This document shows, one piece after another, positions 1 to 64,000 of a stretch of DNA of 64,000 bases. The notes beneath the pieces are model-generated. The model did not search any database and had not been told where the DNA came from. It saw only the letters and a list, made by a program, of their open reading frames with translations. Origin of the DNA: Bacteroides sp. CAG:770 (lineage in GTDB: Bacteria; Bacteroidota; Bacteroidia; Bacteroidales; UBA932); contig FR890667.1 in NCBI GenBank assembly GCA_000435075.1, positions 36,642 to 100,641 on the forward strand. The letters run 5' to 3'. Position numbers and translations under genes: made by a program. The stretch's first letter is position 1; the number at the start of each line of letters is the position of its first letter.

Positions 1-2
1 CT

Positions 3-31
3 GTTTCGTTCTAGTTGAAACGTTTTTTTTT
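3..31 (+). terminator. Weak hairpin (gtttc...gaaac) followed by T9; possible rho-independent terminator of a gene upstream of the window
   Basis: 5-bp stem at 3-7 and 17-21, then a run of 9 T; seen directly in the sequence. Confidence 0.3.
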
Positions 32-229
32 GTGATGCGAAAGTTTACGCTTAATTTTCCATAATAATATAGTGAGGCATAATCATGATCGCAGAAAATG
101 ATGTATTTTTGTAGACGAGAACCAGATAAAAACAAGACCCGATAGCTTGACGAGTCAGAGGCTACCGGGAATCAACGTTGCAAATATAGCGTTTTTTCTT
201 GTTGCAACAAAGTAAATTGACTAGTTTTT

Positions 230-922
230 ATGGAATATTTAGAATTTGAAAGAATATTGTCTGCCAAGCGAATGCAGAGGTATAAAGATGCTGCGAATGG
301 TGACACTCGTAAGGCTATGGCTTTGTACCGCTACAACTTACGCTTATCGCAGGAAATGTTCACGATTGTTAGCTGCTTTGAGGTGGCTTTGCGTAATGCT
401 ATTGATAGCCTTCTGGTACCGATATTGGGAGGGAATTGGCTGAAAGATTCTATTCAAGTTAATGGAATCTTCTCCAACGGCCGCATGAACGAGACAAGAA
501 AAATCATAGAAAAAGCTTTCAACCGATTGGATAGACAGGGCATATATTCTCATTCCAAACTGATCGCGGAAATGGAATTCGGTGTATGGAAATATATGTA
601 TTCCTCTCTACAGTATCGTGCGACAGGACAATGTCTGTTAAGGGTATTCCCAAATAAACCTCGTTCATCTGCTACTGCTCAATACAACAATGCCTACATA
701 TTTAATGAACTTGACAAGGTGAATAGTCTGAGAAATAGAATCGCTCACCATGAACCAATCTGTTTCAGACTTCATGCTTCGGAAATAGACACAAGTTACA
801 TCATCAATGAATACCAGAAAATTCAGACTTTATTCTCTTGGATGGGAATAGATTCTCGTTCAATGTTATATGGACTCGACCATGTGCAGTGTGTTTGTGT
901 CAAGATTAACAGTTTGAAATAA
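230..922 (+). CDS. Abi_2 (AbiD/AbiF-like) HEPN-domain abortive-infection-like protein
   Basis: 230-aa ORF. The segment LYRYNLRLSQEMFTIVSCFEVALRNAI and the C-terminal RNRIAHHEPI (an Rx4HH HEPN-type motif) match the conserved blocks of the Abi_2/AbiD family as I recall them. It lacks the usual N-terminal ~60 aa. Confidence 0.55.
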   Translation: MEYLEFERILSAKRMQRYKDAANGDTRKAMALYRYNLRLSQEMFTIVSCFEVALRNAIDSLLVPILGGNWLKDSIQVNGIFSNGRMNETRKIIEKAFNRLDRQGIYSHSKLIAEMEFGVWKYMYSSLQYRATGQCLLRVFPNKPRSSATAQYNNAYIFNELDKVNSLRNRIAHHEPICFRLHASEIDTSYIINEYQKIQTLFSWMGIDSRSMLYGLDHVQCVCVKINSLK

Positions 923-961
923 AAATAACAGAAGCTGCTAATGAATAAAGAAAAAGACGAC

Positions 962-1432
962 TTACCCTTCGATTGACATTGACTCGATTCGCAGCTGGAA
1001 GACTCCTGAGGGGGCCTGGACATCCACGATGTCGCCTACCTTTTTGCCCATCAGGGCCATTCCTATCGGCGATTTGCAGGAAATCTTTCCGTTCTTGAGG
1101 TCCATCTCATGCGGGCTGACTATGGTATAAGTCATTTTTACATTTGTCGCCAGATTCGTGAACTCCACCTTGCTAAGCAATGAAATCTGGTCCTTCGGCA
1201 GAGCCTTCGTGTCAATGATTCTGGAGTAGTCCAGCACCCTCTGGAGAAAGCGTATCCTGCTGATAGTCTTGCCCTGGGCCCTCCTGGCGGCCCGGTACTC
1301 GAAATTCTCACTCAGATCACCTTGAGCCCGGGCCTCAGCCAAGGCATCCTTTATACGCGGATATTCCTCATTTATCAGAAAATTGATTTCTGCGACGATC
1401 TCGTCGTAGCGTTCCTTAGACAAATACTCCAT
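962..1432 (-). CDS. greA: Transcription elongation factor GreA
   Basis: 156-aa ORF of typical GreA length, with a coiled-coil N-terminal half and an FKBP-like C-terminal half (GKKVGDIVDVQAPSG). Confidence 0.85.
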   Translation of the reverse strand: MEYLSKERYDEIVAEINFLINEEYPRIKDALAEARAQGDLSENFEYRAARRAQGKTISRIRFLQRVLDYSRIIDTKALPKDQISLLSKVEFTNLATNVKMTYTIVSPHEMDLKNGKISCKSPIGMALMGKKVGDIVDVQAPSGVFQLRIESMSIEG

Positions 1433-1435
1433 AGT

Positions 1436-1699
1436 TTATCTGTTGTCTCTGAAATGAATAGTCTGTGTCTCGAAATCCATGTCGTCGATAATCGCGATGG
1501 ACTCCAGATGGTATCCCGCTTCGCGGAGAAACTTGCCGCCCCTCTGCTGCCCCTTTTCAATGGCGACGCCCAGACCGACGACATCGGCACCTGCTTGCTT
1601 GTCAATGTCAATCTGATGATTGAGAAAATTGTCAACTTTGAGGATGTTGCCCTCCTTGATTACTCCGTCCGAGATAATCTTTTCTTCTAGAAAATTCAT
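1436..1699 (-). pseudogene. xpt: Xanthine phosphoribosyltransferase (xpt) remnant with an in-frame internal deletion of about 120 codons
   Basis: The 87-aa ORF joins an Xpt-like N-terminus (MNFLEEKIISDGVIKEGNILKVDNFLNHQID) directly to an Xpt-like C-terminus (KQAGADVVGLGVAIEKGQQRGGKFLREAGYHLESIAIID). The whole PRPP-binding core is missing. Confidence 0.5.
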
Positions 1700-1700
1700 T

Positions 1701-3293
1701 TCAAGGTCTATTGGTTGTTTGGAATTTGTCGGTATGCTCTATAATACAACTATGCTTCTTACTTTTCTTGTCATAGTTGATGCCCACCAGAATCACTTTC
1801 CCGAAATATCTCTCGAGCGCGTCCCCATAATTTTTACGCTTAATCTGGTTGATAGCCGTATCGGAATCTTGATTGTATTTCAATTCGAGTACAATAGCCG
1901 GCAGGTCAATGTTTCTGTGAGGTATCATTACGATATCTGCGAAGCCTTTGCCTCCCGGCAGTTCCCGTATTATCTGATAACGGCTTCTGGCAGTATAAAA
2001 TGCCAGCGACAGGACGCAAGCCAATGAATTTTCATCATTGTACTTGATGAGGCTGGTATTCTGCTCATGAATTGTGTCAATGTGTGTCGCAACTACCTCT
2101 GCATCACCATTCAAAACACAAGACAACAAGTACTCTGATTGCTTGAGAGCATCTGTCACTTCTGCCCATCCTGTGTCCGCGATGGCCGTTTCAAACTCTT
2201 GACGGACCTCATAGTTCGGAATGCAGGCGCACTTGGTGGCATCATTATAGGACAAGTAACCCAGATGACACAATAGCGTCAGAACATCATCCTTGCAGTC
2301 GACCTTATGCATGTCGTTGCTGAAACGAAGAGAATTGACTCTCACCGGAATATCATTAAACGCGGAGACAATGTCATCCTTCAATCCCTCAAAATTCATG
2401 GTGATATATCTGCGCAAGTCCTCAAAAGTATTCGTGCTAGTCCAGTAACTTGAAAACGATCTTCTCTTCAATGCTCTCATTACTGCAAAAGGATTGTATA
2501 TGGCCTTTTCGTTTCCCAATTCGTAGCCATCATACCAGAGTTTCATTTCATGGGCATCCATATCCGCCACCTTGCATAGAGCAAGAACTTCTTTCTCCGT
2601 GAAGCCGAAGTAAGGGGCAAGCTGGGCCGGACTCAGCATGGTATATTCTTCGAAGTTGTTCAATGCTGACTGTGTGTTATACCGTTTGATAGGAAGAATA
2701 CCTGTCATATAGACACACGTGAACACATACTCTGTTCTGCTGCCCTTGAATAACCTGCGAAGAAAATCCACATATTCATCCATCAGCTTCTCATATCCCT
2801 CTCGACAAAGAGCATCCCACTCATCGATCAGGCATACGAACTTCTCGCCTGTATTGTCAACGATGCTTACCAGAAGGTCCATAAGATCATCGTTGGGATT
2901 CATTGCGACTCCTTCATACACATTCAGCAGTTCGTTGCAGATGTCCTGCTTCATTTTATCTATCAGGTGATTATCGTCTCCGTACTTCGTCACGAAATCT
3001 GTCATATCCAGATAGAGTACAGGAAAATGATTCAGATGTTTCTTGAAGTCAGGCTGCCTGCTGATTTCCAACCCCTCGAACAGACTCTCTGAGCTACAGG
3101 ACCTGTCATAGTAGGCATTAAGCATCTTCACTGCAACGGATTTTCCGAATCGACGTGCACGTGTAACGCACATGTATCGGTTTTCGGTCAACATTACAGA
3201 GTTAACTTCTTCAATAAGCATACTCTTGTCCACAAAGTTAGTGTTGCGGACAGAAGCAAAGCCATCGTTGCCTTTATCTATAAAATTTCCCAT
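1701..3293 (-). CDS. AAA-ATPase-like (PF09820-type) N-domain plus C-terminal PD-(D/E)XK nuclease (DUF1703/PDDEXK_9-type) family protein
   Basis: 530 aa. The N-terminus FVDKSMLIEE..YMCVTRARRFGKS resembles the predicted AAA-ATPase family. The C-terminus IVLELKYNQD...YGDAL...VILVGINYD carries a D..ExK-like nuclease motif. Confidence 0.6.
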   Translation of the reverse strand: MGNFIDKGNDGFASVRNTNFVDKSMLIEEVNSVMLTENRYMCVTRARRFGKSVAVKMLNAYYDRSCSSESLFEGLEISRQPDFKKHLNHFPVLYLDMTDFVTKYGDDNHLIDKMKQDICNELLNVYEGVAMNPNDDLMDLLVSIVDNTGEKFVCLIDEWDALCREGYEKLMDEYVDFLRRLFKGSRTEYVFTCVYMTGILPIKRYNTQSALNNFEEYTMLSPAQLAPYFGFTEKEVLALCKVADMDAHEMKLWYDGYELGNEKAIYNPFAVMRALKRRSFSSYWTSTNTFEDLRRYITMNFEGLKDDIVSAFNDIPVRVNSLRFSNDMHKVDCKDDVLTLLCHLGYLSYNDATKCACIPNYEVRQEFETAIADTGWAEVTDALKQSEYLLSCVLNGDAEVVATHIDTIHEQNTSLIKYNDENSLACVLSLAFYTARSRYQIIRELPGGKGFADIVMIPHRNIDLPAIVLELKYNQDSDTAINQIKRKNYGDALERYFGKVILVGINYDKKSKKHSCIIEHTDKFQTTNRP

Positions 3294-3451
3294 AAGTCTT
3301 GATTTATCCCTAAATTTACGGCTTTTGTTTGGCTTGACAAAATTTGTTTTTCGGTGTGGTTTTGGTTCATGTTTGGTTCATTTGCACTATTTGCGTATTC
3401 TTCAGGTTTTTTCGCTTCCGTGGAAGTGAAAAACATGTTATCTTTGCAATT

Positions 3452-4741
3452 ATGAGTTTGAAGTTAATGGAATTCCTTGTTTACTTGTGTTCCGGCATGA
3501 TTTGTCTTGTGCTGGGAATGGTCCTCATTGTTGTCAGGACAAGGGAAAACAATGGATCCCACAACTTCAGATTTGTATTGAGAAGCATTGCATTTGCCGC
3601 TTTTCTGGATGTGCTTTTTGATGTGGTCGTCATTTATCTCCAGTGGCTCAAGGTCGATTACGTAGTAGCAAACCACTTCTTTGCGCCGCTCATAATGTAT
3701 AGCCAGATTTTCTTGGGAGTGGGAGCTATGCTGAAACTCTTCAGATCTGAGAAGGTCAATCTCCGCAGTATGTTGCTGCTTGTTTCTCCAGTATTTGTTC
3801 TGACAGTCCTATATATATTGGCATTCTTACGGGAGACTGATTCGATTACATTGGCCTCATATGAGGAATTTATCAAGTTGGGTTCTGCAAATTTCTTGTC
3901 CGGAACTTTGCTTGTCTGCCTTCTGATAGAATTGCTGGTCGTCGGCTTTTGGCTATATCAGGAGATGTCGAGATATAACAGGCTTCTTGGCGACTATTAT
4001 ACTGACAACCATATTGAGGACGGGCACAAGGTCTATTCCATAATGCTTGCGTTTACCATCTATATAATAACGACATTCTTCTTCTTTTTTAGTGTAAACG
4101 CCGTTCACAGGCTGGTAATAATGAGCCTGAATACGGGCTTGTTCATTCTGTTTACTGTCGTACTGATAAACCTCCAGCATATCTTCAATCTCGTTTCGCC
4201 GGCATTCACCTACAACGAAGCGCCACACGAGAATAAGGATACATTTACAGTTGCAGGCGATGTCAATGATAGTGAAGATTTTATGGATTCGGATATGATT
4301 CCGGAACCGTCACCCATAGAAGAAACCGCATCTGATGTGCAGGAGCCTGCAGAAACTGATTCCGATACTGAAACACCGGACAGACGAAGAATTGACGAGA
4401 TTGTAAAACAATGGAGCGAAAGTCCGGATAAATTATATTTGACCGAAGGCATCACATTGTCAAGTGCTGCAGACAGCATGGGAGTCAGCCCGAGACTGCT
4501 CTCAGACTTTCTGAACAATATTTATGAGAAGAACTTCAATACTTGGATAAAGTCTCTCAGGGTAGAGGAAGTCAAGCGCCTGCTTCAGCAGACTGAGCCT
4601 AAGATGACATTGCTCGACATAGCTGCGCTTACAGGCTTTCCTGATGCATCTTCAATGTCGAAAGCATTCAAACTTTTTACAGGAGTGACACCTTCTGCAT
4701 ATCGCACATCGAATGGGGGGGGGACGAGTAATCGTTCATAA
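3452..4741 (+). CDS. 7-TM membrane domain fused to an AraC-type HTH: a membrane-embedded one-component transcriptional regulator
   Basis: Seven hydrophobic helices in the N-terminal ~270 aa, then an acidic linker (DVNDSEDFMDSD..ETDSDTE), then a C-terminal AraC/XylS HTH (LLDIAALTGFPDASSMSKAFKLFTGVTPSAYR). The start was moved to the internal ATG at 3452 because the 36 codons upstream look like non-coding AT-rich promoter sequence. Confidence 0.6.
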   Translation: MSLKLMEFLVYLCSGMICLVLGMVLIVVRTRENNGSHNFRFVLRSIAFAAFLDVLFDVVVIYLQWLKVDYVVANHFFAPLIMYSQIFLGVGAMLKLFRSEKVNLRSMLLLVSPVFVLTVLYILAFLRETDSITLASYEEFIKLGSANFLSGTLLVCLLIELLVVGFWLYQEMSRYNRLLGDYYTDNHIEDGHKVYSIMLAFTIYIITTFFFFFSVNAVHRLVIMSLNTGLFILFTVVLINLQHIFNLVSPAFTYNEAPHENKDTFTVAGDVNDSEDFMDSDMIPEPSPIEETASDVQEPAETDSDTETPDRRRIDEIVKQWSESPDKLYLTEGITLSSAADSMGVSPRLLSDFLNNIYEKNFNTWIKSLRVEEVKRLLQQTEPKMTLLDIAALTGFPDASSMSKAFKLFTGVTPSAYRTSNGGGTSNRS

Positions 4742-4767
4742 AACACTGAAAACTAAATAGTTCTGAA

Positions 4768-4861
4768 AATGACTTGTCGAGTTCGGTACTGATTTGACAA
4801 GATTTTCCGTAAAATTTTTTGGCTGGTTTTTTGTGAAAAAAGTCGATTTTTGACAAGAATT
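4768..4861. promoter_or_regulatory. Cluster of three TGACAAG/CTTGTCA motifs upstream of upxY; candidate operator sites
   Basis: aatgacttgtcgag (4768-4781, inverted), gatttgacaagatttt (4791-4806) and gatttttgacaagaatt (4845-4861) lie in the 340-bp leader before the capsule operon. Confidence 0.3.
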
Positions 4862-5082
4862 AACACGTTAGTCAAAGCAAAATCCATTTTCTTTGCATTT
4901 AGAAAAATTATAAAGGATAGAAGCATGGTAATACACCAACCTTTACTGATAAGCAAGGCTTTTTCCTGAATTAATAAGAAGAGACAGCCGTCCACTTGCC
5001 GAACATAACCTAACTTTCAGGCTATAACAAGCAAAATAACAGCGGTATTTATTAAAAAATTGATATAAGTAGTGGATTTTCA

Positions 5083-5661
5083 ATGGAATACATTAAAAAT
5101 CAAGCCCCAGAGGTATGTGCTTACCTTAAGGTCAAGGCCAGAAAGACCATAAAACTTTGGTTTGCCATGCGAGTCACTTATCGCAGGGAAGCCGAGGTCA
5201 AGAGAATTCTGGATTCGCTTGGCATCGCCAGTTATACACCTATGCAGTGGCACGTAACCGAAAACGGCAAGAGAGTTCTGGAACCTGCAGTCCGGAATCT
5301 TGTATTTGTGAATTGTACACAGGACAGGATGACGGAAGTCAAGAATTCCGGACGTATTCCATTCATGCAGTACATGATGGACGGGAGGACCGGGAACAAG
5401 ATTATCGTCCCGGATGATGACATGGCCCGTTTCATATCAGTGACTGCTTCTTGCGAGGAGAATCTCCGGTACTATCCGGCAGGCGAGGTCAACCTCTCCA
5501 AAGGTCAGAAAGTCCGGATAACCGGGGGAATCTTCCAAGGTTGCGAAGGTATGTTCGTGAAACTGAAAGGCATGAGGTCCAAGAAAGTTGTAATCGAGGT
5601 AAAAGGCGTAATGTCCGTCGCCCTCGTTTCTGTCTCACCTGAATTTATCGAAACCATCTGA
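5083..5661 (+). CDS. upxY: UpxY-family (NusG/KOW-like) transcription antiterminator, first gene of the capsular polysaccharide operon
   Basis: 192 aa with WFAMRVTYRREAEVKRILDSLGI (NusG N-terminal-like) and a C-terminal KOW-like region (KGQKVRITGGIFQGCEGMFVKLKG). Its position at the head of a co-directional glycosyltransferase operon is typical of Bacteroidales capsule loci. Confidence 0.75.
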   Translation: MEYIKNQAPEVCAYLKVKARKTIKLWFAMRVTYRREAEVKRILDSLGIASYTPMQWHVTENGKRVLEPAVRNLVFVNCTQDRMTEVKNSGRIPFMQYMMDGRTGNKIIVPDDDMARFISVTASCEENLRYYPAGEVNLSKGQKVRITGGIFQGCEGMFVKLKGMRSKKVVIEVKGVMSVALVSVSPEFIETI

Positions 5662-5664
5662 CGC

Positions 5665-6093
5665 ATGACCATCGCAATTGACTTTGACGGAACTATTGTA
5701 GAACATAGGTACCCCGAAATTGGAAAAGAAATACCATTTGCCACAGCAACATTGAAATTGCTGATCGCCGAAGGCCATAGGCTCATCCTCTGGTCTGTTC
5801 GCGAAGGGGATTTGCTCAAAGAGGCTGTCGAATGGTGTTCCGCCCGCGGGGTAGAGTTTTATGCCGTCAATACGAATCATCCTGAGATCCGCTACGACGC
5901 GGATGAAATTGTCCGGCAGCCGAGAAAGCTTACTGCCGACTTTTTCATTGATGACCGCAACCTCGGCGGCCTTCCCGACTGGGGTGTCATCTACGAGATG
6001 ATTCATTCGGGTCTCTCCTGGGGAGAGTATTACAGAAAAATTTATTCTGCTGCGGAACCAAAGCGCTCGTTCTGGGACCGCCTCAAGAAATAA
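5665..6093 (+). CDS. HAD-superfamily hydrolase-like protein
   Basis: An N-terminal IAIDFDGTIV DxDGT motif and a later FIDDR motif. It occupies the position where UpxZ is often found, but it is a HAD-type protein. Confidence 0.5.
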   Translation: MTIAIDFDGTIVEHRYPEIGKEIPFATATLKLLIAEGHRLILWSVREGDLLKEAVEWCSARGVEFYAVNTNHPEIRYDADEIVRQPRKLTADFFIDDRNLGGLPDWGVIYEMIHSGLSWGEYYRKIYSAAEPKRSFWDRLKK

Positions 6094-6104
6094 TAGAAAC
6101 AATC

Positions 6105-7289
6105 GTGAAAATCGGAATCTTGACCCAACCTCGTGTATCTAATTACGGAGGTATTCTTCAATGTTATGCTCTTGAGACAGTTTTGGAACGGATGGGGCAT
6201 GAAGTTGTAGTCCTGGATCGCACATTCGCTGCACCTTCTGCCGGTTTGATTCTCCGGAGGTGTGGGAGTGTATTGAAGTGTCTGGTTCGAAGATATATTC
6301 TGGGGCAGAAGAACATTGCGATCCTGAGCCCGTGGAGTCAGCAATATGTAATAGATAAAAGGGAACATGATCACTACTCAGTGCTGTTTAAGTTTACACA
6401 TGAATACCTTAACATAACTAGTCCATTGAGATCTTCGGAAGCACTCCTCAAACGGGTTAAGAAAGAGAAACTAGATTGCCTTATTGTTGGCAGTGATCAG
6501 GTTTGGCGAGAGTGCTATTCTCCATATTTGCCTGATTTCTTTGCAGGATTCCTCCCTGAGGATGACAAGATACTGAAAATCACCTATGGTGCGTCTTTCG
6601 GAACATCTGAGAACCCTATTTCTGAGCAGATGCTGGAGACTTGCAAAAGGCTGTCATCGCGTTTCGACGCTATCTCCGTCCGTGAGAAGTCCGCTGTCGG
6701 ACTTGTGGAACAGTATTTCGGAAAGCATGCTGAACTTGTTCTGGACCCGACATTGCTGCTCGGCGCTGAAGACTATGTTATTGAAAGGTCGAAAACAGCA
6801 TGTCCTGTAACTGCAGAGCAAGATACTCTTGTCAGTTATGTTCTCGATACTGACGGGCAAAAGGCGAAAATTGCCAATGATGTTGCCGGCGAGTTAGGTC
6901 TTAAAGAGAGTTTTATGGGCTTGTCTCCCAAGAAGTCAGACGGAAGCCCGGATAAAATGATTACCATCCAGACCTGGCTTGACAATTTCAGGAATGCGTC
7001 CTTTGTCGTTACTGATTCATTCCATGGCTGCGTATTTTCGATCATAAACCGCAAGCCGTTTATCGCGATTGTCAATCACTCGCGCGGCGCGGACAGATTT
7101 GTGTCAATGCTGTCGCAACTCGGGCTTGAAGGAAGAATGGTCAATGATTATGAGGAGTACAGCGTTCGCCGCTCCGAACTGATGGCTCCGATAGACTATT
7201 CTAACGTATATGCTCGGTTGCAAACACTTAAGGCTCACAGCCTTGGCTATTTGAGCGGAATGTTGGAAAGAAAGTACCATGACAGATAA
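6105..7289 (+). CDS. Polysaccharide pyruvyl transferase family protein
   Basis: 394 aa; the N-terminus MKIGILTQPRVSNYGGILQCYALETVLERMGHEV is typical of PS_pyruv_trans (CsaB/WcaK-like) enzymes. Confidence 0.7.
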   Translation: MKIGILTQPRVSNYGGILQCYALETVLERMGHEVVVLDRTFAAPSAGLILRRCGSVLKCLVRRYILGQKNIAILSPWSQQYVIDKREHDHYSVLFKFTHEYLNITSPLRSSEALLKRVKKEKLDCLIVGSDQVWRECYSPYLPDFFAGFLPEDDKILKITYGASFGTSENPISEQMLETCKRLSSRFDAISVREKSAVGLVEQYFGKHAELVLDPTLLLGAEDYVIERSKTACPVTAEQDTLVSYVLDTDGQKAKIANDVAGELGLKESFMGLSPKKSDGSPDKMITIQTWLDNFRNASFVVTDSFHGCVFSIINRKPFIAIVNHSRGADRFVSMLSQLGLEGRMVNDYEEYSVRRSELMAPIDYSNVYARLQTLKAHSLGYLSGMLERKYHDR

Positions 7290-8259
7290 TAATACCCCTC
7301 TTGTCTCGGTTATCGTACCAGTGTACAATGTTGCTCCGTATGTAGAGCGATGTGCGAAGTCGTTATTTGAACAGACACTGAAAGATATTGAGATTATCTT
7401 TGTAGATGACTGCTCTCCTGACAATAGCATAGATCTGGTCAAGAATCTTGCGAACAACTATCCTGATAGGTTGGCTCAGATTAAATATGTCCGTCATGAA
7501 CACAATCGAGGCTTGGCTCAAGCAAGAAAGACTGGACTTGATGTAGCAACAGGTGAATATGTGGCGCATTGCGATTCGGATGATTATGTTTCCGTGGAGA
7601 TGTATGAGAAACTATATGATGAGGCAGAGAGGACAAAGTCTGAGATTGTATATTGTGATTTTCTTATGGATTACGGTTTGCAAAAAACAATCTGTTGTTC
7701 TGTAGAGTTGTGCCAAGATAAGGTTCTTTTTTTAGAACGCTATATCTCTTATGGCTGGACCGTTTTATGGAACATGATAATTAAGAGGCGTATCTATTTG
7801 GATAATCCTATATCATATCCATTTGGGATTTCCTATTGCGAAGATTTCTATGTAGCATGCCAGTTGTTTTATTATGCTAAAGAGGTATCCAAAGTAAACG
7901 ATACATTGTATTATTACAATCGTGCAAACGTGTCTTCGATAATGCATAGCATGAATTGGAAAACATTTGAGGATGAAAAGAAAACTTATCAGTTTATTAT
8001 TGCCTTTATAGAGGAACATGGTCTGGGGCAAAGATTGGAAAAAGTACCTTCTTGGAGGGTACTGAAGTGTAAACAGGATTTGACGTTATTTCCGGACAAG
8101 CATGAAGAATTTCTAAAGTTTTTTCCTGTTTCCAGAAAATATATCTGGTCATGTCCGTTCTGTAATAAAAAAATCAAAGTCTTGATGTGGATGCTATCGC
8201 ATGGTATGAGACCAATTGTGGTTGTAATTGACAAATTGAGATTTGCTTTAGGCAGGTAG
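7279..8259 (+). CDS. Family 2 glycosyltransferase (AT-rich copy)
   Basis: VSVIVPVYNVAPYVERCAKSLFEQT...FVDDCSPDNS...CDSDDY GT-A/DxD signature. It is a paralogue of the 12493-13476 gene. Confidence 0.85.
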   Translation: MTDNNTPLVSVIVPVYNVAPYVERCAKSLFEQTLKDIEIIFVDDCSPDNSIDLVKNLANNYPDRLAQIKYVRHEHNRGLAQARKTGLDVATGEYVAHCDSDDYVSVEMYEKLYDEAERTKSEIVYCDFLMDYGLQKTICCSVELCQDKVLFLERYISYGWTVLWNMIIKRRIYLDNPISYPFGISYCEDFYVACQLFYYAKEVSKVNDTLYYYNRANVSSIMHSMNWKTFEDEKKTYQFIIAFIEEHGLGQRLEKVPSWRVLKCKQDLTLFPDKHEEFLKFFPVSRKYIWSCPFCNKKIKVLMWMLSHGMRPIVVVIDKLRFALGR

Positions 8260-8262
8260 GTT

Positions 8263-9270
8263 ATGAAAGAAAAAGAATCCGCAGTAGTATCTATAATCGT
8301 ACCGGTGTATAATGCGGAGAAGTATCTTAGTCGCTGTGTCGACAGTATTTTGTCTCAGACGATGACGGATTTTGAACTGCTTCTGATAGATGATGGTAGC
8401 CAGGACGAATCGGGTCGTATTTGCGATGAATACACTGAAGAGAATGTTCGTGTCAAAGTTGTTCATAAGCCTAATGGTGGCGTTAGTTCGGCGCGAAATT
8501 TAGGTATAGACCATGCCAAAGGAAAATATATAATTTTCGTGGATTCGGATGATTATTGGCTGTCACCTGATTGTTTGGAATCGTTGACATTAATGATGGA
8601 CAGGTTTGGGTGCGACTGTGTTAGAGGAGAATATCAAGGTGTTGATGAGAGAGGAAATATTGTTGTGGAGCCTAAAGTTAAGTGTGAGTTGGAGGGCAGA
8701 GTATTGACCCCATATGAATTGTTGAGGTATGGATTGGCTGGAGAGTTTTTTGGGGTGTTGTTTATCTTCAAGAGAAGTACTATTGGAGATTTGAGATATG
8801 ATGAGCAGCAGTCTTTTCTGGAAGATATGGATTTTATATCTCGTTTTATGATTAAAGCGCAGACATGTGCGTACACTTCGGAATGTTTCTATGCTTATTT
8901 AAAAAGAAATGATTCGGTTTCGAATAGTCCTAAATATGCGAATGTTGAGTGCTCTTTTAAGATGTCCGATAAATTTGATATCTATTCCAAGTTGACAAGC
9001 GGGAGCTTAAGTCAGTATTACTCGTTTTACAGTATCATGATGTATTTGTGGACATTGAGTACTCTTGCAGAGGACCCGTATTATAAAAAAAGAGAATTAT
9101 TTATTCGCAACCTGAAACTCAATAGCCTGTGGCATCGCTGTATATTGCGAGTGCTTAAAAACGGCTTTTTTATGATTACCAGGAAGTATATACAATTACT
9201 CCTACCTCCTTTGCTGAATGTTTATTTAATTAGAATGATGAACTCCAGAATATGCAATACACCGCAGTAA
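8263..9270 (+). CDS. Family 2 glycosyltransferase
   Basis: VSIIVPVYNAEKYLSRCVDSILSQT...LIDDGSQDES...VDSDDY. Confidence 0.85.
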   Translation: MKEKESAVVSIIVPVYNAEKYLSRCVDSILSQTMTDFELLLIDDGSQDESGRICDEYTEENVRVKVVHKPNGGVSSARNLGIDHAKGKYIIFVDSDDYWLSPDCLESLTLMMDRFGCDCVRGEYQGVDERGNIVVEPKVKCELEGRVLTPYELLRYGLAGEFFGVLFIFKRSTIGDLRYDEQQSFLEDMDFISRFMIKAQTCAYTSECFYAYLKRNDSVSNSPKYANVECSFKMSDKFDIYSKLTSGSLSQYYSFYSIMMYLWTLSTLAEDPYYKKRELFIRNLKLNSLWHRCILRVLKNGFFMITRKYIQLLLPPLLNVYLIRMMNSRICNTPQ

Positions 9271-10202
9271 TCCGCACTCTTGGAACCGCCGGAGAGAAAT
9301 ATCAGACGTTGCTCGATTCGCTTGTCAGCCAGACTCTTCCGCCGGAAGAGATATTAGTCTATATCGCTGAAGGATATGAAATTCCATCGGAGACAGTGGG
9401 AACTGAGAAGTATATCTTTGTCAAGAAAGGGATGGTGGCGCAGAGAGCTTTGCGTTACGATGAGGTTAAGACAGAGTATATACTATTCCTTGATGACGAT
9501 CTGTATTTTCCTCCAGATGCCGTAGAAAAAATGTTTAGCCTTCTTGGAAGATATAGCGCAGATGTGATTTCTCCGGATGTATTTCACAATTCTGAGCGTC
9601 CATTCAAACAAAGGTTTATGATGGCGGCATCAGGAAGAATGAGAGCAAGGTATAACGACAGGCACTGGGGATACAAGGTTATGCGGACAGCAGGGTATTC
9701 CTATAATGCTCATCCTGTTAAAGTTGCTTACTGGTCACAAACTAATGCGGGGCCTTGTTTTTTGTGCTCAAAGAAATCTTTCCTGTCAATACGATTTGAA
9801 GAAGAACTTTGGCTGGATAGACAAAAGTATCCTATTGGTGAGGATCAGGTGATGTACTATAAAATGTATAAGTCTAACTTAAAGCAACTTACTGCATTTA
9901 CAACTGGAATTGTTCATCTGGATGCTGGAACTAATAGAAAGCCCGAGAAAGAGAAGTCTCTCATATATGCAGACTTTATATATAAGACCATTTTCTGGCA
10001 TAGATTCATATATCTTCCAGAAAAATCAGTTATGATGAGACTTGTAGATATTCTATGCATTGGATATGCATTTACGTTTGCCTTAGTGATATCACTGATA
10101 AAGGGCAGGTTTGATATATTCAAGATAAAACTTGATGCTATGAAGGAGGGACGTAAATTCCTCAAAAGTGAAGAATACAGAAAATTACCGTTGATAGTAT
10201 GA
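9252..10202 (+). CDS. GT-A fold glycosyltransferase with a C-terminal membrane anchor
   Basis: AVIRTLGTAGE N-terminus, a DxD motif (FLDDDLYF), and two predicted TM helices at the C-terminus. Confidence 0.55.
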   Translation: MQYTAVIRTLGTAGEKYQTLLDSLVSQTLPPEEILVYIAEGYEIPSETVGTEKYIFVKKGMVAQRALRYDEVKTEYILFLDDDLYFPPDAVEKMFSLLGRYSADVISPDVFHNSERPFKQRFMMAASGRMRARYNDRHWGYKVMRTAGYSYNAHPVKVAYWSQTNAGPCFLCSKKSFLSIRFEEELWLDRQKYPIGEDQVMYYKMYKSNLKQLTAFTTGIVHLDAGTNRKPEKEKSLIYADFIYKTIFWHRFIYLPEKSVMMRLVDILCIGYAFTFALVISLIKGRFDIFKIKLDAMKEGRKFLKSEEYRKLPLIV

Positions 10203-11137
10203 CAATTCCTGTTGTTTTTGCCTTCGACAAGAACTTGGTGATGCCTGCATGTGTATGCATCTCATCATTGCTGATGAATGCTAAGAAGGATACAAGTTAT
10301 GATATCTTTATATTGCATCCGGCAAATCAGTCAATGACCCAGACAGACCTTGTGAAATTGTCGGAATACTATGATAATTGTAAACTGACATTCAGACCGG
10401 TTGGTAATGAGTTTGATAATGCATTTGAAATCAGAGGCATAACGACTCCTGCATATTATCGCCTGCTGATTCCGGAAATCATACCGGAGTACGATAAGAT
10501 AATATATTCTGATGTCGATGTTATATTCAGGCGTGATTTAAGTGACCTTTATAGTATTGATTTAGCCGGTGTATATATGGCTGCGACATACGATGTTGGG
10601 ATGAATCTCGGGAAGGATGGAGTTGCACATATCAGTGCCACTAAAGGACTTGTTCTGGGAAAATATATCCAGTCAGGATTTATAATGCTTAATTCTTCGA
10701 AACTAAAAAATGATGGATTGGTAATAAGATTTAAGGAAGAGGCGAAGAAACAATATAAATTCCAGGATCAGGATATTCTCAATGTCGTTTGCGGGAAGAA
10801 TCTAAAGGTCCTCCCAGCAGAATACAACATGACAGACTACACTTTTTACTATCTGAATAGCGGAGACGAGCTTATAAAGTCCGGATATGTCAAGGAAGAG
10901 GAAATTTCAGAAGCCAAGCAGTATGGAACTCTTCACTTTAATGGTCACAAACCATGGGAAAGTTACAGTATAAACTTCGATATCTGGTGGGAATACTACA
11001 GAAAGTCCCCATTTTTCGACGAGAAATTCTACTTTGACTTCTTCTATAGGAAAATCAATGATTATGACCTTCTTCCTCTGTGGAAAAGAGTCAAGATTCT
11101 GTTGAGGTACTTTGTTTTCGGGAGAAGGATTGTTTAA
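10199..11137 (+). CDS. Family 8 glycosyltransferase (LPS glycosyltransferase-like)
   Basis: IPVVFAFDKNLVMPACVCISSLL...YYRLLIPEI...KIIYSDVDVIF...FNGHKPW is the classic GT8 arrangement. Confidence 0.8.
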   Translation: MTIPVVFAFDKNLVMPACVCISSLLMNAKKDTSYDIFILHPANQSMTQTDLVKLSEYYDNCKLTFRPVGNEFDNAFEIRGITTPAYYRLLIPEIIPEYDKIIYSDVDVIFRRDLSDLYSIDLAGVYMAATYDVGMNLGKDGVAHISATKGLVLGKYIQSGFIMLNSSKLKNDGLVIRFKEEAKKQYKFQDQDILNVVCGKNLKVLPAEYNMTDYTFYYLNSGDELIKSGYVKEEEISEAKQYGTLHFNGHKPWESYSINFDIWWEYYRKSPFFDEKFYFDFFYRKINDYDLLPLWKRVKILLRYFVFGRRIV

Positions 11138-11150
11138 TTGACATAGACGG

Positions 11151-12488
11151 ATGCATTATATATTATATACGCTGGCATTGGTGGTGCTATCTTTCTATTT
11201 CTTCCCGTTTGAATTTACGTTCATGCCGGGAATGAATACTAAGATGGCGATGGCTGGTATCGGATTGTCCGTACTGGCAATTCAGTTTGCCAAGAAAAGG
11301 AAGGTAGTGGTAGATAACGACTTCCTCATGATATCAGTCTTGGCCGCCATGGTTTCACTCATCGGTTTCATAGCTGTAACATATAATGGAACTCATGATT
11401 ATACCTATTCTACTTACATCGTGTCAATGTTGGTTTGGCTCAGTGCTGCCAATGTAGTCGTGGCTTTGCTCAAGACAATTCACGGAAAAGTAGATGTCAG
11501 GTTAATCTGTGATTATCTCATAGTGCTATGTGTAGTACAATGCGCTTTAGCTTTAATCATTGATAGTGTACCCGCTGTCAAGCATTTCGTGGATTTGTTT
11601 GTCGCCGGACAGGGATTCATGGGTAAGAATGAGACAAGACTTTATGGAATCGGCTGTAGTCTGGATGTAGCGGCTACCAGATTCTGCGCCATATTGCTGA
11701 TGTGCGTATATCGGCTTGTAGGAATCTCTGAAGGAGAAACCAACCAGAGCAAACGCATTTGGCTAATGCTATGGTATCTTTCAGCATTCATGTTTATAGC
11801 AGTGGTAGGAAATATGATTGCCAGGACGACCACTATCGGTATAGCATTGTCAGTTGTTTACTTACTTATATTGACGCGTCCGTTTTCACTCAGTTCTATA
11901 GAAAAGTACAAGACTCTGTGGAGAACATCGGGAATAATGCTGGTTATTGCAGTATGTTGTTCAATACTATTCTATAACATCAGCCCGGCATTCAAGCAAA
12001 ACTTGAGATTTGCCTTCGAAGGTTTTTTCAGTTTGGCAGAGAAAGGCACATGGGAGGTACACTCAAATGAGATCCTGAAAAACATGGTCGTTTTTCCAGA
12101 TGAAATCAAGACATGGATTATAGGCAATGGTTATTTCGATAATCCATACGATAACGAGCCATATTACACAGGAGTACGATGGCATGGCTATTATCAGGAC
12201 ACAGACATCGGCTACCTTCGATTTATATTTTATTTTGGTGTTTTCGGCCTGATTACCTTCATGGCCTACTTCATAAAGGTAGCGTTGACCTGCAGGAAAC
12301 GTCTGCCGGAAATGGGCTCATTGTTTTTAATGCTCCTCTTGCTGAATTTTACCATTTGGTGCAAGGTCTCGACAGATATTTTTCTGGTTTTTGCCCTGTT
12401 CCTTTGCCTGCCCTACAAAACTGAACCAGAAAAACTCAAGATAAAAGAGAATATTACCTCCGACAGCCAGACTGTCGATATGCAATAA
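11151..12488 (+). CDS. wzy: Wzy-like polysaccharide polymerase / O-antigen ligase-like integral membrane protein
   Basis: 445 aa with about 10 TM helices and a large aromatic-rich hydrophilic loop near the C-terminus (NISPAFKQNLRF...NPYDNEPYYTGVRWHGYYQD), as in Wzy/O-antigen ligase proteins. It is the only polytopic membrane protein in the operon. Confidence 0.55.
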   Translation: MHYILYTLALVVLSFYFFPFEFTFMPGMNTKMAMAGIGLSVLAIQFAKKRKVVVDNDFLMISVLAAMVSLIGFIAVTYNGTHDYTYSTYIVSMLVWLSAANVVVALLKTIHGKVDVRLICDYLIVLCVVQCALALIIDSVPAVKHFVDLFVAGQGFMGKNETRLYGIGCSLDVAATRFCAILLMCVYRLVGISEGETNQSKRIWLMLWYLSAFMFIAVVGNMIARTTTIGIALSVVYLLILTRPFSLSSIEKYKTLWRTSGIMLVIAVCCSILFYNISPAFKQNLRFAFEGFFSLAEKGTWEVHSNEILKNMVVFPDEIKTWIIGNGYFDNPYDNEPYYTGVRWHGYYQDTDIGYLRFIFYFGVFGLITFMAYFIKVALTCRKRLPEMGSLFLMLLLLNFTIWCKVSTDIFLVFALFLCLPYKTEPEKLKIKENITSDSQTVDMQ

Positions 12489-12492
12489 TTTT

Positions 12493-13476
12493 ATGATAAA
12501 TGTTTCAGTCATAGTTCCGATTTATAATGTCGGGAAGTACATAGAACGTTGTGCGGAATCGCTGCTGTCCCAGACTATGAAGTCGGGAATCGAATTCATT
12601 TTCGTGGACGACGCGGCGACGGACAATAGCATTGACATCCTCAAGACTGTCATTGCCAGGCATCCTGAGCGCAAAGATCAGGTGAAATTGCTGACGCACC
12701 CCGTGAACAAGGGCCTTCCTGCAGCAAGAAATACCGGAATGGACGCAGCTGAAGGCGAATACATATATCACTGTGACAGTGACGATTACGTCGAAGCCGA
12801 TATGCTGAGGAAAATGTACATGGCGACATTGACCCGTGGAGCCGACATCGTGTGGTGCGACTGGTATCTGACATTCCCTCACAACGAAAGGTACATGTCG
12901 CAGCCGATGCGCAGCACGCAGTTCGCAGCGGTAAGGTCAATGCTGGACGGCACGATGAAGTACAATGTCTGGAACAAAATCGTCAGGAAAAAACTCTATA
13001 CCGACAACGGAATCCGCTTTCCGGAAGGCCACAGCATGGGCGAAGACATGACCATGATTCGCCTGATGTCCAGGGCAGTACGTGGCGCACACGTCCACGA
13101 AGCATTCTATCATTATGTGAAGAGCGACGTGGCCATGTCCAGCGGAACACTTTCAGACAGGGCACTGGCCGACCTGAAATTCAATACCGACGAAACCATC
13201 GGATACCTGAAAAGCGTGTTCGGAAAAGGACTGACAGAAGGAATCGCATTATTCAAGCTCAATGTCAAGCTGCCGTTCCTCCTGACCGGAAGCATAAAAG
13301 ACTACCGTCGCTGGCAAGAATGGTATCCGGAAGCCGACAAATACATCTGGAACAACAAGCTTCTGTCGTTCAGAATAAAGCTCCTGCAACAATTCGCAGC
13401 CTGGGGCATCTATCCTGCAATCTGGGTTTATTTCAATGTGTTCCAGCGCTTTGTGTACGGCGTAATTTACAAGTGA
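12493..13476 (+). CDS. Family 2 glycosyltransferase (GC-rich paralogue of 7279-8259)
   Basis: VSVIVPIYNVGKYIERCAESLLSQT...FVDDAATDNS...CDSDDY; roughly 50 percent identical to the 7279 gene but with much higher GC. Confidence 0.85.
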   Translation: MINVSVIVPIYNVGKYIERCAESLLSQTMKSGIEFIFVDDAATDNSIDILKTVIARHPERKDQVKLLTHPVNKGLPAARNTGMDAAEGEYIYHCDSDDYVEADMLRKMYMATLTRGADIVWCDWYLTFPHNERYMSQPMRSTQFAAVRSMLDGTMKYNVWNKIVRKKLYTDNGIRFPEGHSMGEDMTMIRLMSRAVRGAHVHEAFYHYVKSDVAMSSGTLSDRALADLKFNTDETIGYLKSVFGKGLTEGIALFKLNVKLPFLLTGSIKDYRRWQEWYPEADKYIWNNKLLSFRIKLLQQFAAWGIYPAIWVYFNVFQRFVYGVIYK

Positions 13477-13516
13477 AACTGTCATTGACAACCACATATT
13501 AAAAAACTGAACCTCC

Positions 13517-14677
13517 ATGAAATTGACATATTGCATCCACTCCATCTACAACCCCGGCGGTATGGAGAGGGTGCTGCTGAATAAAGTGACATATCTGAAG
13601 AATAAGATGGGATGGGACGTGTCCATTGTGACGACAGACCAGCATGGACGCCCACCGTTCTATCCGTTTCCCGACGGCGTGGAAATCACAGACCTGGGAA
13701 TCAATTATTCTGATGACAACCATAAAAGCCCGCTTCTGAAATTTTTGGGGTATTTCAATAAGAGACGGGCTCACAGGAAGGCCCTGACGGAATTCTTGAA
13801 AAAGAATAAAACTGATATAATGGTCTCTCTCTATCCGTCAGAGTCTTCCTTTATGCCGAAAATCAAGGACGGGAGCCGCAAGGTTCTCGAACTGCACTAT
13901 AACAGATTCTTCCGTCTCCTCTATGGAAGAAAAGGACTTCTGAGACTTGCTGACCTCTGGCGTACAAGACAGGATCCTATGATGGTCAGACGTTTCGACA
14001 AGTTCATCGTCCTGACCAATGAAGATGCGGCATTGTGGGGCGGACTTCCGAATATGGAAGTCATACCGAATGCCGCCATGAAATTGTCAGACAAAAGTAC
14101 GGACTCGACACCTCACAGAGTAATCGCTGTGGGACGTCTGGACTACCAGAAAAGCTTTGACAGGCTGTTGGCCATCTGGGAGAAAGTCATGAGAAATCCG
14201 GCACTTTCAGACTGGAAACTGGACATCTTCGGGCAGGGTGAATGGAAACAGCAACTTGAGGATATGATAGATGTGCTGAAAATCAGGGACAGCGTGACTA
14301 TCCATAAGCCTGTGAAAGACATTGGCTCCGAATACCTCAGGAGTTCTATTCTGGTGATGACATCACACTATGAGGGCTTCCCTATGGTGATGATTGAAGG
14401 AATGGCCTGCGGCCTTCCTGTCGTATCGTTTGACTTCAAATGCGGACCATACGACATCATCAGGGATGGAAACAACGGATATATAGTCACCGACGGAGAC
14501 ATCGACACATTCGCGGAGCGTCTTACGAAATTGATGACGTACGATGACCTTCGGAAGAACATGTCAGAATCAGCGCTGGAAATCTCTGAAACTTTTTCTG
14601 AAGAAAAGGTGATGGAAAAATGGATTAACCTGTTTGAAACACTAAAACCGACTGCTGATGAAACTGTTGCAAATTAA
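13517..14677 (+). CDS. Family 4 glycosyltransferase (GT-B fold, Glyco_trans_1-type)
   Basis: The C-terminal half LVMTSHYEGFPMVMIEGMACGLPVVSFDFKCGPYDIIRDGNNGYIV is a GT4 EX7E-type region. Confidence 0.8.
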   Translation: MKLTYCIHSIYNPGGMERVLLNKVTYLKNKMGWDVSIVTTDQHGRPPFYPFPDGVEITDLGINYSDDNHKSPLLKFLGYFNKRRAHRKALTEFLKKNKTDIMVSLYPSESSFMPKIKDGSRKVLELHYNRFFRLLYGRKGLLRLADLWRTRQDPMMVRRFDKFIVLTNEDAALWGGLPNMEVIPNAAMKLSDKSTDSTPHRVIAVGRLDYQKSFDRLLAIWEKVMRNPALSDWKLDIFGQGEWKQQLEDMIDVLKIRDSVTIHKPVKDIGSEYLRSSILVMTSHYEGFPMVMIEGMACGLPVVSFDFKCGPYDIIRDGNNGYIVTDGDIDTFAERLTKLMTYDDLRKNMSESALEISETFSEEKVMEKWINLFETLKPTADETVAN

Positions 14678-15887
14678 TCCTGTTCTGAGGACGAGCACAT
14701 CGACCGGTAGAATTGTAAGGGAAATAGGTGAGGCTGCCATGTCTGCCGGATGGGAAAGTTATATTGCATATAGTGTAGGGCGTGACGGAAAGATGTCTTG
14801 CACTTCCAAGAGAGTGTTTGTCGGAGATCCGCTGAGTGTCGCTTTCCATGGCATGATTACAAGATTGTTTGACCGTCATGGCCTGGCCTCAGACGCCGCT
14901 ACAAGGAAATTTATAAAAGATATTGAAAGGATAAATCCTGATATAATACACATACATAACATTCATGGCTATTTCCTGAACTACAAGATACTGTTCGATT
15001 GGCTTAGCCGTTCAGGAAAACCAGTCGTCTGGACAGTCCACGACTGTTGGCTTTTTACCGGTCACTGCTATTACTACATGAAAGCAGATTGCGACAAATG
15101 GAAATACGGCTGTGGCCAATGTCCCCAGACCCGAGAATTCCCGAAAAGCTGGCTGATAGACCGCTCCGCCAAAAACTGGCGCGACAAGAAAAACGCATTC
15201 TGCTCCATCCCGTCCGACAAAATGACCATCGTCACCGTCTCGGACTGGCTGAAAGGCGAAATGCAGCAATCTTTCCTGAAAGATTTCCGCTACAAAGTCA
15301 TACATAATGGTATAGACACGGAAGTCTTCAAGCCGTCAGACGGCACGGCAGTCCGCAAGCGCTACGGGATCGGCGACAGGAAAATGTATATGGGAGCGGC
15401 AAGTATCTGGAGCACCGCGAAAGGGCTCGACGACTTCATAAGCATGGCGTCAATGCTGACCCCGCAGGAAGTCATCGTTCTGGTAGGCCTGGACAAGAAT
15501 CAGATGACCCGCATGCCGGCCAACATTATCGGCATCCCGAGGACCTCCGACGTCCACGAACTCGCCGAACTGTACAGCGCAGCTGACGCGTTCCTGAACC
15601 TGACTTATCAGGACAACTACCCGACCGTGAACCTCGAGTCGATATCCTGCGGCACCCCGGTGGTGACCTACAGGACAGGCGGAAGCCCCGAGTCCGTTAC
15701 AGGTCAATGCGGTATGGTGACCGACTGTGGCGACGTCGCCCAGGCTCTGGCCGCAGCGAGAAAGATAGCCGCGACGGACCGTTCCGTCTGGCGGGACAAC
15801 TGCCGGGCATACGGACTGGCCAACTTCAGGAAGGCCGACCGCTATGCCGATTACATAAAACTATACAAAGAACTATTGAATGGCTGA
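14658..15887 (+). CDS. Family 4 glycosyltransferase
   Basis: 409 aa; GT-B-like, with the C-terminal NLTYQDNYPTVNLESISCGTPVVTYRTGGSPE. Confidence 0.7.
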   Translation: MKLLQINPVLRTSTSTGRIVREIGEAAMSAGWESYIAYSVGRDGKMSCTSKRVFVGDPLSVAFHGMITRLFDRHGLASDAATRKFIKDIERINPDIIHIHNIHGYFLNYKILFDWLSRSGKPVVWTVHDCWLFTGHCYYYMKADCDKWKYGCGQCPQTREFPKSWLIDRSAKNWRDKKNAFCSIPSDKMTIVTVSDWLKGEMQQSFLKDFRYKVIHNGIDTEVFKPSDGTAVRKRYGIGDRKMYMGAASIWSTAKGLDDFISMASMLTPQEVIVLVGLDKNQMTRMPANIIGIPRTSDVHELAELYSAADAFLNLTYQDNYPTVNLESISCGTPVVTYRTGGSPESVTGQCGMVTDCGDVAQALAAARKIAATDRSVWRDNCRAYGLANFRKADRYADYIKLYKELLNG

Positions 15888-17010
15888 TATAAATATACAT
15901 CAGTTAGGAAAATTCTGGCCCGTGCTGGGAGGCGTCGAGAAGGTCATGTACGACCTGACCGCCGGTCTTTCGCCCCGGGGAGTGCACTGCGACATGCTCT
16001 GTGCCTCCGCCGGAGTCCCTCCCGGAAAGGTAAAGGTCAATGCCAATGCATCCGTGACCATCTGCCCGACAATCGCAAAGTTCTCCGGTACAATGCTTTC
16101 GCCCTCAATGATAGGCGAAGTCCGCAGACGGCGTGACAAATACGACCTTATCCACGTTCACCATCCTGACCCGATGGCGGCTCTGGCCCTCTTCCTTTCA
16201 GGATACAAAGGCAAGGTAGTCCTGCATTGGCACAGCGACATCCAGAAAAGTCCTCTTCTGATGGCAATGTACAAACCGCTCCAGAGCTGGCTGATCCGCC
16301 GCGCCGACAAAATCATCGGAACCACGCCGGCATACCTGTCTGCATCGCCATACCTCAGGAAAGTGCAGGACAAGACAGAATGCATCCCGATAGGCATCGC
16401 ACCGTTACAGCCTGACGCTCAGGGAGCAGCTGAAATCCGCAAGACGTACGAAGGCAAGAAAATCGTCTTCACCATGGGACGCCTCGTTCCGTACAAAGGC
16501 TATGGCTGCCTCATAGAATCGGCCAAGTATCTGGATGACAGCTGGATGATACTCATCGGAGGCTCGGGCCCTATGAAAGATGAACTCCAGGCAGCGATAG
16601 ATGCCGGCGGACTTGCCTCCAAAGTAAGACTCCTCGGACGTGTCCCGGACGACAAAGTCTCGGCATACTACACCGCCTGCGACATCTTCTGCCTCAGCAG
16701 CATTATGAAGACAGAAGCCTTCGGAATCGTCCAGATAGAAGCGATGTCCCTCGGCCGGCCTGTAGTAGCGACCAAGATCCCGGGCTCGGGAGTGTCCTGG
16801 GTCAATGATGACGGAGTGTCCGGAGTCAATGTCGAACCTCGTGACCCTGAGACACTTGCCAATGCTTTCCGTGAGATTACCTCTTCTCAGGAAACATACA
16901 GGAAATACAGCGACGGAGCATTGGCACGCTTCAATTCGCTATTCACCTCAGATGTAATGATAACCCGCCAACTCACTTGCTACAAGAAGATACTTGAAGC
17001 CGAAATCTAA
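15880..17010 (+). CDS. Family 4 glycosyltransferase
   Basis: HQLGKFWPVLGGVEKVMYDL N-terminus and SIMKTEAFGIVQIEAMSLGRPVVATKIPGSG C-terminal GT4 motif. Confidence 0.8.
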   Translation: MADINIHQLGKFWPVLGGVEKVMYDLTAGLSPRGVHCDMLCASAGVPPGKVKVNANASVTICPTIAKFSGTMLSPSMIGEVRRRRDKYDLIHVHHPDPMAALALFLSGYKGKVVLHWHSDIQKSPLLMAMYKPLQSWLIRRADKIIGTTPAYLSASPYLRKVQDKTECIPIGIAPLQPDAQGAAEIRKTYEGKKIVFTMGRLVPYKGYGCLIESAKYLDDSWMILIGGSGPMKDELQAAIDAGGLASKVRLLGRVPDDKVSAYYTACDIFCLSSIMKTEAFGIVQIEAMSLGRPVVATKIPGSGVSWVNDDGVSGVNVEPRDPETLANAFREITSSQETYRKYSDGALARFNSLFTSDVMITRQLTCYKKILEAEI

Positions 17011-17030
17011 TAAAAACTGATATTATAAAA

Positions 17031-17666
17031 ATGAGTACAGACACGTTGACTGCAATCAAGAGCAGTCGTACATTTACTTTATTCGACGAGGCCCTGAAAC
17101 GCATCCTCGACTGCGTCGCCTCAGGACTCGGACTTATTGTCTTCAGCCCGCTCTTCCTTATAATATGGATAGCAATCCGTCTGGAAAGCAGCGGCCCGGC
17201 AATATTCAGTCAGGAACGAATCGGCTACCTTGGCCGTCCGTTCACTATCTACAAGTTCAGGTCAATGCGTATCGACTCTGAGCAAGACGGACACCCTGCG
17301 CTCTGCAGCAAGGACGACAGCCGTCTTACCAAAGTCGGAAAATTCCTTCGCGACCACCATCTCGACGAACTCCCGCAGCTGTGGAACGTGTTCCGTGGAG
17401 ATATGAGTTTCGTGGGCCCGAGACCTGAGCGCAAATACTTCATTGACAAGATTATGCAACTCAATGACAGTTATGAGAGACTATACCAGTTGCGTCCGGG
17501 ACTTTTCTCCTGGGCCACACTGTACAATGGTTACACTGATACGATGGACAAGATGCTGACCCGTCTGCACATGGACATCGACTATCTTGAAAACAGAACG
17601 TTGGTAATGGATACTAAAATCATTTGGCTCACAGTCATGTCCATCATCACCGGCAAGAAGTTCTAA
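17031..17666 (+). CDS. Small monotopic initiating phosphoglycosyl (sugar) transferase, PglC/WbaP-C-like
   Basis: 211 aa with one N-terminal hydrophobic helix, then YKFRSM...[21 protein letters not shown], the hallmark of Bac_transf-type sugar transferases. Confidence 0.85.
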
Positions 17667-17673
17667 TACTAAT

Positions 17674-17943
17674 ATGAAGATAAACCCCAATTGCGTGCTG
17701 CGCCGGCTCGGAAAGCAGAACATGGTAGTGAAAGCTGACGGAAAGAACAGCAATATGTCGCAGGTCTATATTTTCAATGACACTGCGACATACCTCTGGA
17801 ATACATTGAAAGACAAACCTTTCACTCTAGACGATATGGCTGCATGCCTGTGCGGCAACTATGACGTCTCACTCGAAACGGCAACCGGCGACGCCGCGGT
17901 GCTGCTTGAAAACTGGAAAGAAAACGGACTCGTGACAGAATAA
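17674..17943 (+). CDS. PqqD-family protein (peptide-binding RRE-like chaperone domain)
   Basis: 89 aa; NPNCVLRRLGKQNMVV...YIFNDTATYLWNTL...LDDMAACL matches PqqD-family architecture. Only an 8-nt gap separates it from the upstream gene. Confidence 0.65.
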   Translation: MKINPNCVLRRLGKQNMVVKADGKNSNMSQVYIFNDTATYLWNTLKDKPFTLDDMAACLCGNYDVSLETATGDAAVLLENWKENGLVTE

Positions 17944-17944
17944 T

Positions 17945-18988
17945 ATGAAGTTGGCATTGACAAGAACAGACAAAGCATTGCTGACCTTGCTCCGGTCCGG
18001 TCTCTGGAACAGGCCGCCTGACACCCCGGAACTCTTCCCCTTGAGTTCTGAGGAATGGAAGGAGGTCTTCGAGAAGTCCAGAAACCATACAGTTACAGCC
18101 ATAGTAGCGGATTCGCTGGAGTATCTGCCTGAAAATCAGCTGCCTTCGGATGAAGTACTGGCTGGGTGGGCAGTCGAATCAGACAGAATCGAAAGGCTCA
18201 GCGGCAAGATGGCAAATGTGACGGCCGGACTTTCTGAGATATACAAGACTCTCAGACCGGTTTGTTTCAAGGGACTCGAATGTGCAAGCCTTTATTCCAG
18301 ACCCTCCAGCCGCCAATGCGGAGACATTGACCTGTATTTCGATGACATTGAAGCCTCTGCGGCTCTGGCGCGACAGCATGGCTACGTCCCCGAACATAAG
18401 CCCGACGGCAGTTTTACCTACGCGGTGCAGGGGATTGTCGTGGAGCACCATCCGTCTTACATTGACCTTTGCGCTCCGCGTAAACGGAAGTGGCTGAGGA
18501 CTTTGGATGAAAATCCTGGCTTCGGGACCGGAATCTGCGGGATGTCGAGACCAGTACCTGCGCTGAATCTGCTCGTTCTTCATTCGCATGTAATGAAACA
18601 TGCTTTCGGTCGCGGTGTGGGGCTGCGGCAGATGTGCGATCTTGCAAGGGCATATTATTCTTATGACGGAATGTATGAACCGGAATACCTCAGGAGAATG
18701 TACCGGAAAGCAGGTCTGGCCACGTGGACTCGCATGATACACGCCTTCCTGACCGATTATCTCGGTCTCGGCAAGGAATTCCTGCCTTACACGGAACCCC
18801 ATGCCGATGCTTCGGAATTTCTGGAAAGAGTGTTGCTCGCCGGAAACTTCGGAAGGTCGATGCCGGGAAGAGGTCAGGGTAAGGTCCGGACTCTCAAAGC
18901 GTTCATGGCCAATGCCTTATTTGCCGCCCGCTATGCTCCGGACGAATATTTCTGGCAGATAGTACAGCTTGCAGGAGGGCAGTTATGA
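17945..18988 (+). CDS. Uncharacterised nucleotidyltransferase family protein (NTP_transf_5-like, pol-beta superfamily)
   Basis: 347 aa; the GDIDLYFDD motif is a G-[SD]-x-D-x-D nucleotidyltransferase signature. The start overlaps the PqqD gene stop by 1 nt. Confidence 0.55.
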   Translation: MKLALTRTDKALLTLLRSGLWNRPPDTPELFPLSSEEWKEVFEKSRNHTVTAIVADSLEYLPENQLPSDEVLAGWAVESDRIERLSGKMANVTAGLSEIYKTLRPVCFKGLECASLYSRPSSRQCGDIDLYFDDIEASAALARQHGYVPEHKPDGSFTYAVQGIVVEHHPSYIDLCAPRKRKWLRTLDENPGFGTGICGMSRPVPALNLLVLHSHVMKHAFGRGVGLRQMCDLARAYYSYDGMYEPEYLRRMYRKAGLATWTRMIHAFLTDYLGLGKEFLPYTEPHADASEFLERVLLAGNFGRSMPGRGQGKVRTLKAFMANALFAARYAPDEYFWQIVQLAGGQL

Positions 18989-19905
18989 GACAGACCAAGT
19001 ATTACAAGATAGCGGATTTCGTCTTCTCGCTTGACCTGCCGGACGGAGTCGATACCACGACGATGCTCCCGTCCTTCCGGACGTTCGGGACCTGCCGGGC
19101 AGAGGACTTGCTGTTCAGGTTTCAGGTCAATGCAGAAGTGCTTGAGAGACCTTCCGGCCTTGAGCTCATCGAGAAGACGGAAAGCGATGTCGGAAAGGTA
19201 AGTATGTACAGGACAGCGGCAGGGGACTGGTGGCTGGAGATGAGTTACACTGACATTGACCATTACATGTCTGTGGATGAAGACTTCAGCAGCGCTTCTG
19301 CTGACATTGACCTCGACGATCCGGATGCCGGCATGGTGCTTTGCTCGATGCTGAGAATTATGTGGTCGCAGGCGGTGCTTGCCTGGGGCGGGATTTCGGT
19401 TCATGCTTCGGCGGTCGTTCTTGGCGGCGTTGCCTATCTGTTTCTCGGCAAGAGCGGAACCGGGAAGAGCACTCATTCGGAGCTGTGGCTGAGGAACTTC
19501 CGTGAAGCGTGGCTGCTGAACGACGACAACCCCGCTATCAGGGTCATTGACGGAAAGGCTTTCGCATACGGGACTCCTTGGAGCGGAAAGAAGCCAGTCT
19601 ATATCGACAAGAAAGTGCCGCTCGGAGGAATTGTCCGTCTGGAACAGTCGCAGGTGAATCGGATGACCATGAAAGAGGGTCTGGATGCGTTCCTCTGCAT
19701 ATATCCGAGCTGCTCGGCTCTGCATCGGGACCCTGTGCAGGAGAACAGATTGTGTGACACTCTGGAGATTCTGTCGGAATCTGTCCCGGTCGGTCTTATG
19801 GAATGTAGGCCTGATGACAAGGCTGCAATAATATGTCATGAAACAATACTGAAGGATAATCCAGCGGCTTCCGGAACATCGGAGGCTGCTGATACCCAAA
19901 CGTGA
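18985..19905 (+). CDS. HPr kinase-related (HprK-like) P-loop kinase
   Basis: 306 aa; Walker A GKSGTGKSTHSELW closely resembles the HPr kinase/phosphorylase GxSGxGKSE loop. It overlaps the nucleotidyltransferase stop by 4 nt (translational coupling). Confidence 0.6.
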   Translation: MRQTKYYKIADFVFSLDLPDGVDTTTMLPSFRTFGTCRAEDLLFRFQVNAEVLERPSGLELIEKTESDVGKVSMYRTAAGDWWLEMSYTDIDHYMSVDEDFSSASADIDLDDPDAGMVLCSMLRIMWSQAVLAWGGISVHASAVVLGGVAYLFLGKSGTGKSTHSELWLRNFREAWLLNDDNPAIRVIDGKAFAYGTPWSGKKPVYIDKKVPLGGIVRLEQSQVNRMTMKEGLDAFLCIYPSCSALHRDPVQENRLCDTLEILSESVPVGLMECRPDDKAAIICHETILKDNPAASGTSEAADTQT

Positions 19906-19921
19906 AATACCCCCAAAAACG

Positions 19922-20698
19922 ATGAAAAACAAATTACTGATCCTGATGTTGCTGATGCTTGTGGCATCGTGCGCATCACCGAAAAAGTTCGTGTATCTGA
20001 ATGATATGGAGCCGGGAGTCGGCTACAAGTATGATTCGGCACACGAGGCGGTAATCCGGCCCAATGACAGACTTCGTATAACGGTCACGTGCAAGCAGCC
20101 GGAACTTGCCATCCCGTTCAACCGCGGCGGTGCGGTAAATATCAATGCCGATGGAACGGCAAGCCAGTCCACATCTCCGGATGAGGACGGATACAAAGTC
20201 GATTCTGAAGGAAACATTGACTTTCCGATACTCGGAACTGTCCATCTTGACGGACTGACTACCAGAAAGGCTTCTGAACTCATCCGCGACATGATTGTCG
20301 AAGGCGGTTACATTAAGAGCCCGATGGTCAGCATTGACTTCAAGAACTTCAAGTACACTGTCTGGGGCGCGGTCGCCCGTAACGGCACCTATACCGTCGC
20401 AGACGGCAGGATTACGCTTCTGGAGGCCATTGCCAATGCCGGTGACCTGACTCCTAAGGCTCGTCTGGACAGGGTTTGTGTCATCAGGGAGATCGATGGG
20501 AAGAAAGAGAAATTCTATCACGATATCAGAAGTATCGAGGTGCTGAATTCACCTTGCTTCTTTCTCCAGCAGAACGATATCATCTATGTGGAACCTAAGT
20601 ATGTGAAGGCGGACAAGGTCGACACGACATCGAAGTTCATTACGATTTTCCTGTCGGCGATCACTGCGATATGTTCCGTAATCTGGGCAACAAAATAA
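19922..20698 (+). CDS. wza: Wza-like polysaccharide export outer-membrane lipoprotein
   Basis: Lipoprotein signal MKNKLLILMLLMLVASCAS, a Poly_export/SLBB-like core (FPILGTVHLDGLTTRKASELIRDMIVEGGYIKSP), and a C-terminal hydrophobic helix. Confidence 0.8.
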   Translation: MKNKLLILMLLMLVASCASPKKFVYLNDMEPGVGYKYDSAHEAVIRPNDRLRITVTCKQPELAIPFNRGGAVNINADGTASQSTSPDEDGYKVDSEGNIDFPILGTVHLDGLTTRKASELIRDMIVEGGYIKSPMVSIDFKNFKYTVWGAVARNGTYTVADGRITLLEAIANAGDLTPKARLDRVCVIREIDGKKEKFYHDIRSIEVLNSPCFFLQQNDIIYVEPKYVKADKVDTTSKFITIFLSAITAICSVIWATK

Positions 20699-20706
20699 AA
20701 GGATAA

Positions 20707-23076
20707 GTGACTATGAATCAGAATAGAAATGATGAGGTCAATGTCATGGACATCCTCTTGTATCTTGCTTCCAAATGGAAATGGTTTTTGTTGTCTGTCA
20801 TCGTGTTCGTCGGCCTGGCCTGGCTGAAGTACTCGTCCACCCCGCAGGTGTTCTTCCGCAGCGCGACAGTCATCATCAAGGACCCGTCGAACAAGATTGC
20901 CTCTGCCGGCCTCGACCGTTACGACAACTATATAAACAAGGTCAACGTTGCCAATGAAATTCTCCAGTTCCGCTCGCGCAAACTGATGCGTGAAGTGGTG
21001 AAGAGGGTCAATGCAGATGTGGACTATCAGGTGAAGGATGGCTTGCTGATGTCCGAACTCTATACGAAATCACCTGTCAGAGTGACCTTCTCTGGACTTC
21101 AGGACTGGGAATATGTATCATTGAAAGTGACACCTCTCAGCAAATTCCTCGTGCGCGTCGTCGAGCGCGTTGACGGTGAAGATGCGAAGGAACTCATTGT
21201 TGATTTTGGAGATACTGTCAATGTTGCAGGTGTCCGGATGTTAGTGACCCCTACCAATTATTACAGTAAGGAGTGGTTCGGAGAACCTGTCTTCGTCACA
21301 AGAAACCCTATCTCCAGCGTTGTAGCGAGATATCAGGGCGGTCTGGGAATCAGACAGGAAGAGGACGAGGCGTCCATCCTGACATTGTCATTGAAAGACA
21401 GCTCGCCTGCGCGTGCCGAGGATGTGCTGAACACCCTCATCTCCGTCTATAACGAAGAGGCTATCAATGACAAGAATCAGGTTGCCATCAATACTGCCGA
21501 GTTCATCAATGAACGCCTGATTATCATTGAATCTGACCTCGGAGGTGTGGAGTCCGACCTCGAGTCTTTCAAGAAGGCCAACAATATCGTGGATCTGAAT
21601 AGTGCTGCAGGCATGTATGTGAATCAGTCTCAGCAGTATAACTCTGATGTGCTGGAACTTGACACACAGCTCAGGCTTGCGGATTATATAAAGGAATATC
21701 TGACTGACCCCAAGAGGGACATTGACCTGATACCTTCTAATACCGGTATCAGCGACATGAAGATAGAAGGCCAGATCAGCCAGTACAATGCAGCCAAGCT
21801 ACGCAGGGACAAGCTCATCGAGGACAGCAGCGAGAGGAACCCGGTCGTGGAGGAACTGAACAATTCGCTCAATGCGATGAAGCAGTCCATCATCCGCGCC
21901 GTGGACAATATGATCGTAAGTATCAATGTCAGACGGAATGATGCATTGGCGCGTGAGTCTCGTGCTCGTGTGCGTGTCGCTTCGATTCCTACCAAGGAGA
22001 GGAAGATGCTTTCTATCGAGCGTCAGCAGAAAATCAAGGAGAGTTTGTATCTGTTCCTGCTGAACAAACGAGAGGAGAATGCTTTGTCTCAGGCTATGGT
22101 GGACAACAATGCCCGTGTCATTGACGGTGCTTCAGGTCCGTCCGGTCCTATTTCTCCTGACAGGAACAAATACATTCTGCTGGGGTTGCTTCTCGGTCTT
22201 GCTGTGCCTGGAACGGTGTTCCTGATGATTATGTTCCTGGATACCAAGATTCACAGTCGCAAGGACATCAAGGGCAAGCTCTCGATTCCGTTTATCGGTG
22301 ATGTCCCTCTGGACAAGGATGAGGAGTCGTCTTCTGTGGAGGAGGCTTTCAAGATTGTCCGTACCAATATGGCGTTCATGTCGAAGAAAGACCATCCTGT
22401 CCAGGCCATCATGACTACGTCAATGGGTGAGGGCGACGGCAAGACGTTCATTTCCAGAAATCTGGCCAAGAGTTATGTGGCTGCCAAGAAGTCCGTTGTC
22501 CTGCTGGACCTGGATATACGCAAGGGAACATTGAGTACCTTCTTCGGCGGACATCATGTGGGTGTTACGAATTATCTGGCGGATCCTTCTCTGACGCTTG
22601 ATGACATCATCCATCATGACAAGGATGTAGAGGGGTTGGATGTGATTTCTTCTGGAACCCATGCTCCTAATCCCGCGGAACTTCTTATGGATGAAAGGCT
22701 TGACGAGCTGTTTGCCGAGCTTCGGAAGCGTTACGAATTCATAATCGCGGACAGTGTTCCTGTGGGAATGGTTGCGGATGCGACTATAGCCGGCAGAATT
22801 GCAGACATGACCATCTTCGTGGTGAGGGCAGGCCGTCTGGACAGAAGGCAGCTGCCTGATCTGGAGACCATGTATGAGGAGAAGAAACTGCGTAATAAGG
22901 CGATTATCCTTAATGGCGCTGATTTCAGCTACAAGGGGTACGGCTATGGTTACGGATACGGTTATGGATATGGCTATGGCTATGGCTACGGTTACGGATA
23001 TGGTTATGGCAATTCCAAGAAGGGTAAAAAGCATAAACGTGGCAGGTCGTCGGAAAAGACGGAGAAAAAATCGTGA
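20707..23076 (+). CDS. wzc: Wzc-like polysaccharide co-polymerase / BY-type tyrosine autokinase with a (Gly-Tyr)12 C-terminal tail
   Basis: An N-terminal TM helix, a Wzz/GNVR-type periplasmic region with coiled coils, a second TM helix (ILLGLLLGLAVPGTVFLMIMFL), a cytoplasmic P-loop (TTSMGEGDGKTFISRNLA), and a tyrosine-rich tail. Confidence 0.85.
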   Translation: MTMNQNRNDEVNVMDILLYLASKWKWFLLSVIVFVGLAWLKYSSTPQVFFRSATVIIKDPSNKIASAGLDRYDNYINKVNVANEILQFRSRKLMREVVKRVNADVDYQVKDGLLMSELYTKSPVRVTFSGLQDWEYVSLKVTPLSKFLVRVVERVDGEDAKELIVDFGDTVNVAGVRMLVTPTNYYSKEWFGEPVFVTRNPISSVVARYQGGLGIRQEEDEASILTLSLKDSSPARAEDVLNTLISVYNEEAINDKNQVAINTAEFINERLIIIESDLGGVESDLESFKKANNIVDLNSAAGMYVNQSQQYNSDVLELDTQLRLADYIKEYLTDPKRDIDLIPSNTGISDMKIEGQISQYNAAKLRRDKLIEDSSERNPVVEELNNSLNAMKQSIIRAVDNMIVSINVRRNDALARESRARVRVASIPTKERKMLSIERQQKIKESLYLFLLNKREENALSQAMVDNNARVIDGASGPSGPISPDRNKYILLGLLLGLAVPGTVFLMIMFLDTKIHSRKDIKGKLSIPFIGDVPLDKDEESSSVEEAFKIVRTNMAFMSKKDHPVQAIMTTSMGEGDGKTFISRNLAKSYVAAKKSVVLLDLDIRKGTLSTFFGGHHVGVTNYLADPSLTLDDIIHHDKDVEGLDVISSGTHAPNPAELLMDERLDELFAELRKRYEFIIADSVPVGMVADATIAGRIADMTIFVVRAGRLDRRQLPDLETMYEEKKLRNKAIILNGADFSYKGYGYGYGYGYGYGYGYGYGYGYGYGNSKKGKKHKRGRSSEKTEKKS
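22936..23010 (+). repeat. In-frame (GGN-TAY)n hexanucleotide-type repeat encoding 12 consecutive Gly-Tyr dipeptides at the Wzc C-terminus
   Basis: ggg tac ggc tat ggt tac gga tac ggt tat gga tat ggc tat ggc tat ggc tac ggt tac gga tat ggt tat ggc; synonymous codons vary between units. Confidence 0.9.
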
Positions 23077-23343
23077 TTTTTTATGACAAACTGCTATAAA
23101 TCAATAAAAAAGTATTAATTTTAAGGGTTGAAATGTATATACCTCTAATAAATAATATGATGAACAGACGTAAATTGCCTTATGTGGTTCCTGAAACCAG
23201 AAAGGTTCAGGTCTTGACGGAGAGCGGTATCTGCGCCGGCTCCAATGTTTCTGTAGTGCAGAAAGATGACAAACCGCTTGTCGAAGTCGATAAGTGGGAT
23301 GAAATCGGTCAGGAAGTTTCATTCGACTAAAATCAAGCAAAGT

Positions 23344-26193
23344 ATGAAATTCGGAAATTTGATTAAGTGTGCCGCGTGGATTGCCGCGTTGGCATCGGTT
23401 TTTGCTTGTGCAAAAGAAGTAGGTCCGGGCTATGAGGAAGGATTGCCTGTAACATCCATCAAGATGTCTATTTCAGCTCCCGGTCAGGATAAGATAGCCA
23501 TTTCCACCAAGGCTACTGAGGCTGTGGAATCTGCAGTAGAGCAGATTGCCATTTTCTTCTATAAGGCCAATGATGCTAATGCTATGCCTATAGTGTCTGA
23601 GATTACACCGACTTTCGCGTCTAATGTCGGATCGAACTATCAGTATAACATTGTCATTCCTGCGACGGATCTCGAGGAGATGCGCAGTGGAAAATGGTAT
23701 ATGTATGCAGTTGCGAACTATGGCAAGGGCTTCTTCCCTGTGGATATCAATGCTCTCAAGGGTTTGAACCGTAGTGAGTTCCTCGATTATTGCATCACCA
23801 AGCAGAACAATGCGTTGGATATTCTGGAGACCTCTGTGCTCATGAGCGGAAAGTATTGCGGAGCAAATACAGACAAGAAGTCTTACAAGACCTATGATGA
23901 GTGTGACGGTTCTTTGGATATCAAGCCTGGCGAGAACATACTTGATGGCATTATCCGTCTCAGACGTAGTGTGGCGAAGATTACTTTCAAGTTTGTGAAT
24001 GGTTCGCATACTATAGCGGGAACGACTACTACGGCCCACGTGACCTTCAAGCCTGAATCTTACGGACTTTATGAGTATTCCCGTTCATGCACATTGATGG
24101 AGCGTGATAATTGGAAAGATGACTTCCCTTACATGGGAGACACTAAGGTCAGCGAGGAGAACAGGTTCCATAACGGTAGTGATTTCCCTATTACCGGTAG
24201 CCAGTTCGTGTTCTATATGCCTGAGAATGTGCAGACTCGCAATGTGAAAGGAACTCCTGACAATGGGTGGACTTATTTCAATCGTGAGGAGCGCAATAGC
24301 GACGGCATGGAGAATCCTACTCAGAAACAGTATAATACGTTCAAATATGCTCCTAAGCACGGAACTTTTGTTGCCGTAAAAGGTACCATTTCGATACCTG
24401 AAGAGAATTACAGCGGTGATGTGACTTATTATATTCATCTCGGTAACTTCAAAAGGTCTGCCGATGACTTTACAGTAAGGCGTAACTATCACTATACTTA
24501 CACGATTACGGTCAATGGCGTGGATAATATTATCGCTGAGGCCAAGGCCGAGGATAGTGGTGAGATTCAGCCGGGTGCTGAGGGAAACATTACCCATACG
24601 ACTGATGCGTACCTCGATGTAAGACTTGATTCTCATTACGAGACTGTGTTGCTTAAGGTCGAGGCTGACGTTGATGCCAGTACTTATGCCGTCAGGGTCA
24701 ATTCTCCGTACACCAAAAATGTTATGGTGAAGAGTACAGATAAACCAGCTGATTTCGAAGCGAAGAAGAAGGATTTGGATTACGGCTGGATTCGTTTCGG
24801 TAAACCTGCTGCAAATAAAGGCTATCGCTCTTACCCTGGTGTGTCGAATACGACTGATGTATTCGGATTGATTGCTGATCTTCAGAGTGCAAATACGACT
24901 AAAACATATTGGAGCAAAGATACTTATAATGGAAAGGAGTATTACTACACCATAGCTTATGTGAATGAGTACTACTATGATGATAAGATGAATGCTGCCG
25001 GAGCAGATAAGACTGCTGTGCTTAAACAGTTCATCAATGCGGATGACCGTACCATGTCTGTAATTCTCGGTCCAAACGTATTTGAGAGTAAGGATGGTCA
25101 CAGTACATACACTGACTTGACCCACGGTTTCTTCAATATCTCCCAGCGTTCTATCAAGACATTCTATGACTTGTCTGTAGCGAATCCGTTCGGAATCGAG
25201 CAGGTCGAGGAGACGGCTGCGACAACTAATTATGGCGGAACTGGAACGGATTCTGATAATGGATATGCGAATATTCCAAATGTCTCTGGTAAGACATGGA
25301 GCACCTATGTTACCAATGGCTTCAATGGTAATATAGGAATGAGAACGACCGCTGCCGAGTATCAGTGTCTATTGAGAAATAGGGATGAGAATGGCAATGG
25401 CACCATAGAAGCTTCCGAGATTAAGTGGTATCTTCCAGCTGTGAATCAGTGTACATATTACTGGTTTGGAATGAACTCTCTTCCTGAGGATGCTCGAATT
25501 AAGATGGAACCAAGAAAAACAAATAATTATTGGAGTAGTACAAGTAGTTTTGCAACTTGGTGGGCAGCAGAGGGGTCGGCATATGGAGCAGCAGAAGGCA
25601 AATGTCAGGTTAGATGTGTAAGAAGTTTGAAATTATATAATGAGAAGGCATCAGAAGTTTCGAAATATAATCTAAATACTAGAATTGTTACTATGCTTGG
25701 TATGGATTCGCGAAGTGTTCGTGAGGCAGGTACTGTTATAGGAGAGTTTGAAAAGCATGAAAGGGGAACTATATCCGATGTTTTTGCATCATCGTTCCAG
25801 ATTGCTAAGAATAATTTAAAAACGACTAATATTTTAGGCAAACCGGTGGATAAAACTTTCACTAATGGGCAGATGCAGGAAGTTGTGGATGCGAACTCTG
25901 CAACATGTAGTGATTATTACGAGGATGCAAATGGTTCGGATAAGGGTAAATGGAGGGTTCCTAATGAGAAAGAGTTGACTCTTATTCTGAAATGGTTGCG
26001 AACTGATAGTAATTATGGCACAACAACAAATCTTAAGATGCTTGCTTCTCGGTCTTATTATCAAAGACATAATTCTAGTGATAATATAGTCTATTATATT
26101 GTCGGAGACAGCAATAAGGGTATGTTTATTACTACGAGTGATCAAACTCAACTTGGCTTCAAAGTCCGTTGTGTTCGAGATGTTGTCAAATGA
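23344..26193 (+). CDS. Large surface lipoprotein with a fimbrillin (Mfa/FimA)-like N-terminal region and two C-terminal Fib_succ_major (FISUMP)-like domains
   Basis: Lipoprotein signal MKFGNLIKCAAWIAALASVFAC. The N-terminal EAVESAVEQIAIFFYKANDA pattern is typical of Bacteroidales fimbrillins. Two domains end ...YWSSTSSFATWWAAEG...QVRCVRS and ...LGFKVRCVRDVVK, resembling the TIGR02145 domain terminus. The start was moved to 23344 from the longer ORF at 23266. Confidence 0.5.
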   Translation: MKFGNLIKCAAWIAALASVFACAKEVGPGYEEGLPVTSIKMSISAPGQDKIAISTKATEAVESAVEQIAIFFYKANDANAMPIVSEITPTFASNVGSNYQYNIVIPATDLEEMRSGKWYMYAVANYGKGFFPVDINALKGLNRSEFLDYCITKQNNALDILETSVLMSGKYCGANTDKKSYKTYDECDGSLDIKPGENILDGIIRLRRSVAKITFKFVNGSHTIAGTTTTAHVTFKPESYGLYEYSRSCTLMERDNWKDDFPYMGDTKVSEENRFHNGSDFPITGSQFVFYMPENVQTRNVKGTPDNGWTYFNREERNSDGMENPTQKQYNTFKYAPKHGTFVAVKGTISIPEENYSGDVTYYIHLGNFKRSADDFTVRRNYHYTYTITVNGVDNIIAEAKAEDSGEIQPGAEGNITHTTDAYLDVRLDSHYETVLLKVEADVDASTYAVRVNSPYTKNVMVKSTDKPADFEAKKKDLDYGWIRFGKPAANKGYRSYPGVSNTTDVFGLIADLQSANTTKTYWSKDTYNGKEYYYTIAYVNEYYYDDKMNAAGADKTAVLKQFINADDRTMSVILGPNVFESKDGHSTYTDLTHGFFNISQRSIKTFYDLSVANPFGIEQVEETAATTNYGGTGTDSDNGYANIPNVSGKTWSTYVTNGFNGNIGMRTTAAEYQCLLRNRDENGNGTIEASEIKWYLPAVNQCTYYWFGMNSLPEDARIKMEPRKTNNYWSSTSSFATWWAAEGSAYGAAEGKCQVRCVRSLKLYNEKASEVSKYNLNTRIVTMLGMDSRSVREAGTVIGEFEKHERGTISDVFASSFQIAKNNLKTTNILGKPVDKTFTNGQMQEVVDANSATCSDYYEDANGSDKGKWRVPNEKELTLILKWLRTDSNYGTTTNLKMLASRSYYQRHNSSDNIVYYIVGDSNKGMFITTSDQTQLGFKVRCVRDVVK

Positions 26194-26213
26194 TATTGAA
26201 AATTCTAATTAAT

Positions 26214-27431
26214 ATGAAGATGAAATTTATTTTAGTGCCGGTGCTGTTGGCATTGACATTCGGTGCAGCCGCACAGCCTCAGGTGAAGGTCAAGAGTGAC
26301 ACCACTGAGACGGTAACTTATGATGGAAACAAATTCCGTGTTCAGACCGCTCCTGCGCGTGCGAACTGGTTCATCGGTCTGCAGGGTGGTGGTCAGCTGA
26401 TTTTCGGTGACCACGACAAGCAGTGCAAGCTGGGTGACCGTATCGCTCCTGCTCTCGACATATATTTCGGTAAGTGGTTTACCCCGGTAGTAGGAGGTAG
26501 GGTGCGCTACAGTGGTCTCAGTTTTAAGGGCGCTACCCAGACTGATGTCCATTCTACCGGCAAGGAAGTTCCGGGAAAGGGTGGTCACGGCTATTGGCTG
26601 ACCAAGCAGAAGTTCAGATATGTGGAGTTCGCCGGTGACGTGATGTGCAATCTTTCCAATGCTTTCGGCGGTTATCGTCCTGACAGGTTCTACAGCGCCA
26701 TCCCATACGTGGGTCTCGGTGTAGGCCGTGTCACCCAGAACCCTAAGACAACTGAGCTCATGGGCCACATCGGTTATTTGAGTGCATTCCGTGTATGTGA
26801 TGCCGTAGATATCAATCTCGACCTCCGCACCGGTTATGTCAATGACCGTTTCGATGGCGAGGAAGGCGGCCGCTATGGTGAGGGTATTCTCGCTGCTACC
26901 ATTGGTGTTACCTATAAGTTCAAGCCACGTGGCTTCGGTCGCACCAAGACTGTTACCCGTGTCATTTCTTCTGAGTATGACGTCAGTGACTACCAGAGAG
27001 TTATCGATGAGACCAAGGCTGAGAACGAGCGTCTCATGAAGGAGGTAGAAGAGCTTCGCAATCTCCCAAGATGGGAAGAGGGCAAGACCAGGACTCTCGC
27101 ATATCCATACTACATTGTCTTCGAACTTGGCAAGTCTGATCTTCTCAAGGCATCCCGCGTGAACCTCGGTATGCTTGCAGAGATTATCAAGGCCAACAAC
27201 GTAGTCTATGTGATTACCGGCTATGCCGACGAGGGCACCGGCAGCAAGCGTCTCAACGAGAAGTTGAGTCAGGATCGTGCCAAGGCCGTATATGACTGCC
27301 TGGTCAACGAGTACGGTGTTCCAGCCTCTCTCCTCAAGACAGCAGCCAAGGGCGGTGTAGGCAACATGTTCTACGACGATCCAGCCCTCTCACGTGCAGC
27401 CATTGCTCTCTACGAGGGTGACAAGGAGTAA
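26214..27431 (+). CDS. OmpA-family outer membrane protein (N-terminal beta-rich domain, coiled-coil linker, C-terminal OmpA/peptidoglycan-binding domain)
   Basis: Signal peptide MKMKFILVPVLLALTFGAAAQ, a coiled coil around DETKAENERLMKEVEELRN, and a C-terminal OmpA-like block YVITGYADEGTGSKRLNEKLSQDRAKAV. Confidence 0.8.
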   Translation: MKMKFILVPVLLALTFGAAAQPQVKVKSDTTETVTYDGNKFRVQTAPARANWFIGLQGGGQLIFGDHDKQCKLGDRIAPALDIYFGKWFTPVVGGRVRYSGLSFKGATQTDVHSTGKEVPGKGGHGYWLTKQKFRYVEFAGDVMCNLSNAFGGYRPDRFYSAIPYVGLGVGRVTQNPKTTELMGHIGYLSAFRVCDAVDINLDLRTGYVNDRFDGEEGGRYGEGILAATIGVTYKFKPRGFGRTKTVTRVISSEYDVSDYQRVIDETKAENERLMKEVEELRNLPRWEEGKTRTLAYPYYIVFELGKSDLLKASRVNLGMLAEIIKANNVVYVITGYADEGTGSKRLNEKLSQDRAKAVYDCLVNEYGVPASLLKTAAKGGVGNMFYDDPALSRAAIALYEGDKE

Positions 27432-27497
27432 TCCGAAAAAACGACAATAATCGCAGGGCTATACGATTTCTGCCGAGTTCAGGGTACCCGTCATAAC

Positions 27498-27665
27498 CCA
27501 ATTCGAACATCGCAACAAGGTCTATATAAGTTTTCCATAATATAAGCCCAAAGCGAGTATCGAATAGGGTTCATACAAGGTTTACCAGTTATAATCCCAG
27601 TGCGAATATCGCAACAAGGTTCATACGAGGTGTTCCAACTGTAGCCTCAAATGCGATCCCCAATA
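27498..27665 (+). repeat. About 3.5 tandem degenerate copies of a 50-bp unit in the 3' region of the OmpA-family gene
   Basis: Units start at 27498 (ccaattcgaacatcgcaacaaggtctata), 27548 (ccaaagcgagtatcgaatagggttcatac), 27598 (ccagtgcgaatatcgcaacaaggttcatac) and about 27645 (partial). Confidence 0.7.
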
Positions 27666-27667
27666 AA

Positions 27668-27712
27668 AAGGGTGACTGTCAAGTCCAAAGACTTGCCAGC
27701 CACCCTTTTTTC
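27668..27712 (+). terminator. Rho-independent terminator after the OmpA-family gene and its repeat tract
   Basis: aagggtgactgtcaagtc-caaa-gacttgccagccaccctt followed by TTTTTT: an 18-bp stem with 2 mismatches. Confidence 0.7.
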
Positions 27713-27821
27713 ATATCCCCCAACTATTCAGACAAAGTAGAGCCTGTGTCAAGCCTGTGCCAATTTCCGCGCCATCATATGCAGTTTGTCCGGAGAAACC
27801 CATGTTCTCACGGACGTTTTC

Positions 27822-27990
27822 TGATTTCATCACCAATCGCAACTCCCACGTCTCTTCGCCTGTGCCACGCCAAACGTCACAACCCACGTTCCATTTTGTC
27901 CCGTCTAAAACGTTTTCCCAGAACAAAACCCATCAAAACCACCATTCCGTACCGCTAAACCGATTTATATGGGACAAAAACCTCAGTTTC
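27822..27990. repeat. Repeat family B, copy 1 (about 165 bp, non-coding)
   Basis: tgatttcatcaccaatcgcaactcc...ccgatttatatgg; about 95 percent identical to 28436-28600. Confidence 0.8.
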
Positions 27991-28277
27991 AGTATGGCCT
28001 AGAAATTATTAACTAGCATAGGTAACAATAAAAAAGAGGGGATAGAGTAGAGTGTCCTTACAAGGACACAGGGCTAAGTCTCAAAACCGCTGACACCCTT
28101 AATATCTACGATAGTGTCCTTTCACCCTTTCAATCCTGCCGAAGCGAAGCCGTCTGTACGCCTTCACCCAAACAAGCCTGAAAACCTCCACTCTAATGGA
28201 GATTTTTACTAATGTGGAATATTGTCTTCTTTTCATTATGATATTTATCGTTAAGTGTGAAAGACAAATTCTCCTAG

Positions 28278-28436
28278 TTCAAGCACCTCCCCTCTTAGAC
28301 GACAAAAGCAGGTATCCACTTAAGGGATAGATACCTGCCTTGCTTTCTTAACGATGTCACAATCATAATGACATTGCAAATATACGAATTATTTTGAATT
28401 AACGATGCCTAGAATGACATATTTTGAAATTGTGCT
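28278..28436. repeat. Repeat family A, copy 1 (about 160 bp, contains an imperfect hairpin gcaggtatcc-acttaag-ggatagatacctgc)
   Basis: gttcaagcacctcccctcttagacgacaaaagcaggtatccacttaagggatagatacctgccttgctttc...gacattgcaaatatacgaattattttgaattaacgatgc; about 90 percent identical to 28807-28979. It runs straight into B copy 2. Confidence 0.8.
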
Positions 28437-28600
28437 GATTTCATCACCAATCGCAACTCCAACGCCTCTTCGCCTGTCGCCACGCCAAACGTCACAACCC
28501 ACGTTCCATTTTGTCCCGTCTAAAACGTTTTCCCAGAACAAAACCCATCAAACCCACCATTCCGTACCGCTAAACCGATTTATATGGAACAAAACCCTAC
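28436..28600. repeat. Repeat family B, copy 2
   Basis: Direct repeat of 27822-27990. A 1-bp indel relative to copy 1 (gtgcc versus gtcgcc) shifts the reading frame, so the repeat is not protein-coding. Confidence 0.8.
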
Positions 28601-28806
28601 GCCCTGCCTTTTTCCGGACAAAACGTACTTGGTCTTGCTACCGAACTGACACACATTAATCATGAAAACAAATGGCCATAGAAAAACGGTGAAAAATAAC
28701 GCGGTTTTTTACACCGTTTGTCGCAAAATGATAATCGGTGTAAAAAAAGCCTCATTTTTACACCAAATATCCCAAGGCCCAGCATCGACATAGCTGAGGC
28801 CGTCCA

Positions 28807-28979
28807 AGTTCAAGCACCTTCCCCTCTATACGACAAAAGCAGGTATCCATTTAAGGGATAGATACCTGCCTTGCTTTCCTCAAGAATGTCATAATTACAT
28901 GACATTGCAAATATACGAATTATTTTGAATTAACGATGCTCAGATTGTCATATTTTGAAAAAGTGCAAATTCCATCACC
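28807..28979. repeat. Repeat family A, copy 2, followed by a degenerate start of a B unit
   Basis: gttcaagcaccttcccctctatacgacaaaagcaggtatccatttaagggatagatacctgcc...cattgcaaatatacgaattattttgaattaacgatgc, then aattccatcaccacc. Confidence 0.8.
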
Positions 28980-29091
28980 ACCTTTCTCCATTTGACTTCT
29001 CCCATTTCTGGTTTGCCATCTCACTGACACAACAAAAGCAGGGCTCATCACCCTGCCTCTCATATATCTGTCTGTCATTGACCTAATAATC

Positions 29092-29991
29092 TTAGAAAAC
29101 TTCGATCGTGTAGCTGGCACGGAACGACTGGCCCGGGGCAACGGCATTGACAAGATCCTTTTCGGAGAACTCTCCGGTGAAACCGGCTCTGTCGCAGCGG
29201 CCGTACCACGGCTCGATGCAGACAAACGGAGCATTGAGTCCGGCAGGCGACCACAGGCCAAGCGCCGGTGTGTTGAACTCCAATGAAACGAGCGGCTCAC
29301 CCTCGCACGACTCCAGAACCACCTTCGAAACCTGTTGATTGTCAATGATAAAGGCGTCATGGTCGAATGTCGTTGTCTTCAGCGGAAGCCTTCCGTCAGG
29401 AGTCTGCAACTCGTGGACATGCTCCGTATCCGCACAACCTTTCTCTGAAATCAGCAAATACTTCAGCGACTCCAGCGGCTTCGTCTCGCCATTCTCGCCC
29501 TGCTTATACAGCCTGAAAGCGCCCCGCTCCTCAGTATCGGGATTGAAATCCGGAAAATAGAACGCCGGATGAGCGCCAATCTGGAAATACATCGTCTTGT
29601 CATCGTCATTGCAAACCTCCCACATCACCTGTATCTTATTGCCGTTCAGCTTGTAACCGATTCTCAATGTAAATGCGTAAGGGTATTTTGCCAATGTCTC
29701 AGCATCAGACTGGAGCTCGTACCACAATGTGTTCTCGTCAGACGAAATCAGATGGAAATCCATGTCCCTGGCAAATCCATGCTGGCCAAGTGTATATTCT
29801 TTTCCATCGATTCTATATTTCTTTTCCCACAAACTGCCTACGATAGGGAACAGAACCGGTGCGTGCCTTTTCCAGAATGCAGGGTCCGCCTGCCAGATGA
29901 ATTCTCTGCCGGAATGGTCTCTGATGCTACAGAGTTCGGCTCCGTGTCTGTCAACCTTAATCGACAAAATGTCGTTCTTCAGTGTCTTCAT
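29092..29991 (-). CDS. Aldose 1-epimerase (galactose mutarotase-like) family protein
   Basis: 299 aa; MKTLKNDILSIKVDRHGAELCSIRD...FIWQADPAFWKRHAPVLFPIVG is typical of the YihR/LacX-type aldose epimerase fold. Confidence 0.7.
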   Translation of the reverse strand: MKTLKNDILSIKVDRHGAELCSIRDHSGREFIWQADPAFWKRHAPVLFPIVGSLWEKKYRIDGKEYTLGQHGFARDMDFHLISSDENTLWYELQSDAETLAKYPYAFTLRIGYKLNGNKIQVMWEVCNDDDKTMYFQIGAHPAFYFPDFNPDTEERGAFRLYKQGENGETKPLESLKYLLISEKGCADTEHVHELQTPDGRLPLKTTTFDHDAFIIDNQQVSKVVLESCEGEPLVSLEFNTPALGLWSPAGLNAPFVCIEPWYGRCDRAGFTGEFSEKDLVNAVAPGQSFRASYTIEVF

Positions 29992-30050
29992 ATTGGTTTT
30001 ATGTGTGGTTTATACGTATGTCGGGCCGTTTTTTTTTAAGCCCGCATCCA

Positions 30051-30058
30051 CAAATGTA
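30051..30058 (-). promoter_or_regulatory. Candidate Bacteroidetes -7 promoter element (TAcaTTTG on the minus strand) for the aldose epimerase gene
   Basis: caaatgta on the plus strand is TACATTTG on the minus strand, about 60 bp upstream of the start codon. Confidence 0.3.
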
Positions 30059-30359
30059 ATAAATTTTTCGTGCTATTGTATCGTTTTGTAAGGAAAACAT
30101 GACACGTAACTCGATTTTTGCGTTCTTCATTGACCTTTTCCGATAATTTCGTAAATTGGGATCAAATATGTAAGCGTTAAAAAATAAGTTGGTAAAGATT
30201 TGTGAAGAATTTTCGAGGATAGACCTGTTTTCGAAGAAGGAGTGTACTGGACGCACACGACTGATGAGAAGGGAAATGTAGACCGAAAAGGCGAACAAAG
30301 ATTACCAAGCTATTTTTTGAAGGTTGCTAAATGGTTTATCAGAAATAATATACGGAAAA

Positions 30360-32342
30360 ATGAAAACCTACATCTCATTGACAGCTCAGCAGATAGCGCA
30401 GCTGGAAGCACAATCGTGCAGATGCGAGGACTGGACCAATGTCCTCGTTGACCCGGAATTCGACCCGGAATACATCAGAAATGCCAATTTCTCAGGGCAA
30501 ATCAAACTCGGCGCCTTCAGGAAAATCTTTACCCTGGCCGGAGGCATCCACAAGCACAGCGGAATTTACCACGCCACCCTGCACAATGTCGTAGTCGGGG
30601 ATGACTGCATGATAGAGCACGTCCGCAACTACATCGCAAACTACGTTATCGGCCGCGGCTCCTATCTGGAAAACGTCACCGACCTCATCACCTACGGAGA
30701 GACCACTTTCGGCAACGGAATAAAGATCAAAGTCCTCAATGAAACTGGCGGACGCGAGGTGGCCATCCATGACCATCTGTCCTCCCATGAAGCCTATATA
30801 TCAGCACTTTACAGACACAAACCTGCATTGACAGAAGCCCTCGACGCGATGGTTGAGCGGTATGCGGCGAGCGTCTGTGCGCCTTTCGGCGTCATCGGCG
30901 AAAATGTCGAAATCCTCGACGCGATGCATATTGTCAATGTCAATGTCGGTGCGTATTGCAAGATAAAGGGTGTTTCCCGTCTGCGTAACGGCTCGATAAT
31001 TTCGTGCAAGGAGGACCCGGTCGAAATCGGCATGAATGTAATCGCGGATGACTTTATCGTCGAGAGCGGAAGCAAGATAACGGACGGGGTGATGATATCC
31101 AAATGCTTTGTCGGCCAGGCTTGCGTGCTTGGTCATGGCTACAGCGCCTCAGAGTCCCTGTTTTTCAGTAATTGCCAGGGCGAAAACGGTGAGGCGTGTT
31201 CGCTTTTTGCCGGTCCGTACACGGTTACGCATCATAAGTCAACCTTGTTGATAGCCGGTATGTTTTCGTTTATGAATGCCGGCTCGGGGTCCAACCAGAG
31301 TAACCACATGTACAAGCTCGGGCCGATTCACCAGGGTATCCTGGAGAGGGGAGCGAAGACGACTTCCGATTCATATATCCTCTGGCCAGCCAAAATCGGT
31401 GCGTTCTCCCTGGTGATGGGCCGTCATGTCAATAATCTGGATACGACTGATTTGCCGTTTTCCTATCTTATTGAGCAGCAGGGTTCTACATACATTGTCC
31501 CGGGCGTGAACTTGAAGTCTGTCGGCACGATTCGTGATGTTAAGAAGTGGCCTGAGAGGGATAGGCGCAAGGACCCGCATCGTCTGGACCATATCAATTT
31601 CAATCATTTGAGTCCGTTCACGGTTCAGAAGATGTTCTCCGGCATTGACATTCTTGAGCGTCTCAAGGAGGCTTCAGGTCTAAGGGCCGACAATTACTCA
31701 TATAAGAAGGCGACGATACGCAATGCGGCCTTGTTCAAGGGTATAAAATATTATCAGACTGCAATCGTGAAGTTCTTGGGTAACTCGCTGATTTCCAGGA
31801 TTCAAGATTTCGATATCAGCACCGACGAGGGCCTTCGTCGTGCTCTTCGTCGGGATACGTCTGTCGGTTCAGGTCAATGGGTGGATATTTCAGGTCTTAT
31901 AGCTCCGGCTTCTGAAATCGAAAGGATCTGTGATGATGTGATATCCGGTGTGATTGCTGATGTCAATGTCCTTTCGGATCGTTTCCTCGATATTTTCAAT
32001 CACTATTATAGTTACGAGTGGACTTGGGCATATGATGCCATCGAGCGTTACTGGAAGATTGACCTTTCTAAGATTACCCGAAGCGAGGCGGCCGAGATTG
32101 TGAAGCAGTGGAAGAATGCCGTAGTCTCGCTAGACAAACTGATTTACGATGATGCCAGCAAGGAGTTCGCCCTGACCAGCATGACTGGTTTCGGCGCCGA
32201 TGGCGACAAGACCCGCCGTGATGAGGATTTCAATGCCGTCCGAGGCGGCGGTTTCGATGATAACCCGTTTGTCCAGGAGGTCCTTGACCATATCCGCCGC
32301 AAGTCCGCCCTGGGCGACAGCATCATAGCCCGCCTCAGATGA
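30360..32342 (+). CDS. Conserved hypothetical protein, probably a DUF4954-type predicted beta-helix protein
   Basis: 660-aa ORF with repeated hydrophobic-G-x patterns suggesting a beta-helix (IGENVEILDAMHIVNVNVGAYCKIKGVS...). The start was moved to MKTYISLTAQQIAQLEAQSCRCEDW. The family assignment is from memory only. Confidence 0.4.
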   Translation: MKTYISLTAQQIAQLEAQSCRCEDWTNVLVDPEFDPEYIRNANFSGQIKLGAFRKIFTLAGGIHKHSGIYHATLHNVVVGDDCMIEHVRNYIANYVIGRGSYLENVTDLITYGETTFGNGIKIKVLNETGGREVAIHDHLSSHEAYISALYRHKPALTEALDAMVERYAASVCAPFGVIGENVEILDAMHIVNVNVGAYCKIKGVSRLRNGSIISCKEDPVEIGMNVIADDFIVESGSKITDGVMISKCFVGQACVLGHGYSASESLFFSNCQGENGEACSLFAGPYTVTHHKSTLLIAGMFSFMNAGSGSNQSNHMYKLGPIHQGILERGAKTTSDSYILWPAKIGAFSLVMGRHVNNLDTTDLPFSYLIEQQGSTYIVPGVNLKSVGTIRDVKKWPERDRRKDPHRLDHINFNHLSPFTVQKMFSGIDILERLKEASGLRADNYSYKKATIRNAALFKGIKYYQTAIVKFLGNSLISRIQDFDISTDEGLRRALRRDTSVGSGQWVDISGLIAPASEIERICDDVISGVIADVNVLSDRFLDIFNHYYSYEWTWAYDAIERYWKIDLSKITRSEAAEIVKQWKNAVVSLDKLIYDDASKEFALTSMTGFGADGDKTRRDEDFNAVRGGGFDDNPFVQEVLDHIRRKSALGDSIIARLR

Positions 32343-32851
32343 CGGCTGGCCGGTTGTTCCAAGCAGGCGGCTAAGCTCGGCCAAAGTCGGTGACCCGCCT
32401 GCTTTTCAACATTTGGAATAAATGCCTCAGCAGCGGCTACACTCAGTCAAAGTCAATGGTCCGCCTGCAAGAACCACCAATAGGGGCTCCGTCGGGATTT
32501 TCACCTGAAATGTCCGCCAATCTTGCCCAGATCAGGGGAGAACCTTGTGTCCCGCTGTTATGTATTTACTTGTTTTCACACCCCGTAAGCGTCTCCGGAG
32601 TTGCGTCTTGACGCGTTGCCCGCTGTTCCGTACTTTTGCTTTCCGTCGGGATGGTGCCACATTGATTTTTGTAACAACTTGATTTGTAGGTAGTTGTAAA
32701 ATCGCGTGTGGATTAGTGCCAAAAAAAAACATCGGAAATCCACGCTTAAAATAAATGACACCTGATTGTCAATGAATTACAAAGGTGGCCGTGGCGTCGT
32801 CCCGCCCTGGGACTGTCAATGTCATGCGGGCGTGGTCAGGTACGAAACAGA

Positions 32852-34663
32852 TTATGGTATTCTCCTGATGAGCGTCTGGCCGTTATTCTGACCGAGGTTA
32901 GGGTCGAGAAGTGACTGTCCTGAAGGGATAGGCTCCAGATAGTACTTGTCATTCCATACACGGTCAACCTTAGCGCCGGTACCTGTAGCAGCAGAAGTAT
33001 TATAAGGTGACTTATAGACTTTGCCATCTACAGTGACGAAGAAGTTCGCCTCCATCACACCATTCCAGTCAGAATCTTTTACAGACTCACTGTATGCCTT
33101 CAGGGCATCACTGGAAACTCCGACGTATCCTGCAGGATTCTCCTTGGTATCAAGATTCTTTCCGAGAGCCCATCTCATGAGGTCATCATGACGGAATCCG
33201 TCAGCCATGAGTTCACTTCTGCGGTCACGGCGAAGCTCCTGGAGAAGAACATTAGCAGCAGGATCCTTAGGATCTTTGGTAATGACAGTACCCTCGACTG
33301 AGCAGCCGTCAGTACCGACGAGTTTCAATGCCGGAATCTTGCCATGCTTAGTACGGAGAACATTCACGGACTTGTCAAGGTCTGCCTGAGTAATCTGATT
33401 GAGTTCGGCACATGCCTCGGCATAGTTTTCGAGGACCTCAGAATACTGGAAAATAGGACCGTCGGTATCATTCATAGGGCCAAGCCATGTTCCAAGTCCT
33501 TCATATTCAGTCTTTTTATCCCACTCAACAAATTTAGTAGTCCAGTATCCAGTTGTAGAATTGATACCTGCATCATAACTGAGTTTGACAACAGGAAGAA
33601 TTGTCGATGTGACAGTGCATCCGAGACGTGCATCACGGCTGCTGAAAATACCGCTCAGGGTAGAATCGTCATAACCGCCTACCTTCATGTGGATAGGCAG
33701 ACCATTGGACTGTGCATAGTTTTCCACTGCGCTCTTGGTCAATCCCCATGTAGCAGTAGATGTAACCACATATCCGTACTGGGTGTGACCGGCTGGAAAC
33801 TTACCGCCATTGACATTGGCAATAGAATAAATCTTGTAGAGGAGAACTTCCTTGCTTCCGGCCAATGACAAAGAGTTGTACATGGTCTTGTAGTTGTCTG
33901 AAATCTCATACAGACCACTGGATATCACCTTGTTGGCAGATTCCTTAGCCTTCGCGTAGAACTGCTCAGGGTGGCCATTTGATAACTTGTGGTATTTCTC
34001 CCATGCTCCCTCATAAAGGGCAACTCTGGAAAGAAGAGCCGCAGCAACCATATTGTTTACAGTATTGGCTCCTGCCTTGGACGGTTCCAGACAGTTGTTC
34101 ATCGCAAACTCCAGATCCGCAACGACATTATCCATTACAGTGACGCGTGAATCCCTCGGACGGGTAATGTTCTCCTGCTTAGAGAAATCCACTTCTGAAT
34201 CTACCCATACTACATCTCCATAAGTCTTCACCAACTCATAGTGATAAAGAGCTCTGAAGAAACGGGCTACTCCTCTCCAATGATTTGCAGCAGCCTCTGA
34301 CAGATTAGGTATTCTGTCCACACGTGACAGAAGGATATTGGCTTCACGGATCCTGTCATAAGGAGTATTCCAGGCAGAAGATGAATTAGGAATATTCTTG
34401 GTGAATTCCGTGAATGATTCGGTAGCATAATCATCCGTCAAGGTCTCACCATGATACTGACCTCTTGTCCAACCTGAGCCGTAGCTCATACTGCTGAGAT
34501 AGCCATAAAATTTCCAAGAGTAAATTTCAAGAGCCGATTCAGAAGTCCAGTTGGTGTCGTCCGAGTTGCTGTCCAACGGTTTCTTGTCCAGATAGTCGGA
34601 ACATCCGCTCAGACCGATGGCAGCCACAGCGGCCATCGCTAACATATAGAATTTATTTCTCAT
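32852..34663 (-). CDS. susD: SusD/RagB-family nutrient-binding outer-membrane lipoprotein
   Basis: Lipoprotein signal MRNKFYMLAMAAVAAIGLSGCSD, 603 aa, immediately downstream of a SusC-like gene. Confidence 0.85.
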   Translation of the reverse strand: MRNKFYMLAMAAVAAIGLSGCSDYLDKKPLDSNSDDTNWTSESALEIYSWKFYGYLSSMSYGSGWTRGQYHGETLTDDYATESFTEFTKNIPNSSSAWNTPYDRIREANILLSRVDRIPNLSEAAANHWRGVARFFRALYHYELVKTYGDVVWVDSEVDFSKQENITRPRDSRVTVMDNVVADLEFAMNNCLEPSKAGANTVNNMVAAALLSRVALYEGAWEKYHKLSNGHPEQFYAKAKESANKVISSGLYEISDNYKTMYNSLSLAGSKEVLLYKIYSIANVNGGKFPAGHTQYGYVVTSTATWGLTKSAVENYAQSNGLPIHMKVGGYDDSTLSGIFSSRDARLGCTVTSTILPVVKLSYDAGINSTTGYWTTKFVEWDKKTEYEGLGTWLGPMNDTDGPIFQYSEVLENYAEACAELNQITQADLDKSVNVLRTKHGKIPALKLVGTDGCSVEGTVITKDPKDPAANVLLQELRRDRRSELMADGFRHDDLMRWALGKNLDTKENPAGYVGVSSDALKAYSESVKDSDWNGVMEANFFVTVDGKVYKSPYNTSAATGTGAKVDRVWNDKYYLEPIPSGQSLLDPNLGQNNGQTLIRRIP

Positions 34664-34682
34664 ATAATCAAAGTATTAGAAA

Positions 34683-37600
34683 TTAGAAAGTAATCTGAAG
34701 TCCACAAGACCACTGGCGGTTGAACGGCATTGCACGACCTGCCATCGTCATATCCATGCCATTGGTGTAGCTCTTCGAACTACCTCCGGTACATTCAGGA
34801 TCCATTACTCCGTCGATATGGTCGAAGGTGAAGAGATTCTGTGCGCTGAAATAGAAACGGAGTTTCTCGACAAAAATCTTTCTGGTAAGATTCTGCGGAA
34901 GGGTGTAACCTACTGTGAAGTTCTTCACTCTCAGGTAAGCAAGATTGTTCAGATACTTGGTCTGAGGAGCAAAGTTGTTGCATCCGGAGTTGCCAGGAAG
35001 ACCTGAAAGCGAACCGAAAGCGCCATTGATATATGGACGAGGGAATCTCGCATTCTGGTTGCTTTCTGTCCAGTAATCCAGCTGATTCTCGAAAATATTC
35101 ATCTGTGCGCCTGCAGCATGAGGGATAAAGAGTGAAGATGTACTCCACATGTCGCGTTTTCCGACACCCTGCAAAAGAACTTCCACATCAAAACCTTTCA
35201 GCATCGCACCTACTCTGAGTGAATACTCATAACGAGGGAGCTGGTTTCCGATTCTCTTGAGGTCTCCGTGGTCATCGATAGTACCCTTTCCGGTATCAAT
35301 CTTTCCGTCATTGTTCAAATCCTTGTACTTGATATCACCAGCACCGAAACGGAAAGAACCATTCTGCAGATAAGACTGGTCAGGGGTACCCGTCTTGAGA
35401 GTACCATCCTGGTTCACGTCAGAAGAATTGAAATATCTGTCAGTCTCGAATCCCCAGATTTCACCAAGTTTCTTACCCTTATACCAACTGTTGAGTGCAC
35501 CGGTAGTATTGTTCCACTTGGTAATCTCAGATTTGGCATCAGAAAGAGTAAAGGTTCCGTAGATTGCAAAATCCTTGTTGAATGCGTGATTGTAATCAAT
35601 CTGGAGTTCCCATCCATTGGTCTTCATATCACCACCATTCTCAAGAGGTGCCACAGCAATACCGGCATAGCGGACAATCTCGTTACCTGCCACAAGCATA
35701 CCTACGTTGCGTCTCTGATACCAGTCGAAGGTAACATTGAGTTCATTATTGAAGAATCCTGCATCGAAGCCTATATCCAGGGTGCGGATCTTTTCCCAAG
35801 TCATATCAGGATTGACTGCAGAAGGAGTGGTAGTCGTGGAAACATTGTTCATATCGGTTCCTACCCAGCCTACAGTTTCTGTAGCCATCGTAGAGATGTA
35901 AGGATACCATGAGGCAAGTGCCTGGTTACCTACAGAACCATAAGATGCCCTTACCTTGAGTGTCGGAACGTACGGCTTGATATTGGTCCAGAACTTCTCT
36001 TCAGAGATACGGTAACCTGCAGAAGCTGATGAGAAGAATGCCCACTGCTTGCCTGTACGGAATGAAGAAGAACCGTCATAACGTCCGTTCAATTCGAGGA
36101 GATACTTTTCTTTGTAGTTATAGTTGATACGTCCGAAGAAACCGGCTGTAGCCCTATGTCTGAGTGACTCATCGACAATACCTTCATTCTTGCCGTCAGT
36201 AAGATTCAGTGTCGGATGCTCCAGATCCTGCACACCGTTTACCTCAACAGACTGGCTGTCGTATCTGAGGTCCTCGGCATTCGCACCTACCTTGATCGCG
36301 AAATTATGCTGCTTCTGGATATCGAACAGATAGTCGAAATAAGCATTGTAAGTGTTGGTAATCTTACTTACATAAGTTCTCTCCAGGAAATCCTTTGTAG
36401 TGAAAGCCGCCTTCTTAGGGAATGACCAGTTTGCGACATAATAAGGCTGACGCATAGACCTGTTCTCATAGTTGTAACGTCCTCTTGTGTAGTCTCCATA
36501 GAAAGAAAGACCCGGAGCAAGATTAATCCTGACGTTGCCTCCGAGAGTCAGATACTGGTCCTTGGAAGAGCAGATGCTTTCATTTGCGACATACGCATTT
36601 CCATGACGGAAATACAGGCCTTCACCGGTTGCAGCCGATTCACTCGCATACGTACCGTCAGCCAATTTGCTGCCGTCAGATATTCCGAACGGGAAGAATG
36701 CAGGGAAACGCATCACATAATAAAGAAGGCCGGTAGCACCTTTACTCTGGGAATAGCCATAAGGATACTCGTATTCCTTTTCCACATACATAACCTTGGT
36801 TCCGATATTCAACCAGTTCTTGACCTGAGTGTTGGTGGAAAGATTGAGGTTGTATCTCTTAACGTCATTCTTCTTGGCTGCTTTAAGAGTACCGTCGTTC
36901 ATGGTATAACCGAGTCCGATATTGTAGTTTGTCTTACCGGTATTGCCAGTGACGGAAAGGTTATGGGTCTGGGAGAATGAAGTCTTGAAAATCTCCTTGT
37001 TAGGGTCAGAAACTCTATAGTAATAAGGAGTGCCTTCTATGAACTCGTAGTCCTCGCCGTATTTGTAAACAGGATTGCTGAGATTTCCGGAATACTTGTC
37101 AAACCATGTCGTGATACCCTTTCCGATGGTATCGTAATACATACCGAAAGCCTCAATTCTGGATCCGTCCACGTTCTTCTGTGCAAGCATACCCTCCTCG
37201 AGCTGGGCAAGCACGCCTTCCTTGTCAGTAATGTACTTAGGAAGGCCGATAGGCTGGTTCCAGGAGAAGTTGTTCGAATAAGTGATGGAAACTTTGTCCT
37301 TTACGGCAGAACCGTCTTTCGAAGTGATGAGGACAACTCCCCATGCCGCACGGGAACCGTAGATGGAAGCTGAAGCAGCATCCTTGAGGACAGAAATGCT
37401 CTTGATATTGTCAGGGTTCACAAAAGACAGGTCAGGAACCTCGACACCGTCAAGAAGGATAAGAGGAGTATTGTCTCCGTTGATAGAACCTGTACCACGG
37501 ATCTTCATCGTAGGAGATGCATTCAGGTCATTGCTGTTATAGGTAATGGACAATCCCGGAACAACACCCTGAAGACCTTTGGAAACATCGGTGATAGGCT

Positions 37601-38066
37601 TGCTGCCAAATGCCTTGTCCACATCCACAGCAGCGACAGAACCTGTCATGTTGACCTTCTTCTGTGTACCGAAACCGACAACGACTACCTCATCGAGGAA
37701 CTGGGTGTCCTCTCTAAGCGTAACGGACAGGTTTTCTGAAGCAGCGACACTGACGGTCTCATACCCGATACAAGATACTTCAAGAGAAGATCCTGACTTC
37801 ACAGAGATGGTGAATTTTCCATCAATGTCAGTATTCACACCATTGGTCGTACCTTTCTCGATGACGCTGGCACCCGGGACTGGCTGGCCTGAAGAATCCA
37901 GAATCCTGCCGGACACCAAAATTCGAGTCTGCTGATAAACATTTGATGCTGAAGGTTTTTCAGCACGAGCCGCATACATATTGACGCCCGTAGGTAAATA
38001 GGCGCAAAGAGCAGCTGCCAGACAAATGTAAAGTTTTACATTGCCATTCTTTTTTTCATGAATCAT
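34683..38066 (-). CDS. susC: SusC/RagA-family TonB-dependent outer-membrane transporter
   Basis: 1127 aa; signal peptide, a CarbopepD_reg-like domain (ILVSGRILDSSGQPVPGASVIEKGTTNGVNTDIDGKFTI), a plug (TonB box region DEVVVVGFGTQKK) and a long beta-barrel ending in ...GLQITF. Confidence 0.9.
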   Translation of the reverse strand: MIHEKKNGNVKLYICLAAALCAYLPTGVNMYAARAEKPSASNVYQQTRILVSGRILDSSGQPVPGASVIEKGTTNGVNTDIDGKFTISVKSGSSLEVSCIGYETVSVAASENLSVTLREDTQFLDEVVVVGFGTQKKVNMTGSVAAVDVDKAFGSKPITDVSKGLQGVVPGLSITYNSNDLNASPTMKIRGTGSINGDNTPLILLDGVEVPDLSFVNPDNIKSISVLKDAASASIYGSRAAWGVVLITSKDGSAVKDKVSITYSNNFSWNQPIGLPKYITDKEGVLAQLEEGMLAQKNVDGSRIEAFGMYYDTIGKGITTWFDKYSGNLSNPVYKYGEDYEFIEGTPYYYRVSDPNKEIFKTSFSQTHNLSVTGNTGKTNYNIGLGYTMNDGTLKAAKKNDVKRYNLNLSTNTQVKNWLNIGTKVMYVEKEYEYPYGYSQSKGATGLLYYVMRFPAFFPFGISDGSKLADGTYASESAATGEGLYFRHGNAYVANESICSSKDQYLTLGGNVRINLAPGLSFYGDYTRGRYNYENRSMRQPYYVANWSFPKKAAFTTKDFLERTYVSKITNTYNAYFDYLFDIQKQHNFAIKVGANAEDLRYDSQSVEVNGVQDLEHPTLNLTDGKNEGIVDESLRHRATAGFFGRINYNYKEKYLLELNGRYDGSSSFRTGKQWAFFSSASAGYRISEEKFWTNIKPYVPTLKVRASYGSVGNQALASWYPYISTMATETVGWVGTDMNNVSTTTTPSAVNPDMTWEKIRTLDIGFDAGFFNNELNVTFDWYQRRNVGMLVAGNEIVRYAGIAVAPLENGGDMKTNGWELQIDYNHAFNKDFAIYGTFTLSDAKSEITKWNNTTGALNSWYKGKKLGEIWGFETDRYFNSSDVNQDGTLKTGTPDQSYLQNGSFRFGAGDIKYKDLNNDGKIDTGKGTIDDHGDLKRIGNQLPRYEYSLRVGAMLKGFDVEVLLQGVGKRDMWSTSSLFIPHAAGAQMNIFENQLDYWTESNQNARFPRPYINGAFGSLSGLPGNSGCNNFAPQTKYLNNLAYLRVKNFTVGYTLPQNLTRKIFVEKLRFYFSAQNLFTFDHIDGVMDPECTGGSSKSYTNGMDMTMAGRAMPFNRQWSCGLQITF

Positions 38067-38121
38067 AGGCAGATTATTAGTTGATAAAAAATGTTATCGT
38101 TTAAAAATTCAGGTTTCACAA

Positions 38122-38129
38122 ATATAAAT
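38122..38129 (-). promoter_or_regulatory. Candidate -7 element (TATATTTG on the minus strand) for the susC-susD operon
   Basis: caaatata on the plus strand, about 55 bp upstream of the susC start. Confidence 0.3.
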
Positions 38130-38196
38130 TATTTTTGCATTTCTACACACTTTTTTCTAAAAAAATGAAGTTTGGCCAAGACGCCGTTTTTGATTA

Positions 38197-38204
38197 AGTT
38201 TGTA
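38197..38204 (+). promoter_or_regulatory. Candidate Bacteroidetes -7 promoter element TAAGTTTG for murB-murA
   Basis: taagtttg matches the TAnnTTTG consensus and lies 21 bp upstream of the murB ATG. Confidence 0.4.
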
Positions 38205-38224
38205 TGTTTATTCCAAATTGACCA

Positions 38225-39292
38225 ATGATCAGAAAAACGACCAATAAGGACCTCACGGCATACAACACCTTCAGGATGAAGGTGAAATGCCGCTCATTCA
38301 TAGAATATGATTCCATCGCGGATCTCATTGACATAGATTTCGGGACTCTCCCCAAACCGGTGAAGCATATCGGAGGCGGAAGCAACCTGCTCTTCAGCGG
38401 AAATTTCGACGGGACAATTCTACACTCGGCAGTGAAGTTTATCTATGAACTGCCGGAAGACGACCCCCTGTATATATCTGACAATGAAGTGCTTGTATCA
38501 GTAGGCTCGGGCGTGGCATTTGACGATTTCTGCAAATGGGCGGCCGAAAACGGACTGTGGGGCGCAGAGAATCTGTCATATATCCCAGGCGAAACAGGGG
38601 CGGCGGCAGTCCAGAACATCGGAGCCTACGGTGCTGAAATCGCAGACATCATACGTCAGGTTTATTGCTACGACACCATCGAAGAAGAGTTCGTCCATTT
38701 CAATGTCAACGAATGCAAATACGGATACCGCGAGTCAATGTTCAAGTCTCCCGAGGCCAGGGACAGATACATAGTGACCAACGTCATACTGGCATTGACA
38801 AGAGAGAGAAGACCTAGACTCGAGTACGGAAATATCCGCACGGCCCTGAGCGGAGCCATCGGCGTCCCGGCCGAGGAAGTGGATGGGTCAGAAGCACTTA
38901 CACCGGCATTGATAAGAGACGTCATTATCGGCATCCGCCGGGAGAAACTGCCGGAAGTTTCAGAAATCGGAAGTGCGGGCAGCTTTTTCAAGAATCCCGT
39001 AGTTCCGGAAGAGGTATTCGCCAATGTCAAAGATGTCGCCGAAGGGGCAGAAGTTCCTCACTATGTGACAGATAAGGGAATAAAGATACCTGCCGCATGG
39101 CTGATTGAGCAATGCGGATGGAAAGGACGCACCTGCGGCAATGCAGGAGTCTATGAGAAGCAGCCGCTGGTCATTGTCAATGCTACCGGAAAGGCCACCC
39201 CGAAGGAAATCATTGACCTTAAAAATCAAATCACCACTTCAGTGAAAGAGAAGTTCGGAATCGGACTGCACCCCGAGGCGGAAATATTATAG
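38225..39292 (+). CDS. murB: UDP-N-acetylenolpyruvoylglucosamine reductase
   Basis: 355 aa; the N-terminal FAD-binding region LTAYNTFRMKVKCRSFIEYDS...KHIGGGSNLLF is typical of MurB, and murA follows. Confidence 0.8.
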   Translation: MIRKTTNKDLTAYNTFRMKVKCRSFIEYDSIADLIDIDFGTLPKPVKHIGGGSNLLFSGNFDGTILHSAVKFIYELPEDDPLYISDNEVLVSVGSGVAFDDFCKWAAENGLWGAENLSYIPGETGAAAVQNIGAYGAEIADIIRQVYCYDTIEEEFVHFNVNECKYGYRESMFKSPEARDRYIVTNVILALTRERRPRLEYGNIRTALSGAIGVPAEEVDGSEALTPALIRDVIIGIRREKLPEVSEIGSAGSFFKNPVVPEEVFANVKDVAEGAEVPHYVTDKGIKIPAAWLIEQCGWKGRTCGNAGVYEKQPLVIVNATGKATPKEIIDLKNQITTSVKEKFGIGLHPEAEIL

Positions 39293-39295
39293 GAA

Positions 39296-40615
39296 ATGGA
39301 CAACAGCACATTTATAGTAGAGGGAGGACATGAACTCCACGGAGAAATCATCCCGCAAGGGGCGAAGAACGAGGCTCTTGAGGTAATCAGCGCGGTACTC
39401 CTAACAAAAGAAGAAGTCATCATAAGCAATGTCCCTGAAATCCTGGATGTAAAGAACCTGATAAGCCTGCTGGAAAGCATGGGAGTCAAGGTAAACCGCC
39501 TGGGACATGGCGAATACGGCTTCAAGGCGGATGACATTGACACTGAATACATTGAAAGCGAAGATTTCGTGAAGAAGTGCGCATCCTTGCGCGGTTCGGT
39601 TCTGGTGGTCGGTCCTCTCCTCGCCAGGTTCGGAAAGGCATGGTTCCCCAAACCTGGCGGCGACCGCATCGGAAGGCGGCGTGTGGACACGCATATTCAG
39701 GGAATGATCAATCTCGGAGCGTCACACAGGTATGACGACAAGCGCAAGGCTTTCTATCTTGAAGCCCCCGCATCAGGCCATCTGCAGGGTACGTATATGC
39801 TTCTGGATGAGGCATCTGTGACAGGCACGGCCAACATTCTCATGGCTGCGGCTCTAGCTGAAGGCAAGACCGTAATCTACAATGCCGCATGCGAGCCCTA
39901 TATCCAGCAGCTCAGCAGAATGCTGAAGGCCATGGGAGCCGGCATTGAGGGTATCGGTTCGAATCTGCTCACGATTACAGGTGTTGACGTCCTCCATGGA
40001 GCGGCCCACAAGATTCTTCCGGACATGATCGAGGTCGGCAGTTTCATCGGCATGGCAGCATTGACAAGAAGTTCGATAACCATCAAGGATGTGTCCTGGA
40101 AGAACCTCGGCATCATTCCTGAGAGTTTCAGGAGACTGGGAGTGCATCTGGAGCAGCGCGGTGACGACATTTTCATCCCGGCCCAGGAAAGCTATACCAT
40201 TGATTCGTTCATGGACGGCTCCATAATGACCATTGCAGATGCACCATGGCCAGGACTCACTCCGGACCTTCTCAGCGTCATGCTGGTAGTTGCCACACAG
40301 TGCAAAGGAAGTGTGCTGATACATCAGAAAATGTTCGAGAGCCGACTTTTCTTCGTGGACAAACTTATAGAGATGGGTGCCCAGATCATTCTCTGCGACC
40401 CGCACAGGGCTGTAGTCATCGGACACGACCACAGGTTCCGACTGAAAGCCGGCAACCTTCTTTCACCTGATATCCGTGCAGGTATCGCACTCCTTCTGGC
40501 AGCAATGTCAGCCAAGGGAACAAGTACGATAAGCAATGTCGGACAGATAGACCGAGGATATGAAAACATCGAGCACAGGCTCAATGCCCTGGGCGCAAAA
40601 ATCACAAGACGCTAA
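39296..40615 (+). CDS. murA: UDP-N-acetylglucosamine 1-carboxyvinyltransferase
   Basis: 439 aa; FIVEGGHELHGEIIPQGAKNEALEVISAVLL is the canonical MurA/EPSP-synthase-fold N-terminus. Confidence 0.85.
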   Translation: MDNSTFIVEGGHELHGEIIPQGAKNEALEVISAVLLTKEEVIISNVPEILDVKNLISLLESMGVKVNRLGHGEYGFKADDIDTEYIESEDFVKKCASLRGSVLVVGPLLARFGKAWFPKPGGDRIGRRRVDTHIQGMINLGASHRYDDKRKAFYLEAPASGHLQGTYMLLDEASVTGTANILMAAALAEGKTVIYNAACEPYIQQLSRMLKAMGAGIEGIGSNLLTITGVDVLHGAAHKILPDMIEVGSFIGMAALTRSSITIKDVSWKNLGIIPESFRRLGVHLEQRGDDIFIPAQESYTIDSFMDGSIMTIADAPWPGLTPDLLSVMLVVATQCKGSVLIHQKMFESRLFFVDKLIEMGAQIILCDPHRAVVIGHDHRFRLKAGNLLSPDIRAGIALLLAAMSAKGTSTISNVGQIDRGYENIEHRLNALGAKITRR

Positions 40616-40629
40616 AAGTCCCGTAATGC

Positions 40630-41187
40630 CTAGAATACATTAAGCAAGATATTGATTCCCAGCAATATAAGGACAATACCGCCGCACACGGCAGCAGGTT
40701 TGCCGGCTCTGGTTCCAATCAGGTTTCCGCCCTTGATGCCGATGATGACAGACAGGGCTGTAATGATGAAGACGGCTACGACAGGGACCGTCATGCCTGC
40801 CAGATTGCGTCCCGCCATCGACATTGAAATACCTACTGCCAGGGCGTCGACACTGTCGGCAATTCCGGCAAGAACGATATTCCGAAAGCCCGTAAGGTTT
40901 CTTGGCTTCTCCTCGGAAAAGGCCTCCCTTATCATTGACACGCCCACAAAAACCAGAAGCCCCATTCCGATCCATTTGACGAAATGCATCAAGTACCTCG
41001 CGATGAAGTCGCCGAATGCCCAACCGACAAAGAGGAATGAAGTCTGAATGATTGCGAAAATCAATGCTATCTTGAGCACCTGGGCGAGTGTCACTTTTTT
41101 CATCGTGACGCTTGAACACAATGCCACAGCAAAGCAGTCGGCACACAACGATGCCGACAGAAGAATGTCAGTAATCAGTTCTTCCAT
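40630..41187 (-). CDS. mntP: Manganese efflux pump MntP
   Basis: 185 aa; 6 TM helices with paired DxxAV motifs (LCADCFAVAL and IADSVDALAV). Confidence 0.75.
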   Translation of the reverse strand: MEELITDILLSASLCADCFAVALCSSVTMKKVTLAQVLKIALIFAIIQTSFLFVGWAFGDFIARYLMHFVKWIGMGLLVFVGVSMIREAFSEEKPRNLTGFRNIVLAGIADSVDALAVGISMSMAGRNLAGMTVPVVAVFIITALSVIIGIKGGNLIGTRAGKPAAVCGGIVLILLGINILLNVF

Positions 41188-41188
41188 A

Positions 41189-41824
41189 TCAAGGCCTGAA
41201 AAGCTGGCGGTTTACTATAGACCTTCCAAGTGTCAGCTGGTCAGCGTATTCCAAATCGTCTCCAAATCCGAGACCACGTGCCGGGGATGACACCTTGATA
41301 CCGAAAGCCGAAATCTGCCTGTATATATAGAACGATGTCGTCTCGCCTTCCACATCCCCGCTGAGCGCAAGGATTATTTCAATGTTGTCCGGCTCGACGC
41401 CAGATTCGGTCAAGGCTTCTACTCTATTCTTAAGTTCGATGATTTTCAAGTCTGAAGGACCGATGCCGTCGATCGGCGATATCTTCCCGCCAAGCACATG
41501 ATAGACGCCATGATATTGACCTGTAGCCTCGACACTCATGACATCACGAACATTCTCCACAACACATATTGTATTGTGGTCACGACTGTTGTCCGAGCAG
41601 ATCGAGCACTGCTCTTCATCTGAAATCATCATGCAGGTACGGCAGTAACGGACATTCTCCCTCAGGAGTCTGATGGAATCCGTAAAATGACGCACATTCT
41701 CGACAGGCTGCTTCAGGAGGTGGAGGGCAAGGCGCAGTGCGCTCTTCTCTCCTATCCCCGGAAGCGAACTTATGGCTTCGACAGCATTTTCAAGAAGCTC
41801 TGACGGATACTTTTCACTTCGCAT
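41189..41824 (-). CDS. recR: Recombination protein RecR
   Basis: HhH region (SLPGIGEKSALRLALHLL), a C4 zinc finger (CRTCMMISDEEQCSICSD) and a Toprim-like region. The start was chosen at MRSEKYPSELLE to give a typical RecR length. Confidence 0.85.
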   Translation of the reverse strand: MRSEKYPSELLENAVEAISSLPGIGEKSALRLALHLLKQPVENVRHFTDSIRLLRENVRYCRTCMMISDEEQCSICSDNSRDHNTICVVENVRDVMSVEATGQYHGVYHVLGGKISPIDGIGPSDLKIIELKNRVEALTESGVEPDNIEIILALSGDVEGETTSFYIYRQISAFGIKVSSPARGLGFGDDLEYADQLTLGRSIVNRQLFRP

Positions 41825-42635
41825 CCTTATCTCCCTGATTATAAGCATCTACGGCCTTACGGACAGAGCCATATTTCAGAAGAAGCCTCTTTGCGAGTTC
41901 ATAGTCATTGATATCAGCCTCTCCCATAATCATTCTCGAGCCTCTATCGACAAGCTTCTTGTTGGTCAGCTGCATGTCAACCATCTTGTTGCCTTTGACA
42001 TGACCAAGGCGGATCATTGTCGCAGTAGAAATCATATTGAGGACAAGTTTCTCAGCTGTACCCGCCTTCATTCTGGTACTTCCGGTAACGAATTCAGGAC
42101 CCACAACCACCTCAACGGGAATTTCAGAAACGGCTGCAAGTTCAGAACCCTTGTTACAAGTAATACAACCGGTAAGCAGGCCACGCTCTCTGGCAATCTT
42201 CACGGCACCGATGACATAGGGAGTCGAGCCTGAGGCTGCTACACCTACTACCACATCGTCGGCTGTAGGAGAAAACGGCTGCATATCTTTCCATCCTCCC
42301 TCATTGCTGTCCTCCGCAGCTTCCACTGCATTACGGATAGCCTTGTCTCCGCCGGCAATAAGCCCTATGAATTTGTCGCTTACTCCATAAGTAGGAGGAA
42401 TCTCGGATGCATCTACTACTCCCAGACGTCCGCTGGTGCCCGCGCCGATATAAAAGACACGTCCACCTCTTTTCAACCTTTCAACTATTCCCTCCACAAG
42501 TTTCTCTATCTGAGGGATTTCCTCGGCAACTGCCACAGGAACACAACTGTCCTCATTATTGATGCCCGTAAGTATTTCTTTTACGGACATGTCCTGAAGA
42601 TTGTGGTAATTGGATGACTGTTCTGTTGTTCTCAT
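41814..42635 (-). CDS. murQ: N-acetylmuramic acid 6-phosphate etherase
   Basis: SIS-domain protein whose N-terminus TEQSSNYHNLQDMSVKEILTGINNEDSCVPVAV matches the MurQ start. The start was chosen at MRTTEQ. Confidence 0.75.
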   Translation of the reverse strand: MRTTEQSSNYHNLQDMSVKEILTGINNEDSCVPVAVAEEIPQIEKLVEGIVERLKRGGRVFYIGAGTSGRLGVVDASEIPPTYGVSDKFIGLIAGGDKAIRNAVEAAEDSNEGGWKDMQPFSPTADDVVVGVAASGSTPYVIGAVKIARERGLLTGCITCNKGSELAAVSEIPVEVVVGPEFVTGSTRMKAGTAEKLVLNMISTATMIRLGHVKGNKMVDMQLTNKKLVDRGSRMIMGEADINDYELAKRLLLKYGSVRKAVDAYNQGDKDAK

Positions 42636-42639
42636 GGTT

Positions 42640-43500
42640 TTACATTGTATGATATTTGACAAGCCCCTCTATCGGGGAAGCTGTAATTTCTGAAATCTTG
42701 ACATTGAATTCAGACGCGATGCGTTCCAATGTCTCCTTATGCGCCATGGCATATCCGCCGACAACGCCTACCTTGTTGTATTTCTTAAGGTCATACTGGG
42801 CGATGCATCTGGAGAAAAGCTGTCTGAAGTTATTGTCAATCAGGTCTTTCACATAAGGATACTCATCGTAGTGACGGCTGATGAACGGAGCGAAAGAACC
42901 GAGGTATCTTGCCGGCGCCGGTCCTTTATAGACATTCTGGACCACAGTAAGATAATCTACCTCATATTCTGATGCAAATTCGTCTGCAAGTTTCTCAGGC
43001 ACAAGACCTTTCAGGAAATCGGACATAAACTGCCGTCCGAGGCTGGCCCCACCGCCTTCGTCTCCCAGAATAAAACCTCCGGAGCGCACATTCCTGACGA
43101 TTCTCTCCCCATCATATTCGCAGCTGTTCGAACCGGTCCCGAGTATGACTGCAATTCCCGGTTCCCTGCCGCAGACAGCCCTGGCGGCATCCAGAAGGTC
43201 AGACGCATATTCTATCTGAGCATCAGGAAAGGCCTTCCTGAATTCATCGTCCAGCCTCCTGGCACTCTCTGGCACAGACTTTCCGTCTGATATGAGACCT
43301 GCAGCATAGAAATGAATTTCATTGACCTTTTCCCCTGTCGGATTCAGTTCCGGAATCGCATCCTCCAGAACCTTTTCAATGAAAGAAGACTCCGCTGTGG
43401 CAACATTCATTCCAGGCGTCTTGAGAGAATATCTCTCACCTGTTTCAGACACTGAGCACCAATCTGTCTTGGTAGCTCCGCTTTCCGCTATAATGACCAT
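42640..43500 (-). CDS. BadF/BadG/BcrA/BcrD-type sugar kinase, probably a MurNAc/GlcNAc kinase (MurK-like)
   Basis: 286 aa; N-terminus MVIIAESGATKTDWC and ILGTGSNSCEYDGERIV are typical of the ASKHA sugar-kinase fold. It lies immediately upstream of murQ, as in the Tannerella MurNAc-utilisation locus. Confidence 0.6.
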   Translation of the reverse strand: MVIIAESGATKTDWCSVSETGERYSLKTPGMNVATAESSFIEKVLEDAIPELNPTGEKVNEIHFYAAGLISDGKSVPESARRLDDEFRKAFPDAQIEYASDLLDAARAVCGREPGIAVILGTGSNSCEYDGERIVRNVRSGGFILGDEGGGASLGRQFMSDFLKGLVPEKLADEFASEYEVDYLTVVQNVYKGPAPARYLGSFAPFISRHYDEYPYVKDLIDNNFRQLFSRCIAQYDLKKYNKVGVVGGYAMAHKETLERIASEFNVKISEITASPIEGLVKYHTM

Positions 43501-43512
43501 AAAAAAAACAGT

Positions 43513-44433
43513 TTAGTGTTTGTTACATATGCACTCGGGCTCATATATATACAGTTCATGGATTTCCCTGTCATATCCCGGATAGAATCCCTTAGGCATA
43601 CCCAAGATGATTCTCGCCCCTCTGTTCGCAAGGACTATAAGTTCACCGGTAAGCGGGTCGATACTGAGTCCTTCGATTTCTCCCGTCCTGCGAAAATCCG
43701 ACATCGTACGATAGAGCTCCGGTCTCACCTGCTCCGGCAATACAGAACTGCCTGAAGGATATATTTCGCAGACATACAGATGATCAGGAAGATTTTTTTC
43801 AGCATCCCCGTCGTCGCAGGAGATGATTATGCTGCCGCCCTTGCAGACTATTCCCTGCTGAAGTCCCGGAGCCGGGTCCAATGCAACTTTTCCCACATAC
43901 TCTCCGGTCTTGAGGTCATAGCAATACAGATGCGTGCCCTGAACCCAGTCAGCCATCCATACACGGCCATGCTCCTTATCTACGGCAAGACCGCAGACTT
44001 CCACCTGACCGGACGCGGGATTCCACGGAATGGAGCGCTTCCATTCCAATGTCTCCGCATCATAGACGGCAACCTGGATATTCTGTCCCACGCCATCAAT
44101 GAAAGTCTCGATTCCGGCGTAAATCTCACCATTGTAAACATCAATGTCACCGATGTGGTTCGCCGAAAGCTCGAGGCTGCGGAAAGGGTCAATGTCAGAG
44201 CGCACGAGTTCTCCGTCTTTACGGTACTTGTAAAGCGCAGTCGAGCCGGATACGTAATAGTATTCGCCGTCTGACGCAATTCCCTGGCGTCCTCCGACTT
44301 CCATTACACGGGCCAATGTCCATCCGTCATCCGCTGTAAGTGACGGGCAAGATTGTCTGCATTGTGCATGCGACATAAACAGCCCGCTGCTCACAGAGAG
44401 CAGCAGGGCCATCAAAAAAAATCTTCTCTTCAC
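43513..44433 (-). CDS. Secreted hypothetical protein (possible beta-propeller)
   Basis: Signal peptide MKRRFFLMALLLSVSSGLFMSHAQ; repeated beta-strand-like Y/V-rich segments; no confident family assignment. Confidence 0.4.
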   Translation of the reverse strand: MKRRFFLMALLLSVSSGLFMSHAQCRQSCPSLTADDGWTLARVMEVGGRQGIASDGEYYYVSGSTALYKYRKDGELVRSDIDPFRSLELSANHIGDIDVYNGEIYAGIETFIDGVGQNIQVAVYDAETLEWKRSIPWNPASGQVEVCGLAVDKEHGRVWMADWVQGTHLYCYDLKTGEYVGKVALDPAPGLQQGIVCKGGSIIISCDDGDAEKNLPDHLYVCEIYPSGSSVLPEQVRPELYRTMSDFRRTGEIEGLSIDPLTGELIVLANRGARIILGMPKGFYPGYDREIHELYIYEPECICNKH

Positions 44434-44438
44434 GTTTA

Positions 44439-45893
44439 TTACTTTTCAGGCATTGCCTCAAGAACTGCCTTGAGGAATTCCCAACATTTGTCTACCGTGT
44501 CAATCTTCACTCTCTCATCAGGTGAATGAGGGTGCAGGATTGTAGGTCCGAATGAAACCATATCCCAGTTAGGATATTTTGCACCGAGAAGAGCGCACTC
44601 AAGTCCCGCATGGATAGCAGTAACCTTCATATCCTTACCGAAGAGTTTCTTGTAAACATCCTTCATTGTGGCGATGACAGGTGTAGAAGGAAGCGGAACC
44701 CATCCTGAATAGGCTCCGTATGAAGTGAACTTGGCGCCGGCCAGTTCGAAGAGGCAACGCATTCTCTCTGCAAGATCCATCTTGGCTGAATCCAGGGAGC
44801 TTCTCAAGTATGAAAGTACTGTAATGTGTCCGTCCTGAATTCTTACGACAGCCATGTTTACGGATGTCTCCACGAGACCGTGCATGACAGGGCTCATTCT
44901 GTCAACGCTGCTAGGGCACGCGCAGATGGCCTTGACTGCCTTCTGCATAACCTCATCCTCCACATATGCGGCAGGCATATCGCACTTCTCGAAGAAGCAT
45001 GCTGCAGAAGGGTCGGTATCAGCATATTCAGCCTTGACCTCAGCGAATACAAGTTCGACGATCTTCTTGACCTCGTCAACTCTGCCGGCAGGTACAAGCA
45101 CGTCAGCAGTAGCCTCAAAAGGAATCGCATTATGGAGACTGCCTCCTACGAAGTCAGCAACTTTCACGTCATATTTCTCTACGAGCGGAAGAAGGATGCG
45201 GGCAACAATCTTGTTTGCATTGGCTCTGTACAATACGATATCCTGACCGGAATGTCCGCCCTGAAGGCCTTTCACTGAGAGTCTATATGCCTCATAACCG
45301 GCAGGTGCCGGCATTGACTTATACTCGAAATCAGCTTTTCCGTACAAACCGCCGGCGCATCCGATATAAAGCTCGCCTTCAGCCTCTGAGTCAAGGTTCA
45401 GAAGGACATCGCCCTTCAGTTCGCCAGGTTTGAGTTTTTCCGCTCCTGTCATTCCTGTTTCCTCATCATAGGTGATAAGCGCCTCTACAGGGCCGTGTTT
45501 GAGGGTATTGTCCTCAAGAACGGCAAGTGCAAGACATACTCCGATTCCGTCGTCGGCTCCGAGGGTAGTACCCTTTGCTGTTACCCACTCACCGTCAATC
45601 TGTGTCCGGATAGGATCCTTGAGGAAATCATGAACGGTCTCGGCAGTCTTCTGTGGAACCATGTCCACATGTGCCTGGAGGATGACTCCTCTTCTGTTCT
45701 CATAACCCGGTGTAGCCGGTTTGCTGAATATGATATTGCCGGTTTCATCTCTGCGCACATCTACATTGTGCTCTTTTCCCCAGTCAAGAAGGAACTGCTC
45801 AGCTTTCTCTTCATGCTTTGAAGGACGGGGAATCTGTGAGAGTGCATCGAAATTTCTCCACACGCCTTTCGGCTCTAAATCTTTGATAGTCAT
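44439..45893 (-). CDS. pepD: Aminoacyl-histidine (Xaa-His) dipeptidase, M20 family
   Basis: 484 aa; N-terminus MTIKDLEPKGVWRNFDALSQIPRPSKHEEK is characteristic of PepD, as is HVDMV...GADDGIGV. Confidence 0.8.
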   Translation of the reverse strand: MTIKDLEPKGVWRNFDALSQIPRPSKHEEKAEQFLLDWGKEHNVDVRRDETGNIIFSKPATPGYENRRGVILQAHVDMVPQKTAETVHDFLKDPIRTQIDGEWVTAKGTTLGADDGIGVCLALAVLEDNTLKHGPVEALITYDEETGMTGAEKLKPGELKGDVLLNLDSEAEGELYIGCAGGLYGKADFEYKSMPAPAGYEAYRLSVKGLQGGHSGQDIVLYRANANKIVARILLPLVEKYDVKVADFVGGSLHNAIPFEATADVLVPAGRVDEVKKIVELVFAEVKAEYADTDPSAACFFEKCDMPAAYVEDEVMQKAVKAICACPSSVDRMSPVMHGLVETSVNMAVVRIQDGHITVLSYLRSSLDSAKMDLAERMRCLFELAGAKFTSYGAYSGWVPLPSTPVIATMKDVYKKLFGKDMKVTAIHAGLECALLGAKYPNWDMVSFGPTILHPHSPDERVKIDTVDKCWEFLKAVLEAMPEK

Positions 45894-45913
45894 GATCTAT
45901 TAGTTTAAAGTGA

Positions 45914-46960
45914 TTATTTGGTATTTATCTGAAATGTACTTTCAATTCCGAGCTGATACACTGGTACCCTGCTCTGCAGAAGGACATTGACACCATCCGT
46001 CAGTTTGATCGAGCAGGATGCAGGAACACGATAGTGGGCGACTGTACCCTTGGCTGAAGATGATTTTCCCGGAACCTGACTGACAGGCTGGGCTGCAACT
46101 TCGAGAAGATATGGCTTACCTGAAAGGTCATCTGCCGGCACGAGGCCTTTGGAATCAGAAAGACGGAAAGCGACATACAGCTGGGACTCATTGCTCTTCT
46201 CAGGAACCACGTCATAGTTCATCTTCTGGGTAGAATACTCGCTGTAGCCTATGAACATCGACATGTACTCGCTCTCGAGACGGGAAATCTCCTCCACTGC
46301 GGAAGCGAGCGCCTCGCCGCTGAAAGTGGCATCGGTATCGCCTGTAACTATCTGGACCTTTTTCTTCCTGAGGTTGAAAATCATCTCGGCAGCCTCTTTG
46401 GCCCTGGATTCCAGCGACTTCTGGACAACCATCTCCTGCTGGACAGCCACTTTGTTGTAGGCGGACTCGCTTTTCACGTTACGGTATAGAGTGGTCGCCT
46501 CGGATGTCAGATTCGAAGAAAGGCCCTTGTCTGAAAAGTCAGCCTTTCCGAATGCCGGGAAACGCCATTCGGTATCGCCTGCGGCAGATGAGACTGAGAC
46601 CAGCCCCTGCGAGGTCAATGACAGGAAGGCAGGCATGCCTGAACCCGGGGCAACAGTATATCTGTAGGCCTGGTCAGCTTCAGTGCAAGGTGTCATTTTC
46701 ACGGAAGTTACCGAATATGAGACGGCATCCGCCTGTCTTGCATTGACACCAAGGTATTTCTGTGCGTATTTGGCATAAGGGCCGGCATAGAAATGCTCGC
46801 CGCTGGCCTCCACCTCAAGTCGGATGACCGTGGACGGTAGCGAATATACCAGACAGCCTTCAGGGTCTTTCTGCGCATTCTGGGCAGAAACAGCAGGCAG
46901 GAACAACATGGTCCCGGCCACCAAACTAAGAACTCTTTTCATACTGTAAATATTTTTCAT
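45914..46960 (-). CDS. Hypothetical secreted protein / lipoprotein
   Basis: Signal peptide MKNIYSMKRVLSLVAGTMLFLPAVSAQ; no family recognised. The start was moved inward from 47020. Confidence 0.4.
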   Translation of the reverse strand: MKNIYSMKRVLSLVAGTMLFLPAVSAQNAQKDPEGCLVYSLPSTVIRLEVEASGEHFYAGPYAKYAQKYLGVNARQADAVSYSVTSVKMTPCTEADQAYRYTVAPGSGMPAFLSLTSQGLVSVSSAAGDTEWRFPAFGKADFSDKGLSSNLTSEATTLYRNVKSESAYNKVAVQQEMVVQKSLESRAKEAAEMIFNLRKKKVQIVTGDTDATFSGEALASAVEEISRLESEYMSMFIGYSEYSTQKMNYDVVPEKSNESQLYVAFRLSDSKGLVPADDLSGKPYLLEVAAQPVSQVPGKSSSAKGTVAHYRVPASCSIKLTDGVNVLLQSRVPVYQLGIESTFQINTK

Positions 46961-46970
46961 GTTCGGTTTC

Positions 46971-47882
46971 TTATTTTTTCCATCTATTATGTGTCCACAG
47001 ATAATTCGCCGGCTGGTCAATGATATCCTTTTCCAGCAGCCTGTAGAACTTGTTCATGACGTCTTCCGGAGAAAACTGCGACGCATCTTCGCAGATTTCT
47101 GTGAATGTCATCTCGTAGCCGAAATCCTTTTTCGCGCGGAATGCCATATAGACGACGGCAAAATGGAATTTGCAGGCCAATGTCGCGCCTCCGGTCATGG
47201 TCTGGGTCGGCTGGTTCATGAAATTGTCCACGACATGGCCCGAAGCATAGTTATATGGGCACTGGTCAGTCGGGAACACGTAGATATGCTTTTCATTCCT
47301 GTGCTGAATGACGTAGCGCATTATGTTCCGCGATTCTATATAGCAGGTCGAATAGTTTTCAGGCGAAATCGGAGCACATCTGTTAAGTCCAAGAATCTTG
47401 TCCCAGAAACTGTTTTTCAATTCCTTGTATATGACAGTGACATCCTTTTCCTGGAACTCCACAGAATCAGGAGCATACGCATAATTCCTGATTCCTCCTG
47501 TCAGTTCCCAGTTACCGAGATGCGAATTCATCAGGATTACGCCGGGCCTTTCCTTATACAGACGGTTCAGCACATCGGCATTGACAAGTTCGCAAATATG
47601 GGATTCGTGCAGACGTTTCGTGTCGTGCGCACCGGCGAACCAGAATGTTTCCGCCACAAGATTGCCGAAATGCCTGTAGAAATTCTTGGCGATGGATTTC
47701 AATTCCCAATACTTCTTTTCAGGGAAAGATCTGGCCAGATTCATCATCACAACATCCCTCCTGTAATGGAGAGGCCCATAGACTACCCAAGCAATGATTT
47801 TTCCCCATAAATAGTGCAGTTTCAGAGGCTGCAATGCAAGCAGTCTCATCATGCCCTTCATTATGTTTACTCCAAACTGCAT
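46971..47882 (-). CDS. Lipid A biosynthesis (LpxL/HtrB-like) lysophospholipid acyltransferase
   Basis: 303 aa; N-terminus LLALQPLKLHYLWGKIIAWVVYGPLHYRRDVVMMNLARSFPEK is typical of the LPLAT/LpxL family. Confidence 0.7.
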   Translation of the reverse strand: MQFGVNIMKGMMRLLALQPLKLHYLWGKIIAWVVYGPLHYRRDVVMMNLARSFPEKKYWELKSIAKNFYRHFGNLVAETFWFAGAHDTKRLHESHICELVNADVLNRLYKERPGVILMNSHLGNWELTGGIRNYAYAPDSVEFQEKDVTVIYKELKNSFWDKILGLNRCAPISPENYSTCYIESRNIMRYVIQHRNEKHIYVFPTDQCPYNYASGHVVDNFMNQPTQTMTGGATLACKFHFAVVYMAFRAKKDFGYEMTFTEICEDASQFSPEDVMNKFYRLLEKDIIDQPANYLWTHNRWKK

Positions 47883-48060
47883 AATATAATTCCTTCACAA
47901 ATAACAAATATAGTCATTATTCTTAATTCTTGTGCATCTGCGACCTTACTTTTCAATCCGATTTTCGGGCGGCAACTCACAAAATGGCACTTTTCTACAC
48001 AAAACGATTAAAATTTGTATGTAAATGGCTTTGATTACTTGACATTTTCAACGATAATTG

Positions 48061-48068
48061 CTAAGTTT
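48061..48068 (+). promoter_or_regulatory. Candidate -7 promoter element TAAGTTTG for the POT transporter gene
   Basis: Matches TAnnTTTG, 46 bp upstream of the ATG. Confidence 0.35.
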
Positions 48069-48113
48069 GTAAGTCCACACATGGAATTAATTAACTATTA
48101 AAAACACATAACA

Positions 48114-49781
48114 ATGTTCAAAGATCAGCCGAAAGGATTGTTCGCCCTCGCTCTGGCCAATACAGGAGAGCGATTCGGGTACTACACCATGCTCGCTATT
48201 TTCCTCCTGTTCATCCAGGCAAAATTCGGATTCAGCGCAGCCGTTTCCACCCAGATTTATTCCATCTTCCTGGCAGCGGTATATTTCATGCCTCTGTTCG
48301 GTGGTATGCTCGCCGACAAGATCGGTTACGGCAAGTGCGTCACCACAGGTATCGCCGTCATGTTCTTCGGATACCTCTGTCTGGCAATTCCTACAGGACC
48401 GGATATCGCAGGTAAAATTCTGATGTTCGGAGCACTTGCTCTCATCGCCATCGGTACCGGACTCTTCAAAGGTAACCTCCAGGTCATGGTCGGAAACCTC
48501 TATGATGATCCTAAATATGCATCTAAGCGCGACTCTGCATTCAGCCTCTTCTACATGGCCATCAACATCGGTGCAATGTTCGCTCCTTCGATGGCAAAGG
48601 CTGTCACCAATTTCTTCCTCGGCAAATCAGGTCTCGTATATAACGCAAACATTCCTGCCCTCGCCCATCAGATGATGAACGGCACCATCACCCCTGAAAA
48701 CGCAGAAAAGCTTCAGGGCCTTGCCGCTTCAATGTCAGGCGCATCAGGAATGGACATGACTTCATTCAGCGAGATGTACATCGAGAAACTTTCTACAGCA
48801 TATAATTACGGATTCGGTATCGCCTGCATCTCACTCATCATTTCGGTAGCAATCTATTTCAGCTGCCGCTCATGGTTCAAACATGCTGACGTCAATGCAA
48901 AACAGGCAAAAGCCGCACACAGCAATGAGGTCGAGCTCACACCGGAGCAGACAAAGAGCCGTATCACCGCCCTTATGCTTGTATTCGCTGTCGTTATCTT
49001 CTTCTGGATGGCATTCCACCAGAACGGTGCTACAATGACATTGTTTGCAAGAGACTACACAGCCAGCACAGTAACAGGTGCTACAAGAATCGGATTCAAC
49101 ATCTGGAGCCTTGTTCTGATAGCAATTTCAGTCTATACGCTGTTCGGAGTATTCCAGTCTGAAAAGACAAGCGGAAAAGCAATCTGCGGCGTTGCCACCC
49201 TCGGTTTGTGGGGCGTTGCCTACGCTATCTTCTCTGGTATGCCTGCAGTCGTAAACATCCTTCCTTCAGACTTCCAGCAGTTCAACCCATTCTTCGTGGT
49301 AGCATTGACACCGGTATCTCTCGCGATTTTCGGCGCACTCGCAAAGAAGGGCAAAGAGCCTTCAGCTCCACGCAAGATCGGTCTCGGAATGATTGTCGCA
49401 GCGGTAGGTTTCTCCATCCTCACATTCGCATCACTCAATCTCGCATCACCTAAGGAACTCGGCGGAACAGTCAGCCCTGACCTCATCTCACCGGACTGGC
49501 TCATTTCGACTTATCTGGTACTTACCTTCGCAGAGCTTCTGCTCTCACCAATGGGTATCTCATTCGTATCGAAGGTTGCCCCTCCTAAATATAAGGGAGC
49601 TATGATGGGTTGCTGGTTTGCAGCTACCGCCCTCGGAAACTATCTGGTTTCCATTCCTGGTCTCCTCTGGAACAAGATTCCTCTGTGGGGTGTTTGGGGA
49701 CTTCTCATCACACTCTGTCTCCTTTCAGCCCTCTTCATCTTCTCTATCATGAAGAAGCTCGAAACAGCTACCGAGTGCTAA
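48114..49781 (+). CDS. Proton-dependent oligopeptide transporter (POT/PTR2 family, DtpT-like)
   Basis: 555 aa with about 14 TM helices; the N-terminal GERFGYYTMLAIFLLF...GGMLADKIGYGK is the PTR2 signature region. Confidence 0.85.
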   Translation: MFKDQPKGLFALALANTGERFGYYTMLAIFLLFIQAKFGFSAAVSTQIYSIFLAAVYFMPLFGGMLADKIGYGKCVTTGIAVMFFGYLCLAIPTGPDIAGKILMFGALALIAIGTGLFKGNLQVMVGNLYDDPKYASKRDSAFSLFYMAINIGAMFAPSMAKAVTNFFLGKSGLVYNANIPALAHQMMNGTITPENAEKLQGLAASMSGASGMDMTSFSEMYIEKLSTAYNYGFGIACISLIISVAIYFSCRSWFKHADVNAKQAKAAHSNEVELTPEQTKSRITALMLVFAVVIFFWMAFHQNGATMTLFARDYTASTVTGATRIGFNIWSLVLIAISVYTLFGVFQSEKTSGKAICGVATLGLWGVAYAIFSGMPAVVNILPSDFQQFNPFFVVALTPVSLAIFGALAKKGKEPSAPRKIGLGMIVAAVGFSILTFASLNLASPKELGGTVSPDLISPDWLISTYLVLTFAELLLSPMGISFVSKVAPPKYKGAMMGCWFAATALGNYLVSIPGLLWNKIPLWGVWGLLITLCLLSALFIFSIMKKLETATEC

Positions 49782-49799
49782 AATAAACCGACATATCAG

Positions 49800-49836
49800 A
49801 TGAGGAAAGTCAGACAGGCTTTCCTCATTTGCTTTA
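49800..49836 (+). terminator. Rho-independent terminator after the POT transporter gene
   Basis: atgaggaaag-tcagacagg-ctttcctcat, a 10-bp perfect stem followed by ttgcttt. Confidence 0.65.
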
Positions 49837-49861
49837 AGGATTACTAAGTAAGCGTTAAAAA

Positions 49862-50566
49862 ATGACAAAAGAAACTATAGCTCTGCTCAAGGAATGGGCC
49901 CAGACATACAACAATCCGGAATACTTCAGGGAAGACCCGATCGCATTCCCTACGAAGTTCACTGAAATGATGAAAGCCGGAAAATGCAACCTGAAAGATG
50001 TGGAGATAGCTGCCGTCTTCGCTGCACATTTCGCTTGGGGGCGCAGGTCAATGATAGTACGCGACAGTGGACGCCTGTTCGATGAAATGGACTGGAAACC
50101 ATACGATTACGTAATGAAAGGCGAATGGCGTGACGACCAGGTCAGCATTCACAGAACCATAAAATGGAGCGAAGTGGCAGCCATCTGCAAAAGATTGAAA
50201 GACATCTATGAAAGACAGGAGAGCATAGAAACATTGACAGTACCCCAAATCAGGACATCAGTCTTCGGACAGAAGGAAGATGCGAAGGCTCCGAACAAGA
50301 AGATCAATATGATGAGACGCTGGATGGTCAGGGATGACGGCAAGGTGGACCTCGGGCTCTGGAAGAACACATCCCCGGACACGTTGCTGATTCCGCTGGA
50401 TATCCATGTGTATCAGCAGGCTACGGAGCTGGGGCTCACAGAAAGGAAGCCCAAGGACATAAAGACTGTCATTGAAATAACCGATTCTTTCCGCGACATT
50501 TTTCCTGGCGATCCATGCAAGGGAGACTTCGCGCTGTTCGGGTACGGCGTGACACATCAGGATTGA
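49862..50566 (+). CDS. Conserved hypothetical protein (possibly DUF2400/TIGR02757-like)
   Basis: 234 aa, soluble; contains LLIPLDIHV; the family assignment is from memory only. Confidence 0.35.
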   Translation: MTKETIALLKEWAQTYNNPEYFREDPIAFPTKFTEMMKAGKCNLKDVEIAAVFAAHFAWGRRSMIVRDSGRLFDEMDWKPYDYVMKGEWRDDQVSIHRTIKWSEVAAICKRLKDIYERQESIETLTVPQIRTSVFGQKEDAKAPNKKINMMRRWMVRDDGKVDLGLWKNTSPDTLLIPLDIHVYQQATELGLTERKPKDIKTVIEITDSFRDIFPGDPCKGDFALFGYGVTHQD

Positions 50567-50673
50567 CATTTGCGGGACTATTCTGCAGGCATTTCCATGG
50601 CAGCGCATACAAGTTTTGTACGGGAGCAGAATTTTTCGTATATTGGCAATGATAAATCTGAACAAACGCAGCC

Positions 50674-51270
50674 ATGCCACAGCTATACGTCATATCAGGA
50701 TGCAACGGTGCCGGAAAAACTACGGCATCCTATGCGCTGCTTCCCGAGATGCTCGGATGCAGCCAGTTTGTGAATTCCGACGAATTCGCAAAAAGTCTTT
50801 CACCTTTCAGTCCAGATGCTGCTTCCATTCAGGCCAGCAAGCTTATGTTATTGAAAATGAACTATCTTTTCAAGCGCAATGAAGACTTCGCAATAGAGAC
50901 GACGCTGGCCACAAGGAGCCTGAAAAAGACTATCATCAAGGCGCGGGCACAGGGCTACCGAATCACGATATTGTACTTCTGGCTGAACTCCCCCGAACTT
51001 GCCGTCGAAAGGGTGAGGGCGAGGGTTGCAGCCGGTGGGCACAACATCCCGGAAGAAACCATAAGACGACGATATATGGCCGGACTGCACTATTTTTTCA
51101 ATATATATAGGAATATGGCAGACCGGTGGATTCTGGCGGACAATTCCCAGATTCCGTTCAGGGTCGTCGCCGAAGGGCAGGCAGGCAGGCTGACCATTAA
51201 AGACGAACAGACATATTCAAAGATACAAGAATTGGCGGACTTTGCTGAGAAATCTCTTTCCGGGGAATGA
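50674..51270 (+). CDS. Zeta-toxin-like / AAA-type P-loop kinase family protein with no visible antitoxin partner
   Basis: 198 aa; Walker A at the N-terminus (ISGCNGAGKTTAS), a later DEF motif, overall zeta-toxin-like length. Confidence 0.55.
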   Translation: MPQLYVISGCNGAGKTTASYALLPEMLGCSQFVNSDEFAKSLSPFSPDAASIQASKLMLLKMNYLFKRNEDFAIETTLATRSLKKTIIKARAQGYRITILYFWLNSPELAVERVRARVAAGGHNIPEETIRRRYMAGLHYFFNIYRNMADRWILADNSQIPFRVVAEGQAGRLTIKDEQTYSKIQELADFAEKSLSGE

Positions 51271-51309
51271 TTCTTCAGACTTCCCCACCGCTGAAAACTG
51301 ATTAAAAAC

Positions 51310-52797
51310 ATGATATCAGACAAACAATTTTACTTAGACACATTCAACATTGATGAAAACGACTTGAGGAAACTCACTGTCACCGCATTGTCCCACGGAG
51401 GAGACTATTGCGACTTGTATTTCGAAAACACGATGCTCCAGACCCATCAGCTAATGGACGGGGAAGTTTCGTCAAGCGGACTCAACATTGACTATGGAGT
51501 CGGTATCAGGGTCCTCTGCGGAGAAAAGACCGGCTACGCATATTCGGAAAGCACAGAGTGGGCAGACATGGAAAGTGCCGCAAAAGCCGCTTCCGCAATA
51601 TCTCAGGGTCAGGCGGTCAAGCCACGCGACACCAGAAGTATCGGAGCGACATATACGGCTCAGGAAAACAACGGAGGCAGACTGGTGAGGAGACTTTACC
51701 CTGGACAGCCTACTCCGCGTGCGGACAGATATCCAATTCTGCAGAACTGGAGAGAAACCAGCCCCGCCATCGCCGTGGAATATCTAGGGAAACTGGAGAA
51801 ATCCATCAAGAAGAGAGATGGCAGAATCACCAGCGTCATCTGCGTATTGTCCAGCCAGACAAGCGATTACCTGATGTACAATTCCTTCGGGGAACTGAAA
51901 TACGAGACCAGACCGATGACCACCGTCCAGGCCATGCTCGTGGCTGACAACGGCAAGGGAAAGATTCAGAAGAACGTATCCAGAAGCTTCAGGAAAGGAG
52001 CTGAGATGACTACAGACGAACTGATAGAAGAAATCGCGGAGAAAATCACCTGCGGCATTGATGAGGCCTTCGAAGCGGTGCGTCCGAAAGGCGGTCAGAT
52101 GCAGGTGGTCATGGGCGCGGGAGCTTCAGGAATTCTGCTCCACGAGGCCATGGGACACGCTTTCGAAGCCGATTTCAACAGAAAGGGACAGTCCATTTTC
52201 TCTGACAAGATGGGACAGCGCGTCTGCCCTGAAGGAATCAATATCGCTGACGATGCCACAATCCGCGGAAACCGCGGTTCCCTCAATTTCGACGACGAGG
52301 GCGTCCCGGGCCAGAGAACGCTCATGGTGGAAAACGGAATACTGACCTCATATCTCCACGACAGAATCAGCGCGAAATTCTACGGAGTAGCTCCTACCGG
52401 AAACGGACGTCGAGAATCCTTCCGTTCGAGTCCAATCCCGAGAATGAGAGCCACTTATATGGAAAGCGGAAACGCCGAACCGGAGGGAATCATCGCCTCC
52501 GTGTCCAAAGGAATTTATGTCAATGAATTCAGCAACGGTCAGGTAAAAATCGGCGAGGGCGACTTCACATTCTTCGTGAAGAGCGGCTTCCTGATCGAAA
52601 ACGGAAAGCTGACGACACCTGTGAAGGACATCAATGTCATCGGAAACGGCCCTCAGGCATTGAAAGATATCGTTGCGGTCGGAAACGATTGTGTGATAGA
52701 CGACAGCGCCTGGACTTGCGGCAAGGGACAGTCAGTTCCGGTCTGCTGCGGAATGCCGACCGTCCTTATCGACAATCTTACTGTAGGAGGAGAATAA
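51310..52797 (+). CDS. tldD: Metalloprotease TldD
   Basis: 495 aa; HEAMGHAFEAD is the HExxxH-type TldD motif, and the paralogous TldE/PmbA gene follows directly. Confidence 0.85.
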   Translation: MISDKQFYLDTFNIDENDLRKLTVTALSHGGDYCDLYFENTMLQTHQLMDGEVSSSGLNIDYGVGIRVLCGEKTGYAYSESTEWADMESAAKAASAISQGQAVKPRDTRSIGATYTAQENNGGRLVRRLYPGQPTPRADRYPILQNWRETSPAIAVEYLGKLEKSIKKRDGRITSVICVLSSQTSDYLMYNSFGELKYETRPMTTVQAMLVADNGKGKIQKNVSRSFRKGAEMTTDELIEEIAEKITCGIDEAFEAVRPKGGQMQVVMGAGASGILLHEAMGHAFEADFNRKGQSIFSDKMGQRVCPEGINIADDATIRGNRGSLNFDDEGVPGQRTLMVENGILTSYLHDRISAKFYGVAPTGNGRRESFRSSPIPRMRATYMESGNAEPEGIIASVSKGIYVNEFSNGQVKIGEGDFTFFVKSGFLIENGKLTTPVKDINVIGNGPQALKDIVAVGNDCVIDDSAWTCGKGQSVPVCCGMPTVLIDNLTVGGE

Positions 52798-52798
52798 A

Positions 52799-54202
52799 AT
52801 GGAGAATATGATCAACGGAATGATAACTGAAGAAGAGAAGGCATTGGCAGACAACAGCATTGACATGGCTCTTGAAGCTGGCGCCTCTGCGGTTCAGGTC
52901 ACATTGGACAAGGCCAAGACTGAGATTATCGCACTTTTGGACGGAGAGATCGACAATATCAGGCAGACTGGAGACAGGGCATTGACTTTCAAGGTCTTTG
53001 CTGACGGAAAATATGGGGTATTCTCCACGAACAGGCTCGAAGCGGAAAGTGTCCGCAACCTCCTGAAGATGGCGGTAGAAAATGTCAGACTGCTTGCGCC
53101 GGACAAGTTCCGCAGACTGCCGGACAAAGAGGAAACGGCCAAAGACGCCATCCGCGGAGATGAAATGGAACTTTGCTGGGACGGTTACGATTCAGTGACA
53201 TCCGAGGAGAGGCTTGGCATGGTCAGAAGAGCATCCGTATTCAGTGAGTTTTCCGTGGATTCCCCCGATAGGGAATGGAAACTGGTCTCCGAAGAAGTGG
53301 AATACAACAACACATTGACAGACACATACTTGACCAGTTCCGACAGAATCGCTTGCAGACAAATCGAGACATCTTTCGAGGTCTGCAGCAATGTGACAGT
53401 CGAGGACAAGGAGGGCAACAAATACAGCGGACTATGGTGGGATTACAGCATCAGTCCGGAAAAGGTGCTTGCCTCCGACTGCGGCCACAAGGCCGTAATG
53501 CAGGCAGCAAGCCAGATAGGTCAGGTCAATGTCAATGGAGGGAAATACAGAATGGTCGTCTCAAGGAGGGTCTCAGGAAGATTGGTGCAGCCTGTCCTCA
53601 ATGCCCTTTCGGGCAGGGCCATACAGCAGAAATCATCCTTCCTGACTGAAACTTTAGACAAGAAGGTTTTCAGCGACGGACTTACCATCCTGGACAGGCC
53701 GAGGGAAAAAGGAAAGAGCGGGTCAAACCTGTTCGACGGTGAAGGAAGGGCATGTCTGGACAGGGACATCATTGTAAATGGTGTCATAAAAGAGTATTTC
53801 ATAAACACTTACATGTCCGGCAAACTTGGAATGCCGGCAACTTCGGATGGCGCGAACAGGCCTGTCGTCCAGCCGTTTGTATCAAAGGAACTCGGGGCCG
53901 GGGGCAACATTGACCTTACTCTTCTTCAGGAAGCGGATGTGCTCGCGCTTTGCGGTTCCGGTATTCTGGTAACGGATTTCAATGGAGGCAACTGCAACTC
54001 AGCCACCGGCGATTTTTCTTACGGCGTGGAGGGATTTGTCTTCGAAAACGGGGAAATCAAGTCACCCGTTTCAGGGATGCTGATAACCGGAAACATGAAA
54101 GAACTCTGGAGCAATCTGTTGGTGGCTGCTTCTGACACGATGGAAGGTTTCAGCAGGCAGGTTCCGACTCTGGCTTTCGATGATGTGACGTTCAGCGCAT
54201 AA
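52799..54202 (+). CDS. pmbA: TldE/PmbA-family protease partner
   Basis: 467 aa; same fold family as the preceding gene but without the HExxxH motif; starts 2 nt after the tldD stop. Confidence 0.8.
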   Translation: MENMINGMITEEEKALADNSIDMALEAGASAVQVTLDKAKTEIIALLDGEIDNIRQTGDRALTFKVFADGKYGVFSTNRLEAESVRNLLKMAVENVRLLAPDKFRRLPDKEETAKDAIRGDEMELCWDGYDSVTSEERLGMVRRASVFSEFSVDSPDREWKLVSEEVEYNNTLTDTYLTSSDRIACRQIETSFEVCSNVTVEDKEGNKYSGLWWDYSISPEKVLASDCGHKAVMQAASQIGQVNVNGGKYRMVVSRRVSGRLVQPVLNALSGRAIQQKSSFLTETLDKKVFSDGLTILDRPREKGKSGSNLFDGEGRACLDRDIIVNGVIKEYFINTYMSGKLGMPATSDGANRPVVQPFVSKELGAGGNIDLTLLQEADVLALCGSGILVTDFNGGNCNSATGDFSYGVEGFVFENGEIKSPVSGMLITGNMKELWSNLLVAASDTMEGFSRQVPTLAFDDVTFSA

Positions 54203-54218
54203 ACATACTATTATTACT

Positions 54219-54270
54219 GGGGCGTTTTTGTGTAATGTTCTATAGGACAACACAAAAACGCCCCTTTTTA
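54219..54270 (+). terminator. Strong rho-independent terminator after tldD-pmbA
   Basis: ggggcgtttttgtgt (54219-54233) and acacaaaaacgcccc (54250-54264) form a perfect 15-bp stem, followed by TTTTT. Confidence 0.8.
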
Positions 54271-54425
54271 ACAAAAACGTTATAAAACGATTTGGAAAGC
54301 TGGTATAATAAGCTTATATTAGTACTTTAATCTATAGCCGGACCGAGTGGCGCTACTAGAAAAACCAACAGATATTACAGTTTCCAAGAGAAACGACACA
54401 TAATAATTTTTATACACTACCGCTT

Positions 54426-57400
54426 ATGATTAAAGCAAACAATCAAAAGGGATTGGCAGGACGCCGATTACTTATTGCTTTAGCGGCATTCACACTACTT
54501 CCAGCCGGAAGAGCCGACTGTTTGGCAAACAGTCCGGGCAATGTCGCGTCCGATTCAGCAAGCACTCTCATGCAAGACCAGAAAAAAGAAATCTCAGGAA
54601 CCGTCCTGGATTCCAATGGCGAACCGCTAGTGGGCGTAAGCGTCATTGAAAAAGGAAGCATGAACGGTGTCATTACAGACAGCCACGGCCGTTTCAACAT
54701 TACAGTGAAAGCAGGAGCCGTGCTTCAGTTCTCATCCATTGGATACACTGATAAAGAAGTAGTTGCAGCCCCTGGAATGAGGGTGACACTCGAAGATGAC
54801 AGCGAGCTGCTTTCAGAAGTCGTTGTCGTGGGTTACGGTAGCCAGAAAAGGGCAAGCCTCACAGGTTCCATCGCAGTCGTCGATGTAGAAAAGACTCTCG
54901 ACAGCCGTCCTATCGCTGACGTAGGACGAGGACTGCAGGGCTCGGTTCCTGGAGTGAACATCAGAATCCCGACCGGTGAAGTCGGTTCCGACCCTATCAT
55001 CAATATCCGCGGACAGATCGGTTCCATCTCAGGTAACAACAACCCTCTGATTCTCCTCGACAACGTGGAGATTCCAAGTATCCAGATGGTCAATCCTGAC
55101 GATATCCAGTCTATTTCAGTCCTGAAGGATGCCGCGGCATCTTCAATCTACGGTTCCAAGGCTGCCTTCGGTGTAATTCTCATCACCTCAAAGACGGGAG
55201 CGGGAAAAGAGAAAATCGAAGTCACATACTCCGACAACTTCTCATGGCAGAACACCGCCAAGAAAATCGAAATCGGAGGACTTGGAGCATTGAAATACAC
55301 CCTCGACGCACAGAAGAACATGGGTGCGGCGATGCCTGCCGGCGGTTTCTGGCGAATCAGCCCTGAAAGCTATGAGAAGGCTGTCGAGTGGCAGAAACTC
55401 TATGGCGGAAAAGTCAAGGACGGAGATCCTGTCGTCTATGGAAGAGACTGGTACTATGACGGAGTCAACAAATATGGCTATCGTCTCTATGACGGAGCAA
55501 AGGCAATGATACGAGAATGGGCCCCTAGCCAGTCGCACAACCTTTCCATCAGCGGAACATCAGGCAAGACATCGTACAATGTGGGCCTCGGCTACCTCAG
55601 ACAGAGCGGTATGTCCAGAACCGCGCAGCACGATGACTTCACCAGATACAACTCATCCATCAGCGTCACATCCAACCTGAACAAATTCCTCAGCATCCGT
55701 GCAAGTTCCATCTTCTCGGACCGCAACAAGAGATATCCGGGTGTCGGCACGACTGTAGCCGACCCATGGCTCTACCTCTACAGATGGAGCCCGCTCTTCC
55801 CTATCGGAGTCAAGGAAAACGGAAACGACCTCCGCGAGGCCGCATACGAGCTCAGGGCAGCCAACACCGACAACCTGAGAAACAGATATTTCAATGTCAA
55901 TCTAGGTGCGACAGTGAACATCACCAAGAACTGGGACGTGAAGTTCGACTACACCTACGACCAGAGGACACAGGAGAAGAACTCTTCAAACCCTCAGTTC
56001 AGAGGCGGACAAATGTGGTACTCGCCTACCGAATGGTTCGGAGAGGACGGTTCAAGGGTTTATGTCAATGAAGCAGGACAGATCGTGGATCCGTCAGCAG
56101 ACGGGTCAATGCCGGGATATTGCTTCCCTGTGCAGGACTACTTCTCGAACGTCACTTCCACCAGCATTACCCGCTACAGATATGCGAACACGACCAATAC
56201 CATCAACGCATATACGACTTACAATCTACTCCTCGGTTCCGGCGGTCAGCATGACATCAAAATCATGGCCGGACTCAACAGGGTCGCAACCACTTGGGAG
56301 TCAGTAGAGGCAAGCAAGACAAACCTCCTCAACATTGACAATCCACAGTTCAACACTGCGACAGGAGACCAGTTCGCAGACGGAAACACAAACTGGGATT
56401 CACAGCTCGGATTCTTCGGCCGTCTGAACTACTCATTCGGCAACAGATACTTCCTCGAGGCCAATATCCGCCGCGACGGTTCTTCGAAGTTCCCTTCACA
56501 CCTCAGATGGCAGACATTCCCTTCATTCTCAGGAGGTTGGATCTTCACCAATGAGAAGTTCATGAAGAAGGTGGAGCCGGTGCTCAGCTTCGGTAAGATC
56601 AGGGCTTCATGGGGAAGCATCGGAGACCAGTCCGTAGCAAACACACTCTATCTCTCCACACTCTCGAGTTCGCAATCCAACTGGCTTGACGGTTCCGGAA
56701 ACAAGACCACACAGTATGGAACTCCGTCTCTTGTGGACTATGACATCACATGGCAGAGGATCGAGACCCTCGACGTAGGTGCAGACCTCAGATTCTGGAA
56801 GAACCAGATCGGCATCACATTCGACTGGTTCCAGAGAGACACCAAGAACATGATCATACCTGGTGAAGACCTCCCTGTAACCCTCGGAACAACAGCTCCT
56901 AGAGGAAACTACGGAAGCCTCCGCACACGCGGATGGGAGTTGGCTCTCGATTTCGGATTCAGATTCCAGAATGGTCTCGGAATCAATGGTATGGCTACCC
57001 TCTCAGATGCAGTAACCGACATCACGAAGGGTGCAGACTGGGCTACACCTTGGGAAAACAGACTTCTTTCCAACGCATACTCTACCGGCAGACGTTACGG
57101 CGACATCTACGGATTCGTGACGGACAGACTCTTCCAGAAGGACGACTTCGTATATGGGCCTGACGGAGAAATCGAAAAGATTACCGTAATCTATAAGGGC
57201 ACAGCCCGCACAACCTTCAAGCAGTCCGCCAAATATCCTGTATATCAGGTTCATTACGAGAACAGCGACAAACTCATTTTCGCTCCTGGAGACACGAAGT
57301 TCGTCGATGTGGACGGTGACGGATATATCACACCTGGAGACGGCACCAACGGCAATCCTGGAGACCAGGTAGTCATCGGAAACTCTACTCCTAGATATGA

Positions 57401-57920
57401 ATACGGTTTCAGGCTCGGCGCTGACTGGAAAGGATTCGACTTCTCCATCTTCTTCCAGGGCATCGGAAAGCGCAAGATCTGGGGAAGCGGACAGCTCGCA
57501 ATTCCAGGATACTCGGCAAAGGAAGGCGCATTGCCTAAGACCTTCACCAAGGACTACTGGACAGAGGACAACACTGATGCATTCTATCCGCGCGCATGGA
57601 ACCTCAACGGCAGCGATACAGGTTTCAGCATGCAGAGACAGAGCCGGTATATGCTGAACATGGCATACCTGAGAATCAAGAACATAACCCTCGGTTATTC
57701 AGTGCCTGAGCGTTATCTTTCCAAGGTCAGGGTCAGCAAGGCAAGAGTTTACCTCTCACTTGAAAACTTCTTCACATTTGACCACCTGAGAGGACTTCCT
57801 ATCGACCCTGAGGCAATTTCAGGTTACTCTATGTTCTCAACCAACTACAATATGGGACGTACCGGTACCGGAACACCTGTATTCAAGTCAGTATCATTCG
57901 GTGTACAGTTATCATTCTAA
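54426..57920 (+). CDS. susC: SusC/RagA-family TonB-dependent outer-membrane transporter (second locus)
   Basis: 1164 aa; signal peptide, CarbopepD_reg-like domain (ISGTVLDSNGEPLVGVSVIEKGSMNGVITDSHGRFNI), a plug with SEVVVVGYGSQKR, and a beta-barrel ending FGVQLSF. Confidence 0.9.
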   Translation: MIKANNQKGLAGRRLLIALAAFTLLPAGRADCLANSPGNVASDSASTLMQDQKKEISGTVLDSNGEPLVGVSVIEKGSMNGVITDSHGRFNITVKAGAVLQFSSIGYTDKEVVAAPGMRVTLEDDSELLSEVVVVGYGSQKRASLTGSIAVVDVEKTLDSRPIADVGRGLQGSVPGVNIRIPTGEVGSDPIINIRGQIGSISGNNNPLILLDNVEIPSIQMVNPDDIQSISVLKDAAASSIYGSKAAFGVILITSKTGAGKEKIEVTYSDNFSWQNTAKKIEIGGLGALKYTLDAQKNMGAAMPAGGFWRISPESYEKAVEWQKLYGGKVKDGDPVVYGRDWYYDGVNKYGYRLYDGAKAMIREWAPSQSHNLSISGTSGKTSYNVGLGYLRQSGMSRTAQHDDFTRYNSSISVTSNLNKFLSIRASSIFSDRNKRYPGVGTTVADPWLYLYRWSPLFPIGVKENGNDLREAAYELRAANTDNLRNRYFNVNLGATVNITKNWDVKFDYTYDQRTQEKNSSNPQFRGGQMWYSPTEWFGEDGSRVYVNEAGQIVDPSADGSMPGYCFPVQDYFSNVTSTSITRYRYANTTNTINAYTTYNLLLGSGGQHDIKIMAGLNRVATTWESVEASKTNLLNIDNPQFNTATGDQFADGNTNWDSQLGFFGRLNYSFGNRYFLEANIRRDGSSKFPSHLRWQTFPSFSGGWIFTNEKFMKKVEPVLSFGKIRASWGSIGDQSVANTLYLSTLSSSQSNWLDGSGNKTTQYGTPSLVDYDITWQRIETLDVGADLRFWKNQIGITFDWFQRDTKNMIIPGEDLPVTLGTTAPRGNYGSLRTRGWELALDFGFRFQNGLGINGMATLSDAVTDITKGADWATPWENRLLSNAYSTGRRYGDIYGFVTDRLFQKDDFVYGPDGEIEKITVIYKGTARTTFKQSAKYPVYQVHYENSDKLIFAPGDTKFVDVDGDGYITPGDGTNGNPGDQVVIGNSTPRYEYGFRLGADWKGFDFSIFFQGIGKRKIWGSGQLAIPGYSAKEGALPKTFTKDYWTEDNTDAFYPRAWNLNGSDTGFSMQRQSRYMLNMAYLRIKNITLGYSVPERYLSKVRVSKARVYLSLENFFTFDHLRGLPIDPEAISGYSMFSTNYNMGRTGTGTPVFKSVSFGVQLSF

Positions 57921-59800
57921 TGAGGAATCACATGAAACACAGATTTATATATATACTCACGGGACTTGCTCTGCTGATGGGCAGTTGCGATGTCCTGGAC
58001 AGGCCGTCACGAACCACAGCTGAAGACGAGAGCTACTGGAAGAGTGAAGAGAGCCTCAGATTATACGCCAACTCGTTCTACGGCTATTTCTTCACCGGCT
58101 ATGGTGTCAAATACACCACAGCTTACGCTCCTGGCAACAGCTACTCTTTCAACGACGACGTTCTCCGTCTATCGTCCCAGTCCCAGTTCACACGTTCAGT
58201 GCCCACCTCCAAGGGAAGCACAAGTCTTGACCTGGGAGTATGGCAGAGCGAATATACCGGACCTGACTGGAATTTCGCATGGATCAGAAAGGCAAACATC
58301 ATGTCCGACAGGATGGAGGCCAGAATGAAAGGCACCCTCAGCGACGAGCAGTTCAACCACTGGATGGGTATCGCCCGTTTCTTCAGGGGACTCGAATATG
58401 CAAGACTTGTAAATGTCTTCGGAGATGTTCCCTACTACGATTATGCTCCTGAAAACACAGAGCTGGATGCCCTATACAAAGACCGCGACAACAGAGATGA
58501 TGTCATGGACCATGTCTATGACGACTTCGAGTTCGCACTTGCCAATGTCCGACTAAATGACGGACAACAGCAGGTCAACAGATACATCGTATCAGCCCTC
58601 GTGAGCAGATGGGCCCTCATCGAAGGAAGCTGGCAGAAGTACTATTACCAGAATGACGAAAGGGCCAAGAAGTTCTTCAACCTCGCAGTAGAGGCCGCCG
58701 ACAAAGTAATCAGCAGCGGCAAATATGCCATCACCGAGGAATTCAGAAACCTTTTCGGTTCCAAAGACCTTACATCCAGCAAGGACGTCATCCTCTACCG
58801 CAAATACGATGCTTCCCAGGGCGTAACACACTGTGTGGCTTCTTATTGCAATGTAAACGACCCTACCGACATCGGTGCGAACCTGACTCTCATCAAGTCA
58901 TTCATCTGCAATGACGGAAAGGCATGGAACGATCCCAACTCGACAGTAGCCGGCGCTTCCGATTTCAGCCTCGCAAATCTCATCAAGACACGCGACCCTA
59001 GATTCGAAGCTACCTTCTACAACAAGACAACTCCTAAGAACAAGGCCAGCTATCTCTACATGACCAAGTTCATTCCCCGCTCCGCGCTCGAATATCTCAA
59101 CAAAAAAGGCGGAACACCTGCTCCTGAATTTCAGGGAGAGAAGAACGTGACCGGATATCCTGTACTCAGATACGCCGAAGTCCTCCTCAACTGGATCGAG
59201 GCCAAGGCTGAACTCCAGTTCCTCGGAGAAGGCACCGTGACACAGGAAGACATCGACAATTCCATCAATGCCATCCGCCACCGTCCTATCGCGGAAGAGG
59301 CCATGAACCAGGGAGTACAGCAGACTGCCGACATGAAGCTCGCCACCCTCACCGACGATCCTTCGAGAGACAAGACCGTCCCTGCCCTCCTTTGGGAAAT
59401 CAGACGTGAACGCAGAATGGAGCTTGCATTCGAATTCTCGAGAATCATTGACCTCAGAAGATGGGGCAAAGTCGAGTACATGGACACTGATTTGAACAAG
59501 GAACTGCTCATGGGAACATGGGTGAACTTCGATACGGATGCTCCGGATGAGCTGAAGCCTGCCAATGTCAACAAGCTCCGCGTAGTGGACATGAAAGGCA
59601 AGGAAATAGTTTACAACGGTTCCAATGCTGCCCAGATGAAGGGATTCTTCTACTCGCCTGAGGCTCTCGGACGCCAGCCGTACATGAACATTCCTAATGT
59701 CAATCCTTATCTCTGTCCTATCGGAACAAATCAGATAAGCGACTACAAGAAACGCGGCTATACTCTCACCCAGACTGAGGGATGGCCTGACGAACAGTAA
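57920..59800 (+). CDS. susD: SusD/RagB-family nutrient-binding lipoprotein
   Basis: Lipoprotein signal ...LALLMGSCDV; 626 aa; its start overlaps the susC stop. Confidence 0.85.
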   Translation: MRNHMKHRFIYILTGLALLMGSCDVLDRPSRTTAEDESYWKSEESLRLYANSFYGYFFTGYGVKYTTAYAPGNSYSFNDDVLRLSSQSQFTRSVPTSKGSTSLDLGVWQSEYTGPDWNFAWIRKANIMSDRMEARMKGTLSDEQFNHWMGIARFFRGLEYARLVNVFGDVPYYDYAPENTELDALYKDRDNRDDVMDHVYDDFEFALANVRLNDGQQQVNRYIVSALVSRWALIEGSWQKYYYQNDERAKKFFNLAVEAADKVISSGKYAITEEFRNLFGSKDLTSSKDVILYRKYDASQGVTHCVASYCNVNDPTDIGANLTLIKSFICNDGKAWNDPNSTVAGASDFSLANLIKTRDPRFEATFYNKTTPKNKASYLYMTKFIPRSALEYLNKKGGTPAPEFQGEKNVTGYPVLRYAEVLLNWIEAKAELQFLGEGTVTQEDIDNSINAIRHRPIAEEAMNQGVQQTADMKLATLTDDPSRDKTVPALLWEIRRERRMELAFEFSRIIDLRRWGKVEYMDTDLNKELLMGTWVNFDTDAPDELKPANVNKLRVVDMKGKEIVYNGSNAAQMKGFFYSPEALGRQPYMNIPNVNPYLCPIGTNQISDYKKRGYTLTQTEGWPDEQ

Positions 59801-59817
59801 TTTAGCATTGAATTGAT

Positions 59818-61227
59818 ATGAAGAACATATTATACTTCATCAGCGCTGCGGCGATATGCACAGGCATGTTCACCGCTTGCGAGGACAATCTGCCGGAGAG
59901 CAGGGACTTCCCTTACGAGACAAATCTCGTCTCCATAAAGATTGTCAATGCCGGTGCTGACGGCAATACCATCGTGGAAGGAACAATCGACGAGAACAAG
60001 AAGGAAATCACGTTCCCGAAACTCGACAAGGACTCTCCATTTGCAGAACTCCGTGTGGAAGCCAGCGTATCTGAGGGAGCGGAGCTCACCCAGACGACTT
60101 TCGACTACTCTATGGAAGAAGGCGTGGCCAGCAAGACAGCTGTCATCCGCGTCCAGAACCACAAGAGATATACCGACTATTTCATGACTGTCAAGCGCCG
60201 CATCCCTGTATATGGAGCGGACTTCGAAAAGGCAGTTGAATACAAGTTCCTGGACGCATCCCAGATACCGGGAGGAACAGGCAGCGTTTCCAGAAGCGCC
60301 GACTTCGACGGTGAGAACGTGCTGATAGTAAGAAGGACACCTCCTTATATCCTCAAATATGAGGACCTGAAGGCCGGCAAGATCCAGCCTAAGGAACTGG
60401 ACATGACAGATGTTTCCGGCGGAACCTTCCCTGTCAACTGCGGTTTCCTTGCAAACGGACATATTTATATTGCGTCCCTTTCAGGTGCCGCCGCGTCACC
60501 TCTCAAGATTTACTACTGGGAGAATGCTGACGCCAAGCCGGAAGTAATCGGCAACTTTACAAATATTCCGGGTGCCGATGCAAGACACGGAGACGTGATT
60601 TCCGCCAGCATTGACAAGAACGGAAACGGATACATATTCTTCGGTTCGAACGGTTCGAAGGATTTCATAAGAATCAAGGTTTCGGACCACAAGACCACCA
60701 GCGAGCCGACGGTTCTCGCAAGTAATGCCAATGCTACCCCTAACACCTATGTATATAGGATTGAGGACACTGACAAGTACCTGTGGAGCGGACTTCGCCT
60801 GCCGGTAACATTGACAGACGAGAACGTTACCCCTGGCGGGGCGACATTGCCGCTGGACGACAATATCTTGCCGAAAGAGTCCGTAGCCGCAAGAATGTTC
60901 ACCTTCAATCAGGAGAGATACCTCATGGCATGTGTTGCGAAATTCGGAAGCGCAAGCCAGGTAACCCCTACATTGAACGTATATAACCTAACCAAGGGTG
61001 CAACTCCTGAAGAGGCTATGGAAAACTTCAAGGCAGCAGAATCACACCAGCCTGACTACTCTGTAATCATCGGCGGAGATTCCGGCATCACGGCTCCGGG
61101 TATAAGCACCAACTATCACATCATCAAGGATAGTGAAGGCAAGGATGAAAAACTTGTCATCTTCGGTTACCGGCTCAATACCGGATTCGTAATCACTGAA
61201 TTCCCTATCAAGCAAGAAGAAGACTGA
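59818..61227 (+). CDS. Surface lipoprotein of the utilisation locus (SusE/F-position, candidate surface glycan-binding protein)
   Basis: Lipoprotein signal MKNILYFISAAAICTGMFTAC; 469 aa, beta-rich; it sits in the third position after susC/susD. Confidence 0.5.
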   Translation: MKNILYFISAAAICTGMFTACEDNLPESRDFPYETNLVSIKIVNAGADGNTIVEGTIDENKKEITFPKLDKDSPFAELRVEASVSEGAELTQTTFDYSMEEGVASKTAVIRVQNHKRYTDYFMTVKRRIPVYGADFEKAVEYKFLDASQIPGGTGSVSRSADFDGENVLIVRRTPPYILKYEDLKAGKIQPKELDMTDVSGGTFPVNCGFLANGHIYIASLSGAAASPLKIYYWENADAKPEVIGNFTNIPGADARHGDVISASIDKNGNGYIFFGSNGSKDFIRIKVSDHKTTSEPTVLASNANATPNTYVYRIEDTDKYLWSGLRLPVTLTDENVTPGGATLPLDDNILPKESVAARMFTFNQERYLMACVAKFGSASQVTPTLNVYNLTKGATPEEAMENFKAAESHQPDYSVIIGGDSGITAPGISTNYHIIKDSEGKDEKLVIFGYRLNTGFVITEFPIKQEED

Positions 61228-62672
61228 TGAAAACGAATTTCAGATATTTTCTTTATGCAGCAGCCGTCGTCCTGGCGGCTGCCTGCAATGAAAAGCAGGA
61301 ACTCCCGGATAGACCTGACAAACCCGGAACCAATCCGGATAAACCTACTGCCGAGGTTCCTGTCTTACCACGTCCTCAGCTGAGAGGAGCATGGATGGCG
61401 ACAGTGTGGGGACTTGACTGGCCGGACGGAAATCACGACGCAGCCAGCCAGAAATCACTCTACACCGAGTATCTGGATCTATTCAAAAGACTGGGTATCA
61501 ATGCAGTATTCTTTCAAGTACGCGGAATGGCCGATGCCTACTATGAGTCATCATACGAGCCATGGAGCCGCTCCATTACCGGAACGCAGGGGCAGAAACC
61601 AAGTTATGATGTCATGGATTTCCTCATCAGCGAGGCCCACAAAAGAGGAATCGAATTCCACGCCTGGATAAATCCTTACAGGGTTTCAACTCCTTCCTAT
61701 TTCGGCGAAGGCCTGGATCCGAAGATTCCCGCTTCGATGGTGAAGAAATATGACAAGATTTGGGTCTATAATCCAGCTCTTCCTGAAGTCAGACAGAGGA
61801 TTGCAGACATCGTGAAGGAGATCGTAACCAAGTTCGATGTGGACGGAATCCATATGGACGACTATTTCTATCCGTCAGTTTCATCTCTTGGAGATGAGGA
61901 TGACTTCAAGAAATACGGTTCTAACTATAATTCCATCGAGGATTTCAGGAGAGGCAACATCTTCGAGATGGTGAAACTTGTAAAGAATACAATCCGGTCG
62001 GCCAAACCGGAAGTGGCTTTCACTATAGGACCTCAGGGTAACTACGATAACAACTACAGTACCCAGTACATTGACATGCCTAAGGTATGTGCGGCGAAAC
62101 TCATTGACGCGGCCATTCCTCAGCTCTACTGGTCCACAAAAGCAAGCAAGGACTACTATAACCCGAGACTTGACTGGTGGTCACAGAATGTAGGTTCAGT
62201 ACCGATGATGATAGGACACAGCCTGAGCGGATTCAAAGAGAACAGCAGCGGATATGAGTCCTCTTCAGAACTTGAGACACAGTTCAGCCTGGCCGACAAG
62301 AAGTCGAACAGTTACGGACATCTTCTCTACAGTGCAAAGACCGTAAAGAGCGACCCTAAGGGTATCCAGTCCGTTATCAAGAGTTCATTCGGCAAGAAGG
62401 CGCTGATGCCTCATCTCGGAGGGACCGGAGCTGATGCCGCACCTGATGCTCCGAAGAACATCGTAATCTCAGGAGGAACACTAAACTGGGACAAGTCAGC
62501 CGGCGCCAAGTATTATGCCGTTTACATGAGCAACGGAAACAAGAAAGTCGCAACTCTGATAGATACTGTGGACGGAACATCTTACCAGCTTTCCGCGAAA
62601 GGTAAATATTTCGTTACAGCACTTGACAAGAACAATCTTGAAAGCAAGATATCAGAAATCGTAAAGTATTGA
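61227..62672 (+). CDS. GHL10 / DUF187 (YngK-like, 'glycoside hydrolase-like family 10') lipoprotein with a C-terminal FN3-like domain
   Basis: Lipoprotein signal ...VLAAAC; LRGAWMATVWGLDWP...GINAVFFQVRG...GIEFHAWINPYR matches the GHL10 (PF02638-type) TIM-barrel signature as I recall it. The C-terminal roughly 90 aa are beta-rich. Confidence 0.6.
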   Translation: MKTNFRYFLYAAAVVLAAACNEKQELPDRPDKPGTNPDKPTAEVPVLPRPQLRGAWMATVWGLDWPDGNHDAASQKSLYTEYLDLFKRLGINAVFFQVRGMADAYYESSYEPWSRSITGTQGQKPSYDVMDFLISEAHKRGIEFHAWINPYRVSTPSYFGEGLDPKIPASMVKKYDKIWVYNPALPEVRQRIADIVKEIVTKFDVDGIHMDDYFYPSVSSLGDEDDFKKYGSNYNSIEDFRRGNIFEMVKLVKNTIRSAKPEVAFTIGPQGNYDNNYSTQYIDMPKVCAAKLIDAAIPQLYWSTKASKDYYNPRLDWWSQNVGSVPMMIGHSLSGFKENSSGYESSSELETQFSLADKKSNSYGHLLYSAKTVKSDPKGIQSVIKSSFGKKALMPHLGGTGADAAPDAPKNIVISGGTLNWDKSAGAKYYAVYMSNGNKKVATLIDTVDGTSYQLSAKGKYFVTALDKNNLESKISEIVKY

Positions 62673-62724
62673 TAATGGCGGGGTTTCGCCGACTCGAAGC
62701 CCAAAACTGACATTATATTACTGT

Positions 62725-62766
62725 GGACGGATGGCCGAGATTTGCGGTCATCCGTCCTGTTTTCGA
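62725..62766 (+). terminator. Rho-independent terminator after the GHL10 gene
   Basis: ggacggatg-gccgagatttgcggt-catccgtcc, a perfect 9-bp stem followed by tgttttc. Confidence 0.65.
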
Positions 62767-62837
62767 GGAATGGTCGTTTTTTTTATGTAATTTTGTAGAA
62801 TGTGTGAATCAAAGTGAACACGAAAAATTTATATAAC

Positions 62838-63500
62838 ATGAAGATAGAAAACAAAAAGGTAGTCGAGCTTACTTACGAGCTCACTGTAGATGGAAAGGTA
62901 GTGGACAGGACAACTGAAATGACAGGCCCGCTCGATTATATTCACGGAGAGCACATGCTCCTCCCCAAATTCGAGGCGGAACTGGAAGGACTGGAGCCGG
63001 AAAGCGAATTCGCATTCACATTGACACCGGAAGAAGGCTACGGCGAATACGATCCGAAACACAAATTCGAGATTCCTAAACAGTCTTTCGAAATCGACGG
63101 AAAAATCCGCGAGGACCTGATGCAGGTAGGAAAGATCATCCCTATGCTGAACAGCTCAGGAATGGTCGTACAAGGACTCATTGCCGCTGTCAATGATGAT
63201 ACGGTCACCATGGACTTCAACCATCCCATGGCCGGCAAGACATTGAATTTCAAGGGCAAGGTCGTTTCTGTCCGTGACGCTACAGAGAAGGAACTTACCG
63301 AGGGACTTCACGGAGAGTTCGTTCCGAAGGAAGGCGGATGCTGCCACAGCGGCTGCGGATGTCATCACGAGGACGGCGACCACGAGTGCTGCCATGGCGA
63401 GGGACATGAGGGCGGATGCTGCCACGGCAACGGACATGAAGGAGAGTGCCACTGCCATGGTGAAGGACACGAAGGAGAGTGCCACTGCCACGAAAACTAG
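62838..63500 (+). CDS. slyD: FKBP-type peptidyl-prolyl cis-trans isomerase SlyD with a Cys/His-rich metal-binding tail
   Basis: MKIENKKVVELTYELTVDGKVVD matches the SlyD N-terminus; an IF (insert-in-flap) region follows; the tail is CCHSGCGCHHEDGDHECCHGEGHEGGCCHGNGHEGECHCHGEGHEGECHCHEN. Confidence 0.8.
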   Translation: MKIENKKVVELTYELTVDGKVVDRTTEMTGPLDYIHGEHMLLPKFEAELEGLEPESEFAFTLTPEEGYGEYDPKHKFEIPKQSFEIDGKIREDLMQVGKIIPMLNSSGMVVQGLIAAVNDDTVTMDFNHPMAGKTLNFKGKVVSVRDATEKELTEGLHGEFVPKEGGCCHSGCGCHHEDGDHECCHGEGHEGGCCHGNGHEGECHCHGEGHEGECHCHEN

Positions 63501-63509
63501 ACTCGTAAA

Positions 63510-64000
63510 ATGAAGACAGCCGTAGTCATACTTAACTGGAACACAAAGAATTACCTTGAGCAGTTCGTTCCTGGAGTTCTCCGCTCTCTGGAGGGCGAAG
63601 ACGCATGCCTTGTCGTGGCGGACAGCGCTTCGACAGACGGTTCCATGCAGATGCTTGCCGAGAAGTTCCCTGAAGTAAGGCAGATACGGCTGGACAAGAA
63701 CTATGGATTTACCGGAGGGTACAACAGGGCCCTCCGGCAAATTGATGCAGAATACTACGTCCTTCTGAACTCTGACATTGAAGTGCCGGAAGGATGGCTC
63801 AAGCCGCTGGTGCAGACGATGGATTCATGTCCCGATGTGGGCGCCTGTTCCCCGAAACTGCATTCGTGGTTCGAAAAGGACAAATTCGAATACGCAGGAG
63901 CCGCCGGAGGATATCTCGACTATTTCGGCTTCCCGTTCTGCCGCGGCAGACTGATGAAAATGCTGGAAAAGGATGAAGGTCAATATGACAGGCGCGCCGA
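63510..64000 (+). CDS. Family 2 glycosyltransferase (5' partial, truncated by the window end)
   Basis: MKTAVVILNWNTKNYLEQFVP...LVVADSASTDGS...LLNSDIEV (DxD-type) is a GT2 N-terminus. The ORF is still open at position 64000. Confidence 0.7.
   Translation, partial: MKTAVVILNWNTKNYLEQFVPGVLRSLEGEDACLVVADSASTDGSMQMLAEKFPEVRQIRLDKNYGFTGGYNRALRQIDAEYYVLLNSDIEVPEGWLKPLVQTMDSCPDVGACSPKLHSWFEKDKFEYAGAAGGYLDYFGFPFCRGRLMKMLEKDEGQYDRRA

Follow-up and report, generated by a model that had tools for sequence, protein, structure and literature searches.

The DNA analysed here (the window) is a stretch of 64,000 nucleotides from Bacteroides sp. CAG:770 (contig FR890667.1, positions 36,642 to 100,641). Three genes encoding a PqqD-family protein, a nucleotidyltransferase (NTase) and a P-loop kinase, referred to below as the trio, are located between the gene of a Bac_transf-type initiating phosphoglycosyl transferase (PGT) and wza/wzc. 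They belong to a block of co-oriented genes, summarized in the table below, which also contains a small gene 3 kb downstream of the trio and ends with an OmpA-like gene. The PqqD gene starts 7 nt after the PGT gene, its stop is separated from the NTase start by a single nucleotide without overlap, and the NTase and kinase genes share a 4-nt ATGA overlap. The original prediction, made from the sequence alone, had placed the three ORFs (89, 347 and 306 aa, spanning 17674-19905) exactly and had described the ATGA junction correctly; the 8-nt gap it reported after the PGT gene is actually 7 nt long, and its 1-nt overlap between the PqqD and NTase genes is a 1-nt spacer.

Features of the capsule export block in the window
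Feature	Coordinates	Strand	Evidence and remarks
Initiating PGT, small Bac_transf type	17031..17666	+	PF02397, E=3.9e-62; usual upstream neighbour of the trio
PqqD-family protein, 89 aa	17674..17943	+	PF05402, 46.2 bits vs cut-off 23.4, E=5.8e-12
NTase, 347 aa	17945..18988	+	PF14907 (NTP_transf_5), 102.1 bits vs 31.2, E=4.9e-29
P-loop kinase, PEPCK/HPr-kinase fold, 306 aa	18985..19905	+	Fold search; homologues with PF27840 'ScmC'
Wza-type outer-membrane polysaccharide export protein, short, 258 aa	19922..20698	+	Poly_export and SLBB domains
Wzc-type chain-length regulator/tyrosine autokinase, (YG)13 C-terminal tail	20707..23076	+	GNVR, AAA_31, TIGR01007
Small protein, 56 aa from the third ATG (longest ORF from 23133)	23160..23330	+	Family alignment; candidate substrate/precursor
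Large lipoprotein, DUF4906, Mfa/fimbrillin-like	23344..26193	+	DUF4906, E=1.6e-6; lipoprotein signal MKFGNLIKCAAWIAALASVFAC
OmpA-like outer-membrane protein	26220..27431	+	PF00691, E=2.5e-14; position conserved in related loci

Several Bacteroidales lineages share the gene order PGT-PqqD-NTase-kinase-Wza-Wzc, which is kept in about 45 loci; the loci showing it are assigned to Bacteroides/Phocaeicola, Prevotella, Rikenellaceae and the lineage of the window itself. The glycosyltransferase genes upstream, by contrast, differ from one locus to another. Wza is always the next gene after the kinase in capsule-type loci. The conservation of the trio beside wza/wzc that had been anticipated is thus found across lineages, and the trio is no chance insert. 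Literature searches by family names, and by components together with Bacteroides, retrieved no description of this cassette.

Family relationships of the trio proteins

The domain calls made originally for the PqqD protein and the nucleotidyltransferase were checked by HMM searches, in which PF05402 and PF14907 both score above their gathering thresholds. The GDIDLYFDD motif of the NTase, which carries the metal-binding G-D-I-D, covers residues 126-134 (nt 18320-18346). When the profile of the PqqD family is compared with solved structures in the PDB, its best relatives are the lasso-peptide B1 proteins TfuB1 (6jx3, E=1e-6) and TbiB1 (5v1u, E=0.004). The PqqD protein of the trio is therefore proposed to be an RRE-like peptide chaperone, that is, a RiPP recognition element; the earlier assignment to this class agrees with the fact that these best solved matches are leader-binding proteins. 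A lasso PqqD chaperone model is weakly matched by 23 of the 24 family members. The PqqD protein of the window remains under the cut-offs of the lasso PqqD models NF033530 (18.5 bits vs 70) and NF033536 (16.1 vs 80).

The HprK/PEPCK fold of the kinase was settled by a fold search, the best match being PEPCK. Its Walker A motif, GKSGTGKST, occupies residues 155-163 (nt 19447-19473). Profile searches against the PDB gave only weak PEPCK and HprK matches, and direct searches of the kinase and NTase sequences against PDB sequences returned nothing useful. The fold agrees with the HPr-kinase-like character that had been read originally from the Walker A motif. As a member of the HPr kinase/phosphorylase family the protein is rejected by TIGR00679 (13.9 bits vs a cut-off of 240). 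The best sequence-family match is ScmC (TIGR04249, E=1.6e-5), at 24.4 bits for an equivalog cut-off of 125. Precomputed PF27840 matches exist for P0002, a homologue 94% identical to the window kinase, and for many others, several of them weak or faint; no PF27840 match was obtained for the window kinase in a local Pfam scan, whose copy may lack that model. More than 4500 sequence clusters make up the kinase family. The name 'phosphoenolpyruvate carboxykinase' assigned by PGAP is a mislabel that reflects the fold.

The small YxxPxT protein and the related cassettes

The small gene following wzc is a real coding gene. It carries a YxxPxT motif (YVVPET, nt 23181-23198) and a C-A-G-S motif (nt 23229-23243), and the alignment of its family shows invariant Y, P, T, E and S residues which are encoded by several synonymous codons. 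The N-terminal part of the family consists of YxxPxT followed by V-x-L/V-E and by a C/M-x-A/G-S small-residue patch. At least 1140 clusters belong to the family, none of them named. In a six-frame translation of 1.65 Mb the extended motif was matched 54 times, 52 of which fall in a small-ORF context. Among the loci considered informative (kinase-seeded, with at least 3 kb of sequence available downstream of wzc), 36 of 41 possess the small gene after wzc. Candidate substrates of this type range from 56 to 75 aa, and that of the window ends in Asp. Modelled alone with AF2, the small protein has no structure (pLDDT 59) and is disordered. It has no hydrophobic segment. RmpD is a modulator of Wzc, and a similar role for the small protein was set aside, as its gene also occurs without wzc nearby and its product has no such segment. 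Scanning the interval from wzc to the small gene for promoters and terminators gave no informative result.

The lipoprotein gene starts 13 nt after the small gene, and pairs of this kind recur in other loci and co-vary between strains. A comparison of P. coprophilus strains places the switch from conserved to variable DNA inside the small gene, just past its N-terminal half, with the C-terminal half and the lipoprotein changing in concert. The C-terminal half is also fairly conserved within subfamilies, and the protein is therefore not a textbook leader with a hypervariable core. The association of the small gene with the trio is not obligatory, each being found without the other nearby: on Alistipes-like contigs the small-gene/lipoprotein/OmpA module often occurs without trio, Wza or Wzc within 6-10 kb, and in one lineage trio-Wza-Wzc is followed directly by housekeeping genes, without the small gene.

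The kinase and PqqD families are also found far from capsule genes, in operons containing an S24-type peptidase and an ABC exporter. The arrangements encountered elsewhere include kinase-S24-PqqD-ABC and S24-PqqD-kinase; locus L089 reads S24-PqqD-NTase-ABC-kinase-Wza-Wzc, with a PHP-type phosphatase alongside, and locus L081 reads kinase-S24-small ORF-PqqD-NTase-ABC. The small ORF of L081, located between the S24 and PqqD genes, encodes a relative of the small protein whose match to a family profile is marginal (E=0.037). In L098 an NTase-S24-PqqD-kinase group without capsule genes adjoins a small gene and its lipoprotein gene, and in L129, L131 and L133 small genes stand beside S24 and ABC genes with no trio nearby. 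Of these loci, L081 was the sole addition of a relaxed motif scan, and L098 was recovered by a sensitive profile search. Around the kinase-S24-PqqD-ABC operons, no conserved small ORF was detected other than PqqD itself. Gene types for a precursor candidate, an RRE, modifying enzymes, a protease and an exporter are present together in L081, L089 and L115-L123. As recognition, modification, cleavage and export functions are combined, the S24/ABC operons follow the logic of a peptide pathway, and from their gene content these sets appear to be RiPP-like maturation and export sets devoid of lasso enzymes. The window contains the RRE, the two enzymes and the candidate precursor; the protease and exporter are absent, searches of the window with phmmer and tblastn for an S24 peptidase, an ABC exporter or CotH having found none.

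These observations do not support the view that the trio had no substrate gene in sight, since a YxxPxT small gene follows wzc in most loci and lies inside the cassette of L081. The accompanying statement that no precursor ORF occurs in or next to the cassette is accurate for the immediate flanks, but the same block contains a conserved small ORF bearing a leader-type motif.

Proposed pathway and competing explanations

A PqqD protein, an HprK-like kinase and a nucleotidyltransferase have been characterised together in the biosynthesis of phosphorylated and phosphoglycosylated lasso peptides, where the HprK-type kinases phosphorylate a Ser of the precursor peptide, phosphorylation by BsfK is enhanced by BsfB1, and PsmN is needed for the addition of hexoses to the phosphate (PMC6993621, PMC8498205, PMC10368454). 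The action of HPr-kinase homologues on lasso precursors, invoked in the original prediction, is part of this characterised precedent. The leader motif of these precursors, YxxPxL, is found at positions -17 to -12 (PMC10368454), and the characterised paeninodin-type kinases require a C-terminal Ser.

What is observed directly comprises the genes present, their folds, their conserved order, the coding status of the small gene and the genes associated with it. The interpretation placed on them, to which an even chance is given, is that the trio forms the core of a Bacteroidales peptide-maturation cassette built into the export end of the capsule locus, with the small protein as substrate; this last point, considered by itself, is likewise given roughly even odds. 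Each biochemical step, the residue modified and the final destination are deduced, the chemistry (phosphorylation of Ser, then elaboration of the phosphate) following the PsmK/PsmN/B1 precedent, and the pathway may be described as follows. The PqqD protein would recognise the 56-aa protein, which is disordered, by its conserved N-terminal region and hand the peptide to the kinase, which would phosphorylate a Ser or Thr, the Ser of C-A-G-S being one candidate. The PF14907 enzyme would then add a nucleotide or a sugar to the phosphate, as PsmN does on the phospho-Ser of pseudomycoidin. In the genomes which have them, an S24/signal-peptidase-like protease would cut the leader and an MsbA/bacteriocin-type ABC exporter would carry the product out to the envelope, where its variable C-terminal half would cooperate with CotH, the OmpA proteins, the lipoprotein that co-varies with it and the Wza-Wzc machinery. 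A far more speculative extension, regarded as quite improbable, is that the small protein would give rise to a linear, leader-dependent phospho-peptide. A phosphodiester formed by the kinase and the PF14907 enzyme would connect it with a sugar, either a repeat unit of the capsule or the reducing end. Once exported, the product would dock on, or cap, the complex of strain-variable fimbrillin-like lipoprotein and OmpA, and this conjugate of a ribosomal peptide and a glycan would anchor or gate the capsule and diversify under phage or immune pressure.

The trio could also modify a peptide or protein encoded elsewhere, the small protein being an unrelated partner of the lipoprotein and the two envelope modules merely adjacent. 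This explanation is considered unlikely. In its favour, the modules occur separately, as described above, and the small gene is coupled most tightly to the lipoprotein gene, with which it co-varies, rather than to the trio. No precursor lies near the kinase-S24-PqqD-ABC operons, and unlinked substrates must therefore exist at least in those genomes. Against a fortuitous vicinity, however, the modules are adjacent in the great majority of the informative loci and in several lineages, related small ORFs are found in or beside cassettes without capsule genes (L081, L098), small-gene modules lacking the trio still have S24 and ABC genes as neighbours, and the spacing of the motif fits the ligand of the closest solved RREs.

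Two further explanations place the target within capsule synthesis itself. According to one of them, judged to have a low probability, the trio would regulate the export machine: the PqqD protein would dock on a tail of Wzc, Wza or the PGT, which the kinase (or an HprK/P-like phosphorylase activity) and the NTase would modify, thereby tuning both polymerisation and export and perhaps replacing the Wzb phosphatase absent from the block. The trio lies directly upstream of wza-wzc in every capsule-type locus, neither Wzb nor a PHP phosphatase was seen in the block of the window, and the tail of Wzc is long, Tyr-rich and Ser-containing; moreover, enzymes with the nucleotidyltransferase fold such as GlnE and GlnD modify Tyr residues of proteins. 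L089, however, combines a PHP-type phosphatase with the cassette, and Wzc yielded no conserved motif of the RRE type. According to the other, which has a very low probability, the kinase and NTase would tailor the polysaccharide or its precursor in the manner of choline kinase and cytidylyltransferase, with the PqqD protein serving only as a scaffold. The genes are indeed situated in a capsule locus, right after the PGT, the kinase is closest in fold to a small-molecule kinase, PEPCK, and activated phospho-alcohol donors are as a rule made by a kinase acting with a nucleotidyltransferase. However, PqqD/RRE domains are not known to have roles other than peptide binding, and the solved proteins nearest to the present one bind lasso leaders; furthermore, the trio is constant while the glycosyltransferase content varies, and with it the glycan. 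Both explanations are confronted with the operons in which the kinase and PqqD proteins accompany a peptidase and an ABC exporter away from capsule genes, and for this reason Wzc/Wza or a capsule intermediate is less favored as target.

Capsules are major determinants of fitness, phage resistance and immune modulation in gut Bacteroidales, and the trio is a conserved part of their loci without an assigned role. The kinase and small-protein families are both large, and single variants occur in many hundreds of metagenome assemblies. If it matures the small protein, a very widespread RiPP-like pathway would have been overlooked by standard genome mining because it lacks a cyclase, a radical SAM enzyme and an annotated precursor. 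Such a pathway would connect the chemistry of ribosomal peptides with the export of polysaccharide and with a surface lipoprotein that varies between strains, and would offer a natural non-lasso setting in which to study the action of PF14907 enzymes on phospho-serine, a question that also concerns PsmN and BsfN.

Comparison with known systems

The kinase shares with HPr kinase/phosphorylase and ATP-PEPCK the P-loop fold and the Walker A context H...G-x-S-G-x-G-K-S-T...D-D, and differs from them by its N-terminal domain, its gene neighbourhood and the lack of significant sequence membership. The HPr-rel-A system, catalogued with an unknown function, also pairs an HprK-related kinase (TIGR04352) with a PqqD-family chaperone (TIGR04353). 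The former model is weakly matched by 31 of the 32 kinases of the family (best E=1.5e-6) and the latter by 12 of the 24 PqqD proteins (best E=2.6e-7), all Bacteroidales scores being far below the curated cut-offs (16.9 bits for the kinase relative of L103 vs 200 for TIGR04352); the two window proteins gave no match to their respective models at E<=1. The catalogued trio mentioned in the original prediction thus has a counterpart in NCBIfam, but given these scores the Bacteroidales proteins are relatives and not members of the HPr-rel-A system. The SynChlorMet cassette is defined by radical SAM/SPASM enzymes. The kinase is closest to its ScmC (TIGR04249) and its ScmD (TIGR04248) is a PqqD relative, whereas no radical SAM/SPASM enzyme was seen in any of the annotated loci.

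The lasso K/N/B1 sets (PadeK of paeninodin, PsmK/PsmN of pseudomycoidin and BsfK/BsfN/BsfB1 of Bradymonas) contain the same three protein types. In both cases a stand-alone RRE of the PqqD type is associated with an HprK-related kinase and with a nucleotidyltransferase labelled 'uncharacterised', many of the related loci have an ABC exporter as well, and the residues of Y-x-x-P-x-T in the small protein are placed as in the YxxPxL of lasso leaders. In contrast to lasso clusters, the trio loci contain neither the cyclase (C) nor the transglutaminase-type protease (B2), and the protease, where present, is S24/signal-peptidase-like. Neither C nor B2 is found among the large ORFs of the window scanned with Pfam (up to 51.3 kb), as already stated originally for a cyclase and leader peptidase in or beside the cassette, nor in the annotated related loci. 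A decayed lasso cluster was rejected, the arrangement being intact across lineages and never accompanied by C or B2. Among the features of lasso precursors (YxxPxL, Thr at -2, and a core with Gly/Ala/Ser/Cys at 1 and Asp/Glu at 7 to 9), the small protein has only YxxPx(T); it is longer, its last residue is Asp instead of Ser, and both the Thr at -2 and the lasso core are missing. Unlike the lasso sets, the trio resides within capsule export blocks of Gram-negative Bacteroidales, beside a hypervariable lipoprotein. Taken together, the trio and the small gene point to a peptide-maturation pathway wired into capsule export and related to the known lasso tailoring sets.

The cassette in its capsule operon

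The window carries a capsule operon typical for Bacteroidales, including a NusG/UpxY-like gene (5083-5661), a pyruvyl transferase, several GT2/GT8/GT4 genes and a Wzy-like membrane protein (11151-12488). The three ORFs placed by the original prediction between the sugar transferase and wza were found exactly at the predicted positions, and the PqqD and nucleotidyltransferase identities were upheld by Pfam. The predicted GDIDLYFDD motif occupies residues 126-134 of the nucleotidyltransferase. The junctions were described less accurately: the nucleotidyltransferase and kinase genes do overlap (ATGA), whereas the upstream gap measures 7 nt instead of 8 and the PqqD and nucleotidyltransferase genes are separated by one base, without overlap.

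Features of the capsule export region, in window coordinates
Feature	Position	Strand	Remark
Initiating phosphoglycosyl transferase (PGT), small Bac_transf type	17031-17666	+	upstream neighbour of the trio
PqqD	17674-17943	+	PF05402, E=5.8e-12, above Pfam threshold
Nucleotidyltransferase (NTase), NTP_transf_5	17945-18988	+	PF14907, E=4.9e-29, above Pfam threshold
P-loop protein (kinase)	18985-19905	+	ORF call
wza	19922-20698	+	starts 16 nt past the kinase stop
wzc	20707-23076	+	downstream of wza
Small ORF	23133-23330		56 aa from ATG 23160; flanked by wzc and the following large gene
Large lipoprotein gene	23344-26193		followed by an OmpA-like gene

No Wzx-type flippase (Polysacc_synt, MatE) was found between the UpxY-like and OmpA-like genes (5083-27431), where GT_a (13517-14677) and GT_b (14658-15887) lay outside the Pfam scan. 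The remaining scanned window holds housekeeping genes; genes for a lasso cyclase, a B2 protease, an S24 peptidase or an ABC exporter are absent from it. At its C-terminus (22930-23076) Wzc has 13 Tyr-Gly repeats in direct succession and, after these, a basic tail that contains Ser (NSKKGKKHKRGRSSEKTEKKS). Two pairs of duplicated intergenic segments lie 3' of the OmpA-like gene (27821-27983 and 28435-28598, 95-98% identity; 28272-28449 and 28803-28980, 88-89%), a region (27821-28980) without Rfam match. The flanks contain possible defence or toxin genes encoding an Abi_2 protein, an AAA-ATPase_like/PDDEXK_9 protein and a zeta-toxin-like kinase (230-922, 1701-3293 on the minus strand, 50674-51270).

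Gene order was compared in 15 genome loci, 80 metagenome loci and several exact-protein look-ups, annotated by locally built HMMs; kinases at least about 36% identical define the window clade and those at 30-36% the distant relatives. Within the window clade the order PGT-PqqD-NTase-kinase-Wza-Wzc is nearly universal and the glycosyltransferases 5' of it vary. The contigs showing this order are assigned to Bacteroides/Phocaeicola, Prevotella, Rikenellaceae and the uncultured Bacteroidales lineage of the window itself; one locus of this last lineage (L001) encodes proteins 92-99% identical. The trio is therefore part of the conserved export end of capsule loci and not of their serotype-specific part.

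A candidate substrate downstream of wzc

Relatives of the small ORF hold the same position after wzc in other loci. Of the 41 capsule-type loci that were seeded on the kinase and extend at least 3 kb past wzc, 36 contain the small gene. The family comprises at least 1140 clusters, none of which has a name, and has no Pfam or NCBIfam match. In its alignment Y-x-x-P-x-T is invariant; it is followed by V-x-(L/V)-E, by a patch of small residues with the pattern (C/M)-x-(A/G/S)-S and by an acidic C-terminal half usually ending in W/F-D. The invariant residues use varied synonymous codons (CCT, CCG, CCA and CCC for Pro), which shows that selection acts on the protein. The extended motif gave 54 matches in a 1.65 Mb six-frame translation, all but two in small-ORF context. 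AlphaFold predicts no structure (pLDDT 59), as would be expected for a peptide substrate.

The spacing of YxxPxT equals that of YxxPxL, the leader motif bound by lasso B1 proteins, and a family profile search places such proteins nearest to the PqqD family among solved structures (TfuB1, E=1e-6; TbiB1, E=0.004). The lasso motif lies at leader positions -17 to -12 (PMC10368454).

The most informative examples come from two loci that lie outside capsule context. L081 encodes a 41-aa relative (beginning MEETNTKATYEKPQSEIIELELEQPILQSS) between the S24 and PqqD genes of a kinase-S24-small-PqqD-NTase-ABC operon; this relative is the top non-member of a profile built without it, but only at E=0.037. 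In L098, a relative and its lipoprotein adjoin NTase-S24-PqqD-kinase.

A large lipoprotein gene (Mfa-like or DUF4906) always comes next after the small gene, at a distance of about 10-40 nt. Alistipes-like contigs carry a small-lipoprotein-OmpA-small-lipoprotein module with or without the upstream trio-Wza-Wzc, sometimes without any capsule genes and often still ending in ABC and S24 genes. In one lineage housekeeping genes come after trio-Wza-Wzc, and no recognisable precursor was found near the common four-gene kinase-S24-PqqD-ABC operons (L079-L114). The link between trio and small gene is thus strong but not obligatory in either direction.

Strains of Phocaeicola coprophilus share about 98.6% DNA identity as far as the end of wzc and once more from ompA on. 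Between these flanks the small gene, the lipoprotein and a CotH protein (37-65%, 27-68% and 51-88% amino acid identity) form a hypervariable allelic cassette (L115, L118 and L121, about nt 9900-15400 of each). For one pair of strains, the breakpoint lies within the small gene, past the first 30 or so codons and thereby past its conserved N-terminal half. This fits an N-terminal recognition part serving constant machinery and a C-terminal part co-evolving with the lipoprotein.

Associated peptidase, exporter and kinase families

Distant kinases occur in kinase-S24-PqqD-ABC operons without capsule genes nearby, an arrangement common in other Bacteroidales (e.g. L103, 9959-13237), as well as in the arrangements S24-PqqD-kinase, kinase-NTase, ABC-kinase-Wza-Wzc and, in L089, S24-PqqD-NTase-ABC-kinase-Wza-Wzc. 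Many capsule-type loci carry the S24 and ABC genes a few genes 3', past the OmpA-like gene (L016-L021, L050-L058, L070, L115-L128). The S24-type family best matches archaeal-type signal peptidase I and LexA; its invariant GxSMxP serine, His-Arg pair and GDGN motif (L016, L103, L115 and 49 others) suggest a Ser/His archaeal/ER-type signal-peptidase mechanism rather than the LexA-type Ser/Lys one. The exporter is of MsbA/bacteriocin-exporter type, without a C39 peptidase domain. Taken together, these families follow the scheme of a maturation pathway for ribosomal peptides: a RiPP recognition element (RRE), a pair of modifying enzymes, a protease and an exporter.

The kinase family comprises 4508 clusters, to whose members the recent Pfam family PF27840 'ScmC' is assigned. 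The PGAP label 'phosphoenolpyruvate carboxykinase' given to family members, as in public annotation of the homologues P0016, P0037, P0090 and P0097, is a mislabel: these are about half the length of PEPCK and resemble it at fold level only.

Proposed maturation and comparison with known systems

In lasso systems, HprK-type kinases phosphorylate a precursor Ser, which in BsfA is Ser3 of the core and in paeninodin and pseudomycoidin the C-terminal residue; a discrete RRE, BsfB1, boosts phosphorylation by BsfK; and PsmN, an 'uncharacterised NTP transferase' inactivated by D134A/D136A, is needed to put one or two hexoses on the phosphate (PMC6993621, PMC8498205, PMC10368454 jointly). By analogy, the trio would perform RRE-guided Ser/Thr phosphorylation of the small protein, the PF14907 enzyme would then elaborate the phosphate and, where the genes exist, the S24-type protease would remove the leader and the ABC transporter export the product. 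The modified residue, the added group and the destination of the small protein are all inferred from this analogy.

Other readings were weighed against the small protein as substrate, an assignment rated about as likely as not. The true substrate could be an unlinked peptide and the small protein merely a partner of the lipoprotein that always accompanies it; with relatives also found beside the tailoring genes in L081 and L098, this is considered unlikely. The trio adjoins Wza and Wzc in capsule loci and might regulate one of them, a role held to be quite improbable in view of the kinase operons unlinked to capsule genes. Least probable of all is a glycan tailoring set, the glycosyltransferases varying upstream of a constant trio.

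The original prediction referred to a catalogued system of this composition. NCBIfam does list an 'HPr-rel-A system' (TIGR04352, TIGR04353) and the SynChlorMet ScmC/ScmD pair, but matches of the Bacteroidales proteins to these models are weak and all fall short of the curated cut-offs. The literature searched contains no description of the cassette, of the small-protein family or of their tie to capsule export, and the candidate precursor family accompanying the RRE-kinase-nucleotidyltransferase module is newly recognised here. Among characterised systems, the K/N/B1 set (kinase, nucleotidyltransferase, discrete RRE) of phospho-lasso peptides is closest. In contrast to those clusters, the window locus lacks the defining cyclase (C) and leader protease (B2) genes, and its proteins stay far below the cut-offs of the lasso PqqD models. 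On these grounds the locus is rated as a version of the RRE-kinase-nucleotidyltransferase peptide-tailoring module that is non-lasso, associated with S24 and ABC genes and embedded in capsule loci.

Follow-up and report, generated by a model that had tools for sequence, protein, structure and literature searches.

Type I toxin-antitoxin (TA) loci with long direct repeats include ldr/rdl (LDR), ibs/sib, and hok/sok of E. coli and aapA/IsoA of H. pylori. In ToxIN, a type III TA system, tandem 36-nt antitoxin repeats are combined with an endoribonuclease of ~170 aa, and the RNA binds the protein. Replication of IncI-alpha and IncB plasmids (repY/repZ) is controlled through a pseudoknot and involves an antisense Inc RNA. 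Finally, dual-function sRNAs such as SgrS/SgrT, RNAIII/hld, and SR1/SR1P also encode small proteins. Post-transcriptional control in the Bacteroidota is poorly charted, and the small proteins of gut bacteria are mostly uncharacterised. To our knowledge, Bacteroidota have neither Hfq nor ProQ, and Shine-Dalgarno initiation is not used. Among their sRNAs, FopS and GibS form paralogous multi-copy families in Bacteroides, with sigma-ABfr-type promoters and Rho-independent terminators; FopS combines a single-stranded 5' seed with a terminator behind it, lacks an associated ORF, and is deposited in Rfam (PMC11697453).

Here we analysed a repeat island within a 64,000-nucleotide stretch of DNA, referred to below as the window. 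The island is probably a strain-variable tandem array of small minus-strand transcription units, one complete and one orphan. The underlying gene family, consisting of a promoter, a leader with a terminator hairpin, and a structured mRNA for a basic protein of 45 aa, is apparently undescribed in Bacteroidota. Across the whole window, no Rfam 15 family was matched at gathering score, FopS, GibS, Bacteroides-1/2, and Bacteroidales-1 included. With E up to 10, the region 26000-31000 gave chance-level matches only, the best reaching 22.8 bits where the gathering score is 50. The island, for which a first-pass annotation of this DNA had considered structured non-coding RNAs, thus yielded no known Rfam family.

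Repeat layout and sense strand of the island

The positions of all features are compiled in Table 1. According to a repeat search and BLAST, B1 and B2 are 96% identical and differ by one 1-nt indel, whereas A1 (28272-28449) and A2 (28803-28980) are 88% identical. With E-values of 1e-56 to 1e-73, the length of the A and B matches is far beyond chance. B2 is directly adjoined by A1, and a decayed copy of the B end (GGTGATGGAAT vs GGTGATGAAAT) precedes A2 in the minus-strand sense. No third copy of A or B was found anywhere in the window. The island also contains the 18-nt hairpin downstream of the ORF, the A-unit hairpins at 28308-28338 and 28839-28869, and a 35-nt inverted pair in Y. The repeat coordinates, the A1-B2 fusion, the 1-nt indel, the decayed B next to A2, and the three hairpins or inverted pairs described in the first-pass annotation were all borne out; its estimate of 90-95% identity was slightly too high for A, and B measured 96%.

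Table 1. Features of the island and its immediate flank (coordinates refer to the window)
Feature	Position	Strand	Sequence or remarks
Bidirectional terminator hairpin	27665..27710	.	21-nt arms, 90% complementary; common to OmpA-family gene and array
B1	27821..27983	-	Other copy of the locus-specific spacer; repeat search
3' strand of P3, presumed terminator T2	28030..28042	-	UCCCCUCUU + U-tract; unit end
3' hairpin	28050..28067	-	GUGUCCUUGUAAGGACAC; the "perfect hairpin" of the first-pass annotation; compensatory variants GUGCC..GGCAC and GUGUCCG..CGGACAC elsewhere
Stop-codon region	28096..28102	-	UUAAGGG, stop UAA + GGG; complementary to T1 loop
ORF X, 45 aa (predicted)	28099..28236	-	MKRRQYSTLVKISIRVEVFRLVWVKAYRRLRFGRIERVKGHYRRY; 17 basic residues
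Hairpin within ORF X	28186..28201	-	CUCCAUUAGAGUGGAG (codons for ISIRVE); 93% paired
Start-codon stem	28217..28271	-	5'-UTR GAAUUUGUCUUU (28260-28271) with codons 3-7 AAGAAGACAAUAUUC (28217-28231)
5' strand of long-range closing helix P3	28286..28296	-	Box AAGAGGGGAGG; flanking pairs covary (AA..UU vs CC..GG)
A1 hairpin T1 + U-tract	28302..28338	-	Loop CCCUUAA at 28320-28326, complementary to ORF stop-codon region
A1 5' stem-loop P1	28354..28374	-	Fold prediction and homologue comparison
A1 promoter -7 box	28377..28384	-	TATATTTG; start of complete family member
B2	28435..28598	-	Locus-specific spacer repeat; two ~50-nt sub-repeats UUUUGUYC-N6-AAAWCGNUUUAG-CGG
Y	28599..28802	-	Unrelated to X; long imperfect hairpin, arms 28688-28722 / 28730-28764; terminator-like U runs
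A2 box, end of orphan leader	28808..28827	-	AGAGGGGAAGGUGCUUGAAC; nhmmer family model
A2 hairpin T1 + UUUUGU	28833..28869	-	GCAGGUAUC...GAUACCUGC; loop CCCUUAA; intrinsic-terminator-like
A2 5' stem-loop P1	28885..28906	-	AAUGUCAUG-UAAU-UAUGACAUU; fold prediction
A2 promoter -7 box	28908..28915	-	TATATTTG; perfect fit to Bacteroidota TAnnTTTG consensus

The first-pass annotation had read the plus strand. A sigma-70 promoter and terminator scan is uninformative for Bacteroidota promoters. The island has only two perfect TAnnTTTG boxes, in A1 and A2, and both lie on its minus strand. Its plus strand has none, and no antisense promoter was found; the plus-strand GC skew is -0.2 to -0.36. Promoters, terminators, GC skew, and the conserved ORF described below thus indicate that the minus strand is the sense strand.

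B occurred at no other locus in the metagenome scan and has no canonical promoter. As a structured RNA it was rejected, with fold z-scores of -0.03 for one strand of B1 and -0.43 for the other. Its ORFs were rejected as coding, because the frame is shifted between the copies and the changes in L015 are non-conservative. B is flanking sequence that became duplicated along with a unit and acts as a recombination substrate. The view that the small ORFs over B are non-coding therefore stands, as they are not conserved. Of the proposed family of structured RNAs, only the A part survives: A is multi-copy, with further loci both within this genome and in others, whereas B is confined to one locus and shows no structure signal. 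Uniqueness to this spot likewise applies essentially to B and not to A.

A2 is an orphan leader without an ORF, followed by the unrelated hairpin sequence Y. The nhmmer family model fits A2 at model positions 1-117 only (28915->28799). A2 and Y together fold with a z-score of -6.1, and Y has neither the 3' CCCCUC box nor a sequence complementary to the T1 loop. Judged by its sequence, Y is probably non-coding; its 43-aa ORF is not conserved and was rejected as coding, since a 1-nt indel breaks it in four relatives.

RNA architecture of the complete unit

A1 and X form one conserved unit of ~355 nt (28384->28030; family HMM score 334), and across non-syntenic loci the conservation reaches from the -7 box to the U-tract. 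The box is kept as TAnnTTTG in nearly all homologues (L049 has TATCTTCG). The letters of P1 differ between A2, A1, and other lineages, while the hairpin itself is always retained. In T1, both partners have changed in 7 of the 12 stem pairs, and a U-rich tract follows T1 in nearly all lineages. P3 is the helix GAGGGGA/UCCCCUC, formed by box GAGGGGAGG and the 3'-terminal UCCCCUC, which a U-tract follows. The AUG at 28234-28236 lies within the A/U-rich loop of the start-codon stem, which 13 of 15 sequences have (exceptions, L012 and L062) and which covaries, its letters being variable, for example GUCUGUUUUCCUU/AAGGAAAAGAC in L055.

The A1-X unit folds with a z-score of -6.0. T1, P3, and the ORF hairpin taken together are 95% paired, compared with ~50% when the partners are slid, and contain 11 pairs that changed on both sides; none of 500 shuffles reached the observed values. 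Furthermore, the T1 loop follows the identity of the stop codon (TAA, TAG, or TGA) across lineages (permutation P ~1e-5). This complementarity is absent from the two most divergent members (L062 and L058), and in L064 it is merely adjacent to the relocated stop.

According to one alternative, A is merely a cis-acting transcription attenuator with no sRNA role in trans, and the orphan A copies are decaying remnants. Such a reading is in line with the terminator hairpin and U-tract located between promoter and ORF in nearly every lineage (only weakly so in L059), with X having no canonical promoter of its own, and with the degenerate appearance of the A2-Y unit. However, no alternative antiterminator pairing was found, and the conserved T1 loop matches a site ~220 nt further 3', which would be superfluous for a plain attenuator. 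Orphan leaders, moreover, recur across several species (L014, L040, and L041) and retain an intact T1 while P1 and the flanks diverge; between A1 and A2, T1 differs at a single loop position. We consider attenuation as the sole role of A unlikely. No ligand-binding riboswitch family of Rfam 15 matched the leader.

The 45-aa protein of X and the distribution of the units

The stretch between B1 and A1 had been treated as spacer, and the units as non-coding, in the first-pass annotation. This stretch, however, carries a conserved ORF (28236->28099), and X encodes a conserved basic protein of 45 aa, whose translation is predicted. In 19 copies (14 unique sequences), the frame is uninterrupted and measures exactly 138 nt, with pN/pS values below 1, mostly 0.3-0.5. 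A profile search added 69 distant clusters (at 50% identity) with one motif in common to 16 close protein clusters, and ten distant members fetched as DNA showed one common architecture of 351-366 nt. Frameshifts or truncations in 6 of the 16 close clusters indicate that some copies are decaying. With basic residues at 17 of 45 positions and no transmembrane stretch, X is unlikely to be a membrane peptide. On a contig with the long allele, no gene had been called over the 45-aa ORF.

Alternatively, the unit could be a purely non-coding structured RNA of ~340 nt, with the 45-codon frame as a by-product of RNA constraints. The very strong fold z-score, the extensive covariation, the unusual conservation of mid-ORF synonymous sites, the frameshifts in several database copies, and the mere 15/8/19 variable columns by codon position would all suit such an RNA. 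Yet the frame remains open at 43-48 codons in lineages with only ~50% protein identity, its start is conserved despite the hypervariable sequence immediately 5', and the stop position always holds TAA, TAG, or TGA together with a compensating pairing partner. Three synonymous variants at several codons (GTG/GTA/GTT), the predominance of R/K exchanges, the low pN/pS, and the recovery of 69 clusters by a protein profile likewise argue for selection on a protein. A solely RNA-borne function is, in our view, improbable, and we retain the reading that X is a protein-coding gene within a structured transcript.

No Pfam, NCBIfam, or PADLOC family matched the X protein, even at E up to 10. A profile match to phrog_21154, a phage protein of unknown function of ~47 aa, covers residues 20-45 only (E = 6e-7) and represents a remote similarity. 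DNA and protein searches of phage and plasmid collections gave a weak 26-aa match as their sole result, to a 44-aa Stx-phage ORF that has the motif V.V+.Y.R[LI]RFG.[IL]E.V+.H[YF]R.Y in common with the X family. A tblastn search of phages and plasmids with the X consensus gave nothing, so that no nearer phage relative was found, and viral contigs contained no matches to A/B 20-24-mers or X protein patterns. Full-text literature searches for the protein motifs SHYRRY and GHYRRY retrieved no paper. An AlphaFold2 model of X, based on a 10-sequence alignment, gave a single helix with a pLDDT of 75 and was uninformative. We also considered ribosomal protein bL38, which in Bacteroidia is encoded by a single-copy core gene that forms a three-gene operon with the preceding bL28 and bL33 genes (PMC11851116). 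This identity was rejected, as the neighbourhoods differ and the X family is multi-copy and strain-variable, with orphans and decayed copies.

The complete unit recurs in other genomes, often 3' of tRNA-Leu(CAA), with at least 8 such loci. One MAG contains two unit loci (L012 and L015, on contigs 11 and 20 of CAKUXR01). Related strains carry the alleles A2-Y-B, A1-X-B, and A1-Y-B as well as longer arrays, and L002 has only one B, which is a chimera of B2 and B1. The different strain alleles are accounted for by homologous recombination, either among the B copies or among the A copies. The earlier notion of a hotspot is supported insofar as presence and absence differ between strains. In L040 and L041, a 60-bp direct repeat comprising the tRNA 3' end and terminator brackets the array, with a decayed T-arm by the distal copy, and in L025 an IS is inserted within the array. 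Hits in bins labelled Butyricicoccaceae or Oscillibacter were rejected as evidence for cross-phylum transfer: a GC content of ~47%, Bacteroidales-like neighbours (judged by eye), and tRNA-Leu(CAA) in two of them indicate that these contigs were probably mis-binned.

It is very improbable that the units are functionless remnants of a small element, mobile or integrative (MITE-like or a hotspot islet), whose repeats stem from insertion and excision: the strain-variable content, the association with tRNA-Leu(CAA), the tRNA-derived repeat around the L040/L041 array, and the IS in L025 would fit, but the units have no terminal inverted repeats, short target duplications, integrase, or transposase (the inverted repeats of the island are internal hairpins), are bounded at all loci by their own promoter and terminator, show purifying selection and compensatory changes on their internal architecture across deep divergence, have alleles that homologous recombination explains, and did not turn up in the viral, phage, and plasmid collections searched.

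Proposed working and comparison with known systems

Within the proposed tandem array of transcription units, T1 would end most transcripts, yielding an sRNA of ~75 nt; both the transcription start site and termination at T1 are predictions. Read-through of T1 would give an mRNA of ~340 nt, which may be kept compact and translationally quiet by the start-codon stem, P3, and the loop-to-stop contact. Leader RNAs, orphan ones included, may base-pair to the stop-codon region both in cis and in trans, and such pairing would tune the amount of the small protein. Our best guess is that the module is a self-contained sRNA/small-protein system resembling toxin-antitoxin systems. A bolder version, which we put forward tentatively and regard as possible but doubtful, is a self-contained module for regulation or addiction that spans the Bacteroidota. 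Here, leader sRNA and read-through mRNA would arise from one promoter, and the leader-terminator loop would pair with the stop codon in cis, and from orphans in trans, controlling translation termination and/or mRNA fate in a TA-like manner outside the described types.

A conserved, covariation-backed RNA architecture around a 45-aa protein thus occurs in many gut and environmental lineages of Bacteroidota, yet lies outside Rfam, Pfam, and NCBIfam. If functional, the contact between loop and stop codon would be an unusual coupling of an sRNA to translation termination, and the module could be the first TA-like RNA module described in Bacteroidota. More generally, "non-coding repeat islands" of Bacteroidales hide real genes missed by gene callers.

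The array resembles type I TA loci in its intergenic tandem repeats of ~500-600 bp that each contain a tiny ORF (less than 60 aa), in its multiple copies per genome, decayed ones among them, and in an RNA element with complementarity to the mRNA. As far as can be predicted, the A-X mRNA is highly structured, with a long-distance 5'-3' helix and an occluded start codon, as in type I systems. In contrast to these, the A-X unit has neither an antisense promoter nor an overlapping antisense gene or divergent sRNA. The only complementary element is the leader loop: the candidate regulator is a co-directional leader from the same promoter, and its loop faces the stop codon instead of the start region. 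X is, moreover, very basic and unlikely to be a hydrophobic transmembrane peptide like the classical toxins.

With ToxIN, the A-X unit shares the order of promoter, structured RNA, intrinsic terminator, and protein gene, an order in which read-through would set the RNA-to-protein ratio. Unlike in ToxIN, the leader has no tandem repeat array, the protein has only 45 aa and no PADLOC match, and the leader RNA is complementary to the mRNA. Multiple copies of Bacteroidales sRNA genes with promoters and terminators of this kind recall FopS and GibS; the A-X RNA differs from FopS by its 5' stem-loop, its sequence-conserved terminator loop, and the small-protein mRNA located 3'. As in repY/repZ, an upstream hairpin loop would pair far away, where a short ORF ends, coupling translation termination to a long-range contact. 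The A-X unit, however, has no antisense Inc RNA, is chromosomal and multi-copy, and, with its transcript ending past the ORF, offers no further gene for activation. Like the dual-function sRNAs, it combines a structured RNA part and a small ORF in one short transcript, but it differs from them by its two terminators and closing helix and by belonging to a Bacteroidota-specific family.

Repeats, promoters and the conserved A1–X unit

A repeat search and a self-BLAST of the island between the OmpA-family and epimerase genes confirmed the paired A and B repeats described in the first-pass annotation (see table), and all three hairpins named there were recovered. No further A or B copies were found elsewhere in the 64-kb window, which also contains no tRNA gene. 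SusD and DUF4954 genes lie nearby, and the context is that of Bacteroidota. The plus strand of the island is C-rich (GC skew -0.2 to -0.36). Within the island, no Bacteroidota -7 box (TAnnTTTG) is perfect except the two TATATTTG motifs, one per A unit. On the minus strand, each A unit runs from this promoter through a 5' stem-loop (P1) and a strong terminator-like hairpin (T1, GCAGGUAUC-N13-GAUACCUGC, followed by UUUUG) to the box AGAGGGGA(A)GGUGCUUGAAC. The 3' UTR of the OmpA-family gene (27470-27660, plus strand) carries three degenerate ~50-nt tandem repeats (…CGAAYATCGCAACAAGGTYYATA…TTCCA) upstream of a bidirectional terminator at 27665-27710.

Features of the island, its flanks and the bracketed arrays of two homologous contigs (window positions unless a contig is named)
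Feature	Location	Strand	Remarks
OmpA-family gene	26169-27431	plus	island flank
B1	27821-27983
B2	28435-28598		96% identical to B1, one 1-nt indel
A1	28272-28449
A2	28803-28980		88% identical to A1
-7 box TATATTTG, A1	28377-28384	minus	perfect TAnnTTTG
-7 box TATATTTG, A2	28908-28915	minus	perfect TAnnTTTG
ORF X	28236->28099	minus	product MKRRQYSTLVKISIRVEVFRLVWVKAYRRLRFGRIERVKGHYRRY
Aldose 1-epimerase gene	29092-29991	minus	island flank
60-bp direct repeat	L040 3685-3743 and 5150-5209
60-bp direct repeat	L041 3685-3743 and 4422-4481

Scanning one genome per species with a T1-derived 20-mer yielded seven real loci, every one on a contig of ~47% GC and Bacteroidales-like appearance. The similarity spans window 28396->28025, beginning at the -7 box and stopping at CUCUAUCCCCUCUUUUUU. 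By this comparison of sequences, A1 and X, the stretch between B1 and A1, are a single conserved unit. X is no mere "spacer": it is conserved with A1 across loci and has an ORF inside. Several copies occur per genome, since one MAG holds two loci (L012 and L015, contigs 11 and 20 of CAKUXR01). Nineteen copies of ORF X (14 unique sequences) are open and exactly 138 nt long; they differ by many synonymous and R/K changes, with pN/pS mostly 0.3-0.5, and the sequence directly 5' of the AUG is hypervariable. The product corresponds to 16 unnamed clusters in a large protein collection. Automatic gene calling overlooks the conserved 45-aa ORF in GCA_900520835.1 (L004), which carries the long allele, and the gene calls of contigs L001-L005 include a spurious 31-aa ORF over the leader of A2 (window 28810-28905, minus strand).

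Distant members and the T1 loop

A profile of X matched 69 clusters among 1.84 billion representatives (E < 1e-3), with the consensus M+KRT..V.ISI.VE[VI]VRLV+V+AYKR[VI]R.GK[VIL]E+V+SHYRRY. The longer "proteins" in this set come from mis-called frames reading through the leader, in which KAGIYPLN is translated T1 and RGEVL the translated box. Ten distant members compared as DNA (L051-L065; 45-57% GC) share one layout, with 351-366 nt from the -7 box to the U-tract: TAnnTTTG promoter, P1, T1 with its U-tract, GAGGGGAGGU box, AUG-enclosing stem, ORF of 43-48 codons, 3' hairpin and CUAUCCCCUC(GG) with U's. The AUG-enclosing stem occurs in 13 of 15 sequences and differs in sequence by lineage. Pairing was tested on an alignment of 13 sequences (A4), in which RNAalifold found compensatory changes in 20 of 54 pairs. 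For T1, the long-range closing helix P3 and the ORF-internal hairpin, 95% of cells were paired, compared with ~50% when the partners were slid; 11 pairs had changed on both sides, and none of 500 shuffles reached the observed values.

The loop of T1 shows 6-9 nt of complementarity to the stop codon and the G's that follow it. The loop and stop region read CCCUUAA and UUAAGGG for TAA; CCUCUAA and UUAGAGG, UCCCUAAA and UUUAGGGA, or UGCCUCUAA and UUAGAGGUA for TAG; and GCCUCAA and UUGAGGU for TGA. Across ten lineages, the complementarity of each loop to its own stop region summed to 60, as against 40.1 +/- 3.8 for permuted partners (P about 1e-5). The pairing is absent from the two most divergent members (L062 and L058); in L064, the stop codon is relocated and its complementary site has moved with it. 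This tracking of stop-codon identity by the loop argues both that the stop has to stay a stop, and hence that ORF X is translated, and for a long-range or trans RNA contact.

Orphan leaders, alleles and genomic context

The family HMM matches only the leader of A2 (28915->28799). Its downstream sequence, Y, is unrelated to X, is without the 3' box and is built around a long hairpin (fold z = -6.1 for A2+Y), and its 43-aa ORF is disrupted by an indel in relatives. With the match confined to the leader, Y unrelated to X and the Y ORF broken, A2 is an orphan leader. Orphan leaders are also present in three other contigs (L014, L040 and L041). B consists of two ~50-nt sub-repeats, has no fold signal on either strand and, in a -7 box scan of the island, no canonical promoter. 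Its ORFs are not conserved, in agreement with the earlier view that the units are non-coding. In a metagenome scan, B was confined to the OmpA/epimerase locus of close relatives, with one weaker exception in contig L017 of a related strain. There, two B-like sub-repeats in tandem (9258-9394; 76-83% identical to B) form a weak pair ~7 kb away from the array; a motif search found no counterpart in the window.

The content of the intergenic region varies between strains, as the proposed strain comparison revealed: contigs encoding an identical epimerase carry either a long allele identical to that of the window or A2-Y-B as a short one. Related species have A1-X-B, A1-Y-B, A1-X-B-A2-X-B, tandem B copies or an IS insertion. 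The single B of L002 is a B2/B1 chimera, and L015 joins A2-upstream sequence to A1. All alleles are explained by homologous recombination among the B copies or among the A copies, and there is no need to invoke a dedicated recombinase. In the human-gut metagenome contig L025, an IS with a 612-aa transposase-like protein (2295-4133) lies inside a B unit of the array.

At least eight loci of other species have the units downstream of tRNA-Leu(CAA), in the same orientation, with a gap of either 60-150 nt or 1.5-2 kb. A 60-bp direct repeat comprising the last 6 nt of tRNA-Leu(CAA) and its terminator flanks the L040 and L041 arrays on both sides, and a decayed tRNA T-arm adjoins the distal copy. 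This looks like an att-site signature; no integrase lies inside these 0.7-1.4-kb arrays. Some contigs with A or A-X units are filed in Firmicutes bins (L009, L013 and L014; Butyricicoccaceae/Oscillibacter). Cross-phylum transfer is less likely than mis-binning, judging from their ~47% GC, their neighbour genes, Bacteroidales-like by eye, and the same tRNA-Leu(CAA) in L013 and L014; the contigs are probably mis-binned.

A perfect TACTTTTG -7 box opens a second conserved element of ~180 nt (32631-32810, plus strand; fold z = -3.35), which includes, besides a long stem, the hairpin GCGUGUGGAUU…AAUCCACGC. Copies that are ~80% identical lie beside or within A arrays of other species (L012 6343-6524; L040 ~4470-4700). 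It has no Rfam match and is probably another unannotated sRNA gene travelling with A arrays. The epimerase/DUF4954 divergent promoter region (30167-30333) recurs at non-syntenic sites with 83-91% identity (L012 5940-5994; L025 890-1053), one copy sitting inside the OmpA 3' UTR of L025.

Proposed mode of action and relation to known systems

The promoter motif, covarying helices, conserved ORF, loop/stop complementarity, orphan leaders and recombinational change in copy number are established; the following scheme would connect them. Termination at T1 would yield a leader sRNA of ~75 nt, and read-through an mRNA of ~340 nt, which P3 and the presumed 3' terminator T2 would close and whose start codon would be occluded. 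The loop of the leader may then touch the region of the stop codon, whether in cis, in trans or in both ways, and thereby govern output of the basic protein.

Rfam 15 gave no credible match. Pfam, NCBIfam and PADLOC hold no family for the unit, source records give the protein clusters no name, and we found no paper with the family motif. The A1-X family is distinct from the FopS and GibS families. The X protein is remotely similar to phrog_21154 and to a 44-aa Stx-phage ORF, all three having the motif RFG..E.V..H[YF]R.Y in common. In overall logic the unit is like type I toxin mRNAs such as hok and aapA1, and the order of RNA, terminator and gene is like that of type III systems; however, the defining features of these types are only partly present, as there is no antisense gene, hydrophobic toxin or endoribonuclease. 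The A1-X family is akin to known small-protein or dual-function RNA modules with a resemblance to toxin-antitoxin systems, among which the coupling of loop and stop codon is an unusual feature that merits experiment.
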